From an uncultured Draconibacterium sp. (GTDB lineage Bacteria > Bacteroidota > Bacteroidia > Bacteroidales > Prolixibacteraceae), in contig NZ_CAXXWU010000003.1 of the NCBI RefSeq assembly GCF_963675585.2, positions 529,087-593,086 on the forward strand: a stretch of 64,000 nucleotides of DNA. The letters run 5' to 3'. Shown piece after piece: positions 1 to 64,000 of this stretch. Numbering within the stretch: the stretch's first letter is position 1; each line of letters begins with the position of its first letter. A program made the translations under genes and the position numbers. Under the pieces are notes generated by a model, which ran no database searches, was not told the DNA's origin, and worked only from the letters and a program-made list of their open reading frames with translations.

Positions 1-1
1 C

Positions 2-1069
2 CCCAACTGGGATGGAATGCGAGCCATTCTTATAAACGCCAATTATCCTACCCGGTCGGTTGAAGAAAATCTGGCCGATTTAAATGCAGCTTTGGCAGCC
101 AATAAAAATGGAGTGGAGGCTTTGCTTGGGTTAATAACAAATCATGGAAAAGAAACAGTTCAAAAATACCTTGACTTGCTGCGCGAACATGCCTCATCAA
201 AAATGAGGGCAACACTCAATAAGTTTCAGAATGGAACGTATTCTGCCACCGAATTTCTGGACGATGGTTCTCCGCTAAAAGTAAATATCGAACTGAATAA
301 CGGCAACTGTAGGATTGATTTTACCGGAAGTGCACCGGTGCACAATGGCAATATGAATGCCACCGAAGCCATTGTAAAAAGTGTAAGTATTTATGTTTTA
401 CGCCTGTTATTAAACGAGCCAATCCCGCTTAACGACGGTTTGCTTGAGCCCGTAAATTTTATTCTTCCAACCAGCCTGCTTAATCCCGATTTTAGCGATG
501 ATCCTGCTTTTTGTCCTGCGGTTGTTGGAGGAAATGTTGAAATCAGTCAACGCCTGACCGACACTTTGCTAAAAGCCTTTGGAGTTGTTGCAGCCAGCCA
601 GGGTACCATGAACAACACCCTGTTTGGCAACGATAATTTTGGCTATTACGAAACCATTTGTGGGGGTTGCGGAGCCGGAGATGGTTTTAACGGAGCCAGT
701 GCTGTTCATCATCACATGACTAATACCCGAATCACCGATCCTGAAATTCTGGAGTTTCGTTACCCGGTTCGTCTGGAAGAATTCAGCATTCGAAAAAACT
801 CGGGAGGAAAAGGAAAATGGACAGGTGGCGATGGCATTAAACGGATAATTAAGTTTCTCGAGCCGGTAAATCTTTCTGTATTGTCACAGCGCCGGAACTC
901 GGGCCCATACGGACTAGATGGCGGAAAGAGCGGCAAAGCCGGTAATCAGAAAATTATTCGAAAAAACGGAGAGGAATTTACACTTGATTCCATCCAAAAT
1001 GTAAATATCGAAAAAGGCGAAACATTTGTTATTGAAACACCCGGCGGCGGAGGTTTTGGAGAGGCATAA
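2..1069 (+). CDS. hydantoinase B/oxoprolinase family protein, C-terminal portion (gene starts upstream of the window)
   Basis: The frame is open from nt 2 with no stop before the first ATG at 17, so the window edge truncates the gene. The translation (NANYPTRSVEENLADLNAALAANKNG, GGNVEISQRLTD, TNTRITDPEILEFRYPV, ETPGGGGFG) fits my recollection of the HyuB/5-oxoprolinase C-terminal region. Confidence 0.8.
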   Translation, partial: PNWDGMRAILINANYPTRSVEENLADLNAALAANKNGVEALLGLITNHGKETVQKYLDLLREHASSKMRATLNKFQNGTYSATEFLDDGSPLKVNIELNNGNCRIDFTGSAPVHNGNMNATEAIVKSVSIYVLRLLLNEPIPLNDGLLEPVNFILPTSLLNPDFSDDPAFCPAVVGGNVEISQRLTDTLLKAFGVVAASQGTMNNTLFGNDNFGYYETICGGCGAGDGFNGASAVHHHMTNTRITDPEILEFRYPVRLEEFSIRKNSGGKGKWTGGDGIKRIIKFLEPVNLSVLSQRRNSGPYGLDGGKSGKAGNQKIIRKNGEEFTLDSIQNVNIEKGETFVIETPGGGGFGEA

Positions 1070-1160
1070 GCAGCGGCTGTTTGCGAATGGAGATAAAAAT
1101 TGGATTGGTATTGCCTACTTTACATAAATCAGTACCTTTAGAAAAAAAATTACCTTCACT

Positions 1161-1862
1161 ATGACACGCTTTCTTCTTTCAGGCCTGTTTCTTTTTTTGA
1201 CATTGAGCCTTGTTGCCCAGGAAAACTCATTCATCACAATTGGTGTTGGGTACCCATTTATTACGGGAGCCAAAGTATCTGACAATGCACACTACGATTA
1301 CAACATTAACAGCGGCAATTATAACTTGTTTCTGGAGAAAGAACTCAAATTGCTAAAAAAAACACCGCAGATCCTGCTTACTCCGGGCTTGGCTTTCACA
1401 GGAATAAAGGAAACATACAAACTTGAAGCTTTAGGCGGAGGTGGCGATGGCGACTTTCAACATCGTGCATTCAGCACCTATTTAAAAGTGATTTATGAAA
1501 TCGACCGCCAGCCCTATGTTGTAACAGACTATTATTTTGGAGTACATGCCGGCTGCTACATAAACTCTAAAACAACCGGTTCAACATCTTCGTGGCAACT
1601 TAATCCCGATGGTGGAAAATATACAAACAGCGAAGAAATTGACAAAAGCGGCAACGATTTTTTTCATTTAAACTACTTCGGAATTATAGCAGGAATCAGA
1701 CCACTGGGAGATGCCGAAAACTTTTTAAAACCCACTATTGAACTTGCCTTTTATCCTTCGTTTGCAACCCTCAACTCGTATTACAATAACCTTGATGAAA
1801 AGAAAAGTATGTTTCAAATCTCCATTGGTATAGTTGTGGGCAAGAAACCGAAGACCAACTAA
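1161..1862 (+). CDS. hypothetical secreted / outer-membrane protein (possible small beta-barrel)
   Basis: This is a 233-aa ORF with an N-terminal signal peptide (MTRFLLSGLFLFLTLSLVAQ). It has alternating hydrophobic/polar segments rich in Y/F/G. I recognised no family. Confidence 0.6.
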   Translation: MTRFLLSGLFLFLTLSLVAQENSFITIGVGYPFITGAKVSDNAHYDYNINSGNYNLFLEKELKLLKKTPQILLTPGLAFTGIKETYKLEALGGGGDGDFQHRAFSTYLKVIYEIDRQPYVVTDYYFGVHAGCYINSKTTGSTSSWQLNPDGGKYTNSEEIDKSGNDFFHLNYFGIIAGIRPLGDAENFLKPTIELAFYPSFATLNSYYNNLDEKKSMFQISIGIVVGKKPKTN

Positions 1863-1935
1863 ATAAAATATTCCTGTTTGCCATTTTAAGTCATTCTGAT
1901 ATCTTTACCCACTAATTAAGTGAAAAATCAGACCT

Positions 1936-3099
1936 ATGGAGACACCTTTTCTGGCGCTTATCATTCTATTTATTATCACCCCGCTTATTGTAATTTACTT
2001 AGAAGGTCGTTTTTCGATTTTGAAAAAAATAGGTGCCGTGTTAATCTGTTATGGTGTAGGTTTGATAATTGGGAATATGGATATTTTGCCAGAAGGTGCA
2101 GAAACCTATCAAAACCTTCTTACTGAAATTACCATACCACTCTCACTTCCATTAATTCTTTTTTCAGTTGATGTAAAAGCCTGGATTAAAATGGCGCGTT
2201 CGGCTTTTATGGCCTTTCTCACCGGATTGGTTTCGGTACTGATTGTTATTATTGCCGGATATTTCATTTTTTACGGCAGCATCGAAAACATTTGGCAGGT
2301 TTCGGGAATGTTGGTTGGCGTTTACACCGGCGGAACCCCCAATATGGCAGCCATGAAAACTGCACTTGATGTTTCGCAGGAATTGTACATTATGACCCAC
2401 ACCTACGACATGACTTTGGGTGCCATTTATCTTGTTTTTATTTTGTCGGTGGGGCAAAAAGTATTTCTCTGGTTTTTGCCTGCTTATAAACCACTTAAAA
2501 TCCAGAATTCCACCGACCAGATTAATACCGAAGAAGAATTTGAATCGTATGATGGAATGCTAAAAAAACAAACCTTACTTCCATTGCTGGTTGCGCTGGG
2601 TTTATCGGTTACCATTTTAGGAGTAAGTTATGCAATTAGTTTACTGGTACCGAAAGAATATTCTACCGCTGTTATCATTCTGCTAATAACCTCTTTCGGA
2701 ATTGGCTTATCCTTTGTCCCCAGAATCAAAGCCATAAAAAAAACATTCCAGCTGGGTATGTACCTCATCCTTATTTTTAGTTTAACGGTAGCCTCAATGG
2801 CCGATATAAGTAAATTATCAGACATTTCGTTTTCACTGTTTTATTACGTTGCTTTGGCAGTTTACGGTTCGCACATTATTCATATCATTCTGGCACGTAT
2901 TTTTAAAATCGATGCCGACACAGTAATTATCTCGACAAGTGCACTTATTTGTTCGCCACCTTTTGTACCTGTTGTTGCCGGAGCATTAAAAAACAAAGAA
3001 ATTATTTTAACCGGTTTGGTGGTTGGAATTGCAGGTTATGCCATCGGAAATTATCTGGGTGTTTTAATCGCATATCTTTTAAAAGCAATGCCCGTTTAA
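1936..3099 (+). CDS. polytopic integral membrane protein, DUF819-like
   Basis: This 387-aa ORF is hydrophobic throughout, with about 10-12 predicted TM segments. Its size and N-terminus resemble DUF819 family proteins as I remember them. The overlapping 1920-2126 ORF lies in another frame and is ignored. Confidence 0.6.
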   Translation: METPFLALIILFIITPLIVIYLEGRFSILKKIGAVLICYGVGLIIGNMDILPEGAETYQNLLTEITIPLSLPLILFSVDVKAWIKMARSAFMAFLTGLVSVLIVIIAGYFIFYGSIENIWQVSGMLVGVYTGGTPNMAAMKTALDVSQELYIMTHTYDMTLGAIYLVFILSVGQKVFLWFLPAYKPLKIQNSTDQINTEEEFESYDGMLKKQTLLPLLVALGLSVTILGVSYAISLLVPKEYSTAVIILLITSFGIGLSFVPRIKAIKKTFQLGMYLILIFSLTVASMADISKLSDISFSLFYYVALAVYGSHIIHIILARIFKIDADTVIISTSALICSPPFVPVVAGALKNKEIILTGLVVGIAGYAIGNYLGVLIAYLLKAMPV

Positions 3100-3537
3100 A
3101 TTTTTCTGTTTAACCAAATATTGCAAAATTGTATACGTAAAAAACACCACGATTCTGAAATCAAATACTCATTTTAGAACTCTTTATATTTCTAAGAATG
3201 CATTCATTTATACTTTAGATTAACATAATTTCATATTTTCCAAATTTTAAAATTGCAATACTACTTTGTTAATTATCACTGCACAATGCCCTTTAATTAT
3301 CGTTAGGTTTTAAAAAAACGTTCTGCCAAACAACTCAATACTCCTATCATCATAACTAAAATATGAAAGCATTAAAGAGTTAATTACAAAGAAGATTAGA
3401 ATTATCTACTCTCTAATTCTCAACCACATATAGTATTGCGGAATTTGATGCTAATAAGCATTTTACATAAAAGTGAAAAAATTAAAAAACTTATCTTTCG
3501 GTACAATTTTATACTAAAACAAATTGACAACAAACAG

Positions 3538-3545
3538 TACATTTG
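3538..3545 (+). promoter_or_regulatory. candidate Bacteroidota -7 promoter box (TACATTTG = TAnnTTTG) in the leader of the giant gene
   Basis: This is an exact match to the TAnnTTTG consensus, with a TTGACA at 3524-3529 just upstream. It would imply a 5' UTR of about 290 nt. This is a motif match only. Confidence 0.25.
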
Positions 3546-3702
3546 CTGTTTTTTATAAACACTCAACATAGTTCTGATATAAAATCAGCAAATTGCCTAG
3601 TCTCTCTCAGGTCTTTTTCCCCCCACAAATGCGGCACGTGAACCCGCAAAATCAGCACTCATCAAATACTAAATTTCATCATTAATATTTAAAATAGCAT
3701 AA

Positions 3703-3747
3703 GTAAACATTTGCTAAAATCGGGACAAAAAAAGATCAAATGTTTAC
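3703..3747. promoter_or_regulatory. 11-bp perfect inverted repeat (GTAAACATTTG-N23-CAAATGTTTAC) 86 nt upstream of the giant ORF
   Basis: I read it directly: left arm 3703-3713, right arm 3737-3747, with an A-rich 23-nt spacer. It could be an operator for a dimeric regulator or an RNA stem-loop in the leader. Confidence 0.4.
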
Positions 3748-3832
3748 AGAGGGAAGAGCATTAAAATGTCCACAAAACATTCTTACAGGGAATTGTTTTA
3801 GCGATGCCTTCTCCAGTCAACTAAATTAACAT

Positions 3833-6800
3833 ATGATGAAAAAAACACACAATAGACGCCAACTGACGTATGCATTCTCCGAACAAAAATTTCCGACCAT
3901 GATATCAAGTAATTTTCATTTTCCAAAATCTGGAAAATCACATTTCAACACGAAGCTTTTCGTAAGTCTTTTTGTTATTCTTTTTGCGTTTGCAACACAA
4001 TTAAATGCCCAGCAGGCATTTATTACAAACAAAGGAGAAAGTACGATTTGCGAAGGAGAGTCAACAACAATACAAGTTATTATAGGTGCAAGTATTGGGC
4101 CGTACACAATCGTTTATTCCGACGGAACCGATGATTTCACGGTATCCAATTATACGAGTAATGCCAACCCGGAAAGTCCTTTATATGGAGGTGCGGCAAT
4201 ATCTGTTTCGCCAACAACAACTACAAATTACGAACTAATTAGTGTAAAGGATGCAAATAATTTCTCCTTACCCATTAGTTCTGCGCAAGCTACTGTTTCG
4301 GTAAATCCGCTTGTTGCAAATTTAAGTTTAACAGTGAATTCGGGTAATCCGGTTTGTTACAATACCGATTTTGTAGTTAGCTACACCGCTACTTACGATA
4401 GTATTGTAGAATTATGGGATGCCGGAAATACTTCAAAAATTGGCGATCTGCCACAAACAATTTCAATAACCGAAAATACAAATTATAAAATACGCGCATA
4501 CAGTCCAGGCGGATGTTTGATTACCGAAAATTTGGCCGTAACACTTGAAAATGTAAATCCAACGGTTACTTGTCCGGGCGATCAAACTTTAAATCCACTT
4601 TCAAATTGCCAGGTTAGCCTACCCGACTATACAAGTATGGTTACTGCACACGATAATTGTACAGCCGACGGCGCATTAGTAATTTCACAGGCACCGGTTG
4701 CAGGTACAACTTTAAGTGGCGACGGCACAATACAAAACGTTGAAATTACTGTTCGCGATGAAGCCGGAAACGAAGCTACCTGCGATTTTGACGTAACGGT
4801 TACCGACAGCGAGCAGCCTGTTATTAATGGTACTGCCGTAAACGAAACAAAAACAAATACCAGCGGAAATTGTGGTTATGTTGTTTCGGGCGCCGAATAC
4901 GATCCTACTGTTTTAACCGATAATTGTGCCATTGATAAACTTACCTATTCGATTAACGGCGGAACAGAAAATGGTACAAATGCGTCAACAACGCTTGGCT
5001 CTCTACTTTTAGGTGTTGGCGAAAATGCAATTGTTTGGACTGCCTACGACACCCATGGAAATACCGCAACATGGAGTGTAACAATAACCGTTGAAGACAA
5101 AGAAAATCCAACTTTCGATAATTGTCCGGGGGCACAAAATTTAACAAGCAATTCAGCAGACTGTAATGCGGTTTTGCCCAATTACATTAGTTTATTAAGT
5201 ATTGCTGCCAGCGATAATTGTACCGAATCGGGTACTATCTCACTTTCGCAATCGCCGGTTGCTACCACTGTATTAACTGGCGGGCATGGTTCAACTCAGC
5301 TGGTAACAATTACTGCTGAAGATGAATATGGCAACTCTGCCGACTGTCAGTTTACGGTAACTGTTAACGACGAAACCAACCCAAGTATTACCAACTTACC
5401 TTCAAATATTTCAGCAACTAACGATATTGATGAATGTGGTGCAGTGATATCATGGACAGCACCAACAGCTGATGACAATTGTACAGGATCGACTATTTCG
5501 CAAATTGCAGGACCGGCGAGCGAAACACTTTTCCCGGTTGGAGAGACTACAATTACCTACCGGGCGGAAGATCTGGCCGGCAATATACACGACGAAAGTT
5601 TTACAGTTACCATTACCGATAATCAAAATCCTGTAATTAGTTGCCCCGGAAATATTTCAGTTGGAGTGGACAGTGGTGAAAATTTTGCAACCGTTAGTTT
5701 CACCGCTCCGGAAGGCATCGACAATTGCGCAGGAGCAAGCACCGTTCAAACAACCGGACTTGCAAGTAATTCTCAATTTCCGGTAGGAACAACAATAAAT
5801 ACTTTTATAGTAACCGATGCTGCAGGTAATAAAGATACCTGCAGTTTTGACGTAAGTGTATCGGACGATGGCGCACCTGTTATAATTGACTGCCCTGAAA
5901 ACATAACAGTAAATAACGACGAAGGAAATTGCGATGCAGTAGTTAGCTGGACAGAACCAACAGCAAGCGACAATGCCACGTTAACGGAAAATTTGGTTTG
6001 GGACAAGTCGCACACTCCGGGAAGTACTTTCCCTGTGGGAACAACAACTGTTACCTACACCGTAACCGATGAATCGGGAAACACAAGTACTCCTTGTAGT
6101 TTTACAATAACTGTAAACGACAACGAAAAGCCTGTAATTTCAAATTGTCCGGCCAATATTTCGCGCACAAGTGCTGCCGGATCATGCTCGGCAAATGTAA
6201 ACTGGACAGAACCAACTGTTAGCGACAATTGCACTTCATCAGCAAATATTGTTTGGGAAAAAAGTCATGAACCCGGCGATTTATTTAATGTTGGTGTTAC
6301 TTCTGTAACCTACGTAGCTAAAGATGAAAACGACAATGTAAGCGACACATGCAGGTTCACAATTACCGTGCGCGACGACCAAAAACCAGTAATCGCCAAT
6401 TGTCCTTCAAATATTACCCAGGCAGTGGATGAAGGCGAATGCGACGCACTTGTTACATGGACTGCACCAACCGCCACCGATAATTGTACATCAAGTGACA
6501 ATCTGATTTGGACCATTTCGCCTGAACCAAATTCACCGTTTTCGGTGGGAACAACTACTGTAACTTACAGCGTTAAAGATTCTTCCAATAACACCAGCGC
6601 TGTTTGTTCATTCGATGTTACCGTAACCGACAGCGAAAATCCAACTGCAGTTTGTAACAATCTGACGATTTATCTTGATGCATCCGGCGAGGCAACCATT
6701 TCGGCCACTGATATCAATAATAATTCAAGCGACAACTGTACCAGTGCAGCCAACCTCGACTTAAGTATCAATAAATCAACCTTCACTTGTTCGAATCTGG

Positions 6801-9800
6801 GAGCAAACACTGTTGTTTTAACTGTTGACGACGAATCGGGCAATACAAACACTTGTAATTCTACAGTTACAGTTCTCGATACCATTCCTCCTGTAATTGT
6901 AAGTAAAGCCACAACACAAAACGGCACGGTATATACCGACGCAGATGCTTGCGACTACACAGTAAAAGGAAGCGAATTTGATCCGACCTTAACCGACAAC
7001 TGTTCAGGTGCAACTTTAAGTTATACTGTAAGCGGAGCTACTACATTAAGTGGTACCGGTTCGATGATTGGCGAAAGCCTGAATCCGGGGGTAAATACCA
7101 TAAGCTGGACAGCTGTTGATGGCAGTGGAACACCAACTGCCACTGCTTTTGTATTTACAAAAACCGTTGTTGACAATCAGGAGCCAACCCTCTCAAGTAT
7201 TCCGAACCAATACAGAAGTGCAACAACAGGATGCGCCTATGTGGCTGTTGGAAATGAATTTGATCCAACTGCATCGGATAATTGCGGCGAAGCCGAATTA
7301 ACACTTGAATACAAAATTAACAGCGGCGACTGGACAGAAGGAACAACACTGGCCGGCACTCCCCTGCCGCTTGGAACTACAACCATAAACTGGAGAGCCA
7401 GCGACGGAGTCAATACAAAAACCATTTTATTCAGAGTTGAAGTTGTGGATGAAACCGCACCGGTTATTTCTACAATTAGCAACATGAATGTATCAGTAAG
7501 TTCGGGTTGTGCGGTTGCAGTAAGCTGGACCGAACCAACCGTAAGCGACAATTGCGACTCATCTCCACTACTTTCAAAAATCTCAGGACCGGTAAAGGGT
7601 GGTTTATTAAACATTGGCGTTTACACCGTTAAATACCAGGCCATTGATACTGATGACAATGTATCTGAAATGCAGTTTACAATTACTGTTACCGATCCAA
7701 CACCACCAAGTATTACCTGTGCTTCCGGAAGTACTGAGCTTGCTCCTTTTGAAGAAAACACCGACGATGGGTTGTGCTTTTTCCAGGTTCCCGACCTCAG
7801 ATTTAATCCTGAAGTGGTTTCCGATGAATGTTCGTATACATTAACTAATAGTTTTGACCACACAAATACACTTCTTGGTAAACAACTTCCTGTTGGAGAA
7901 TATCCAATTGTATGGACAGTTGTGGATTATTCTGGAAATACAAACAGCTGTACGATTTATGTCAAAATAATCGACAATCAATATCCGACATTTACAATTG
8001 CCTCTGAACATTTTGAAAGAAATACCGATCCGGGCGAATGTTTTTACACTGTTCCAAATCCAATTTTCGATCCTTCCGATCTTTCTGACAATTGTGAAAT
8101 TGACACTGTTTATTATGAAATTTCAGGCGGTGCCTACTCTACACCACAAACCGGTGCAAATACACTATCGGGCCATCAAATACCACCAAGTGCAAACGAT
8201 TATTCGATAAAATGGACAGTTGTTGACAGCTATGGTTTAACTGTTGAGTCTACTCCTTTTACTTTAAATGTTTCCGACAATCAGGCACCAACCTTTACCT
8301 GCTACGGAAATGTCAGCCGCCAGGCCATTGATGGTTCTTGCGAATATACAATCGTAGGTGCTGAGCTCGATCCAACAGACTTGTCGGACAACTGCGATGC
8401 TAACGAAGATATTACTTTGGCCTACACGATTAACGGGACACCGGGCGTTGGCGAAACGCTGGATGGCACCACTCTATCCACCGGACCATACACCATTGTT
8501 TGGACAGCCACTGACACAAAGGGCAACTCACAGAATTGTACCTATAAATTATTCATTTATGACGGCCAGGCACCCACAATATCAACCATAAACGCCCAAT
8601 CGAGAGATGTGGATCCGGGCAAGTGTTACTACGAAGCACACGACGGAGAATTTGATCCGACTTCTACTGATAACTGCGGTGCTGTAACCTTAGTTAACAT
8701 GCTTAACAATGGTACTTCACTCAACGGATACCAGTTCCCCGTTGGACCTACCACTGTAATTTGGCGTGCAACCGATGGTTCTGGCGATACAGAAGAAATG
8801 GAGTTTGTTGTAACCGTTATTGAAAACGAGCCACCTACATTTGATCTGGCAAGCACTCTCACACGTGAGGCTGTTAGTTCATGTTCGTATACTACAGTTG
8901 GTACTGAATTCGACCCAACCAATTTAGACGACAATTGTAGTGGTGTTTTCAGCAAAACAAACGACTACAACAACTATAAAACACTGGCCGACGCAGTTTT
9001 CCCTGTTGGAACCACTACCGTAACATGGACTGTAACCGACCAGCGACTTAATTCGCACCAGGAAACAATTGACATTGTAATAGAAGACAACACTGCACCG
9101 GAAATAAATTGTCCGGAGAACTCATATGTGAGAGTAGTTGATGCAGGACAAAATTATTACACAGTTGGTGTAAACGAGTTTAAACCGGTGGTAAGCGAAA
9201 ACTGTACACTAACTTCGTACACCCACAATTACAACGGTGGAGGAACATCTTTGAACGGAATTCAACTTCCTGAAGGTTCTCACACCATTCAATGGACCGC
9301 AATCGATAACCACGGCAATCAATCATCGTGCAATGTTGTTGTACACATCGTTTCATCGATATACCCGCCAATTACATGTCATGGCGACGCCTATGTACCA
9401 GTTGACGCAGGAGAATGTGATTATACAATTACAGGCACAGCCTACGATGCAACATCAACGTCTTCAGTTGCAACTCTGTCTCACGATTATGGTTCGGGAG
9501 GTTCAACCTTAAACGGAACAGTATTATCTGTCGGAACCCACCACATTACCTGGACAGCCTCTCAAACAATTGGTGAAAACACCTACGAAACAAGCTGTGA
9601 GTTTTACATTACAATTTACGACAATCAAGATCCTACAATTACTGCACCCGACGATATTACAATCAATTCCAATTCGGGCTGTTACGCCACCGGAGTTAAC
9701 CTGGGTACACCCATAACCGACGACAACTGCGGAGTATCATCGACCTGGAACAATGCGCCTTCTTCTTATTATTTAGGAACCACCAACGTTACCTGGTGGA

Positions 9801-12800
9801 TAAGCGATTCGTATGGAAATGAAGTAAGTGCAGTTCAAAAAGTAACTGTTTTAGACGATGATGCACCTGTTGTAAGTTGTGTTGGCGATGTTTGCCGCGA
9901 AGCCGACGACCCAACCGCAACTCATTACAGTGTTAATGGTACTGAACTTGATAAGTATTCGTACTACGATTGTTCAAGTGTAACAATTACCAACAGTTAC
10001 AACGGATCAAATTCTTTGGCCGGTGAAAATATACCTGTTGGAGATCACTCGATTACCTGGACGTTTACCGACGCAGCAACTAATGTTTCTTCCTGTACCA
10101 TGAATTTGAGCATTTACAGTACAGAAGCTCCTTCGGTAACCTGCCGTACTGATATTTGGGTAGCTACAAATGAAGGTGTTTGTTCGTATACTGTTAATGG
10201 AGCAGAGTATGATGTAGCCTATTATTCAGCAGGTGGCGCAACATTAACAAATAACATAAACGGAACAGCAACTCTGGCAGGCGAAGTTTTGACAAGGGGA
10301 CCGCACGACATTATTTGGACTGCGACAGAAAATGGTTTTTCGAATACCTGTTGTACGTATACGATTACTGTTTACGACAACGAAGATCCAGTTCCAACAT
10401 GGCCGGATGATGTTACTGTTGATGCCGATGCAGGAACATGCCAGGCAACAAATGTACCGGTGGGTACACCATCATTTACCGACAATTGTGATGCTCCTGA
10501 AGCTGTCGTTTACAGCAGAACTCCTTCAGGAACCACATTTTCGGTGGGCACACACACCATTTACTGGACAGCACACGACACCCATGGCAATTACATTTCT
10601 CACAACCAAACCATAACTGTTAACGACGTTGAAAGTCCTGTAATTGATTGTCCGAGCAATCGTTATTACCTTGAGTTTGACAATTTATCAGTTGACTACG
10701 CTTCAATTTATGGTACCTCATCGTACCGTCCAACAGTAACCGAAGACTGTTCGTTAACTTCTTATGTTCACGATTACGATGGTGGCGGAACATCACTACA
10801 TGGCGAAAGACTTTCAATTGGCGACCACGCCATTACATGGACAGCGACCGATGCCAGTGACAACACCGACAATTGTACCATTAACTTTACCATTTACGAT
10901 TCTTTTGATCCGCTTATTAGTTGTGTTGAAGATCAAACCTTGTTCTCAACAGAAGGAGAATGTGGATATCTTGTTGCCGCTGACGAACTGGATGCCGTTT
11001 ACACATCACTCTCTGTAGTGCCGGGACGTACACTCACACACGATTACGCCGAAGCTTCTTCGAATACAACCCTAGCCGGAGAAATACTTCCTCCCGGTCA
11101 ACATATTATTACATGGACTGCGGCTCAAACCATCGATGGAACAGAGTACACAAAATCATGCACCACAATTATAGATGTAATTGATACAATTGCACCAACA
11201 GTTGATCCATGGCCCGAAGACATTACAACAACCATCGATCCCGGGAAATGCTATGCATCAGGAGTTGATTTAGGAACACCCAATGCTTCAGATAACTGTG
11301 ACATTGGCGACTTAACCACAGTTACAAATGCTCCGGCTCAATTCGAATTAGGAACCACACGAGTTGTATGGAGAATATATGATACCGATGGCAATCAAAC
11401 CACACATACACAAAATGTAACGGTAACCGACAATGAAGCACCAGTATTTGCAAATTGTCCTTCAAATATTGTTCTAATTTCAGGAGAAGACAACTGCGAA
11501 GCAGTAGCCAACTGGATTCCGCCAACAGTTTCAGACTCATGTAGCGGGATTAAAAGCCTTCTACCAAATTACCCTCCAGGTACTTCTTTCCCGCTTGGAA
11601 TTGATACAATAGTATATACAGCAACCGATTTTAGTGATAATGTATCCACCTGTTCGTTTACTGTAACTGTAAACGACGAAGCACCTACCATTACCTGTAT
11701 TGAAGATCAAACACGTAATACAAATCCAAACACCTGTAGCTATAAAGTTCTGGGTAATGAATTCGATCCGGAATCGTATTCCGACAATTGTGGAATTGCA
11801 TCCAGGACTTATTCTTTAACCGATGCAACCGGATTAAAAACAGGAAGCAATTCACTTTCGGGAGTAATAATCGAACGTCCGGATAATATCGCAGGCGAAG
11901 TGGTTCCGGTAGAAATTACCTGGATAGTTACCGATGCCAGTGGTTTAGCCGATACTTGTACTTTTAGTTTATCAATTGAAGACAATGAGGGACCTGTTAT
12001 TTCGGTACCCGGCAACCAGGTACGTAGCACCGATCCGGGTAAAAATTACTACACCATTCAGGGCGACGAGTTCGACGATGTTGTAGCTTCCGATGCATGT
12101 GGTATTGTTACCAAACTTGAAAACGAGTTTGAACTGGAATCATTGGATGGCCAAATCTTACATCTTGGCAACGATAGTATTATGTGGTATGCCATTGACG
12201 ATTATGGCAACCGAAGCGAAGCTGCCTTTATCATTCTGATAAAAGATACCGAAGCTCCAACAATTGAAACCACACCTGGCGATTTTACAGTCTATACTTC
12301 CGGGTCGTGCGAGGCAGTTGTAACTTACACCGCGCCAACGTTTGCCGACAATGTGGATGGAAGTGGTTTGGCCGGAACTTTGGTTTCTGAATCGAATACC
12401 GCTTCAGGCGAAACTTTCCCAATCGGTGAAACAGATGTTACTTTTGTTTATACCGATGCGGCTGGAAATACACTCAGTCATACATTCACTGTTACTGTGG
12501 TTGACAATGAAGATCCTTATATTGTTTGTCCGGTTGGTTCACCTTTCTCCGATACCACAGATATCGACAAAGCGTATTACACCGTTCAGGGTACCGAATA
12601 CGATCCAACTTCATACGGCGACAACTGCGGCGCAAGCATTGTGAACGATTTTAACAACCTTCCATCGCTAAGCGGAGCTCGTTTACCTGTTGGACAAACT
12701 GTAATTACATGGACAATTACTGATTCTTACGGTGCAACACAAGATTGTGCCATTACAGTGAATGTAGCCGACATTCAGGCTCCGGAGCCACCAAGTTGCC

Positions 12801-15800
12801 CCGAAGAGGTTGTTGCCAGAAACTCTACCATTGGCGACTGCGGTTACCTTATTTCAGGTGCAGAATACGATCCTTACAACTTAAAAGACAACCACGGAAT
12901 TGCACGTCTTACCTATTCGATTGATGGCGGCGCAGAAGTTGGAACAGATAAAAGTACCACCATTGGTGGATTGGTTCTACCAGTTAGTACCGATCTGAAC
13001 CCAAGCACAAATATACTGTGGCGTATTTATGATTTAAGTGAAAACGTTATTTCAACCTGTACTTCGGAGTTTACGATTACAGACATTGAAGCTCCTGTTG
13101 TTTTAACGGTTGCCGATCAAATTAAATCAACCGATGCCGGAGAAAGCTTTTATACCATTATTAGTGAAAACAATTGGGATGCCAGCGTTACCGACAACTG
13201 CGAAGTTGAAACAATTGTGTACAGTATTGATGGCGGAGAATATGTTGGGACCGATGAAACCACAACAATTGTTGGACAAACACTGAGTGTTGGAACACAT
13301 ACCATTTTATGGAAAGCCACTGACATTTACGGATTAACCGATTCAAGTAGTTTCGATGTTGTTATTAAAGATACGGAAGATCCGTCGATCGTTTGTAATC
13401 CGCTAACCATTGAGCTTGATGCTTCAGGAGCGTACACCCTCGATCAGGCCGATATTGATTCAATAAGTCTGGGTTCGTCAGATGCAAGTGGCATCGACAC
13501 AAAAACTGTAGTTCCAAACGAATTTGATTGCAACGATGTTGGTTCAAATTCTGCCCTGCTGGTTGTTACCGATATTTATGGAAACGAATCGGAATGTTTA
13601 ACCACAATAGTTGTTGAAGACAACACTGCTCCAACTATAGTTACAAAAAATACCACCGTTGAACTTGACGTTCTTGGAAATGCCAGCATATTGGTTAGCG
13701 ACATTAACAATGGTTCTTCCGATGCCTGTGGCATTCAATCGCTTGTAGCCGGTCAAACATCATTCGACTGCGACGACCTTGGCGACGTAACTGTGAGCTT
13801 AACCGTTACCGATGTAAATGGCAACAGCACCAGCGAAAATGCAACTGTAACTGTTGAAGACAACATCAATCCGGTAGCCATCTGTAAAAACATAAATGTA
13901 TATCTCGATGCTTCTGGAAATGCAACAATCACCGGCAGCGACATCGATTTTGGTTCGTCGGACAATTGTAGTCTTACCCTGACCGCAACTCCGTCAACTT
14001 TCAATTGCGGCGACATTGGCACCAACAATGTTACTTTAAGAGCAGAAGATGCTGCAGGTAATTTTGATGAATGCACAGCCAGAGTAACAGTTATTGATTC
14101 AACAGCTCCTACTCAGGTATGCCAGGACATTTCTGTAAATTTGGATGCTACGGGTAATGCAACAATTACCGCAAATCAAATTGACAATGGTTCTTTCGAT
14201 GCCTGTGGATTTTCTTTGGCAATTGATCAAACAGATTTTAGCTGCGAAAATATTGGAAACAACACCGTAACACTTTCTGTTACCGATAACAACAACAACA
14301 CTTCTACCTGCACATCAACGGTTACCATTGTCGACAACCAATTACCAAGCGCAATTTGCCAGGATTTAACCATTCAACTTGATGCTTCAGGCAACGCATC
14401 TATTACTGCCGCTCAGGTTGACAACGGTTCTTCGGATGTGTGTAGCGATGTTACCTTAAGTCTCGACAAATATGACTTTACCTGTTCCGATGTGGGTGAA
14501 AAATCGGTACTATTAACCGTTACCGACGAAAGTGAAAACGCCCAAACCTGTACTTCAACCGTTACTGTTGAAGACGTAACCAATCCGGTTGCAACGTGCC
14601 AGGACATTACTGTTCAGCTTGATGGAACAGGAAATACAAGTATAACTGCCGGGCAAATCGATAATGGCTCGAGTGACGCCTGCGGAATTAAATCATTAAG
14701 TGTTTCACCAAACACATTCACATGTAACGAAAGTGGCGAGAACACCGTTACCTTAACCGTTACCGACAACAACGACAATACAGCCACTTGTACCGCTACC
14801 GTAACAGTCGTTGACAATATTGATCCGCTTGCAGCTTGTACTCCAATAACAATTCAATTAGATGCTGCCGGAACTTATACACTTTCCGAAACCGATATCA
14901 ACACGCTTTCAGCGGGTTCTTCTGATAATTGTGCAATAACTGTACGCTCGGTAACGCCGAACAGTTTCGACTGCGACGACATTGGAAGTCCTGTTGCCGT
15001 AACTCTTACTGTTAGCGATGCTACCGGAAATTCGGATAATTGTGCAACTACAATAACTGTTGAAGACAATATCGACCCAACAGTTGTATGCCAATCGCAA
15101 ACCATTAATTTGGAGGCTTCAGGAAATATTAGCCTGGCTGCAACAAGTATCGACAACGGATCAAGCGATGCCTGTGGTATTGCCAGCTACCAGATTTCGA
15201 AAGACAACACTTCGTACGCTGAAAATTTAAGCTACGATTGCAGCGAAATTGGTTCGCATACCATTTATTTAAAAGTTACCGATAACAATGGCAACAGTGC
15301 TGTTTGTTCGTCGGCAACCGTAACGGTTCAGGACAATGCAAAACCAGTATTTACTTTCTGTCCGGTCGATCAGACTCCTGCAGTCGGAACCGACGTTGGC
15401 GAATGTACTTACCAACACCTGGACGACATCTGGAATGCAACAGCTGACGATAACTGCACAGTTTCATCGCTTACCTATGCGTTAAGTGGTGCAACTACAA
15501 AAGCCGACAATCCTGCAAATACAAGCTTAAACGGTCAGGTATTTGAAAAAGGAACAACAACGGTAACATGGACTGCAAACGACGGATATCAAACCGAAAT
15601 ATGCACTTTCGATGTAGTTATAACCGACGATGAAGATCCGGTTGCAGTTTGTAAAACAAACACAGTTTATCTTGAACGGTCAGGTACAGTTTCGGTAACT
15701 CCTGATACAATCAACAATGGTTCATCAGACAATTGCCCGGCTTCGGTACTCACCATTTCAGAAACGGAAAACGGAAGCTACCAATCAGCACTGGAATACA

Positions 15801-18800
15801 GCTGTGCCGATATTGGCGTACAAACTATCTGGCTGAAAATAACCGACGAAGAAGGAAATGTGAATACATGTTCGACTACCATTACCATTACCGACGATCA
15901 GATTCCGAATGTTGATGCAGAAGACATTGCAGATTTAAGCAAAGAAACAAACAACGCTTGCACCTACGTTCATGGCGACACCAACTGGGATCCAACTGAC
16001 AATTGCGACGCCAGTCCGATAATACATTACGCACTTTCGGGTGCAACTGTAGTTGCCGATGATCTTGCCAACACATCATTAAACGGTGTAGCATTTAATA
16101 CCGGAACCACAACTGTTACCTGGACGGTTGAAGATCACGCAGTTCCTGCAAATACAGGTACTGTTACTTTCGACGTTGTTGTAAGCGATGACGATGCACC
16201 AAGTATAACCTGCCAAAGCAACTTAACAAAAAGTATTACGGTTCAGGGACAGGCAAGTTTGGTTGTGAATGAAGCGGACGGTTTGACTGCCCCAACTCAT
16301 TCCGATAATTGTTCTGTAACTTCGCTGGCATGGGAAATTACGGGTGCAGGTGTTGTTGATGATCCAACAACCGGATCGGTATCAAATCCAACCAGCGGCG
16401 TTTCAAATCCGCTCGACGGATATGAATTTAAAGTAGGTACATCAACCATAACTTACACGGTTAGCGACGAAGCCGGTAACACCGACGATTGTTCGTTTAC
16501 CATTATTATCAACTCAAATCCAAGTGACTTTACCATCTCGGAATCGGAAATTACCACTTACGAAAATCAGACACTTTCTCCGGCTACTTTCACAGTTGTT
16601 CTCCCCTACCAGCCATCCGGAAATGTATGTATCGATGTGGCAAGTTCGAACATTGCCGAGGGAAAAGTAAACACTGCAAATAACAGAAGCGGCGCTGCCG
16701 AAACAAAACAAATTTGTTTCACACCTTCCGATTACGATCAGCCACAAACCATTTATGTGTTTGGCGTGAACGATGATGTTGACGATGACGATCAATTGTA
16801 CAACGTAAGCTTTACTATTGATACCGACAATACCGATATTGGTTCGGGTTATTACAACGGAGCACCGGCCAATGTAACTGCTACAAATACCGACGACGAT
16901 GTAGCCGGAATTACCGTTTCGGCTTGTAGTAACACAAGCGAAGCAGGAGGATCAGGCACATTTACAGTAGTGTTAAACACTGAACCAACCGAGGACGTAA
17001 GCTTCGCTTTGGAAATTGATGCTGCCGACCTGACCGAAGGCCAGATTACAAGTGCGGGTACAATTACATTTAATGCTTCAAACTGGGATCAGCCACAAAC
17101 CGTTACTTTGCAAGGTTTGGATGACGACATTGACGACGGAAACCAGGCTTACGACATAAACATATTAAATGCCAGTTCTTCAGACTCAAAATACGATGGT
17201 TTATTTGGCACAACAGTCTCGGCTACCAACATTGATAACGATGCTGCCGGGTACACCGTTTCTGCCATTTCCAATCAAATTGATGAAGACGGAACCACTG
17301 CTACATTTACGGTAAAATTAAATAGCAAACCGGCCACCGACACCGAAAATTACGTGGTTTATGTTGACATAGCAAGCAACGACGAAGGTGAAGGTACGGT
17401 TTCAACATCGCAAATAAATTTCGACCACACCAACTGGAATACAAATCAAACCATAACAGTAACCGGTATTAATGATGATGTTGTTGATGGATACATCGAT
17501 TTCTCAATCTTATTAACAACAAATACAACATCTACTACCGATAACGCGTACGATGCACTCGATCCGAATGATGTTTCGGCTAGAAACAACGACAACGATG
17601 CAGCAACAATCACCATCAATAATCCTTCCATATCGGAAGGAAATTCGGGTACTACAACATTAACATTTACAGTTACTCAATCCGACATTCAGGTAATTGA
17701 TGGTTATTCGGTGGGTTACTTTACCAATCCGGTAAGTGCGATTGCGGGTTCAGACTTTGTTGGAGCAGGTAGTTACATTTACTTCGATGGAGATGCTAAC
17801 GAAACACAAACCATTGACATTACAATTAATGGCGACGAAACGCTGGAGAAAAACGAAGTGTTTACCATCTTCCTTTTCGAACCAACTACTACTTTAAATA
17901 AAGATGTGAGTACCACTTCGAACACCGGTACCGGAACCATTTTAAATGACGACGCTGCAACATTTACCATCAGCGATCCGGCTTTATTCACCGAATTGAA
18001 TTCGGGTACAAGCGAAATGGTATTTACCGTTACATTAAGCGACAGTGTTGAAGTGGGCGCAGGTAATTTTATTACTGTTGATTATGCAACTTCAGATGGT
18101 ACGGCTACTGATGCCGACAACGATTACGAAGCCGAAACCGGAACGATCTCGTTTGTGGGACAGCCCGGCGAAGAACAAACTTTCAGCATTACCATTAACG
18201 GCGATCAGAAAGTAGAATTGGATGAAACGTTTACTGCAACAATTAGCAACATTCAGTGCAGCAGTCTTCCTCCGGCTATTTTAAGCCAAATTACTTTTGC
18301 CGACGACGAAGCCACCGGAACAATTGATAACGACGACTCAGCAGAACTTTCAATTTCGGGTGTAACAGTAAACGAATCAGCCGGGACAGCCGATTTCACC
18401 ATCCAAATGTCAACCGATGTTCAGGATGCATTTACCATTGATTTTACCACTTCGAACAACACTGCCGAAAGTGGAACCGACTATACAACCGTAACAAAAA
18501 CGGGTGGTACTGCAATTAGCTTTGGCAACGGAACCACAACACAAACCGTAACTATTCCAATTTTAGACGGCAGCATTACCGAACAAACCGAATCGTTCTA
18601 CGGAACAATCAGTAATATAATTGACGGAAGCAACCAGGACATAAGCTTTAACACTACGCAAGCTTCGATTATCATTACCGATAACGACGCAGCAACCATT
18701 GCTTTTGACAGCGACATTACTGTGAACGAAGCCGATGGAACCGCAACATTTACGGTTAATTTAAGCGGAAGCATTCAGGATGAAATTTCATTTACATACA

Positions 18801-21800
18801 AAACAAGCGATGCGGGCGGAGCAAACTCAACCACGGTTGTTCAGGATTACGTTGCACTAAATTCAACCATGACATTTGTTGCCGGATCATCCAACACCTC
18901 GCATTCGTTTGATGTAACCATAAACAACGGAGTAATTGCCGAACCAACTGAAACGTATTTTATCGATTTATCGGCTTTGGTAAAAGTTGGCGATGCCAAT
19001 ATTACCTTCTTCGACGGTCACGCTGTTGGAACAATCACCGACAACGACGAAGTAAAAATAACGCTTCATGCCTTTGCCGATGTTACCGAAACGGATGCAG
19101 CTCAAACTGCAAACTTCTATGTAAGTCAGGACATTGCTTCTCAATATCCGATTACACTGCTCTTCTCTTCGCAGGCACAAACCATTGTTTCGGCGGTATC
19201 AACAGGCGACTTTAGCGCTCAAACCGATGTAACAGTAACGCTTCCTGCCGGATCAACTTCAAATGTGAATGTGGCGGCAACAACCATTGCAGGCGACAAC
19301 ATTTCGGAACAAAGCGAAACATTTGAAGGAATACTTGTTTTCGCTGATAAAAAGGCCCAGCTGGCTTCATTTACATCAGGTGGAGACACTGCCGTTGCAA
19401 CCATTCTCGACGACGACATCATTCAGTTGACACTCGAAGACAAAACAGTTACAGAAACCGACGGAACACAATCGATCAACTACATTCTTTCTTCCGACAT
19501 TGCAGCCGAAGAAGACTTTGTACTGAGCTTTGGAACTTCAGACAATACCGCGGTTGACGGCAACGATTTTACCGACCAGGACAATACAACAATTACATTC
19601 CTGCACGGAACAACTTCGTTAAATATTCCGGTGGATGTACTGGGCGACGATGTAACCGAACCTACCGAAACATTTACAGGAACTGTTACCATGACCAATG
19701 CAAATGGTCAGCAATATAATTTTGTACAATCAACGGCTACTTACACCATCGAAGACGATGATCCGGCTGTAATCTCGTTAAGCGAATTTACGTACAACGA
19801 ATCGCAGGTTGGAACCGATCTGGCACAATTTACAATTACACTGAGCAAAAATGTTCAGAATGAATTTACAGTTGATTTTACCACTTCAGACATTGCCGGT
19901 GAAGCCCTTGACGGAGCCGATTACACCGCTGTAGCGTTAACAGATGCAACAGCACTAAAATTTGGCGCTTCGAACGATTTGGTACAATACGTTACCGTAG
20001 CAATTAACAACGACAGCTGGGTTGAGCCTACCGAAACGTTGCTGGGAACATTAAGTAACCTTCAATCGCTTTTGCAAGCTGTAACTTTTAGCAACAGCGA
20101 AAGTACTTTGGCTGTTACAAGCACAATTAACGACAACGATGCAGCCACAGTGGCAATCGACAGTGTTGCCCTTGACGAAGACGAAGGACCTGCCGTATTT
20201 ACGGTTACACTTACCGGAGACATTCAGGATGAACTAACAGTTGATTTTGCAACAACAGATGGAACTGCCGTTCAAGTGAACGACTACATTTACCAGAATG
20301 GTACTGTAACTTTCCCTGCAACTTCGCTTTCAGGAACCACACAAACTATTTCGGTTGTTCTTGTTAACGATGCCATTTCGGAACCACTAACCGAAACTTT
20401 CAGGGTTGAACTGGACAACATCGTTTCAACCGGTTCGGCCAGCATGAACGACGATACAGGTTTGTGTACCATTACCGATGAAGATCCGGTGACCCAGATT
20501 AACCTGACCGGCTTTACAGAGTCGGAACTGGATGCTGATCAGAATTACAATTTCCTTGCAAAAATGGATAAAGTGGCGCAAGAGCCAATTACCATTAGTT
20601 TTACAACAACCCAGGGAACGGCAGAACACGGTACTGACTTTACTGCACAGTCTTCTGTAATTTATACCATTCTTCCAGGAACCGACAGTGTTAATATTCC
20701 AGTTACTGTTATTGCCGACAACACCTGCGAACCTCAGGAAAGTTTTACAGGAACAATTACACTGGTTGAAGCAAACGGACAGATTGTTAGCATCGGTACC
20801 GATGTTGCAACCGGAACCATTAATGATGATGATCCTGCAATTATTTCAATCAGCGGATTTGATGTAAATGAAAATGCCGGAACAGCTGATTTTACAGTTG
20901 AAATTAGTACCGATGTTCAGGAAGATGTTACCGTAATTTTTGAAACTGCAGATAACAGTGCAGTAAACGGAGCAGGTTTGGATTATACCGAAGTATTGCC
21001 AACCACGCTTACCTTTGGTCCATCTAACGACTTGTCACAAACTGTTTCAGTAACAATAAACGACGATACATATCTTGAACCAACCGAACAACTCACCGGC
21101 CACATCAGAAACTTAAGTGCAGCCAGCCAGTCGGTAACATTAGACGGAGGCGGCGCAACTGCCGAAGCCAACGGAATTATTCAGGACAACGACGCGGCAG
21201 AACTTACTGTTTCTGACCAAACAATTACCGAAGGTGGCACAGCCCAGTTTACGGTCGAGTTAAGCGCCAACGTTCAGGGTAGTTTTACTATTGATTATAC
21301 AACAAATGATGTTTCGGCTCTATCGGCTTCCGACTACACTGCCCAAACAAATACACTGACCTTTAACGGCAATGCCGGCGAATCGTACACCATCAATGTG
21401 CCAACTACCGACAACAGCATTTCAGAACCGGAAGAAACGTTCGAACTGAATTTCTCTGACATTTCGAATGCCTTGGTAACATACGATGCACAAGCCATTG
21501 GTACCATTGAAGATAACGACGCAGCAGTGGTTAGCTTAAGCGGATTCTCTGTTACCGAAACAGATGTAAACCAGCTTAAAAACTTTACGGTTAACATGAC
21601 CAAAGAAGCACAGGAAGATGTGGTTCTTAGTTTTACAATCACTCCGAATTCGGCAGTGGCAACTGGTGATTACATAATTTTTGCAACTTCGGTAACTATT
21701 CCACACGGATCGACTTCGGTAACGGTGCCGATTACAATTGTTGGCGATTTAGTTGCCGAACCAACCGAAGATTTTGCCGCAACCCTGGCAATAACCAACA

Positions 21801-24800
21801 ACGGTGCTCAGGATATTTCGGAAGGAACAGTTGAGCAAACCATTACCATTACCGATAACGATGCGGCCACCCTGGCAATTAACAGCCCGGCTGCTCAAAT
21901 TGAAGGCAATGAAATTGATTTTACCGTTACCTTAACAGGTACTGTTCAAAACGATTTCACCATTCAATACGAAACTGAAAACAATACGGCTGATGCACCT
22001 GGCGATTACACCGCCAAATCAGTTGTAACGCTGACTTTCGGTGGTGAAAACGAAAATGTTCAAACAGCCACAATTCAAACCAGCCTTGATACTGAAATTG
22101 AACCGGCCGAAACATTCTTTGTAAATCTTCTGAACTTAACTACCAACGGTCAGAATGTATCAACTACCAATATTCAGGGTACAGGTACAATTACCGACGA
22201 CGACCAGGCAAGTATTGCAATCAACAATGTAACTGTTGATGAAGCTACAAGTACAATTAATTTCACAGTTACTTTAACAGGTGATGTTAAAAATGAAATT
22301 TACATTGACTATGCAACAGCAAACGGAGCTGCAATAGCAGGTTCCGACTACACAACAAAAAGTGGTCGCCTGTATTTTGGAGCTGCAAATGCAAATTCGC
22401 AAAACATAAGCGTAAGTATTCTGAACAACACCGTGGTTGAACCGGACGAAATTTTTGTGATCAACTTAAGTGGTCTTACCACAAACGGACAAGATGTAAT
22501 TGTTGCCGATGCACAGGGAGAATGTACGATTACTGATGACGATTCAGCCGAATTAACCATCAGCGACCGCACTGTAAACGAAGATGCAGGCACTGCAGTG
22601 CTTACTGTAACGCTTACCAATAATGTACAAAACGCGTTTACGGTTCAGTACAGTACGGCAGACAACACTGCCGAACAACCCGATGATTATACTGCAAAAA
22701 CAGCGCAAACATTATCATTCGGTGCAGCAAATGCCAATTCGCAAACCATTTCAATAACAATCGAAGATGATGATCTGGTTGAAGAAACTGAAAACTTATA
22801 TACCAGTTTGTCTGGGTTATCAACTAACGGACAAGCAGTAACGATAAGCGACACAACCGGTGTAATTACAATTACCGACAACGACAATGCATTGGTACGA
22901 ATTGCTGCCAACGACGGCGATGTGGACGAAACCGGAACAAACAACGGTCAGTACCGCGTAAGTTTAAGCCAGTTAAGTTCTACCGCAACAACAATTAGTT
23001 ATTCGGTTAGTGGAACAGCCGGCAGTGACTCAGATTTTACTGCGCTTAGCGGAACAATTACCATTCCGGCCAACACGGCAAGTGCAACAATTGATCTGAC
23101 CATACTTACCGATGCCATTGTTGAAGAGAACGAAACCGTAATTGTTACACTGACCGCAATTACAGCGGGCGATGCAGATATTTCGATAGACAATTCGAAT
23201 AATTCAGCAACGATTATGATTCCTGACAACGATGCGGCTGAAGTAACAATTAATAGTCCGCTTGCCGTTGCTGAAGGAAGTGACATTGAATTTACCGTAA
23301 CCTTAAACAATGCGGTTGAAGGTGGATTTACAGTTAGCTATTCTACCAACGATGGAACAGCAACCCTTGCAGATTCAGACTACACCGACAATGATAATGA
23401 GTTAACTTTTACAGGAACAATCGGTGAGACAAAAACAATTACCGTTGCAACAAACGACGATGCAATTATTGAAGCAAGCGAAACAATTACAGTTGATTTA
23501 GAAGTTATCTCTGAAACAACAGCCGATGTTATTGTTTCCGTGGCTGCAGGTTCGGGAACAGGTACGATTACCGACAACGACGAAGCGCTTCTTTCAATTG
23601 CCAATGCAAGCGATGTTGAAGAAGGTGAAGATCTGATTTTCGTTGTAACTGTTGACAAGGCAGTTCAGGGTGGTTTTAAAGTAAGTTATACTACAAACGA
23701 TGGAACAGCCAAACTTGCCGATTCGGATTACATTGATAACGACGGCGAATTAACATTTACTGGCACAGCCGGCGAAACTGATACAATTGTGCTTACTACC
23801 AGCGAAGATGTAATTGTGGAAGGTAGCGAAGGAATTTCAGTTAGCCTGGGATCAATTCGTGAAAACGGCGGAACGGTTTCTCTTTCGGCCAGCAGTACCG
23901 GAACAGGGTTAATAACCGACAACGATGCAGCTATTGTTTCAATTAACAATCCGGCAGCCATTACCGAAGGAACAGCTATTCAGTTTGACGTAACAGTTGA
24001 CAAAGCCGTTCAGGGAGGATTTACAATTGCCTATGCAAGTAATGATGGTACTGCCGTTTCAGTTGTTCCTGTTGATTTTGGAGCAGTAAACAGCTCGCTT
24101 TCATTCACCGGATCAGCAAACGAAACCCACCCTATCACCATCACAACCACTGATGATGCCTTGTTGGAATACACTGAAAACTTCACGATTGTTCTGGGAG
24201 CCATTAGTGTAACTTCTGCCGATGTAAGTGTTTCTTCAGGCAATGGAACCGGAACCGGAACAATTAATGATAACGACAATGCTTCACTTGCCATTGCCGA
24301 TGTAAGTATTACTGAAGGCGGCGATGCTGAATTCATTTTAATAGTAACGGGTGCCGTCCAGGATGGATTTACAATCGATTATCAAACGGCTGACGGAACA
24401 GCAAAAGATACCGACGGCGATTACAACAACGACAACGGTACTTTAACTTTTGTGGGTACCAACGGTGAAAAAGATACGATTACAATTTCTACTCTGGATG
24501 ACAGCTATCTGGAACTAAGCGAAACTTTCGTTCTGAACCTGAGCAACATCAGCAATACAAATATCACGTATGACAATCAGGCAAGCGCTGAAATTGCTGA
24601 TAACGATGCAGCAGAACTTACGGTTTCTGATCAAACGGTAACCGAAGGCGGCACAGCTACATTTACAGTTGTATTAAGTGCAAATGTTCAGGGAAGCTTT
24701 ACCATTAATTATGCAACTGCTGATTCTTCTGCTTTGAATGTTTCGGATTATACTGCAAATTCAGGTACATTAACATTCAACGGAAACGCAAACGAATCGT

Positions 24801-27800
24801 ATTCGATTAATGTTCCAACTACCAACAACAACATTACTGAACCGGATGAAGCATTTAAACTGCTCTTCTCATCCATTTCAAATGTTTTGGTTGGTTTCAA
24901 TTCAAAAGCCGTTGGCACAATTGAAGACAACGATGCAGCTACAGTAAGTTTAACAGGTTTCACAGTTACTGAAACCGAAGCCAACCAGGTGAAAAACTTT
25001 ACGGTTAGCATGACTAAAGTGGCGCAGGAAGATGTGGAAATTGGTTTATTAATTACGCCGAACACCGCAGTAATTACAAGCGACTATTTGGTAACAAATA
25101 CCAGCGCAACCATTTTGGCCGGTCAAAATTCAGTAACAATACCAATTACCATAGTTGGCGATGAAATTGTTGAAGGTGCTGAAGATTTTACAGCAACAAT
25201 ATCAGTTACCGAAGACAATAGTCAGGATGTAACAACCAATGTTGCAGAGCAAACAATAACAATTACCGACAACGATGCGGCTCTGCTTTCGATTAACTCT
25301 CCTGCTTCGGTTGAAGAAGGAAGCACAATTACATTCACAGTTACGCTTGATAAAGCAGTTCAGAGTGGTGTTTCTGTTACTTACTCGTTAAGCGACGGCA
25401 CTGCGGTTCAACCGGGTGATTACACCGATGCTTCGGGTACGCTTACCTTCGACGGTACTGCCGGTGAAACCGAAACGTTTACCGTAACTACCATCAACGA
25501 TGACATACTTGAACTGACCGAAACATTAACTGCTACACTGGGAACAATTTCCGGTAATGCAGGTAGTGTAAGTCTGGGTACTGCATCGGGTACAGGTACT
25601 ATTACCGATAACGACGAAGCAAGTATTTCAATTGCCGATGTTACTGTTGACGAAGACGATGGAACAGCTACATTAACCGTTACTTTGACAGGTGATGTGG
25701 AAGAAACCTTCAGTGTAAATTATGCAACGTCAAACGTTTCGGCCATTGCTGGTACTGATTATTCAGCTGCAAGCGGAACGCTTACTTTCCCTGAAAATTC
25801 AAACGACGGGGCGACGCAAACATTTACTGTTGCAATTACAAACGACGAGGTGATTGAGCAAAGCGAAGAATTAATGCTTACGCTAAGCAACATCACCGGT
25901 GGTCTGGTGACTATTGCCGATACTTTTGCTACTGTTACAATTACTGATAATGATACCGCGACAATTTCGATTGCAGGTACTACAGTGAATGAAGCAGCGG
26001 GTACGGCTACTTTCACCCTTACTTTAACCGGTACGGTGGAAGAAAACTTCACCGTTCAGTACCAGACTGCAGATAACTCGGCGGTTGCTCCGAACGATTA
26101 TACAACTGTTGCTCCTACCTCGTTAACCTTTGGTGGTGCAAACAATAACAGCCAGGATGTTACCGTAACAATTATCAACGATGAGGTGATTGAAGGTACC
26201 GAAAGCTATTATGTAAGTCTGCTCAACCTTTCTGCAAATGGTCAGAATGTATTGATTGAAGATACTACAGCTCTTGGTTCGATTACCGACAACGATGCGG
26301 CTCTGCTTTCGATTAATTCTCCTGCTTCGGTTGAAGAAGGTAATTCGATTACTTTCACCGTAACTCTTGATAAAGCGGTTCAGAGTGGTGTTTCTGTTAC
26401 TTACTCCTTAAGCGACGGCACTGCGGTTCAACCGGGTGATTACACCGATGCTTCGGGTACGCTTACCTTCGACGGTACTGCAGGTGAAACCGAAACATTT
26501 ACCATAACTACCATAAACGATGACATACTTGAACTTACCGAAACATTAACTGCTACACTGGGAACAATTTCCGGTAATGCAGGTAGTGTAAGCCTTGGAA
26601 CTGCATCGGGTACAGGTACGATTACCGATAACGACGATGCAAGTATTTCAATTGCCGATGTTACTGTGGATGAAGACGACGGAACAGCTACATTAACCGT
26701 TACTTTGGCGGGTGATGTGGAAGAAACCTTCAGCGTAAATTATGCAACGTCAAACGTTTCTGCCATTGCAGGTACCGATTATTCAGCTACCAGCGGAACA
26801 CTTACTTTCCCTGTAAACTCGAACGACGGGGCGACGCAAACATTTACTGTTGCCATTACAAACGACGAGGTGATCGAGCAAAGCGAAGAATTAATGCTTA
26901 CGCTAAGCAACATCACAGGTGGTCTGGTGACTATTGCCGATACTTTTGCTACTGTTACAATTACTGATAACGATACCGCGACAATCTCGATTGCAGGTAC
27001 TACAGTAAATGAAGCAGCGGGTACGGCTACTTTCACGCTTACTTTAATCGGTACAGTGGAAGAAGAATTTACAGTTCAGTACCAGACTGCAGATAACTCG
27101 GCTGTTGCTCCGAACGATTACACAACTGTTGCGCCAACTTCGTTAAGCTTTGGTGGTGCAAACAACAACAGCCAGGATGTTACCGTAACAATTATCAACG
27201 ACGAGGTGATTGAAGGTACCGAAAGCTATTACATAAGTCTGCTCAACCTTTCTGCAAATGGTCAGAATGTATTGATTGAAGATACCACAGCTCTTGGTTC
27301 AATTACCGACAACGACGCGGCTCTGCTTTCGATTAATTCTCCTGCTTCGGTTGAAGAAGGTAACTCCATTACTTTCACCGTTACGCTTGATAAAGCAGTT
27401 CAGAGTGGTGTTTCTGTGACTTACTCATTAAGCGACGGCACTGCGGTTCAACCGGGTGATTACACCGATGCTTCGGGTACGCTTACCTTCGACGGTACTG
27501 CAGGTGAAACAGAAACATTTACCGTAACTACCATAAACGATGACATACTTGAACTTACCGAAACATTGACTGCTACACTGGGTACAATTTCCGGTAATGC
27601 AGGTAGTGTAAGTCTGGGTACTGCATCGGGTACAGGTACGATTACCGATAACGACGAAGCAAGTATTTCAATTGCCGATGTTACTGTGGATGAAGACGAT
27701 GGTACAGCTACATTAACCGTTACTTTGACAGGTGATGTGGAAGAAACCTTCAGTGTAAATTATGCAACGTCAAACGTTTCGGCCATTGCAGGTGCTGATT

Positions 27801-30800
27801 ATTCAGCTGCAAGCGGAACACTTACTTTCCCTGTAAACTCGAACGACGGGGCGACGCAAACATTTACTGTTGCCATTACAAACGACGAGGTGATCGAGCA
27901 AAGCGAAGAATTAATGCTTACGCTAAGCAACATCACAGGTGGTCTGGTGACTATTGCCGATACTTTTGCTACTGTTACAATTACTGATAACGATACCGCG
28001 ACAATCTCGATTGCAGGTACTACAGTAAATGAAGCAGCAGGTACGGCTACTTTCACCCTTACTTTAACAGGTACAGTGGAAGAAAACTTCACGGTTCAAT
28101 ACCAGACTGCAGATAACTCGGCGGTTGCTCCGAACGATTACACAACTGTTGCGCCAACTTCGTTAACCTTTGGTGGTGCAAACAACAACAGCCAGGATGT
28201 TACCGTAACAATTATCAACGACGAGGTGATTGAAGGTACCGAAAGCTATTACATAAGTCTGCTCAACCTTTCTGCAAATGGTCAGAATGTATTGATTGAA
28301 GATACCACAGCTCTTGGTTCAATTACCGACAACGATGCGGCTCTGCTTTCGATTAATTCTCCTGCTTCGGTGGAAGAAGGTAATTCGATTACTTTCACCG
28401 TAACTCTTGATAAAGCGGTTCAGAGTGGTGTTTCTGTTACTTACTCGTTAAGCGACGGCACTGCGGTTCAACCGGGTGATTACACCGATGCTTCGGGTAC
28501 GCTTACCTTCGATGGTACTACAGGTGAAACCGAAACATTTACCGTAACTACCATAAACGATGACATACTTGAACTTACCGAAACATTAACTGCTACACTG
28601 GGTACAATTTCCGGTAATGCGGGTAGTGTAAGTCTGGGTACTGCATCGGGTACAGGTACGATTACCGATAACGACGAAGCAAGTATTTCAATTGCCGATG
28701 TTACTGTTGATGAAGACGACGGTACAGCTACATTAACCGTTACTTTGGCGGGTGATGTGGAAGAAACCTTCAGTGTAAATTATGCAACGTCAAACGTTTC
28801 GGCCATTGCAGGTGCTGATTACTCAGCTGCAAGCGGAACGCTTACTTTCCCTGTAAATTCAAACGACGGGGCGACGCAAACATTTACTGTTGCCATTACA
28901 AACGACGAGGTGATTGAGCAAAGCGAAGAATTATTGCTCACGCTAAGCAACATCACCGGTGGCCTGGTGACTATTGCAGATACTTTTGCTACTGTTACAA
29001 TTAATGATAATGATACCGCGACAATTTCAATCAATTCACCATTAAGTGTTACAGAAGGAAACAATGTAACCTTTACGGTTACTGTTGACAAAGCAGTACA
29101 AGGTGGATTTACCGTAAATTATGGAACAGTAAACGGAACGGCAACAACGGCAGGATCTGATTATACGGCTAACAGTAATTCAATTGACTTCTCTGGCACT
29201 GCCGGCGAAACAAAAACGATTACCGTTCTTACCAATAATGATGAAATTGTGGAGAGTACCGAGAACTTTAGTGTTTCTCTGAATTCGGTGTCCAATCATG
29301 TTGGCGAGGTTACTATTTCTGAGTCAAATGGACAAGGAACTGCTACCCTACTCGACAATGACAATGCTACCATCACCATCGCAAATGTTAGTGGTGCCGA
29401 AAATGGAGGCGACATAACGCTAACGCTTGTTCTTGACAAAGCGGTTGCTGAAGCATTCACGGTAGACGTAAATACTTCTGATGGTACGGCTGATGCCGCG
29501 GATTACACTGACATTGTAGATGAAACAGTTCATTTTGCTGGTACTGCACAAGATTCTCAGACTGTAACTTTCACTCCGGTTAATGATGACATTCTCGAAT
29601 ACGATGAAACTGTATTAGTTGCCTTATCTAACTTATCCACTGCTTTGGCTGTCGATATTTCCGATAATGCAATAATTACAATTACAAATGATGATTCAGC
29701 AGAATTGACAATCAATGATCAGTCCGCAACCGAAGGCGAAAATGTGAGTTTCACTTTAGAATTGACCAACGATGTACAGGAAGATGTTGTAGTTGATGTA
29801 ACATTTGCAAATGGAACTACCGAAACCGGTGATTTTACAAACACAACTCAGTCTGTTACATTTGCCGGAGGAACAAAAGGAACCAAAACCATTAACGTTC
29901 CAACAAATGCGGATACCTTCCTTGAAACAGATGAAACTTTCACTGCAAGTATTAATGTAACATCCGGAAATTCGGCCATCGATGATTCGGATACCGGTAT
30001 CGGAACAATTATCGATAACGACAGTGCGAATGTTACCATTACAGATGCAGCAGTGGATGAAGGATCAAATCTGATCTTCTACCTGACTTTATCAAACAAT
30101 GTGGAAGGTGATGTTTCAATCGATGTATCATTCGAAAATACAACAACATCGGATAACGACTTTGATGCAACAACACAAACAATAACGTTTGCAGGTGGTG
30201 CCGCGGGAACTAAAACAGTAACAGTTCCAACCTCTGACGATAACACGGTGGAACCCGATGAAACGTTATTAGCTCGTCTGGCACTCGTTTCCGGAAATAT
30301 CGAAATAAATACAGCTGATACTGCTATTGGTACTATTCGTAACGAAGATGTTTCGGAAGTAAGCATCGTGGCAACTACGCAGGCCGGTGAGCCTTCTTCG
30401 GATGGATTGTTTACACTGACGCTTTCGAATCCGGTGAGCACAGCTACACTGGTGACTTTTGCCATCTCGGGTACTGCCACCGAAGGAACTGACTTTGCTA
30501 CAATCGGTACAACTGTGACCATTCCGGCGGACAGCACAAGTGCTACACTGGATGTAACTGTAATTGATGATAACATTGTTGAAACAGGTGGCGAGACTGT
30601 TCTGGCTGCCCTGCTTTCTACAAATACTGCAGTGACTGTTGCAACAGCGGATTCGGCTACAATTACAATTGCCGATGAAGATGTTTCGGAAGTTAGTATC
30701 GTGGCAACTACGCAGGCCGGTGAACCTTCTTCGGACGGATTGTTTACACTGACGCTTTCCAATCCGGTGAGCACAGCAACTCAGGTGACTTTTGCCATCT

Positions 30801-33800
30801 CGGGTACTGCCACCGAAGGAACTGACTTTGCTACAATCGGAACTACGGTTACCATTCCTGCAGACAGCACAAGTGCAACGCTGGATGTAACAGTAATTGA
30901 TGATAACATCGTTGAAACTGGTGGTGAAACTGTTCTGGCTGCTCTGCTTTCTACTAATACTGCAGTGACTGTTGCTTCTGCTGATTCGGCTACAATTACA
31001 ATTGCCGATGAAGATGTTTCGGAAGTAAGTATCGTGGCAACAACGCAGGCCGGTGAACCTTCTTCGGATGGATTGTTTACACTTTCGCTTTCGAATCCGG
31101 TGAGCACGGCTACACAGGTGACTTTTGCCATCTCGGGAACTGCCACCGAAGGAACTGACTTTGCTACAATCGGTACAACTGTGACCATTCCGGCGGACAG
31201 CACAAGTGCTACACTGGATGTAACTGTAATTGATGATAACATCGTTGAAACAGGTGGCGAGACTGTTCTGGCGGCCCTGCTTTCTACAAATACTGCAGTG
31301 ACTGTTGCTTCTGCTGATTCGGCTACAATTACAATTGCCGATGAAGATGTTTCGGAAGTAAGTATCGCTGCAACTACGCAGGCCGGTGAGCCTTCTTCGG
31401 ATGGTTTGTTTACACTTTCGCTTTCGAATCCGGTGAGCACGGCTACACAGGTGACTTTTGCCATCTCGGGTACTGCAACCGAAGGAACTGACTTTGCTAC
31501 AATCGGTACAACAGTGACTATTCCTGCGGACAGCACAAGTGCTACCCTGGATGTGACTGTAATTGATGACAACATCGTTGAAACTGGTGGTGAGACTGTT
31601 CTGGCTGCCCTGCTTTCTACAAATACTGCAGTGACTGTTTCTTCTGCTGATTCGGCTACCATTACAATTACTGATGAAGATGTTTCGGAAGTAAGTATCG
31701 TTGCAACGACTCAGGCCGGTGAACCTTCTTCGGATGGATTGTTAACACTGACACTTTCGAATCCTGTGAGTATTGCTACCCAGGTGACGTTTGCCATCTC
31801 AGGTACTGCCACCGAAGGAACTGACTTTGCTACAATCGGAACTACGGTTACCATTCCTGCGGACAGCACAAGTGCAACCCTGGATGTAACAGTAATTGAT
31901 GACAACATTGTTGAAACCGGTGGCGAGACTGTTCTGGCTGCCCTACTTTCTACTAATACTGCAGTGACTGTTGCTTCTGCTGATTCGGCTACCATTACAA
32001 TTGCCGATGAAGATGTTTCGGAAGTAAGTATCGCTGCTACTACGCAGGCTGGTGAGCCTTCTTCGGATGGATTGTTTACACTGACGCTTTCGAATCCGGT
32101 GAGCACCGCTACACAGGTAACTTTTGCCATCTCGGGTACTGCAACCGAAGGAACTGACTTTGCTACAATCGGAACTACGGTTACCATTCCTGCAGACAGC
32201 ACAAGTGCAACCCTGGATGTGACTGTAATTGATGACAACATCGTTGAAACAGGTGGTGAGACTGTTCTGGCTGCCCTACTTTCTACTAATACTGCAGTGA
32301 CTGTTGCTTCTGCTGATTCGGCTACCATTACAATTGCCGATGAAGATGTTTCGGAAGTAAGTATCGCTGCAACAACACAGGCCGGTGAACCGGGTGATAA
32401 CGGATTGTTTACACTGACACTTTCGAATCCGGTGAGCACAGCAACTCAGGTGACTTTTGCCATCTCGGGTACTGCAACCGAAGGAACTGACTTTGCTACA
32501 ATCGGTACAACAGTGACTATTCCTGCGGACAGCACAAGTGCTACCCTGGATGTGACTGTAATTGATGACAACATCGTTGAAACTGGTGGTGAGACTGTTC
32601 TGGCTGCCCTGCTTTCTACAAATACTGCAGTGACTGTTTCTTCTGCTGATTCGGCTACCATTACAATTACTGATGAAGATGTTTCGGAAGTAAGTATCGT
32701 TGCAACGACTCAGGCCGGTGAACCTTCTTCGGATGGATTGTTAACACTTTCGCTTTCGAATCCTGTGAGTATTGCTACCCAGGTGACGTTTGCCATCTCA
32801 GGTACTGCCACCGAAGGAACTGACTTTGCTACAATCGGAACTACGGTTACCATTCCTGCGGACAGCACAAGTGCAACCCTGGATGTAACAGTAATTGATG
32901 ACAACATTGTTGAAACCGGTGGCGAGACTGTTCTGGCTGCCCTACTTTCTACTAATACTGCAGTGACTGTTGCTTCTGCTGATTCGGCTACCATTACAAT
33001 TACTGATGAAGATGTTTCGGAAGTAAGTATTGCTGCTACTACGCAGGCTGGTGAACCTTCTTCGGATGGATTGTTTACACTGACACTTTCGAATCCGGTG
33101 AGCACCGCTACACAGGTAACTTTTGCCATCACGGGAACTGCTACCGAAGGAACTGACTTTGCTACAATCGGAACTACGGTTACCATTCCTGCGGACAGCA
33201 CAAGTGCTACCCTGGATGTGACTGTAATTGATGACAACATCGTTGAAACAGGTGGTGAGACTGTTCTGGCTGCCCTACTTTCTACTAATACTGCAGTGAC
33301 TGTTGCTTCTGCTGATTCGGCTACCATTACAATTGCCGATGAAGATGTTTCGGAAGTAAGTATCGCTGCTACTACGCAGGCTGGTGAGCCTTCTTCGGAT
33401 GGATTGTTTACACTGACGCTTTCGAATCCGGTGAGCACCGCTACACAGGTAACTTTTGCCATCTCGGGTACTGCAACCGAAGGAACTGACTTTGCTACAA
33501 TCGGAACTACGGTTACCATTCCTGCAGACAGCACAAGTGCAACCCTGGATGTGACTGTAATTGATGACAACATCGTTGAAACAGGTGGTGAGACTGTTCT
33601 GGCTGCCCTACTTTCTACTAATACTGCAGTGACTGTTGCTTCTGCTGATTCGGCTACCATTACAATTGCCGATGAAGATGTTTCGGAAGTAAGTATCGCT
33701 GCAACAACACAGGCCGGTGAACCGGGTGATAACGGATTGTTTACACTGACACTTTCGAATCCGGTGAGCACAGCAACTCAGGTGACTTTTGCCATCTCGG

Positions 33801-36800
33801 GTACTGCAACCGAAGGAACTGACTTTGCTACAATCGGAACTACGGTTACCATTCCTGCAGACAGCACAAGTGCAACCCTGGATGTGACTGTAATTGATGA
33901 CAACATCGTTGAAACAGGTGGTGAGACTGTTCTGGCTGCCCTACTTTCTACTAATACTGCAGTGACTGTTGCTTCTGCTGATTCGGCTACCATTACAATT
34001 GCCGATGAAGATGTTTCGGAAGTAAGTATCGCTGCAACAACACAGGCCGGTGAACCGGGTGATAACGGATTGTTTACACTGACACTTTCGAATCCGGTGA
34101 GCACAGCAACTCAGGTGACTTTTGCCATCTCGGGTACTGCAACCGAAGGAACTGACTTTGCTACAATCGGAACTACGGTTACCATTCCTGCAGACAGCAC
34201 AAGTGCAACCCTGGATGTGACTGTAATTGATGACAACATCGTTGAAACAGGTGGTGAGACTGTTCTGGCTGCCCTACTTTCTACTAATACTGCAGTGACT
34301 GTTGCTTCTGCTGATTCGGCTACCATTACAATTGCCGATGAAGATGTTTCGGAAGTAAGTATCGCTGCTACTACGCAGGCTGGTGAGCCTTCTTCGGATG
34401 GATTGTTTACACTGACGCTTTCGAATCCGGTGAGCACCGCTACACAGGTAACTTTTGCCATCTCGGGTACTGCAACCGAAGGAACTGACTTTGCTACAAT
34501 CGGAACTACGGTTACCATTCCTGCAGACAGCACAAGTGCAACCCTGGATGTGACTGTAATTGATGACAACATCGTTGAAACAGGTGGTGAGACTGTTCTG
34601 GCTGCCCTACTTTCTACTAATACTGCAGTGACTGTTGCTTCTGCTGATTCGGCTACCATTACAATTGCCGATGAAGATGTTTCGGAAGTAAGTATCGCTG
34701 CAACAACACAGGCCGGTGAACCGGGTGATAACGGATTGTTTACACTGACACTTTCGAATCCGGTGAGCACAGCAACTCAGGTGACTTTTGCCATCTCGGG
34801 TACTGCAACCGAAGGAACTGACTTTGCTACAATCGGAACTACGGTTACCATTCCTGCAGACAGCACAAGTGCAACCCTGGATGTGACTGTAATTGATGAC
34901 AACATCGTTGAAACTGGTGGTGAGACTGTTCTGGCTGCCCTGCTTTCTACAAATACTGCAGTGACTGTTTCTTCTGCTGATTCGGCTACCATTACAATTA
35001 CTGATGAAGATGTTTCGGAAGTAAGTATCGTTGCAACGACTCAGGCCGGTGAACCTTCTTCGGATGGATTGTTAACACTGACACTTTCGAATCCGGTGAG
35101 CACAGCTACACAGGTGACTTTTGCCATCTCGGGAACTGCTACCGAAGGAACTGACTTTGCAACAATCGGTACTACTGTGACTATTCCTGCGGACAGCACA
35201 AGTGCTACCCTGGATGTGACTGTAATTGATGATAACATCGTGGAATCGGGTGAATCGGTAATTGCAGTATTGGATACAACTGACAATGTAGTTACAATCA
35301 GCGAGGCATATTCCGACACAGTTATCATCACGGACAACGATACTGCTTATTTAGACATTGAAGACCTGACGGTACTTGAAAGTGACAGTTTTGCAACATT
35401 CGTTGTAACGCTCAGCGGAAATGTACAGGATGCGTTTAGTATAAACTACAGAACAAAAGACAGCACAACAATTTCGGATCTTGACATTGTTAGCACAACC
35501 GGACAATTAAATTTCCCTGCCAATTCAGAGGATGGAGATTCGCTGAAAATTTATGTTCCGATAGTAAATGATGTTTTTGTTGAGCCAGGTGAAGTATTCA
35601 TCATAACATTGAGTAAAGAACAAAATGGTTTGGTTTCAATTTATGATTCTGTTGCCACAGGAACTATCCTTGACAATGACTCGGCCACCGTTACAATTTC
35701 TGACCTTTCAGTAATGGAAGCAGCCGGTGCAGCAATTGTGCAGGTTACCCTCTCCGGTTCTGTTCAAGACGAATTTACATTGAACTATTCAACAGGAGAT
35801 ATGAGTGCTTTGGCGGGTTCTGATTATAGCTCTCAATCTGCAACGTTAACCTTCCCTACCGGATCAGAAAATGGAGACATTTTAACCATCTCAATTCCGG
35901 TAATTAACGATGCAATTGTTGAAAATGATGAGCTGTTTAATCTGCAAATTTCAGATATTCAGGGTACATCACCGATGCTGTTTATCGACAGATCTACTGC
36001 AGAAGTTACTATTCTGAATGATGACCATTCTCCTGTAAGTACAAACTTTACGGTAAATGGTAACGAAGATGAAATCCTGTACCTGGGAGCCAATAATTTT
36101 GTTGCTCACTACTCCGATTTGGACAATGACAAACTTGGAAAGGTTAAGATTTTAAGTTTGCCGGGTAATGGAACATTGATGTTGAATAATACTGTTGTTT
36201 CTAAAAACCTTGAAATAAGTTTGGGTAATTTGAATCAACTAAGGTTTGTTCCTGTTCCGAACTGGAACGGCACCACTTCAATGACTTATAAAGTTTCAGA
36301 CGGCTACAACTGGAGTAACAATGTTTCAACCATTAATCTGGTTATCGATCCTGTTAACGACAAGCCGGTGGCAGTGAATGATACAATTGATATTGTTGAG
36401 GATTCTTCGATTGAAATAAATGTTCTGACAAACGACTGGGATATCGAAAATGATAAACTTATTGTAGCAGGTTTAACCATTGGTGGAGTATCATATCAAC
36501 CGGGTGACAGCATCCAGGTTACAGATACTAACTTTGATCCTGAGAATACCAATATTCAATCAGCAGGAACTTTAATTGTAACTGAAAACGGAGAATTGTA
36601 TTTCGAACTTACCGAAAATTATACTGGTAGAATTCCTGAGATTGTTTATACCATCTCTGACCAAAACGGAGGTAGTGATGATGCGATTATTTACATTGCA
36701 ATTGAAGGTGTGAATGATGCACCAATTGCCAACGATATCATATTGAAACTTTCTCCTGATTCGTTAGGAATAATAAACATACTGGAACATGTTTGGGATC

Positions 36801-38407
36801 CGGATAACGAGCCACTGAACGTAACATCCATTAAAATTGGTGCAACAATTTACAATATAGGTGACAGCATTTTGGTTCCTGTACTTGGAAAAATGATTCT
36901 TGCATTAAATGGAGATTTTACTTACGCTCTCAATTATCTGACAGGATCGATTCCTGAAATTCAGTACACGGTTTCTGACAGCCAGGGAGTATCTGCAAGT
37001 GCCCGAATAATTATCTACATCGAGAAGGATGATGACCTCAATCCTCCAAAACCACCGGCATATCCGGTTATTGTTAACGAGGATTATTCAACCTGTAATG
37101 ATGAATTAATTAGTGGAAACATAACTGTAAATGACTCCAGCTCAATCAGCAATCCGCAATTAAGCGTGAATACAACTCCTGTACAGAATGCGAAATACGG
37201 AACTTTCGGAATTGCAGAAACAGGTGACTTTACTTACCTGCCAGATATTGATTTTGCGGGAACCGATACCATTATTGTTTCGGTTTGCAACAGCGATACA
37301 CTCTGCTCGAACGATACGATTACCATTACCGTAATTCAGTCGATTGAAATTTCAGCCGGTGCAGACATAACAAGTTGCGAAAGTAATCAGGTAGCACTTT
37401 CGGGAACTACAACAGACCAAAACATAAGTCTGCTGTGGACCAGCGAAGGAGATGGTACATTTACCGATGCGACTTCATTAAATCCTGTTTATCAACCGGG
37501 AACTGCAGACATTGCAAGCGGATTTGTAACACTAACGTTGTCGGCTAATAGCAATAGCGGTTGCAGCATTGCTTCAGACGAAATGATGATAAGCTTTACA
37601 AATGGTGTTGAACTTTCGGCCGGTAGCGATATAGTTGCCTGTGCCGGTCAGGAAGTTACAGTACCTGATGCAATGGCCATAAACTATTCTGAAATTCGTT
37701 GGGAAACTACCGGCGACGGTGATTTGTTAGCTGCCAACACATTAAGTCCGGCTTATGTTCCTGCATCGACCGACAACAGTGAAGTTCAGTTAATTTTAAT
37801 TGCAAGTGGAACCGGAGAATGCAACCAGCAGGAAGTTCGCGATACTGTTTCGGTATTCTTCCAGGTATTAACAGTTGATATACTGGGCGACATTGAAGTT
37901 GAATACGGAAATTCGGTGATACTGAATGCGGCTGTTGAAAATGGAAGTGGTAATTATAATTACGAATGGACACCGGCAGAAATTTTACTTCAGACTGATG
38001 GAAGCTCCGTTGAAACCAGTGAATTATTGAACGACACCCAAATTCATGTTGCGGTTACTGATCTGCAAAGTGGTTGTATTGCCACAAGCGATGTAACAAT
38101 TACGGTAACTAAAAATTGGGATGACGAAATCAATATCCGTAATGGTATTTCTCCGAACGGCGATGGCAACAATGACATCTGGTATATTGAAGGAATTGAC
38201 GCTTTCCCTGAAAACGAAATAATTATTTACAACCGCTGGGGAGATGAAATTATAAGGATACGTTCTTACGATAATAATTTTAATTACTGGGATGGTTTGA
38301 ACCGCGACGGTAAACTTGTACCAAATGGAACATACTATTATCTGATTAAACTTACCGATGATAAATCGTACACCGGATGGGTACAAGTAAAAGCCAACAA
38401 CCATTAA
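3833..38407 (+). CDS. giant (11,524 aa) cell-surface protein: signal peptide, HYR-type repeats, Calx-beta repeats, cadherin-like repeats and a T9SS type-B (gliding motility-associated) C-terminal sorting domain
   Basis: The frame is uninterrupted for 34,575 nt, with TAA at 38405-38407. The N-terminus has a hydrophobic signal core ([21 protein letters not shown]). There are more than 30 Cys-containing modules of about 80-90 aa, with the patterns CP.N....C.A.V.W..PTA.DNC and D.G.C.Y.V.G.EFDP...DNC. There are about 10 [16 protein letters not shown].CG modules. By length/period estimate there are about 55-60 Calx-beta modules (..DY....G.L.F.......Q.I.V.I..D...E..E.F...L). Tandem modules ending in VND[KA]P[VI]A follow. 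The last ~90 aa read [37 protein letters not shown]...[10 protein letters not shown]...GWVQV, the hallmark of the CHU_C/TIGR04131-type CTD. Confidence 0.95.
   Translation: [11524 protein letters not shown]
4550..13370 (+). other. HYR-type (hyalin repeat-like) module array within the giant protein (aa ~240-3180)
   Basis: The block has a periodic ~80-90-aa pattern with conserved Cys pairs. It also has recurring 'DNC' and 'W(T/R)A.D..GN' motifs and inter-module linkers of the form V.D...P.I. One LDASG-type module is embedded near 6640-6900. Boundaries are approximate. Confidence 0.7.
13370..15340 (+). other. block of 8 consecutive ~78-85-aa 'C....[IV].LD[AG][ST]GN[AT][ST]I[TS]...[IV]DNGS[SF]D.CG......F.C...G...V.L.V.D..GN...C...V.V.D...P' modules
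   Basis: I read the modules directly from the translation. A ninth copy lies at about 15650-15900 and a tenth at about 6640-6900. I cannot name the family with confidence. Confidence 0.6.
25261..29010 (+). repeat. in-frame tandem repeat, 1020-bp unit (340 aa = 3 Calx-beta modules), about 3.7 copies
   Basis: The motif '(a/g)attaccgacaacga(t/c)gcggctctgctttcgattaa(c/t)tctcctgcttcgg' recurs at 25261, 26281, 27301 and 28321, exactly 1020 nt apart. Units differ by scattered, mostly synonymous substitutions. The fourth unit loses similarity near 29010 ([13 protein letters not shown] versus [14 protein letters not shown]). Confidence 0.9.
30344..35338 (+). repeat. in-frame tandem repeat, 333-bp unit (111 aa = 1 Calx-beta module), 15 copies, near-identical with higher-order structure
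   Basis: 'gaagatgtttcggaagt' recurs at 30344 and every 333 nt up to 35006. The 15 units translate to EDVSEVSI[VA]ATTQAGEP[SSD/GDN]GL[FL]TL[TS]LSNPVS[TI]AT[QL]VTFAI[ST][57 protein letters not shown][AS][ST]ADSATITI[AT]D. The last unit diverges after [11 protein letters not shown]. Confidence 0.95.
36025..37060 (+). other. cadherin-like / tandem Ig-like modules with 'DPVNDKPVA' and 'GVNDAPIA' linkers
   Basis: Three modules of about 100-110 aa run from [16 protein letters not shown] to IIIYIEKDD. They contain acidic 'ND.D.END' motifs and VND.P.A junctions typical of bacterial cadherin-like repeats. The family assignment is from memory. Confidence 0.5.
38125..38404 (+). other. T9SS type-B C-terminal sorting domain (gliding motility-associated CTD)
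   Basis: The sequence is [91 protein letters not shown]. The 'SPNGDG.ND.W.I.G', 'I.NRWG..[VI]' and 'G.YYY' motifs are the recognisable signature. Confidence 0.9.
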
Positions 38408-38418
38408 AAGTAGGTATT

Positions 38419-39384
38419 ATGAAAAAAGAGAAAAGTAAATACATCCAATTCAGACATACATTATTTATGAAAAAGTCAATCATTTTTCATCTGTTATTAT
38501 TTGCCAGTTTAATTGTTTTTGCACAGCAAGATCCCCTGTTCTCGCAATACACCTACAATAAGCTGTTGGTTAACCCGGGTTATGCCGGAAGTCGCGAAAA
38601 CCTGAACGTTACTCTGGTAAATCGTGCCCAGTGGGTGAGCATTGAAGGGGCACCAAATACCCTGACATTGAGTGCGCATGCCGCCGGAAAAAATAAAAAA
38701 GTAGGCCTCGGCTTTTACCTCAACCGTGATGTGTTGGGGCCTACTGTAAATAACATTTTTATGGCGAACTATTCGTACCGGATTTTAATGAATGAAAGCT
38801 TTTTTGCCTTTGGTTTGCAGGGCGGAATCACCTATTTTGATTTTGATTATGCGGCCATGAATTTAAGAGATGCCGATTACATGTTCGATCCGACCAACAT
38901 CCGAAAAGTTACACCCGATGTAAATGTGGGTGTTTATTACCAATCGAAGCAGTTTTTTGCCGGTTTAAGTTCCAAGCATCTTCTGGAAAACGATTACGGT
39001 TTTATTCTTCAGGATGACAAAACAACTTTTAACCGTCTTGCCCGTCACTTTTATTTTATGACCGGAGGCGTTTGGGAGTTTGCCGAAAACTTGTATCTGC
39101 GACCTTCTACCCTGGTAAAATTTGTACGAAACGCTCCGGTTCAAATTGATTTGAATGCGAGTGTCATGTTCAAAAAAGCATTTATGCTTGGGGCATCTTT
39201 CCGAACCGAAAAAGCCATGTCGATAATGGCTGAACTGGCCATAACCAGTGGAATTCGTTTGGGTTACTCTTATGATATTTATTTTAACGAGCTACAGTTA
39301 TACAACTATGGATCGAACGAAATCAGGCTCGAATTTGATATTAATGTATTTGAGCCACGAATGGTAACTCCACGCTTCTTTTAA
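38419..39384 (+). CDS. PorP/SprF-family type IX secretion system membrane protein (cognate partner of the upstream type-B CTD cargo)
   Basis: The hallmark N-terminus after the signal peptide is AQQDPLFSQYTYNKLLVNPGYAGS. The protein is about 305-321 aa and has a beta-barrel-like C-terminus ending in F. The ATG at 38419 lies 11 nt after the giant gene's stop. The ATG at 38467 (MKKSIIFHLLLFASLIVFAQQ) gives a more canonical signal peptide and may be the true start. The ORF-track start at 38377 overlaps the giant gene and is unlikely. Confidence 0.9.
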   Translation: MKKEKSKYIQFRHTLFMKKSIIFHLLLFASLIVFAQQDPLFSQYTYNKLLVNPGYAGSRENLNVTLVNRAQWVSIEGAPNTLTLSAHAAGKNKKVGLGFYLNRDVLGPTVNNIFMANYSYRILMNESFFAFGLQGGITYFDFDYAAMNLRDADYMFDPTNIRKVTPDVNVGVYYQSKQFFAGLSSKHLLENDYGFILQDDKTTFNRLARHFYFMTGGVWEFAENLYLRPSTLVKFVRNAPVQIDLNASVMFKKAFMLGASFRTEKAMSIMAELAITSGIRLGYSYDIYFNELQLYNYGSNEIRLEFDINVFEPRMVTPRFF

Positions 39385-39402
39385 TACTTTATCTTTACAA
39401 CA

Positions 39403-40659
39403 ATGAAAAAAATACTAATATCTGTTTTGGTTCTGACCTTTCTTTCGCTCACGTATTTTGCCAGTGCGCAGATGAAATCGGCCAATAAACTGTATTCTCA
39501 ACTGAAATATTATCGGGCAATCCCGTATTTTACAAAAGTTGTTGAGGGGAAAAATGATTCGGACAAAAAAGAAGCAACCTGGAAATTGGCTGAATGTTAC
39601 CGACGTACCAACAATCCCAAAGAAGCTGCCCTTTGGTTTGAACAGGCAGTCAATTTCAAAGATGTTCCGGCTGAAGTGTTTCTGAACTATGGGAATGTAC
39701 TCCGGAATTTGGGACGCTACAACGATGCAATTCAACAATTTGAAAGTTACCTTTCGTTTAAACCGGAAGCCAAAGAAGGAACTGCCTACCTGGAATTTAG
39801 CCGCCAGATTGAATCGTGGAAAAACCTTGAACCATCGGCAGTAATTGAAAATGATTCAGCGCTTAATTCGCGTTTTTCTGATTTTTCGCCGGTTTATTAC
39901 AAACAAGGCCTGGTTTTTATTTCCGATCGCGATTACGATATGCTGGATAATAACAACTATTTCTGGACCGGGAATGGATACCTGAATTTGTATTTCAGAG
40001 AAACGGAAACAAGTGTTCCAACAAAAATGTCGAACGAATTTAACCAGGCTTACCACGACGGACCGGTTTGTTTTTCAAACAACGAATCTCAGATTTTTAC
40101 CACCCGAACTTTAAAAACAAAGTGGAAAAGAAAAGACACCATACAAACGCATTATACAGGCATTTATAGTGCACAACTGAATGTTGGGAAACTTGCCTTT
40201 AACTCTTTTGAATACAACAACCTCGCATATTCGGTGGCACACCCTGCCGTTTCTGAAGATGGAAAACTCATGATCTTCTCTTCAGATATGCCCGGAGGAC
40301 AAGGCAAAAGCGATTTGTATTTTTCAGAATTGGTTGACGGAAAATGGTCGGAGCCTAAAAATTTGGGAACTAAAATCAATACTTTCGGGAATGAGTATTT
40401 TCCGTTTCTGGCCAATGGCACAACTTTGTATTTTGCATCGAACGGACACATGGGTTACGGTGGGCTCGATTTGTATAAATCGGAATTTAAAAACGGAGAA
40501 TGGCAGGAACCCGAGAATTTGAAAGCACCCATAAATTCGTCGTACGACGATTTTGGAATTTTACTAAACAAAGACCTTACCAGTGGCCGTTTTAGTTCAA
40601 ATCGCCCCGGTGGTTTAGGCGACGACGACATATACAAATTCAGTGAACTAAAAAAGTAA
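39403..40659 (+). CDS. TPR + TolB-like (PD40 beta-propeller repeat) periplasmic/outer-membrane-associated protein; resembles the N-terminal two-thirds of the OmpA-family proteins that usually follow porP/sprF-like genes, but has no OmpA C-terminal domain
   Basis: It has a signal peptide (MKKILISVLVLTFLSLTYFASAQ) and TPR-like helices (Y..A...F...V, AECYRRTNNPKEAALWFEQA, GRYNDAIQQFESYL). PD40-like repeats are FSPVYYKQGLVFISDR, HPAVSEDGKLMIFSSDMPGGQGKSDLYFSE, FPFLANGTTLYFASNGHMGYGGLDLYKSE and FSSNRPGGLGDDDIYKF. It starts 18 nt after the sprF-like gene. Confidence 0.75.
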   Translation: MKKILISVLVLTFLSLTYFASAQMKSANKLYSQLKYYRAIPYFTKVVEGKNDSDKKEATWKLAECYRRTNNPKEAALWFEQAVNFKDVPAEVFLNYGNVLRNLGRYNDAIQQFESYLSFKPEAKEGTAYLEFSRQIESWKNLEPSAVIENDSALNSRFSDFSPVYYKQGLVFISDRDYDMLDNNNYFWTGNGYLNLYFRETETSVPTKMSNEFNQAYHDGPVCFSNNESQIFTTRTLKTKWKRKDTIQTHYTGIYSAQLNVGKLAFNSFEYNNLAYSVAHPAVSEDGKLMIFSSDMPGGQGKSDLYFSELVDGKWSEPKNLGTKINTFGNEYFPFLANGTTLYFASNGHMGYGGLDLYKSEFKNGEWQEPENLKAPINSSYDDFGILLNKDLTSGRFSSNRPGGLGDDDIYKFSELKK

Positions 40660-41904
40660 TTACAACTCCTGGTAGTTTTTCATTATCGAAGTCATCATTT
40701 CTTTTGAAATAGTAATGGCATTGGTACGCCATTTTTCAGATGGTGGATAAAACATTTCGTAATAACCGGCCTTCACCTTTTCTCGATCTTTCTCTGATTT
40801 GTATCCGTAATGTGCCCCCTGGTTTTCGGTGATTGAAATGTGTGCCGATTTTACTGCTCCCATGGTAGAACTGGTATTTAAAGTGCCAAATTCCATCAAC
40901 ATCGGAATAGACGTTTTTTCGGGCATCAATCCGCCAATGTATTCAACAAACTGCCCGCTAACGGTATAAAAATTATCCGAGTCGCCCCAGTTAATCTCGT
41001 AATCCTTAAAAACAGTTTCCATTATTTGTTTTAAAACAGGGTCGTCAACCGGATTAGGGAAAAGATGCAGCTCTCCCCTCTCGCCAAAGCCTGTATGCAG
41101 GTCAAGATTTAAAATTGTCTGATACGGTTCTGCCTTTTCCTGAATCACCTTCGACAAAATTGCCATTTGCTGTTCGGCTTTAAAACCACCAAAATAAATT
41201 CCTTCCTCAAACTGATACTGTCCCTGAGCAAATGCCTGCAACAAAGCCGGCATTCCTTTTTGTGCAATCTGGCGTATGGCAGTAATCAGAAAAAAGCGGT
41301 TTCCCAGGCTATTCATATTTACTTCTCCTTTTGGAGTCAGCATATCGTACAAGGCAACAAAACCATCGTTCTTGGTCTGATAAAGCGCTTCATCCAAACC
41401 ATAATTCCGGTTTAAATCGACATTATTTTCGGTAAAACGGCGTTCGTTTTTAAAACCCCATGCATTCATTCCATGAACCATCAGCAGTCCAACTTCGGAA
41501 AGCATTTCCTCCTCGAAAAACTCATTCATAAGCATTTGCTGAACAGCACTTCCCACATACCCTTCAATCCCGTGAGTTCCGGAATTAATTAAAACAAGTT
41601 TTTTGGTTGTATCGCTGGCAGGTATGTAGCAAAAATCAATAGTCAGGTCATTATCTGTTTGGCTGGTTATGGGTACCGAAAATAGTTCAACACTATCAAA
41701 ACGTTCCCTCATTTTTTCAGCCTGCATCCGAAATGCATCGCGGCACTCCTCCCAGCTTTCGTGATAATAGGCCAACTTTGCCTCGTCCACAGCCACTTCC
41801 GGATCGTTGGGCGAATAATAATTAAAACTGATGTAAGCATAAGCTAATGCAACAACCAACACCCCTGAAATAATCAGAGCTGAAATTTTAAGAAACTTTT
41901 TCAT
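40660..41904 (-). CDS. M14-like zinc carboxypeptidase-fold protein (DUF2817-like), N-terminal membrane anchor/signal
   Basis: This is a 414-aa ORF with an N-terminal TM segment (ALIISGVLVVALAYAYISF). It has an HxxE motif in NSGTHGIEGYVGS and a second His context in LDLHTGFGERG, as in M14/succinylglutamate desuccinylase-fold proteins. The family assignment is from memory. Confidence 0.55.
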   Translation of the reverse strand: MKKFLKISALIISGVLVVALAYAYISFNYYSPNDPEVAVDEAKLAYYHESWEECRDAFRMQAEKMRERFDSVELFSVPITSQTDNDLTIDFCYIPASDTTKKLVLINSGTHGIEGYVGSAVQQMLMNEFFEEEMLSEVGLLMVHGMNAWGFKNERRFTENNVDLNRNYGLDEALYQTKNDGFVALYDMLTPKGEVNMNSLGNRFFLITAIRQIAQKGMPALLQAFAQGQYQFEEGIYFGGFKAEQQMAILSKVIQEKAEPYQTILNLDLHTGFGERGELHLFPNPVDDPVLKQIMETVFKDYEINWGDSDNFYTVSGQFVEYIGGLMPEKTSIPMLMEFGTLNTSSTMGAVKSAHISITENQGAHYGYKSEKDREKVKAGYYEMFYPPSEKWRTNAITISKEMMTSIMKNYQEL

Positions 41905-42002
41905 CTGATAAAAGTGTTTATTTTATACAATTAAACCAGTAATAAGTTGCACTCAACATTTAAACAGTGAGTGCAGGAAACCGTGATTGTTTTACAAAAT
42001 AA

Positions 42003-42206
42003 TCAGATTACAAACCTTACATGCTTGTCTTCTATCATTTGTTGCAACTCGCGTAATAAAGCTTGTTCGTGTTGATCAATATAACCATCTTCGGTAGCTA
42101 TATTAATAATTTTATCGTACTCATCACGTGTGATTTTATGATCTTCAATCGCTTTTTCAATTATTGCCCGCAACCGAATTGAACTCTCGCTAACTCTATC
42201 TGTCAT
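42003..42206 (-). CDS. small (67 aa) acidic helical protein, hypothetical (TerB-like 'DG.ID..E...L' motif)
   Basis: This ORF lies 43 nt downstream of glpF on the same strand. It has coding-like composition and the motif ATEDGYIDQHEQALLRELQQ. No firm family was recognised. Confidence 0.5.
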   Translation of the reverse strand: MTDRVSESSIRLRAIIEKAIEDHKITRDEYDKIINIATEDGYIDQHEQALLRELQQMIEDKHVRFVI

Positions 42207-42249
42207 ACTTTTATTTTTTTAGAAAGGTAAAAAAAAATGTGTAAAACAA

Positions 42250-43005
42250 TTAGCAGTTGCACAGATGAAGTATGAATAAATATATCAAAGCTGCAAAAGC
42301 CGCGCCTGCCAATGGCCCGACAATTGGAATCCAGGCGTATTTCCAATCTGTATCATCTTTATCATCAATTGGGAGCAAAGCATGCACGATTCGCGGGCCA
42401 AAATCGCGTGCAGGATTTATGGCATATCCTGTTGTTCCGCCCAAACTCATTCCTATTGAAAATACAACCAAAGCAACCGGCAGCGCTCCAAGCGAACCAA
42501 GTCCAACATGTCCGCTACCCAAATTTTCGTATTCAAGCTGAGGTAATGAAATAAGCAAAACGGCAAAAATCAGTACAAAAGTTCCTATAAACTCCGAAAA
42601 TAAATTGTTGCGGGTATCACGAATTGCAGGTGCAGTGCAAAAGGCCGACTTCTTCATCCCTGCTGTTTTGGTGAGCTTAAAATGTTTTTTAAAGAACATA
42701 TAAACCGTTGTTGCGCCAAGCATTGCTCCCAAAATCTGAGCTAAAACAAATGGAATAACGTTTATCCAATCGAACAAACCGGCCAGGGCTAATCCAACTG
42801 TAACAGCCGGATTCAGGTGTGCCCCGCTCAAATCGGAAGTAGCCAGCACTGCCACGTACACAGCCATTCCCCAGCCCGCAGTTATTACAATTAATCCGCC
42901 TCCGTTTCCGTAGGTTTTATCCAGGTTTACATTTGCAACCACACCATTTCCCAATAAAATTAAAATGAAAGTTCCGAGGAATTCACCAAAAAGTTGAAGT
43001 GCCAT
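42250..43005 (-). CDS. glpF: MIP-family aquaglyceroporin (glycerol uptake facilitator)
   Basis: It has two NPA boxes (SGAHLNPAVTVG and GYAINPARDFGPR), six TM segments and 251 aa. The D after the second NPAR is typical of glycerol facilitators. Confidence 0.85.
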   Translation of the reverse strand: MALQLFGEFLGTFILILLGNGVVANVNLDKTYGNGGGLIVITAGWGMAVYVAVLATSDLSGAHLNPAVTVGLALAGLFDWINVIPFVLAQILGAMLGATTVYMFFKKHFKLTKTAGMKKSAFCTAPAIRDTRNNLFSEFIGTFVLIFAVLLISLPQLEYENLGSGHVGLGSLGALPVALVVFSIGMSLGGTTGYAINPARDFGPRIVHALLPIDDKDDTDWKYAWIPIVGPLAGAAFAALIYLFILHLCNC

Positions 43006-43126
43006 AAGTTTAGTTCATTTATTGTCTCTTCCTTTCGGATAAAGACTTTTTAAAATTCAACAATACAGTTTTTTATCTCAATTCGCCCTGTAAAAAAGGG
43101 AACAGCAAACCGGCGTTAGCACCAAT

Positions 43127-43144
43127 CATTCAAAGTTTTGAATG
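43127..43144. promoter_or_regulatory. 18-bp palindrome CATTCAAA-GT-TTTGAATG in the divergent glpF/gpsA intergenic region
   Basis: I read it directly: 8-bp perfect arms with a 2-nt centre. It lies 122 nt upstream of glpF and 182 nt upstream of gpsA. It is a candidate operator. Confidence 0.3.
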
Positions 43145-43297
43145 TTGATTTCCAGTTTTATCGAGTGTTGAAAATACAACTTTATTTGTACAATTCTTGC
43201 TTCAATTACCTCTTACAAAACAGCTTTTTCAACGATAAAAATCAGCTTTGTTGATCGGATTTATTGCCGTTCTACTTTTATATGACTACACAAATTG

Positions 43298-43305
43298 TAC
43301 ATTTG
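43298..43305 (+). promoter_or_regulatory. candidate -7 promoter box TACATTTG (TAnnTTTG) for gpsA
   Basis: This is an exact consensus match, 21 nt upstream of the gpsA ATG at 43326. Confidence 0.35.
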
Positions 43306-43325
43306 CCTAGATTTTTCTGAAAAAA

Positions 43326-44324
43326 ATGAATATTAAAACAGATACCGTTGGAATAATTGGCAGTGGAAGCTGGGCAACTGCAATTGCAAAAATGCTGCTC
43401 GAAAATGTGAATGAAATTAATTGGTACTTCCGCAAAGAATCTACCATTAAACAATTTAAGAATACCAGTTACAATCCACGTTATTTGCGCGAAGTTGAAT
43501 TTGAAACGGAACGAATAAACTTCTACCACGATGTTACACAGCTGGTTGAAGAGTCCGACATTTTGATTATGGTTGTTCCATCGGCCTACCTGCCGGGTAC
43601 GTTGGCCGAAATAAAAACCGATATTTCAGGGAAATACATTTTATCGGGAATAAAAGGAATTGTGGGCGACGAAAACCTTTTGGTTGCTCAGTATTTGCAT
43701 AAAAAATTTAACGTTCCATACGAAAACCTTGGAGTACTTGCCGGCCCCTGTCATGCCGAAGAGGTTGCAAGCGAAAAGTTATCGTACCTTACTGTTGCCG
43801 CAATTAATGAACAACAGTCGGCAAAGTTTGCCGAATTAATTGAATGCGATTATATATATACTACTCTATCGGACGACATTTGGGGAACCGAATATGCAGC
43901 TGTATTAAAAAACATTATTGCCATTGCATCCGGAATTGCGCATGGTTTGCGCTACGGCGACAACTTTCATGCAGTGTTAATTTCGCGGGCTATTCAGGAA
44001 ATGAAACGATTTGTGGACACCGTTCACCCAATTACACGCGACATAAAATCTCCGGCTTATTTAGGCGATTTACTGGTAACTTCCTATTCTCAATTTAGTA
44101 GAAACCGAACTTTTGGAACCATGATTGGAAAAGGTTATTCGGTTAAAGCGGCGCAACTTGAATTAAATATGGTGGCGGAAGGATATTACGCCTCAAAATC
44201 GATTCAGAAAATAAATGAGAAATACAAAGTAGATATGCCGATTACCGATACGGTTTACAAAATCTTATACGATAAAGTATCTCCGGGCCGGGCTTTTACA
44301 CAACTAACTAAATTGTTACGTTAA
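43326..44324 (+). CDS. gpsA: NAD(P)H-dependent glycerol-3-phosphate dehydrogenase
   Basis: It has an N-terminal Rossmann motif (IGSGSWATAIAKML), the motif KNIIAIASGIAHGL, and 332 aa. The overall sequence is typical of GpsA. Confidence 0.9.
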   Translation: MNIKTDTVGIIGSGSWATAIAKMLLENVNEINWYFRKESTIKQFKNTSYNPRYLREVEFETERINFYHDVTQLVEESDILIMVVPSAYLPGTLAEIKTDISGKYILSGIKGIVGDENLLVAQYLHKKFNVPYENLGVLAGPCHAEEVASEKLSYLTVAAINEQQSAKFAELIECDYIYTTLSDDIWGTEYAAVLKNIIAIASGIAHGLRYGDNFHAVLISRAIQEMKRFVDTVHPITRDIKSPAYLGDLLVTSYSQFSRNRTFGTMIGKGYSVKAAQLELNMVAEGYYASKSIQKINEKYKVDMPITDTVYKILYDKVSPGRAFTQLTKLLR

Positions 44325-44449
44325 ACAAACAATTACGTATTGTTTCGTCTATATTTTTCAATTGTATTTAAAGATTCTTTCCCTCTTTCTAAGCACTTTT
44401 ACAGGAATTTCCAGTCAGTTACAAAAAAGTGTATCATAAAAGGAATAAA

Positions 44450-44477
44450 AAATGCCACCTTAAAAAAGATGGCATTT
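44450..44477 (-). terminator. probable intrinsic terminator of pgi (minus strand)
   Basis: An 8-bp stem (AAATGCCA, 44450-44457, pairing with TGGCATTT, 44470-44477) lies 22 nt downstream of the pgi stop. On the minus strand it is followed by TTTTTATT, the complement of 44442-44449. Confidence 0.5.
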
Positions 44478-44498
44478 CAAAAATATATCGATAACTAT

Positions 44499-46145
44499 TT
44501 ATCTCATTTCTTTCCAGGCATTGATTAAACCGTTTGTTGAGGCATCGTGTCCTGTTACTTTTTCGTCAGAATTTAATTCAGGTAAAATGGCATTTGCCAG
44601 TTGTTTTCCCAATTCAACTCCCCACTGGTCGAAACTGTAAATGTTCCAGATAATTCCCTGTGCGAAAATTTTGTGCTCGTACATGGCAATTAAAGCACCC
44701 AAAACACGCGGAGTTAATTGTTTTACCAAAATAGAGTTGGTTGGAATATTTCCCATAAACACTTTAAAAGGTGTTAACTCTTTAATTTCAGCTTCGTTTT
44801 TACCCGCAGCTTTTAGTTCGGCAACCACCTGCTCTTCGGTTTTACCAACCATCATCGCTTCGGTTTGTGCAAAAAAGTTGGCCAGTAATTTCGGATGATG
44901 GTCGCTCACTTTGTTGTGGTTAATTGCCGATGCAATAAAATCGCATGGAATTAATTTTGTTCCCTGGTGAATTAGCTGGTAAAAAGCATGCTGACCATTT
45001 GTTCCGGGCTCGCCCCAGATAATTGGTCCGGTTTGATAGTCCACTTGTTCCCCGTTGCGGTCCACATATTTTCCGTTACTCTCCATGTTTCCTTGCTGGA
45101 AATAAGCCGAAAAACGGTGCATGTACTGGTCGTAAGGCAAAATGGCTTCACTTTCGGCACCATAAAAATTGTTGTACCACAAGCCAATTAATGCTAAAAT
45201 TACCGGTATGTTTTTGTCAAAATCTGTTTCGCTGAAATGTTTGTCCATGGCATGGGCGCCTTCCAACAGTGCAATGTAGTTGTCGTAACCAATGCCAAGC
45301 ATAATGCTTAAACCAATTGCCGACCACAACGAATAACGACCTCCCACCCAGTTCCAGAAACGGAACATATTATCGGTATCGATTCCGAAAGCAGAAACAG
45401 CTTCGGCGTTGGTTGATACAGCCACAAAATGTTTTGCCACATGCTCCAGCTCTTTTGCCGATTCAAGGAACCAGTCTTTTGCCGAGTTGGCGTTGGTCAT
45501 GGTTTCCTGAGTGGTAAATGTTTTCGAAGCCACAATAAACAAGGTAGTTTCAGGATTTACAGCTTTTACTGTTTCGGCAATGTGTGTTCCGTCAACATTG
45601 GATACAAAGTGCAAATTCAGCTGGTTTTTGTAAGGTTTTAAAGCCTCGGTAACCATTAACGGACCAAGATCCGAACCTCCAATACCAATGTTTACGATAT
45701 CGGTAATTGCTTTGCCGGTGTAACCTTTCCACTCGCCCGAAATTACTTTATCAGTAAATCCTTTCATTTGATCGAGCACAGCATTTACTTCAGGCATTAC
45801 ATCTTCGCCATCCACAATAATTGGAGTATTGCTGCGGTTGCGTAAAGCGGTGTGAAGTACAGCACGATCTTCGGTAACATTTATCTTTTTCCCTTCGAAC
45901 ATAGCCGAAATGGCTTCTTTTAAACCACATTCGTTTGCCAGTTCAAGCAAAGTTGATTTCACCTCATCGTCGATAATGTTTTTTGAGAAGTCAATAAGAA
46001 TGTCTTCAAATTTTATCGAGTACTTTTCAAAACGATCTGCATCGGCAGCAAAAAGTTCTTTCATATGTTTGCCTTCAAACTCGAAGTAAATTTCTTCCAG
46101 TTTATTCCAGGCAGCAGTTTCCATTGGATTAATCTTTGGTAGCAT
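44499..46145 (-). CDS. pgi: glucose-6-phosphate isomerase
   Basis: This is a 548-aa ORF with classic PGI motifs ([45 protein letters not shown]). Confidence 0.95.
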
Positions 46146-46171
46146 ATTTTGTAATTTTTATTTGCAAATTT

Positions 46172-46204
46172 AGTGATACACTCACTTAAAGTGAGCGTAT
46201 CACT
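46172..46204. promoter_or_regulatory. 33-nt near-perfect palindrome/hairpin (AGTGATACACTCAC-TTAAA-GTGAGCGTATCACT) 27 nt upstream of the pgi start codon
   Basis: I read it directly: 14-bp arms with one mismatch. No T-run follows it on the minus strand, so it is not an obvious terminator for the upstream small gene. Confidence 0.35.
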
Positions 46205-46338
46205 TTGATTTCAGTACAAATATAATGTATTAAACCGATTACAGATTTTTGCTTCTAAAAGGTTAATGTTGACTTAAGAAAAATGGAACCCGGGAGGTCT
46301 ACTCAAAGATTGTAATTTGAGAATAATCCCAGAAACGC

Positions 46339-46524
46339 CTATTTTGTCCGATAAGCCCTAACAGTTATAACCAACGCTGTGACGGCCAAAGCCAGTCCGC
46401 CAAAAGCAAAAAAACAACATCCTTTGTTTGGCCAGTGCTGCAGCTTAGCATAAAAACTATAAAAGATAAGCACAGATCCCAGTGCTAAAAAAGTGATAAC
46501 AAGTGTTTTTCGGGTTTTCGACAT
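46339..46524 (-). CDS. small (61 aa) two-TM membrane protein, hypothetical
   Basis: The internal ATG at 46524 gives MSKTRKTLVITFLALGSVLIFYSFYAKLQHWPNKGCCFFAFGGLALAVTALVITVRAYRTK, which has two clean hydrophobic helices. The 44 codons upstream in the ORF track look non-coding. Confidence 0.5.
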   Translation of the reverse strand: MSKTRKTLVITFLALGSVLIFYSFYAKLQHWPNKGCCFFAFGGLALAVTALVITVRAYRTK

Positions 46525-46767
46525 AACGTATAAATTAACGTTTGTACGGCCAAAACTAATAAAAAGTCTGCTTTTTTCATCTCTTTTTTCTATAAAATAA
46601 TCCACCCTTATAGCTACCAAAAGTTCAGATAATCCTGAAAGCTGCAATTGAAGCATAAAACCTAAAACTCATCTTGATTTCAATTTGAGATAATTGCGCC
46701 TATTTTACGATGTATAAATCACTCAATCTCATGAAAATCGGATTGCATCTTTTTTATCTTTGCATCC

Positions 46768-47673
46768 ATGAAATCGAATACAATAAAAGGATATCTTTTT
46801 GCCTTGCTGGCTACCCTGTCTTTTTCCAATGTATATATTTTTAGTAAAGCAGCACTTAACCAAATTCATTTAACCCAATTTGGAATTTACTGGTGTGCCA
46901 TTGGTGTAATTTTAAGTTTACTGTTTGCATTAAAAAACAACAAGTTGGCTCAAATAAAAGAGCTTACAAAAAAGCAAATTCGCATACTGCTCATTTTAGG
47001 TGGCCTGGAAATTCTTACCACTGCCACGTTCTTTATTTCTATAAATATCATTCCCGATCCGGCCATTACATCTTTTCTGGGCAATATGTTTCCGGTAATG
47101 GTGGCACTCGGAGGAATTATAATTTTAAAAGAAAAATTGGCTTGGATTGAAATTATGGGTGGTTTGCTGGCTATTGCCGGAACTTTCATAATCAGTTATT
47201 CGGGCGGAACCTCGTTAAAAACGTTTTTTATTGCCGGTACAGGCATTGTTTTGGTAAATGCAATTTTAGCAACTACAGCAACGCTAACGGTTAAAGTATA
47301 TGTAAAAGAAATGAGCCCCGAGTTATTCAACCTCAATCGGTACATCTGGCTTTTCCTTTTCTCATTTATCATATTTTTTGTGTACAAACAACCTTTTGCT
47401 ATTCCGGCTAAGGCGCTATCAAATGTTAGCATTGGAGCCTTTCTCGAATTTATTGCCATTCTAACTGTTTATTATTCGTATCGCTACATTGAAGCTTCAA
47501 GGTCGGCAATTGTACAAAGTTTAAAAGGTATTTTTGTGCTAATCGGAGCATTCCTGGTTTTTAAAACCTTTCCTGCACCCTATCAGTTTATGGGAGGAAT
47601 GATAACCGTACTCGGCGTTTTAATCATGAGTTTGGCACAGGCAGGTTACTTTTCACCCAAAAAAAATAGATAA
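46768..47673 (+). CDS. EamA/DMT-superfamily transporter
   Basis: It has 301 aa, 10 TM segments and an internal two-fold repeat typical of EamA domains. A TAnnTTTG box (TATCTTTG, 46755-46762) lies only 5 nt before the ATG. Confidence 0.75.
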   Translation: MKSNTIKGYLFALLATLSFSNVYIFSKAALNQIHLTQFGIYWCAIGVILSLLFALKNNKLAQIKELTKKQIRILLILGGLEILTTATFFISINIIPDPAITSFLGNMFPVMVALGGIIILKEKLAWIEIMGGLLAIAGTFIISYSGGTSLKTFFIAGTGIVLVNAILATTATLTVKVYVKEMSPELFNLNRYIWLFLFSFIIFFVYKQPFAIPAKALSNVSIGAFLEFIAILTVYYSYRYIEASRSAIVQSLKGIFVLIGAFLVFKTFPAPYQFMGGMITVLGVLIMSLAQAGYFSPKKNR

Positions 47674-47849
47674 ATCGCTTCTAAACTGATTTTTCAGTTA
47701 AAAAACTATAACATTAGTTTTTCTAAAGCTATTTTAACAAAATTTCAAAATAAAATCCCCTAACTTTCGTTGAAATTGAGAACAAGGCATACTTTTTGTT
47801 AAACAGAAAAACACGTTCTACCACTCAAAATTAACGAAAACAATAAACA

Positions 47850-49241
47850 ATGAAACGAAAAACCTGGCTTATTGCCATTATTGTCGTAGCTATTCTGCTT
47901 TTGGCATTTTTTGTTTTTCCACTCTCGAAAAGCGAAACTTCCGACATCACAACTACCGTTAAAAAAGGCCCTTTTGAAGTATTGGTTTACTCCAGCGGGC
48001 AACTGGAATCTGAAAACTCCGACAACATTTTGATCCCTGAGAAGATGAAAGATCGTCAGACTCAAATTTCGTCGCTTACCATTACTGATATGGTTGACGA
48101 AGGAACTTATGTTGATTCGGGTGATTATGTTGCAACACTCGACCACCAGGCCGTTCAGGAGCAACTTAAAAATGCACTGGACGAACTGGAAAAAATTCAG
48201 TCGGAATACGACGACAGTAAAATCGACTCCAATCTTACACTCAGCAACCAGCGGGATTTGATAATCAATGCCAGGCTCGACATGGAGGAACGTAAAATTG
48301 CAGTTGACGAATCGATTTACGAATCGCCATCGGAACAGAAAAAGGTGCGTATGGATTACGACAAAGCCGAGCGAAAACTCGAACAAACCAAACAAGCTTA
48401 TACCTTAAAAACCCAGCAGGAAATAAACAAGGTCAACCGAAAATTCATCAATTACAAACAAATTAAAGAGCGGGTAAATGCCCTCGAAGAATTAATGGGT
48501 GCATTAATTGTGTATTCTCCCCGGGCCGGAATCGTTTCGTATTACTCTTATCCGTGGGGAGGGGCAGTAAAAACAGGATCGCGGGTTTCGCAGTGGAGCC
48601 CAATTATTGCCACATTTCCGAATATGGATAACCTGGTTACCAAAACATTTATCAACGAAATTGACATTGCCTTGATAAAAAAAGGACAAAAAGTTAAAAT
48701 AGGTATCGACGCTTTTCCGGATAAAGAATTAAGCGGCGTGGTTGATGCGGTTGCAAATATGGGTCAGTTAATGCCCAAAAGCGATGCAAAAGTATTCGAA
48801 GTAAAAATCAAAGTGATTGGATCCGATCCCGACCTAAAACCGGCAATGACAACCAGTAATACCATTCAGGCTAATTATTTGGAGGATGTACTTTATATCC
48901 CCATTGAAGCCGTTTTTAAAAACGACAGTTTGTCTTATGTTTATCCGCTTGACGGAAAAAACAGAAAACAAATTATTGAAACCGGGGAAGCCAATGAAAA
49001 TTTTATTGTCGTTTATCAGGGATTGGAAGCAAACCAGAAATTACATTTGCTGGAACCTGAAGGCGGCACCGAATATCCGCTTGCAGGCTTGGATATTTAC
49101 CAGGCCATGAAAGAAAAGGAGGCAGAAAAAAAGGCAAAGGAAGCCGAAGAACGAGCCAAAAAAGAAAAGGAACAAGAAAACCAGAAAATGCCGGAAGGAA
49201 TTAAATTGCCTCCGGGTGTTGTTATTAGCAGTGCTTCATAA
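47850..49241 (+). CDS. HlyD/MacA-type efflux periplasmic adaptor subunit with a Lys/Glu-rich C-terminal tail
   Basis: It has an N-terminal TM anchor (WLIAIIVVAILLLAFFVF), a lipoyl-like motif (VDEGTYVDSGDYVATLD), a long coiled coil, and a beta-barrel/MPD region. The tail reads KEKEAEKKAKEAEERAKKEKEQENQK. Confidence 0.8.
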   Translation: MKRKTWLIAIIVVAILLLAFFVFPLSKSETSDITTTVKKGPFEVLVYSSGQLESENSDNILIPEKMKDRQTQISSLTITDMVDEGTYVDSGDYVATLDHQAVQEQLKNALDELEKIQSEYDDSKIDSNLTLSNQRDLIINARLDMEERKIAVDESIYESPSEQKKVRMDYDKAERKLEQTKQAYTLKTQQEINKVNRKFINYKQIKERVNALEELMGALIVYSPRAGIVSYYSYPWGGAVKTGSRVSQWSPIIATFPNMDNLVTKTFINEIDIALIKKGQKVKIGIDAFPDKELSGVVDAVANMGQLMPKSDAKVFEVKIKVIGSDPDLKPAMTTSNTIQANYLEDVLYIPIEAVFKNDSLSYVYPLDGKNRKQIIETGEANENFIVVYQGLEANQKLHLLEPEGGTEYPLAGLDIYQAMKEKEAEKKAKEAEERAKKEKEQENQKMPEGIKLPPGVVISSAS

Positions 49242-49262
49242 CTAACCTCCAAATTCTAAATC

Positions 49263-50645
49263 ATGTTTATAAAACGATATTTACACGATATTTTAATTGC
49301 TGTAGAAGCAATTATTGCCAACCGGCTAAAATCGATACTTACCGCGCTTGGGATTATTTTTGGAGTTGCCGCCGTTATTAGTATGATGGCAATTGGAAAT
49401 GGTGCAGAGCAGGAAATCCTAGAACAAATTAAATTGGTGGGAGTAAATAACATTGTTATTACGCCAAGTACGTACTCGCTTTCGGATGGAAACAGTTCGG
49501 GCAGCGATGACAATAGCGGACAGCCCGGTGCAAAAAAATTCTCGAAAGGGCTAACTCTGCTTGATGTAGATGCCATAAAACAAGTGTTGCCAACCATTGA
49601 AAAAATTACCCCTGTAATTTCTTTTAACTACTCCGCCCTGCTTAATGGCATTAGCCGGCCTGTGGTTCTCGAAGGAATTGACAACCATTATTTTGATTTG
49701 TTTAATATGCAACTGGCCGAAGGAAATCGGTTTAACTCGATTCAAACCGAAAACGGACTTCCCGTTTGTGTGATTGGGAACAACATAAAAGAGCAATTTT
49801 TCAGACAACAAAATCCCATTGGCGAGTACATTAAATGCGGACAAATCTGGTTAAAAATTGTGGGTGTAATCGAACGCCGCGATTTTACAGCTTCAGCTTC
49901 CGACGAATTGGGGATAAGCAGTTCGGACAATAAAATTTTTGTGCCGGTGCAAACCATGTTATTACGTTTTAAAAACCGCTCGTTAATACGTGCCGACGAG
50001 GTTTTAAAGGCCAACGAAAAAAGCGGCGGTGGCGGAATGGTTGTAATTGTTGGAGGAGCCGAACAAACTGAAGAACCTGTTGATACCGATCCAAACTTAA
50101 ATCAACTGGATAAAATTATTGTTCAGGTAAAAGAAACCGAACAGTTAAATGCATCGGCTACACTCATAAAAAAGATGTTGCTGAGACGGCATTCCGAATT
50201 GTACGATTTTGAAGTTACCATTCCCGAATTACTACTGAAACAGCAACAAAAAACCAAAAAGATTTTCAACATTGTTTTGGGTGTTATTGCTGGTATTTCG
50301 CTGGTAGTTGGCGGAATTGGAATTATGAATATTATGCTGGCTTCGGTACTCGAACGCATTAGGGAAATTGGGGTTCGCCAGGCCATTGGTGCCAAACAAA
50401 AAGACATTATTGCCCAATTTCTTGCCGAGTCAACTCTTATCAGTTTAACCGGAGGAATAATCGGAATTATTCTGGGTATCGTTCTTTCTCAAATTATTAC
50501 GGCAATGTTCGATATAAAAACAGTTGTATCGGCATTCAGTATAATTATTGCTTTTGGCGTTTCGGTGGTTGTTGGGGTTACTTTTGGTTACCTGCCTGCC
50601 AAACGCGCAGCCGAAAACGATCCGGTTGTTTCTCTTCGTTCATAA
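49263..50645 (+). CDS. MacB/FtsX-family ABC transporter permease (no fused ATPase domain)
   Basis: TM1 sits at the N-terminus (ILTALGIIFGVAAVISMMAIG) and is followed by a large periplasmic domain. The C-terminal FtsX domain reads GGIGIMNIMLASVLERIREIGVRQAIGAKQKDI, and the terminal motif is YLPAKRAAENDPVVSLR. Confidence 0.85.
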   Translation: MFIKRYLHDILIAVEAIIANRLKSILTALGIIFGVAAVISMMAIGNGAEQEILEQIKLVGVNNIVITPSTYSLSDGNSSGSDDNSGQPGAKKFSKGLTLLDVDAIKQVLPTIEKITPVISFNYSALLNGISRPVVLEGIDNHYFDLFNMQLAEGNRFNSIQTENGLPVCVIGNNIKEQFFRQQNPIGEYIKCGQIWLKIVGVIERRDFTASASDELGISSSDNKIFVPVQTMLLRFKNRSLIRADEVLKANEKSGGGGMVVIVGGAEQTEEPVDTDPNLNQLDKIIVQVKETEQLNASATLIKKMLLRRHSELYDFEVTIPELLLKQQQKTKKIFNIVLGVIAGISLVVGGIGIMNIMLASVLERIREIGVRQAIGAKQKDIIAQFLAESTLISLTGGIIGIILGIVLSQIITAMFDIKTVVSAFSIIIAFGVSVVVGVTFGYLPAKRAAENDPVVSLRS

Positions 50646-50661
50646 GCTAAAAAATAATAAA

Positions 50662-52146
50662 ATGAATAAAATAATATTTACCCTACTTCTATTCATCGGA
50701 ATTTCGCTGGCTACGCAAGCACAAGAAAAAAAGATAGTTCTAACACTTCCCGAAGTTATCGACATTGCATCTAAACAATCGATTGATGCATTCCGAAATA
50801 AAAACATGTACCTGGCCAGTTACTGGGAGCACCGGTTTTACAAAGCCGAACGTTTGCCTAGTCTTACTCTGAGTTCAAATCCACTCGACTTTAACCGTTA
50901 CCGGAATAAGGAATATAATTTTGAGACAAACGAAGACGAATACCGTTTAAGAGAATACATAAATTCAGACGTCACACTTTCGGCAGTACAAAATGTAAGT
51001 TTAACCGGTGGGCAGGTATTTGTTCGTTCAGGTTTGGGAATGGTAAAAAACCTGGGTGGCGATAAAAATACATCGTTTAATGCAACTCCAATCAGTATTG
51101 GTTTTTCGCAAGAGTTAAACGGGTACAACGAACTAAAATGGCAGTCGAAAATTGAACCCATAAAATTCGAAAAAGCCAAAAAAGAATTTATTCAGGATGT
51201 GGAAGATTTACGCACAAAATCAACCATCCGCTTTTTTGGATTAATAAATGCCCAGATACAAAAAGGCATTGCCGAAATGAATTACGCCAATGCCGATACA
51301 TTATACAAAATCGGGAAAGGAAGATTTCAGGTTGGAACAGTAACACAAGATGAATTACTGGAACTCGAATTGCGTTTATTAAACAACCAGCAAGCACTAA
51401 ACATGGCCATTTTGGAAGAAAAACGCGCACAAGCCATGCTGAATTCCTTTTTAAGCCTTCCAAAAGAAACCGAAATTGAATGTATTGTTCCAAGCGACAT
51501 TCCTTCGTTGCAGATCGACCCTGACATGGCCATTTCGGAGGCAATAAAAAACAATCCGGAAATGCTAAGCCAGGAACAACAAAAGCTGGAACAGGATGAA
51601 AACGTGGAAAGGGCAAAATCGGAGCGCGGATTAAACACCACTCTTTTTGCCATGTACGGCCTAAATCAAAGTGCAGACAATTTCGACGACGTGTATGTAA
51701 AACCCGATAAAAGCCAGATGTTTAGTTTGGGATTAAACATACCGATTGTAGATTGGGGCCGTGGCAAAGGACGCTACTCCATGGCCAAATCGAACCGCGA
51801 AGTAGCATTGGCAACACTGGAGCAGGAACGTATCGATTTTGAACAGGATATTTACCAAAGTGTACTCGAATTTAACCTACAGGCCGGCCAGGTTTTTACC
51901 TCGGCAAAAGCCGATACTGTAGCAAAAATGGGATACGATGTTACTTTTCAGCGTTTCCTGATTGGCAAAATTGATGTAATAAAACTCAACATTGCCAGCA
52001 ACGACCAGGAAACGGCCAGAATGGCCTACCTTTCGCGCCTAAGAGACTACTGGACAGCTTATTTCCGACTTCGGAGTTTAACGCTTTTCGATTTTGAAAA
52101 CAACCGACCGCTGGTTGTTGATTACAATAAACTTTTAGAGAATTAA
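50662..52146 (+). CDS. tolC: TolC-family outer membrane efflux protein
   Basis: The ATG at 50662 gives a signal peptide (MNKIIFTLLLFIGISLATQAQE). The protein is about 494 aa with the duplicated helical/beta OEP architecture. The ORF-track start at 50548 overlaps the permease gene and is rejected. Confidence 0.8.
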   Translation: MNKIIFTLLLFIGISLATQAQEKKIVLTLPEVIDIASKQSIDAFRNKNMYLASYWEHRFYKAERLPSLTLSSNPLDFNRYRNKEYNFETNEDEYRLREYINSDVTLSAVQNVSLTGGQVFVRSGLGMVKNLGGDKNTSFNATPISIGFSQELNGYNELKWQSKIEPIKFEKAKKEFIQDVEDLRTKSTIRFFGLINAQIQKGIAEMNYANADTLYKIGKGRFQVGTVTQDELLELELRLLNNQQALNMAILEEKRAQAMLNSFLSLPKETEIECIVPSDIPSLQIDPDMAISEAIKNNPEMLSQEQQKLEQDENVERAKSERGLNTTLFAMYGLNQSADNFDDVYVKPDKSQMFSLGLNIPIVDWGRGKGRYSMAKSNREVALATLEQERIDFEQDIYQSVLEFNLQAGQVFTSAKADTVAKMGYDVTFQRFLIGKIDVIKLNIASNDQETARMAYLSRLRDYWTAYFRLRSLTLFDFENNRPLVVDYNKLLEN

Positions 52147-52148
52147 AC

Positions 52149-53402
52149 ATGGCAATACAAAGAAAACATATCATTATTTCGGCTTTTGTTTTGGTTCTGA
52201 TTATTGTTGCCGCGGTACTTACAACCTCAACATCGTCGGAAAAAGCAGAAAAGTATTTTGTGGTTGAAAAAGGCAAATTTGAAGCAACTCTAAAGTGCAA
52301 GGGCGAAATAAACGGACTGGTTTCTACTCCCATAAATGTACCTAAGATTTTGGGCGATCGCGATTTACGCCTGTGGGAAATAAAAATTCTGAACCTGGCT
52401 CAGGATGGAAAATACGTAAAAAAAGGCGATTTTATCATTCAATTGGATGCAAGTACAATTATGTCGGGAATGCGTGAAGAACAGCAAAATTTTGAGAAAG
52501 AAGAATCTGAACTTAAAAATGCAAAAATTGACAGCGCGGTTACTCTCACCGAATTACGTGAAGACATAAAAAATGCAAAGCTTGATTTGGAATACAACAA
52601 AATTGATTTGGAACAATCGATTTACGAATCGGCGGCATACCAGCGCAAGGCACAAATGACCTACGAAAAAGCCGAGAATAACATTGCAAAAAAACAACGA
52701 GACTACCGGCTTGAACAAAACAAGCTAAAAATGAAAGTGGGACGTTCGGCGGAGAATGTAGAAAGAAGCCAGAAAAAAATCGATAAATTCCAGGAGGCAA
52801 TGCGGGCAGCACGAATTACCGCGCCCGAAGACGGAATTGTAATTTTTGGAAAAAGCTGGGACGGGCAGAAATACAGCAAAGACGGAATGCTTTCTACCTG
52901 GTCGTTTGGCCCGCCAATTGCCACACTGCCCGATATGTCGAAGGTAATTTCTGAAACCTACGTTAAAGAAATCGACATTTCGAAAATTAACGTAGGCGAC
53001 GAAGTAAAAGTGAGTTTCGACGCGTTGGAAGGTGTTGAAATAAAAGGCAAAATAAACACGATTGCACGTGTTGGTGAAGACCATAAAGATTTCGACATGA
53101 AAGTTTTTAAAGTTGTAATTCATTTAAACGAAACACATGAGGGATTAAAACCTGCCATGTCGAGTAACAACGAAATTATTCTGGCTCAAAGCGACGATGC
53201 TCTTTTTGTTCCCTTAAAAGCAGTCTTTAAAGAGAACAATTCTTATTTTGTTTACCTGAAAAAAGACGGTAATAGCATAAAACAGCAAGTTGAAACCGGT
53301 TTAGAGAACGAAGAATTTGTACTCATCGAAACGGGTATTAAACAAGGAGATGTTGTTTTACTCGAACCACCACTTGAAAAGGTTGAGCTGGCTCAGCGAT
53401 AG
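52149..53402 (+). CDS. second HlyD/MacA-type efflux adaptor subunit (paralogue of 47850-49241)
   Basis: It has an N-terminal TM segment (IIISAFVLVLIIVAAVL). It shares motifs with the first adaptor, for example IYESAAYQRKAQMTYEKAE versus IYESPSEQKKVRMDYDKAE, and LKPAMSSNNEI versus LKPAMTTSNTI. It starts 2 nt after the tolC stop. Confidence 0.8.
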   Translation: MAIQRKHIIISAFVLVLIIVAAVLTTSTSSEKAEKYFVVEKGKFEATLKCKGEINGLVSTPINVPKILGDRDLRLWEIKILNLAQDGKYVKKGDFIIQLDASTIMSGMREEQQNFEKEESELKNAKIDSAVTLTELREDIKNAKLDLEYNKIDLEQSIYESAAYQRKAQMTYEKAENNIAKKQRDYRLEQNKLKMKVGRSAENVERSQKKIDKFQEAMRAARITAPEDGIVIFGKSWDGQKYSKDGMLSTWSFGPPIATLPDMSKVISETYVKEIDISKINVGDEVKVSFDALEGVEIKGKINTIARVGEDHKDFDMKVFKVVIHLNETHEGLKPAMSSNNEIILAQSDDALFVPLKAVFKENNSYFVYLKKDGNSIKQQVETGLENEEFVLIETGIKQGDVVLLEPPLEKVELAQR

Positions 53403-53408
53403 GACTAA

Positions 53409-53438
53409 AAAACGGGTTGAATAATCAGCCCGTTTTTT
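53409..53438 (+). terminator. intrinsic terminator of the efflux operon
   Basis: The 5' arm AAAACGGGTTGA (53409-53420) and the 3' arm TCAGCCCGTTTT (53425-53436) flank the loop ATAA. They form a 12-bp stem with one G-U pair. The stem is followed by a T-run and lies 6 nt after the TAG stop. Confidence 0.8.
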
Positions 53439-53459
53439 AGTTTTAGTTACTTTTACGCT

Positions 53460-54686
53460 ATGCAAAACAACAGCGGCAACTCTGTCTTTTTATATAATCC
53501 AACCTGCGAATATGCGGTTGCAAATGGAAACGGCACCTGGCAACCCAATAAAATTCTGCAAAAAATGGAAAACGATTTGGCCACAATCCCACTTTTTTTC
53601 AGCCTGCCAAACGATCAGATAATTGTTCCGGAGTTGCCATCAAAATCCTTTCTCGAACAGTTAAAAAGAATTGGAATCCAAACTCCGGATTTTATTCTGA
53701 AACAAACACTTCAACAACAAAATTACAGTTCAAAAATAAATGAACTGCGCCCCTGGGGCTGGAGTCCGGCCGCCCATAAACTCCTTGATCCCTTAAAACA
53801 ATATTGCTCCGAAGACTTTAAAAACTCGCCCGTTTTTAACTGGAAACCTGAATACAAAAACTACTACTCGAAAAAATTCGCTCTTGGTATTTTACAACAA
53901 ATAACCACCCGTTTCCCTTCTGATTTTTTTATCGACCAAAGCCAAATCCCGGAAATTTGCACCGAACAATGTGAGATTGAAGAGTTACTAAACAAATGGG
54001 GAAATTTAATGATAAAAGCTCCGTGGAGCAGCTCGGGCCGAGGATTACAACCCATTACCAAAACTCCTGTTCATCCGAAGGTGTGGGAACGAATTTTAGG
54101 AATTGTAAAAGAACAAGGTTACACAATTGTTGAGCCGTATCTGAAAAAAGTAACCGACCTGGCACTGCAATTTCATGCTAAAGCAGGGAAAGTTGAATTT
54201 GTTGGAATAAGCAATTTCTCGACCGATTACAAGGGGCAATACAACGGAAATAATCTAAATGGCCTCCCGGATTCTTTGGATCGTACTGTAGCTGAATTTG
54301 TGTTGTCGATCCCATCGTTTGTATTGGAACCTTTGTTAATCCTGTTGACCGAAAGCGAATTGGCAAAAAACTACGATGGATATTTTGGTGTCGACATGCT
54401 TATTTTTAAAGACAAAAAAGGCCGTTTAAAAGTAAATCCCTGCCTTGAAATAAACGTTCGGCATAACATGGGGCTGTTATCGCTTCAACTCGAAAAACTA
54501 ATAGTGCCCGACAAAAAAGGATTATTCCGAACCTTTTTTAAACCCGGAACAACTTTTTATGATTTAAAAGCAGAGATGGAAAAAACTCATCCATTGCTGT
54601 TAAAAGACAACAAAATAGAATCGGGCTTTTTCGCCTTAACCGAAGCAAAATCCGACACACAATTTGGAGCCTACATTTTGGTTTAA
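53460..54686 (+). CDS. conserved hypothetical protein with ATP-grasp-like C-terminal half
   Basis: This is a 408-aa ORF. MIKAPWSSSGRGLQPI resembles the ATP-grasp K..-GS.G.G loop, and FGVDMLIFKDKKGRLKVNPCLEINVRHNMG resembles the E-x-N Mg/ATP motif. The assignment is tentative. Confidence 0.45.
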   Translation: MQNNSGNSVFLYNPTCEYAVANGNGTWQPNKILQKMENDLATIPLFFSLPNDQIIVPELPSKSFLEQLKRIGIQTPDFILKQTLQQQNYSSKINELRPWGWSPAAHKLLDPLKQYCSEDFKNSPVFNWKPEYKNYYSKKFALGILQQITTRFPSDFFIDQSQIPEICTEQCEIEELLNKWGNLMIKAPWSSSGRGLQPITKTPVHPKVWERILGIVKEQGYTIVEPYLKKVTDLALQFHAKAGKVEFVGISNFSTDYKGQYNGNNLNGLPDSLDRTVAEFVLSIPSFVLEPLLILLTESELAKNYDGYFGVDMLIFKDKKGRLKVNPCLEINVRHNMGLLSLQLEKLIVPDKKGLFRTFFKPGTTFYDLKAEMEKTHPLLLKDNKIESGFFALTEAKSDTQFGAYILV

Positions 54687-54727
54687 AAGCAACTTTCTTC
54701 TTTTCAGAAGTTTTTTCTTAACTTTAA

Positions 54728-55558
54728 ATGAACTTCATTCTTAAACTTATGGAAAAACCAAAATTAAAAGTAAAGTCAAACGGAAAGTTATCATCCAAAT
54801 TTTATGAATCGGAATTGGACCGACTTCAAATTGAGCTGGTGCGTTTGCAGGAATGGATTAAATTTAAAGGATTAAAAGTAGTAGTAATCTTCGAAGGCCG
54901 CGACGCCGCCGGGAAAGGTGGAACCATTAAACGAATCATTCAGAATTTAAATCCGCGTATATGTAAAGTTGTTGCTTTGGGCACTCCTACCGAGCGTGAA
55001 AAAACACAGTGGTACTTTCAACGTTATGTGCCACATTTGCCAGCTGCCGGCGAAATGGCTTTATTCGACCGAAGCTGGTACAACCGTGCCGGTGTTGAAA
55101 AAGTAATGGGCTTTTGTACCAGCGATGAATACTGGGAGTTTCTGCGCTCATGCCCAAACTTCGAACGTATGCTGATCCGCTCCGGTATAATTCTAATAAA
55201 ATATTGGTTTTCGGTTAGTGAGGATGAACAGGAGAAGCGATTCAGATCGCGAATTGACGACCCCACAAAAAGCTGGAAACTGAGTCCAATGGACATTAAA
55301 TCGATGGAGAAATTTATTGAATATTCGAAGGCAAAAGATGAGATGTTTGCTTATACCGACACAAAAATAAGTCCGTGGTTTATGGTTGATGCCGACGATA
55401 AAAAACGCGCACGATTAAACTGCATTCATCACCTGTTGTCATCTATTCCGTACAAAGAAATTGAACACGAAGAAATTGTTCTGCCTGAACGAAAAGACAA
55501 CAAAGGTTATGTGCGACCGCCGATTGAAGAAATGACCTTTGTACCAAAAGTATACTAA
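54728..55558 (+). CDS. ppk2: polyphosphate kinase 2 family protein
   Basis: It has a PPK2 Walker-A region (VVVIFEGRDAAGKGGTIKRI), the motifs FDRSWYNRAGVE and KYWFSVSEDEQEKRF, and 276 aa. Confidence 0.9.
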   Translation: MNFILKLMEKPKLKVKSNGKLSSKFYESELDRLQIELVRLQEWIKFKGLKVVVIFEGRDAAGKGGTIKRIIQNLNPRICKVVALGTPTEREKTQWYFQRYVPHLPAAGEMALFDRSWYNRAGVEKVMGFCTSDEYWEFLRSCPNFERMLIRSGIILIKYWFSVSEDEQEKRFRSRIDDPTKSWKLSPMDIKSMEKFIEYSKAKDEMFAYTDTKISPWFMVDADDKKRARLNCIHHLLSSIPYKEIEHEEIVLPERKDNKGYVRPPIEEMTFVPKVY

Positions 55559-55560
55559 AG

Positions 55561-55598
55561 AAAAATCCAGCTTTCAAGGAAAGAAAGCTGGATTTTTT
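55561..55598. terminator. bidirectional intrinsic terminator between convergent ppk2 and the DUF1338 gene
   Basis: A perfect 15-bp stem pairs AAAAATCCAGCTTTC (55561-55575) with GAAAGCTGGATTTTT (55583-55597) around a 7-nt loop. An A-run and a T-run flank it, so it can act on both strands. Confidence 0.85.
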
Positions 55599-55619
55599 CA
55601 TTCAGATTTTTTGTTATAC

Positions 55620-56567
55620 TTAATTCTCCCTGGTTTTTGTCATATCGAATAAATGCGCGGCTTGTTCGCCCAAAAAACCATTAAACAGTTTCTCTTCACC
55701 ATTTTCAATAATATAACCTCGCTGTGCCAGTTCGTAATACGCATAGGTCCATGTCATAAATTCCAGTCCATCCTCGCCTTCAACCTCAACTTCTTCTTTA
55801 ACCGCCAATGTAGCCGATTGCTGTAATTTACTTCCCTTCTCACCTTCCAGCGAATCTTTCATTGGTATTCCGGCAGCGGCCAAAGCATTGCAGGTAGTTT
55901 CCAAATCGGGCCACTCTGCAACGTCCTGATGATTAACAAATGCAGTAAAATGATTCACCGAATTTCCGTGCAACAAAACCCAGGCTGCATATTGCGAAAC
56001 ATCGTTTAATTTTAATACGTCTTCCATACGTGGTATATCCCAGGGGCGTCTGAAGTATTGAACCAGGTCACTTACCAAAGCTTCACCTGCGATTCGCGGT
56101 AATTCGCCTTCTTTATTTAAAACACTCATCAGTTCAATACTCGAGTCAGACAAAATATAAGGTGTGTCTTTAACCGTATTACGAATAAGGCGTTGTGCCC
56201 ACTCCGGTAGTTTTTCCACTTCCAACTGGCTGACAAATATTTTAGGAAACATTTTATCGGGGTGTTCAAAGTGAACGGCGGTTAATTTTTTCCGTGTAAA
56301 AGTATATTTTTCAACCGGAGTATAATCTAAACAATTTAAGATGTGTTTTATGGCCCGAATTCCCTCTGGTTGTTCTCCGGTGTGTGTATTAAAAGTACGT
56401 AAGGCAATATGATCATTTACAACTTTACCTCCCTTTTCGTTCACCAATTCAACATATTTTTTCGCGTAAGGTACGCGCAATATGTAATGCTCCCACAATC
56501 TATTGAGAAGCTCCCCTGCGATTTCTTTTGCTGAAACTTTCATGCTGTGCTTTTCTCTTTTAAACAT
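55620..56567 (-). CDS. DUF1338 / 2-oxoadipate dioxygenase-decarboxylase (HglS/YdcJ-like) family protein
   Basis: This is a 315-aa ORF. The 'NDHIALRTF' motif and the His-rich 'LLHGNSVNHFTAFV' segment fit my memory of the DUF1338 metal site. The true start may be the internal ATG that gives MKVSAKE. Confidence 0.6.
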   Translation of the reverse strand: MFKREKHSMKVSAKEIAGELLNRLWEHYILRVPYAKKYVELVNEKGGKVVNDHIALRTFNTHTGEQPEGIRAIKHILNCLDYTPVEKYTFTRKKLTAVHFEHPDKMFPKIFVSQLEVEKLPEWAQRLIRNTVKDTPYILSDSSIELMSVLNKEGELPRIAGEALVSDLVQYFRRPWDIPRMEDVLKLNDVSQYAAWVLLHGNSVNHFTAFVNHQDVAEWPDLETTCNALAAAGIPMKDSLEGEKGSKLQQSATLAVKEEVEVEGEDGLEFMTWTYAYYELAQRGYIIENGEEKLFNGFLGEQAAHLFDMTKTREN

Positions 56568-56651
56568 AAAAACACAGGCAATTGTTACCGAAAATAAGAT
56601 GTTTAAAAGTATTGTTTAAATGAAAAAACTTAATATCGGAGGAGATAAAAA

Positions 56652-57560
56652 TTAGCTGTTTTGTGGCGTGTTTTTCATAAAATTCAGCACGTCGGTTTTT
56701 GTAAATGCTGAAGTTGCACCTCGTTTTGTTGTGTTTAATGCTCCGGCTGCATTTCCAAATTTTAAGGCCTCGGCAATACTTTTACCATTTAAGAAGTAAT
56801 GCAAGAAACCAGCCGAAAAAGCCATGCCCGAACCAACATTATCAAGCATTTTAATTTTATAACCGGGTTCTTTAAATAATCCTTCACTTTTGTGATAAGC
56901 TAAAATTCCTTTTTCGCCAAGGGTGATAATTACCAAATCGAGTTTGTATTTTTTAGCCATCGCTTTGGCAAAACTTTCCAGATCAGTCAACTTAATCTGA
57001 AGCTTTTCAGCCAAAAAAGTTACCTCTTTTTCTTTGATACGAACAATGTGCGAATCACGTAATAAGCGCTCAACCACTTTTTTATTAAAGAAATGTTCGA
57101 ATAATTTTAAATCGAAAAAATGCAACGAATCAGGCGATTCCTTTATTAATTCGCGTAAGGTATTTTTTGAAATTCCGAAACGTTGTGGAAGAAGACCATA
57201 AAACAAACAATCGGTTTCGCGAACCAATTTTAAAGCTTCGGCAGAAAATTCAATATGATCAAACGCAACATCAGGAGCTACTTTGTATTTTGATTCGCTG
57301 TTGTTATCGAACGAAACTTCAACGGTACCGGTTTTAAACTCAGCATCAACCTGTACATTTTGATCCGAGATACCCAGTTCATTCAATTTTTTTAATGCAG
57401 CATGACCTAATTCATCATCGCCCAGACGCGACAATAAAAAGCCAACTTCACCAAGTGAGTTGCAGCGAAACACAAGATTAGACGGAGTACCACCAAGCAC
57501 TTTCCCATTGGGTAAAATATCCCAAACGACCTCTCCAAATGCTACAATTTTTTTACTCAT
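56652..57560 (-). CDS. PfkB-family carbohydrate kinase (fructokinase/ribokinase-like)
   Basis: It has 302 aa, an N-terminal GE.V.D...........GG...N motif (FGEVVWDILPNGKVLGGTPSNL), and a C-terminal NVGSGMAFSAGF...GNAAGALNTTKRGA motif. The latter resembles a degenerate form of the PfkB 'DTxGAGD' signature. Confidence 0.75.
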   Translation of the reverse strand: MSKKIVAFGEVVWDILPNGKVLGGTPSNLVFRCNSLGEVGFLLSRLGDDELGHAALKKLNELGISDQNVQVDAEFKTGTVEVSFDNNSESKYKVAPDVAFDHIEFSAEALKLVRETDCLFYGLLPQRFGISKNTLRELIKESPDSLHFFDLKLFEHFFNKKVVERLLRDSHIVRIKEKEVTFLAEKLQIKLTDLESFAKAMAKKYKLDLVIITLGEKGILAYHKSEGLFKEPGYKIKMLDNVGSGMAFSAGFLHYFLNGKSIAEALKFGNAAGALNTTKRGATSAFTKTDVLNFMKNTPQNS

Positions 57561-57744
57561 ATTCTAATTTTCAAATGCGAAAATAACTATTAATAAAAAG
57601 CAATCAAATTTCATTTTAACATAAGTTATTAAAAACAAGCATATTTATGATAACTAGCTGATAATGAGGAAATATTTTTTTATGCCAATTTAATTTTTGA
57701 ATACAAAAAACATTCTAACCACTTTCTCGTTTTGTATATAAAGC

Positions 57745-58389
57745 ATGAATTATTTAGCACATATTTATTTATCGGGTAAATCGGAAAAGTTAATTATTGG
57801 TAATTTTATTGGCGACTACGTAAAGGGGAAACGCTACCTGGATTACCCGGAAGAAATTTCGAAAGGTATTTTATTGCACCGGCAAATCGACACATTTACC
57901 GACAAGCACTGGTGCACCAAAGAAGCAAAAGCCTTATTTCGTGACGAATTTGGCTTGTATTCAGGAATAGTCGTCGATTTTTTTTACGACCATTTTCTGG
58001 CAAAAAACTGGTCCGATTACTCATCTGTCACACTTCGAACTTTTGCCAAACGAATACACGCAATTTTATTATCGAATTTTACCATTTTACCGTTGCGGGT
58101 TCAAGGATTCCTACCTTTTCTTATTCAAAATAAACGGCTTGAATCTTATGCTACAACCGATGGGATTGTACAATCGCTCAAAATAATGGGAAACTATTCT
58201 ACCCTGCCCTCCAAGTCAGCAGAAGCCAAAATTATTTTGGAAAATAATTATCAACTGCTGAATAATTACTTTGAAGAATTTATGAAAGATATGATCGAAT
58301 TTGTTCGTTCGGAATATGAAATAAATTTTATTCTCCCTGTTGAAAACAACAATAATTCAGGCCACAGTTCTACGCCAAAAGTTCCATAA
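57745..58389 (+). CDS. acpH: acyl carrier protein phosphodiesterase
   Basis: The AcpH-typical N-terminus is MNYLAHIYLSG......GNFIGDYVKG and LHRQIDTFTD. The protein is 214 aa. Confidence 0.8.
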   Translation: MNYLAHIYLSGKSEKLIIGNFIGDYVKGKRYLDYPEEISKGILLHRQIDTFTDKHWCTKEAKALFRDEFGLYSGIVVDFFYDHFLAKNWSDYSSVTLRTFAKRIHAILLSNFTILPLRVQGFLPFLIQNKRLESYATTDGIVQSLKIMGNYSTLPSKSAEAKIILENNYQLLNNYFEEFMKDMIEFVRSEYEINFILPVENNNNSGHSSTPKVP

Positions 58390-59665
58390 ACGCATCTTCG
58401 AAAAAGAAACTGTTTTCGCCAAAAGCAGGCTCCAGATCATCGAGCCAAATGGCATCAGGATTAAATTTTGCAAAAAAAGGTTTACCAACCCAAGACGGAT
58501 CTCTGCCTTGTAAAAAATTCAGTACAAATACTTTTTTCCCATTTATTTCGCTCACTCCGTTTATTTGTACTTTGCCAGGGTTACATGACATGCTTGGTCC
58601 TTTTACCGTTCGGCAAATGCCACTCACCTGATTATAGGCATTTCTGTAAATTTGCCAGGCGCGGTTTAACGACACTGCAAAATAATCCTGCGCTCCGGTA
58701 TTGCGGGCAATAAACATGTAATATGGAATTATCCCCATGGCAACCTGTTCTTTCCAGTTTTCAGCCCAAATTTCCGCTTTGTCGTTAATGTTTCGTAACA
58801 AAGGAGATTGAGAACGAATTTGAACACCGGCAGCAATTAAACGTTTTACAGCCAATTTTACTGCTTCGGTTTTTAGTTCTCCCGGATGATTAAAATGCGC
58901 CATCAGGGCAACATTTATTCCTCTTTCTTTCACACGTTTAAACAAACGCAATAAATCATCAGCATCAGCATCGGTGGTGAATCGGTATGGCCAGTAGCCC
59001 AGCGATTTGGTTCCAATCCGAATGTTTTTAAGGTTCGGAATATCAGCGTCCAACAAGGCATTAAAATAGGCCTCGAAAAAACGGGTTTGCATAACTGCCG
59101 GATCGCCACCGGTGAATAATACGTCGGTGATGTGCGGATTCGACTTTAAATACTCAACCATTGTATCTGCCTCTTTCATGGCAAATTTAAAATCGTTTAG
59201 TGCAAACTGAGGCCACCTGAAACAAAATGTACAATAGGCATGGCAGGTTTGCCCCTGCGTTGGAAAAAACAGCATAATCTCCCTGTACTTGTGTTGAATT
59301 CCTGTTAATCGTTTCCCTTTAAATTCAGGAACATTACTTTCCTGACCTGCAGGATTTGGATTTAATTTTAAGCGTATTTTTTTTACTTCTTCCTGGATTT
59401 CGGTGCGCGATGCATTTCCCTGCAGCAGCATTTTAACTTTATCAAAGGTAGTTTTACTGAGCATGTCGCGTTGCGGGAAATTTAATATGTAAAAAGGATC
59501 TTTTTCAAAGTTGTCCCAGTCAATTAACTCATCAACAACATAATTATTGGTTTTAAAGGGGAGAACGGTTCCTACCACCTCGATCGTAAGTTTCTGTTCT
59601 TCTGTCAAAAACTTCATTTGTGGCAGTTGCCGAAAATTATGAAGAGTATAAGCTTTATATGTCAT
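58370..59665 (-). CDS. KamA-family radical SAM protein (lysine 2,3-aminomutase-like)
   Basis: It has the CxxxCxxC cluster in QTCHAYCTFCFRW, followed by the segments VLFTGGDPAV and RIGTK. The protein is 431 aa. Its 3' end overlaps acpH by 20 nt in convergent orientation. Confidence 0.8.
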   Translation of the reverse strand: MTYKAYTLHNFRQLPQMKFLTEEQKLTIEVVGTVLPFKTNNYVVDELIDWDNFEKDPFYILNFPQRDMLSKTTFDKVKMLLQGNASRTEIQEEVKKIRLKLNPNPAGQESNVPEFKGKRLTGIQHKYREIMLFFPTQGQTCHAYCTFCFRWPQFALNDFKFAMKEADTMVEYLKSNPHITDVLFTGGDPAVMQTRFFEAYFNALLDADIPNLKNIRIGTKSLGYWPYRFTTDADADDLLRLFKRVKERGINVALMAHFNHPGELKTEAVKLAVKRLIAAGVQIRSQSPLLRNINDKAEIWAENWKEQVAMGIIPYYMFIARNTGAQDYFAVSLNRAWQIYRNAYNQVSGICRTVKGPSMSCNPGKVQINGVSEINGKKVFVLNFLQGRDPSWVGKPFFAKFNPDAIWLDDLEPAFGENSFFFEDAFMELLA

Positions 59666-59914
59666 GGCTATAATTTTATAGAAAAAAGTACAGCCAGAAA
59701 TAAAAAAGCAGATCGAACGAGAACACCACTTAGTGCAAACGATGAAGACCTGTTCTTCTTTATAAGCTTTAAAGAACTTCTGAATAAATCTGTCTGTCTA
59801 TTTTTCCAATAATAAAAATTCTTACACCGAATTTTTATTGATTTTTAAACGTAGTACAAAGGTAAAAAAATAGAGGCAGGGAAAAAATGTTGTATAAATG
59901 CAGAATGCCCGAAT

Positions 59915-61342
59915 TTAACCGGATAACTGCTCAAGTCTGCTTGCATCGAGCCTTACAAAAATAAAAAGCAGAATTGTAAACGACCATAAAGAAGAACCAC
60001 CATAACTAAAAAATGGCAATGGAATACCAATTACAGGCATAACTCCAATGGTCATACCAATATTTACCATAAAATGGAAAAATAAAATAACAGCTACCGA
60101 GTATCCGTAAATTCGTGAAAAAGTAGACCGCTGTCTTTCGGCCAGCCACACCAAACGAATTAATAAAGTCATAAACAGAGCCAGAATAACAAAAGTTCCG
60201 GCAAATCCCCACTCTTCGCCAACCGTGCAAAATATAAAGTCGGTACTTTGTTCAGGAACAAAATCAAACTTGGTTTGTGTCCCCTGTAAATATCCTTTTC
60301 CTAAAACGCCTCCCGAACCAATTGCAATTTTACTTTGATTCACATGGTATCCGGCACCGTGCGGATTCGACTCAATACCTAACAGTTCATTAATCCTGGC
60401 CTGGTGATGCGGTTCAAGAAAATGCTCAAAACCATAATCAACTGAAATGGTAAATAATAGGGAGCCAATAAAAACGATGGCAATTTTTATGTAGTTCGAC
60501 AACTTTCTTTTCAAACTGTAAAACAAAACTACCAGAGTTGCGACTACCGCTCCAACTAAAAGAAACTGTGAAATATCGTAGTTTAGTTTAAGAAGCAAGC
60601 CCGCGAAAACAAAAATCGAAATACCGGCTGCATAAATAATAAAAACATGTGCAAACTGTTTTAATTTCGGGTTAAAGGCAAGGTACATCAATAAAACCAC
60701 CGATAACATAATAATTACAAGCGTTAAATTTGATAATACCAGCGCTAAAACAAAAAGCAATGCGATTAAGGTTCCAAAAAACAAAACAACACCAGATAGT
60801 CCTTCGCGATAAAGGACCAAAACAAAGGAGAAATAAACCAGTGCCGATCCGGTATCGTTTTGCAGCAAAATCAATATTACCGGTCCAAATATAATGGCCG
60901 CAATGGTAAGGTAAGATTTTAGCCGGTGCAATTTAAATCCGTAAGAACTCATATAACGAGCCAGCGCCAATGCTGTGGCAGCCTTTGTAAACTCCGATGG
61001 TTGGAATAAAACAGGCCCGATTTGAAACCATGACCTTGCCCCGTTTATTTCTTTTCCTATAAACGGTACCAGCAAGAGTAAAAGCATTAGTGTACCAAAA
61101 ATAAAGTAAGAAAAGAAAACATAAAAATTAACTTCCAACAACATGATGATCAATGCCAGAACAGCTGCAGCACCTATCCACATTAACTGTTTCCCGTACT
61201 GTTGCGAGATATCAAAAATGCTCTGGAATTCTTCGCTATACAAAGCGGCGTAAATATTAAACCAGCCCAGAAACAGCATCAGCACGTACAAGCCAACTGT
61301 AAACCAATCGATATTCGCTAATATGTTATTTCTTCTTGGCAT
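59915..61342 (-). CDS. rodA: rod shape-determining protein RodA (SEDS family peptidoglycan polymerase)
   Basis: It is a polytopic membrane protein with the FtsW/RodA/SpoVE signature IGSGGVLGKGYLQGTQTKFDFVPEQSTDFIFCTVGEEWGF and GIPLPFFSYGGSS. It lies immediately downstream of mrdA with no gap. Confidence 0.9.
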   Translation of the reverse strand: MPRRNNILANIDWFTVGLYVLMLFLGWFNIYAALYSEEFQSIFDISQQYGKQLMWIGAAAVLALIIMLLEVNFYVFFSYFIFGTLMLLLLLVPFIGKEINGARSWFQIGPVLFQPSEFTKAATALALARYMSSYGFKLHRLKSYLTIAAIIFGPVILILLQNDTGSALVYFSFVLVLYREGLSGVVLFFGTLIALLFVLALVLSNLTLVIIMLSVVLLMYLAFNPKLKQFAHVFIIYAAGISIFVFAGLLLKLNYDISQFLLVGAVVATLVVLFYSLKRKLSNYIKIAIVFIGSLLFTISVDYGFEHFLEPHHQARINELLGIESNPHGAGYHVNQSKIAIGSGGVLGKGYLQGTQTKFDFVPEQSTDFIFCTVGEEWGFAGTFVILALFMTLLIRLVWLAERQRSTFSRIYGYSVAVILFFHFMVNIGMTIGVMPVIGIPLPFFSYGGSSLWSFTILLFIFVRLDASRLEQLSG

Positions 61343-63151
61343 CTAGTTTAATGGATTTGAACTTAGTAAATTAACTTCCATCATTTGTTTTTCAAAGTAC
61401 AATCGGTTGGTTGAGATGGTATCGTTCAAATACTTTTCAATCAGCAAACTTGCAATTGGAGCAGCATGTGTTGCACCATATCCTCCGTTTTCAATATAAA
61501 CAAAAATGGCTATTTGAGGATTTTCCCGCGGAGCAAATGCCAAATAAGCAGAGTGATCCTCACCATGTGGATTTTGAATAGTACCGGTTTTCCCACAGTA
61601 TTCAACCCCCGGTACACTTCGTGCCAGACGTCCCTGAGCAACTTCGGCCATTCCCTCTAAAATTGGAATAAAATGTTCATCATTAACTCCAACTTCATGT
61701 TTTGTATTTATACTGCTTCTAATCGTATCGTTTTCCACTTCTTTTACAATGTGCGGTTCATAATAGAATCCACGATTGGCAAAAATGGCACCGCAGTTCA
61801 CCATCTGCAAAGGAGTAATTCCCAACTCGCCTTGTCCGATTGCCAGTGATCGTACCGTTAACGCATTCCAATGTCCTTCGCCATAAACATTGTCATAAGT
61901 CGATTGCGATGGCAAATCGCCTTTTAAGGCATTCGGAAAGTCTTCACTCAAGCTCTGCCCAATTCCAAACCGAATGGCATAATTGCGCCATACATTAAAT
62001 CCTTCGGCCGAAGTTTTGTATTTATTAATGATTGACCGAAAAGTATTCCATAAAAATGGATTACACGACTCTCTGACTGCATCAACAACGCTGGCAGGCG
62101 AAACATGGTCGTGCGTGCAACGTATTGGCGTAGAAGATTTGCCGTAACACTCAAAACGTGTTCTGGTATTTATGGTTTGTTCCTGCAAACCGATTAAAGT
62201 ATTAATAATTTTAAAGGTTGAGCCGGGGGGATATTTTGCTTGTAACGACCGGTCGAAAAGCGGTTTAATGGTATCGGCCAACAATTTTGCATAATTTTCG
62301 CCGCGTACCCTTCCCACAAGAAGTCCGGGATCGTAAGTAGGAGCGCTTACCATGGCCAGAACTTCACCGGTTGACGGTTCAATGGCAACCACTGCTCCCT
62401 TTTTATTTTGTAAAAGTTGCTCGGCATATACCTGCAAATCCAAATCGAGTGTGGACACAAGATTCTTTCCAATTACAGCCTGCTCGTCTTCTTCTCCGTC
62501 GAGGTAACTTCCCTGAATACGGTTGTGCACATCAACCATAAACTTTTTTACGCCCTTTGTTCCCCGAAGCTGGTCTTCATACGTTTTTTCAACTCCACTT
62601 TGTCCGATATAATCACCCGATTTGTAGTAATTGTCTGATTGAATATCCTGAGCAGTTACTTCGCCAACGTAACCCAAAACATGCGCTGCTACAGGATGAG
62701 TGTATTCGCGAAGTGTTCTGGTTTGAGAATGAAAGCCTTTGAATTTATACAGCTGTTCCTGCAAAATAGCAAAGTTCTCGGGCGAAATTTGTTTGATTAG
62801 AATAGACGGTTTATACCTTGAGTATTTTTTTGCCTTTTGCAAACGATCCTCCAAATCGTTTTGCTCAATGTCTAACAAACTGCAAAGTAAAGTTGTATCA
62901 AATTTTTCAACTTCGCGCGGAGTAATTAATAAATCGTAGGCTGTTTTATTGTACACCAAAAGTTTTCCGTTTCGGTCGTAAATTAAGCCACGTGCAGGAT
63001 ATTGAACAATTTGACGTAAAACGTTATTGGTTGCGTATTGCTTGTAATCGGAATCGAGCACTTGCAAACGAAACAGCAGAATGGCATAAATTAATGCCAC
63101 CACAGCAAAAACTGCGACAATTACATAACTACGTTTCGATAAATTATTCAC
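61343..63151 (-). CDS. mrdA: penicillin-binding protein 2 (class B transpeptidase)
   Basis: It has an N-terminal TM segment, the SxxK motif (PGSTFKI) and the KTG motif (CGKTGTIQ). It is 602 aa and sits in the mreC-mreD-mrdA-rodA context. Confidence 0.9.
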   Translation of the reverse strand: MNNLSKRSYVIVAVFAVVALIYAILLFRLQVLDSDYKQYATNNVLRQIVQYPARGLIYDRNGKLLVYNKTAYDLLITPREVEKFDTTLLCSLLDIEQNDLEDRLQKAKKYSRYKPSILIKQISPENFAILQEQLYKFKGFHSQTRTLREYTHPVAAHVLGYVGEVTAQDIQSDNYYKSGDYIGQSGVEKTYEDQLRGTKGVKKFMVDVHNRIQGSYLDGEEDEQAVIGKNLVSTLDLDLQVYAEQLLQNKKGAVVAIEPSTGEVLAMVSAPTYDPGLLVGRVRGENYAKLLADTIKPLFDRSLQAKYPPGSTFKIINTLIGLQEQTINTRTRFECYGKSSTPIRCTHDHVSPASVVDAVRESCNPFLWNTFRSIINKYKTSAEGFNVWRNYAIRFGIGQSLSEDFPNALKGDLPSQSTYDNVYGEGHWNALTVRSLAIGQGELGITPLQMVNCGAIFANRGFYYEPHIVKEVENDTIRSSINTKHEVGVNDEHFIPILEGMAEVAQGRLARSVPGVEYCGKTGTIQNPHGEDHSAYLAFAPRENPQIAIFVYIENGGYGATHAAPIASLLIEKYLNDTISTNRLYFEKQMMEVNLLSSNPLN

Positions 63152-63160
63152 ACTGTAAAT

Positions 63161-63664
63161 TTAATCCCGGAAAACGATAAACTGGCTTAAAACTATAACA
63201 AAAATCGAAGATATAGAACTTAACAGAATTCGATATAACGTTTCCAGAAAATTTGAGAATGTGAATACTTCAACAAAAAAGAGTACTGAATGATGGAGAA
63301 AAACCATTAAAGCTGTGTAGTAAAGAAACCAGCCAAATCCGTTTTGATGTAGCCCCGGATATTCCGACATGTCTTCTTCGCGGTTGGTGATTAAACCAAT
63401 AATAAGCGGTCGTACATAAGCAATAAAAACGGTTGCAAATGCATGGATACCCAGTGTATTAGTAAAGATATCGACACTCAATCCGATTAAAAATGCAGTA
63501 AAAAGTAATACGTACTTCGGCGCATTTACAGGCAATAACATTACAAAAAGGATGTAGATGTACGGATTTACAAATCCACTAAACTGAACCTGGTTTAAAA
63601 ACAGAACCTGCGTTAACACAAGCACTATAAACAGTATCGAATATTTAATTAGTATCCTGCCCAT
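63161..63664 (-). CDS. mreD: rod shape-determining protein MreD
   Basis: This 167-aa protein is very hydrophobic, with 5 TM segments. It sits between mreC and mrdA and overlaps mreC by 20 nt. Confidence 0.75.
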   Translation of the reverse strand: MGRILIKYSILFIVLVLTQVLFLNQVQFSGFVNPYIYILFVMLLPVNAPKYVLLFTAFLIGLSVDIFTNTLGIHAFATVFIAYVRPLIIGLITNREEDMSEYPGLHQNGFGWFLYYTALMVFLHHSVLFFVEVFTFSNFLETLYRILLSSISSIFVIVLSQFIVFRD

Positions 63665-64000
63665 CTTTTATGCTGGATTCCAGATTTTCTAACTCGTCCT
63701 TCTTCAAATTTTCAATCACCTCAACGTAACGAATCGATTTGAAATTGGTTGAAAGCCGGACTTTAATATCGTAATAATTTTCGCCTTCGGGTTGCGTAAA
63801 TTCATCAACTACCCCAATCAACAATCCTTCAGGAAAAATAGATGAATAACCGCTGGTTACAATGGTGTCGCCTACATCCAGTTTTACATGAAAAGGGATT
63901 TCAAGCAGGTCGAGCATTTGGTAATCTTCACCATTCCAGGATAAGGAACCGTAAAAACCACTTTTTTTCAGTTTTGCCGACACACTCCAACGGGGATTTA
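63645..64000 (-). CDS. mreC: rod shape-determining protein MreC, C-terminal part (5' end beyond the window)
   Basis: The frame stays open to the window edge. The C-terminal beta-barrel motifs GDTIVTSGYSSIFPEGLLIGVVDEF and YYDIKVRLSTNF are typical of MreC. Confidence 0.8.
   Translation of the reverse strand, partial: NPRWSVSAKLKKSGFYGSLSWNGEDYQMLDLLEIPFHVKLDVGDTIVTSGYSSIFPEGLLIGVVDEFTQPEGENYYDIKVRLSTNFKSIRYVEVIENLKKDELENLESSIKDGQDTN

Follow-up and report, generated by a model that had tools for sequence, protein, structure and literature searches.

A 15-unit Calx-beta array in a giant predicted T9SS cargo gene exchanges sequence between its units and has the same unit number in three strains

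Introduction

Where the tandem domains of a bacterial surface protein are highly similar, they are usually taken to form a variable-length stalk. Tandem arrays, like multigene families, evolve by gene conversion, as treated in Ohta-type models, and under classic concerted evolution their units are more alike within a genome than between genomes. In Flavobacterium johnsoniae, where one of the giant repetitive cargo proteins of the T9SS is found, the operon order is sprC-sprD-sprB-sprF.

The closest described class of such stalks is that of the Periscope Proteins (among them SasG, Rib, Sgo_0707 and CdrA; Whelan et al. 2021, PMC8201768; reviewed in PMC9704523), whose repeat number differs drastically even among similar strains (PMC8201768). 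A survey of groups with highly identical repeats found that repeat number varied in only 84 of 180 (PMC9704523), and high identity alone is therefore no predictor of variation. On the secretion side, the closest described systems are SprB-SprF of F. johnsoniae and PG1035-PorP-PorE of Porphyromonas gingivalis, which are treated together with the role of PorP-like proteins in PMC9143113. For the fold of the repeat, the reference structures are those of the tandem CBD1-CBD2 domains of NCX1/CALX (PDB 3US9, 3RB5, 3RB7 and 2DPK).

In this study we focus on a tandem array of 333-bp units in a giant gene of an uncultured marine Draconibacterium, located in a 64,000-nt stretch of DNA (hereafter the window), and compare it with the same array in two further strains, L001 and L002. 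This is a small sample of three strains, all of them metagenome assemblies.

Results

The array is part of a giant multi-domain fibril protein (Table 1) in which Pfam recognises about 15 HYR domains, about 52 Calx-beta modules, Big_9, Cadherin-like (Cadherin_5) and CHU_C/type-B CTD domains. The N-terminus, as read from the translation, is signal-peptide-like, with the hydrophobic stretch KLFVSLFVILFAFATQLNAQQ at residues 41-61, while at the other end of the protein TIGR04131 covers residues 110-196 of the last 200 (61.3 bits, for a cut-off of 35). The protein is predicted to be secreted through the T9SS and anchored at the cell surface. The organisation resembles that of SprB-SprF and PG1035-PorP-PorE: the type-B CTD is at the extreme C-terminus of the cargo, a PorP/SprF-family gene lies directly 3', and a PorE-like gene comes next. 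Moreover, the cargo is giant and repetitive, as is SprB. The start of the PorP/SprF-family gene overlaps the 3' end of the giant gene, and its product, which scores above the TIGR03519 cut-off of 90.55 bits, is presumably the cognate anchor of the giant cargo. The PorE-like protein aligns with positions 3-417 of the 648 of NF052230 with 241 bits, under the cut-off of 600; it corresponds only to the first two thirds of PorE and, unlike PorE, does not contain the OmpA-like C-terminal part. Also unlike the SprB locus, no sprC- or sprD-like genes are found upstream, only the SprF-like gene being present, and the genes 5' of the giant gene code, according to Pfam, for a hydantoinase, a hypothetical protein and a DUF819 protein. 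A role of the giant protein in gliding is not indicated. The core T9SS genes are located outside the window.

Table 1 Features of the giant gene, its repeat arrays and the genes 3' of it (window positions)
Feature	Position	Strand	Basis or remark
Giant ORF, 11,524 aa, predicted T9SS type-B cargo / surface fibril protein	3833..38407	+	ORF list, Pfam, NCBIfam, N-terminal translation
Second array, 3.7 copies of a 1020-bp superunit	25262..29020	+	Same gene
Units 1-14 of the 333-bp array, each a 111-aa Calx-beta module	30344..35005	+	88-100% DNA, 93-100% protein identity
Longest exact intra-array repeat, copy 1, 707 bp	33209..33915	+	
Longest exact intra-array repeat, copy 2, 707 bp	34208..34914	+	Three units 3' of copy 1
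Terminal unit 15	35006..35338	+	First two thirds array-like, exchanging; last third diverged
T9SS type-B C-terminal sorting domain (CHU_C / TIGR04131)	38129..38389	+	PF13585 80.2 bits; TIGR04131 61.3 bits
PorP/SprF-family outer-membrane protein gene	38377..39384	+	PF11751 E 1e-70; TIGR03519 254.6 bits
PorE-like TPR + PD40 protein gene	39403..40659	+	NF052230, Pfam

Relatives were sought with several queries. The GTDB species genomes scanned with the PorP/SprF protein contained no relative, and the metagenome contigs scanned with this protein and with the exact 23-nt unit-start motif gave no match. A search of the protein database with the C-terminal 1,244 aa retrieved only distant proteins, with at most 44% identity and a length of about 2,200 aa or shorter, and no close homologue with countable repeats.

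The first-pass annotation had described 15 in-frame units of 333 nt, and this periodicity is confirmed by two measures. The 17-mer GAAGATGTTTCGGAAGT occurs 15 times, every 333 nt exactly, from 30344 to 35006, for a chance expectation of 0.01, and TRF reports a period of 333 with 14.7 copies, 92% matches and zero indels over 30344-35252. All 15 units are in frame with the giant ORF, and the array represents about 14% of the fibril, in the C-terminal quarter of the protein. Five antisense ORFs within the array are probably stop-free reverse frames of the repeat rather than genes.

The description of the units as near-identical holds for the protein, with 92.8-100% identity, but not for the DNA, where identity among units 1-14 ranges from 88.0 to 100% (mean 92.8%) and falls to 72-75% for unit 15. 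The low value of unit 15 is due to its diverged last third, in which 69 of 111 nt differ, and unit 15 is also the sole unit showing positional orthology across strains. The amino-acid states and unit order proposed earlier were correct on re-check, but variable amino-acid positions number 12 rather than about eight. Most of the variation is silent: third-codon positions account for 52 of the 65 variable sites, and between units of the window array dS is 0.25 and dN 0.021. The same mostly silent pattern is observed in L001 and L002; no unit has lost its open frame, and each of the three strains has a dN/dS of 0.07-0.08. These ratios indicate that the protein sequence of the module is held nearly constant by purifying selection. 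A diversity-generating or antigenic-variation mechanism was rejected, since the great majority of the differences are silent and the few amino-acid changes are conservative. In the second array of the same gene, the superunit comprises three Calx-beta modules and its copies are 94-96% identical, the differences again being mainly at third-codon positions.

The assignment of one 111-aa Calx-beta module to each unit is borne out by profile and fold. The product of one unit scores 35.6 bits against PF03160 (cut-off 27), and the segment 27833-38404 scores 724.8 bits in 23 stretches. An AlphaFold model of two units is all-beta (pLDDT 89.3), and Foldseek matches it best to the tandem CBD12 domains of NCX1/CALX, with E about 1e-11; a single module superimposes on CBD1 with a TM-score of about 0.8 and 2.0-2.5 A. 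The two-unit model resembles the head-to-tail CBD12 arrangement with virtually no linker, and the acidic clusters GTDF, IDDNIVETGGE and IADED, located at the linker-side end of the domain as in NCX1/CALX, fall on the Ca2+-site motifs of CALX CBD1 in an alignment. Within them, residues D50, D75/D76, E80, E84 and D111-E-D113 are invariant or nearly so among the modules of this gene. The likeness has its bounds, in contrast to NCX1/CALX: sequence identity is only 14-28%, and the present protein is bacterial and predicted to be extracellular, with 15 to about 52 modules instead of two. The conserved acidic residues and the model suggest that the modules bind Ca2+ and that the array could serve as a stalk, and from homology and the model it is probably a rod-like, Ca2+-stiffened spacer.

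The units do exchange sequence with one another, through gene conversion or unequal crossing-over. Unit 7 is a chimera that matches unit 11 exactly over nt 1-164 and unit 4 over nt 106-333, with zero extra differences. The mid-unit switch reported earlier between units 7 and 11 is thus as described: the two are identical through nt 164, and their 13 differences all lie at nt 165-330. Both 30-mers quoted for the two haplotypes are present: units 4 and 7 carry one of them, and units 2, 6 and 10-14 carry the second. The four-gamete test is violated by 339 of the 903 site pairs of the window array, with an Rmin of 10. Multi-unit blocks have been duplicated, as had been proposed: one tract of 581 bp is present in three copies, and the longest exact repeat spans 707 bp at a three-unit offset (833 bp in L001, 140 bp in L002). 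Units 6, 10 and 13 are identical, as are units 11 and 12. The segments 33341-34006 and 34340-35005, which had been judged by eye to be free of differences, differ at 6 sites, all of them between units 11 and 14. Between the window and L001, exact shared blocks of up to 653 bp are found at register shifts of +1, -6, +2 and -5 units.

The first-pass annotation had expected the copy number to be polymorphic. Instead, the window, L001 and L002 each contain 15 units, and the gene (34.5 kb) measures 34,541, 34,541 and 34,540 nt; unit-number polymorphism may nevertheless exist elsewhere in the species. Positional orthology of the units is not detected in the three strain pairs, the mean distances between units at the same and at different positions being 25.1 vs 23.4, 31.9 vs 30.6 and 30.7 vs 31.0 (permutation P 0.83, 0.82 and 0.41). 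The strains have no fixed difference in the units and draw on a common allele pool, 76 of the 104 variable sites being polymorphic between the units of two or more strains. A block of four units is found in both the window and L001, in shifted register (P 0.03). Unit-level gapped alignment of the arrays is not better than for random unit orders (P 0.17-0.50), so that a few whole-unit insertions or deletions cannot reconcile the arrays. Positional dS is 0.25-0.36 across the array vs 0-0.12 in the flanks. The window contig itself is a mosaic, equal to L002 upstream as far as 29325 and to L001 at 35183-39491, with a third haplotype between, and it is possibly strain-chimeric.

A neutral simulation with conversion and mutation reproduces the diversity and the absence of both positional signal and fixed differences, provided that overwriting of a unit site is roughly 100 times as frequent as its mutation, an order-of-magnitude estimate that depends on the flank divergence chosen as baseline.

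Discussion

The anatomy of the array and the identity of its domain are observed directly, as are the mosaic structure of the units, their lack of positional orthology, the common allele pool and, in three strains, the equal unit number and gene length. The explanation that we favour, and regard as likely, is that of a 15-module Calx-beta spacer whose units form one well-mixed, exchanging pool, with a constrained sequence and an apparently constant number. Homologous exchange in register with the unit, between different unit positions, would move mostly silent variants around in tracts of less than 100 bp to more than 1 kb, within the array and perhaps also between strains, while the module number appears to stay at 15. 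Exchange would then be copy-number-neutral, with purifying selection acting on sequence and probably on length. Conversion may be the main process, compensated gain and loss of units or out-of-register recombination with the DNA of other strains being indistinguishable from it. The pattern fits Ohta-type gene-conversion models, with unit identity within a chromosome equal to that between chromosomes, polymorphisms common to the units and no fixed differences. It differs from classic concerted evolution, as no such homogenisation is observed and the copy number is apparently fixed.

If the array behaved as a Periscope Protein, identity between units would drive unequal recombination, unit number would vary and the projection of the distal part would be tuned. 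The layout does fit that class, which consists of anchored single chains with tandem, highly similar folded domains (PMC8201768): this protein too is a single chain, predicted to be surface-anchored, with beta-sandwich repeats, short linkers and inter-repeat recombination. The exact repeats of the window and L001 are good recombination substrates, recombination between units clearly occurs, and the shifted four-unit block could reflect a past gain and loss of units. However, the unit number is equal in all three strains and the gene length agrees within 1 nt, mean DNA identity is lower than in Periscope Proteins, with many silent differences, and the exact repeats of L002 do not exceed 140 bp. 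The setting also differs, with an environmental Bacteroidota host, a T9SS type-B CTD anchor, a Calx-beta repeat and an array that is only a small part of the protein. We therefore hold tuning by unit number to be rather unlikely. Slightly less likely is a molecular ruler, in which selection fixes 15 modules and the gene length and favours silent differences that break identical tracts. The silent differences would then suppress length-changing recombination, a strategy opposite to that of periscope proteins, and the window and L001, with tracts of 700-830 bp, would be in a transient unstable state and L002 in a stabilised one.

A collapsed array, a strain-chimeric path or a mixed consensus could also mimic shuffling between strains, which would then not be biological. 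Short-read contigs of four relatives (L003, L014, L020 and L024) stop within the array, and the nearest relative of the window switches across it. Against this, three separate assemblies, with contigs of up to 6.1 Mb, give the same unit number and gene length, where random mis-assembly should vary the number; the frame is open in every unit with the same low dN/dS in all three strains; the window array does not amount to the other two arrays mixed in register; and typical long reads exceed its length of 5 kb, the names of the contigs looking like long-read assembler output. Such an artefact thus seems quite unlikely. The assembly hazard signalled earlier is real for short reads, but the suspicion of a wrong copy number is not supported by these three Mb-scale contigs. 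Least of all do we credit a young array, grown in a recent burst from one or a few units with differences that are new mutations, which we consider highly improbable. Identical units do exist, also in L001 (units 6 and 13), but mean inter-unit dS (0.25-0.37) exceeds the between-strain dS of the flanks (0-0.12), and in L002 every pair of units differs by at least 17 nt. Moreover, 47 sites vary among the units of every one of the three strains, which means that these variants are older than strain divergence, and the same unit family, with 65% identity, is present at the orthologous locus of another Prolixibacteraceae MAG. The recent, probably ongoing expansion proposed by the first-pass annotation is thus not retained.

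There is no new kind of system here: the array is probably an ordinary stalk repeat, and the length variation predicted for it leaves no sign in three strains. With 45 units in these strains, the locus is a natural data set in which conversion rate and tract length can be measured relative to mutation. Since arrays of this type interrupt the short-read assemblies of these bacteria, MAG catalogues will contain too few giant T9SS surface proteins, or truncated ones. Finally, recombination clearly acts on the repeats, but neither module number nor protein sequence changes across the three strains, and repeat identity alone should therefore not count as evidence of length variation.

Organisation of the repeat array

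The 17-mer GAAGATGTTTCGGAAGT occurs 15 times on the + strand, from 30344 to 35006 at a spacing of exactly 333 nt (0.01 matches expected by chance), and all the units lie in frame, as the first-pass annotation had read them, within a single ORF of 11,524 aa. Tandem Repeats Finder (TRF) reports a single array at 30344-35252, with a period of 333, 14.7 copies, 92% matches and 0 indels. The edges are sharp, since a profile derived from the units recovers an unbroken run of 15 full-length modules of 164-209 bits each while the adjoining modules score <15 bits. Unit 1 and the 333 nt preceding it share only 37.5% identity. Units 1-14, numbered along the array, differ from one another by 0-40 of 333 nt (88.0-100% identity, mean 92.8%) and are 92.8-100% identical in protein. 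Divergence in its last third sets terminal unit 15 apart from the others by 82-94 nt. The near-identity first ascribed to the units applies to their protein but not to their DNA. The first-pass annotation gave the amino-acid states, the unit order and two 30-mers correctly; the amino-acid positions that vary number 12 instead of about 8. The longest exact repeat inside the array measures 707 bp (33209-33915 = 34208-34914, an offset of three units); an identical tract of more than 600 bp is thus present as proposed, with its coordinates slightly shifted. Between 33341-34006 and 34340-35005, thought to show no differences, 6 sites differ, all of them between units 11 and 14. One tract of 581 bp, which runs from the end of one unit through a complete second unit and over half of a third, is present in three copies. 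We read the antisense ORFs within the array as reverse frames of the repeat that happen to lack stops, and not as genes.

Features of the locus and sequences compared
Feature	Sequence	Position	Strand	Description
Giant gene	window	3833-38407
Second array, same gene	window	25262-29020		1020-bp superunit in 3.7 copies (94-96% identical), each superunit comprising three Calx-beta modules
Five antisense ORFs	window	30079-34770	minus	219-353 aa, inside array
PorP/SprF-family gene	window	38377-39384		overlaps giant gene downstream
PorE-like gene	window	39403-40659		next after PorP/SprF
Strain, L001 with L026	ENA ERZ21831251			6.12-Mb contig
Strain, L002 with L025	ERZ21831104			1.56-Mb contig
DDE_Tnp_1 transposase (IS element)	L001	18220-19725		between PGI and EamA genes
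Contig end inside homologous array	L003, MAG contig of a relative	1-291
Contig end inside homologous array	L014, MAG contig of a relative	46-183
Contig end inside homologous array	L020, JGI metagenome contig	1-127
Contig end inside homologous array	L024, JGI metagenome contig	1-127

The giant protein and its neighbours

The N-terminus of the giant protein carries a hydrophobic, signal-peptide-like stretch. Pfam then places HYR domains, about 52 Calx-beta stretches, Big_9 and Cadherin-like domains and, at the extreme end, a CHU_C type IX secretion signal; the type-B sorting domain TIGR04131 (NCBIfam) scores 61.3 bits against a cut-off of 35. The 15 HYR matches belong to the N-terminal part: residues 1-4,000 contain 14 stretches, and the following 4,000 open with one more. 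The N-terminal third (window 3833-16400) holds these matches and long Pfam-free stretches, and no recognisable adhesive head domain was found in it.

The overlapping downstream gene is assigned to the PorP/SprF family (TIGR03519, 254.6 bits against a cut-off of 90.55). The next gene encodes a TPR and PD40 protein that matches positions 3-417 of the 648 in the NCBIfam PorE model, with a score under the cut-off. As the match is partial and sub-cut-off, the protein is PorE-like, corresponding to the first two thirds of the model without the OmpA-like peptidoglycan-binding part. In the published arrangement (PMC9143113), PorE and a cognate PorP-like protein jointly retain type-B cargo at the surface, and the trio of cargo, PorP/SprF and PorE-like protein fits it. 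Judged by sequence, the secretion and anchoring module of the giant gene appears to be the standard T9SS type-B set.

Two consecutive units were modelled, with the diverged Calx-beta modules of the gene itself as alignment. The model, a confident one (pLDDT 89.3, pTM 0.76), is all-beta. It is matched best, at E about 1e-11, by CBD12, the tandem Ca2+-binding domains found in NCX1 and in CALX, and single unit domains superimpose on CBD1 with a TM-score of about 0.8 at 2.0-2.5 A. The predicted fold is that of a standard Calx-beta domain. The unit motifs GTDF, IDDNIVETGGE and IADED correspond in alignment to the acidic clusters in CBD1 of CALX and are invariant or nearly so among the modules of the giant gene. 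Together, the CBD12-like model and the conserved acidic motifs make it reasonable to picture the modules as a Ca2+-stiffened rod, arranged head to tail.

Silent variation and mosaic structure

Among units 1-14 there are 65 variable sites, 52 of which fall at third-codon positions, and the mean dS of 0.25 stands against a mean dN of 0.021 (ratio 0.08). These values rule out a recent duplication burst, and they do not support the recent expansion that had been put forward for the array. The units are instead old copies, kept to a single protein sequence by purifying selection. The second array, missed by TRF because of its period limit of 500, carries the same silent-difference signature, its superunit copies differing by 48-62 positions per pair, 43-52 of them third-codon positions.

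The matrix of variable sites resolves into a few segment haplotypes, variously combined among units. Unit 7 equals unit 11 over nt 1-164, the half-identity already recognised, and unit 4 over nt 106-333, with 0 other differences; it is thus an exact chimera of these two parents. Unit 14 is unit 11 carrying the tail of unit 4. All four gametes are present in 339 of 903 informative site pairs, and the minimum number of recombination events in the window array (Rmin) is 10, which bears out the proposal of exchange between units.

Comparison of three strains

Exact look-up of the PorP/SprF protein and of a cluster variant yielded two further assemblies of the species (n=2), which exact protein matches assign to an uncultured Draconibacterium sp. 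Both strains have 15 unit starts at the same offset as the window, and the gene, measured between the start codon common to all three and the start of PorP/SprF, spans 34,541 nt in the window and in L002 and 34,540 nt in L001, so the polymorphism in copy number that had been predicted does not appear in the three strains. The missing base in L001 splits the giant gene into ORFs of 3,158 and 8,365 aa at window-equivalent position ~13.3 kb (L026 11901 onward, L001 1-10031), and this frameshift could reflect a real pseudogene or a homopolymer error. The IS element of L001 is absent from the window and L002.

Units of the three strains show no correspondence by position, unit 15 being the sole positional orthologue. 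For the three strain pairs, same-position units differ by means of 25.1, 31.9 and 30.7 nt and different-position units by 23.4, 30.6 and 31.0 nt (permutation P 0.83, 0.82 and 0.41). Positional dS is 0.25-0.36 in the array and several-fold lower, 0-0.12, in the flanks of the same gene and the next two genes. Within strains, dS between units (0.25, 0.26 and 0.37) equals that between units of different strains. Across the strains 37 of 42 units are distinct, and a single unit sequence is common to different strains, occurring as units 11 and 12 of the window and as units 6 and 13 of L001. No fixed difference between the units of the three strains was found among 104 variable sites; 47 of these vary between units in each of the three strains, and a further 29 do so in two. 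Exact blocks as long as 653 bp recur between the window and L001, shifted in register by +1, -6, +2 and -5 units, and the two also have in common a four-unit collinear block at shifted register (P 0.03). L001 also has a near-duplicate of its own, about 1.17 kb at a seven-unit offset, and in L002 the longest exact repeat measures 140 bp.

Discussion

The three sequences compared are metagenome contigs, and the window is a three-way mosaic. Positions 1-29325 are identical to L002 except for a few patches at 4-6 kb and 12 kb; the 4,309 bp from 35183, within unit 15, to 39491 are identical to L001; and 29326-35182 represents a third haplotype, in which the unique sequence just upstream of the array differs from both strains at the same sites. 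Such a pattern is expected of a recombining population, the array lying at a junction. A strain-chimeric contig would look similar; however, the window array is not an in-register mix of the L001 and L002 arrays, and random mis-assembly is not expected to yield 15 units three times. The warning that the array is an assembly hazard holds for short reads, and not for the copy number here. Indeed, the two JGI contigs, from a relative ~93% identical, both start at window-equivalent 35126, within unit 15, with an opening 127 nt that matches all of the units. Among GTDB genomes, the two nearest that carry the unit family are a Prolixibacteraceae MAG, whose locus is orthologous (units 65% and PorP/SprF 55% identical), and a Tangfeifania MAG, and both have contigs ending inside the array; giant T9SS proteins of this type are therefore truncated in such assemblies.

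The simplest and most likely account is homologous exchange between units with their number unchanged: gene conversion between misaligned copies inside the array, possibly also with DNA of other strains, would work on a pool of mostly silent variants, amino-acid changes being removed by selection. A neutral simulation of 14 units with in-register conversion and mutation reproduces the observed diversity, no positional signal at the observed flank divergence and no fixed differences, provided that overwriting of a unit site is ~100x as frequent as mutation, an order of magnitude only because the appropriate flank baseline is uncertain. Equal unit number and gene length in three strains suggest either copy-number-neutral exchange or selection against length change, and the shifted four-unit block is explained equally well by a long shifted conversion tract or by units gained to one side of it and lost to the other. 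We consider it improbable that the array is a ruler of fixed length in which the silent diversity is favoured in its own right for stabilising the repeat.

What the first-pass annotation saw in the sequence is largely borne out, its interpretation in part. The model first proposed for this locus is essentially the Periscope Protein concept, according to which DNA repeats that are long and closely alike produce surface stalks of differing length, repeat number changing sharply even between similar strains (PMC8201768). The locus has the layout of this class, but the number variation that defines it was not seen in the three strains compared. As only 84 of 180 groups of highly identical-repeat proteins varied in number in the original survey (PMC9704523), a constant number is not unprecedented. 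Given the apparently standard T9SS type-B set and predicted Calx-beta fold, we file the locus as a giant T9SS fibril protein that carries a high-identity stalk array, a kind already known, whose behaviour is not surprising in population-genetic terms but is instructive.
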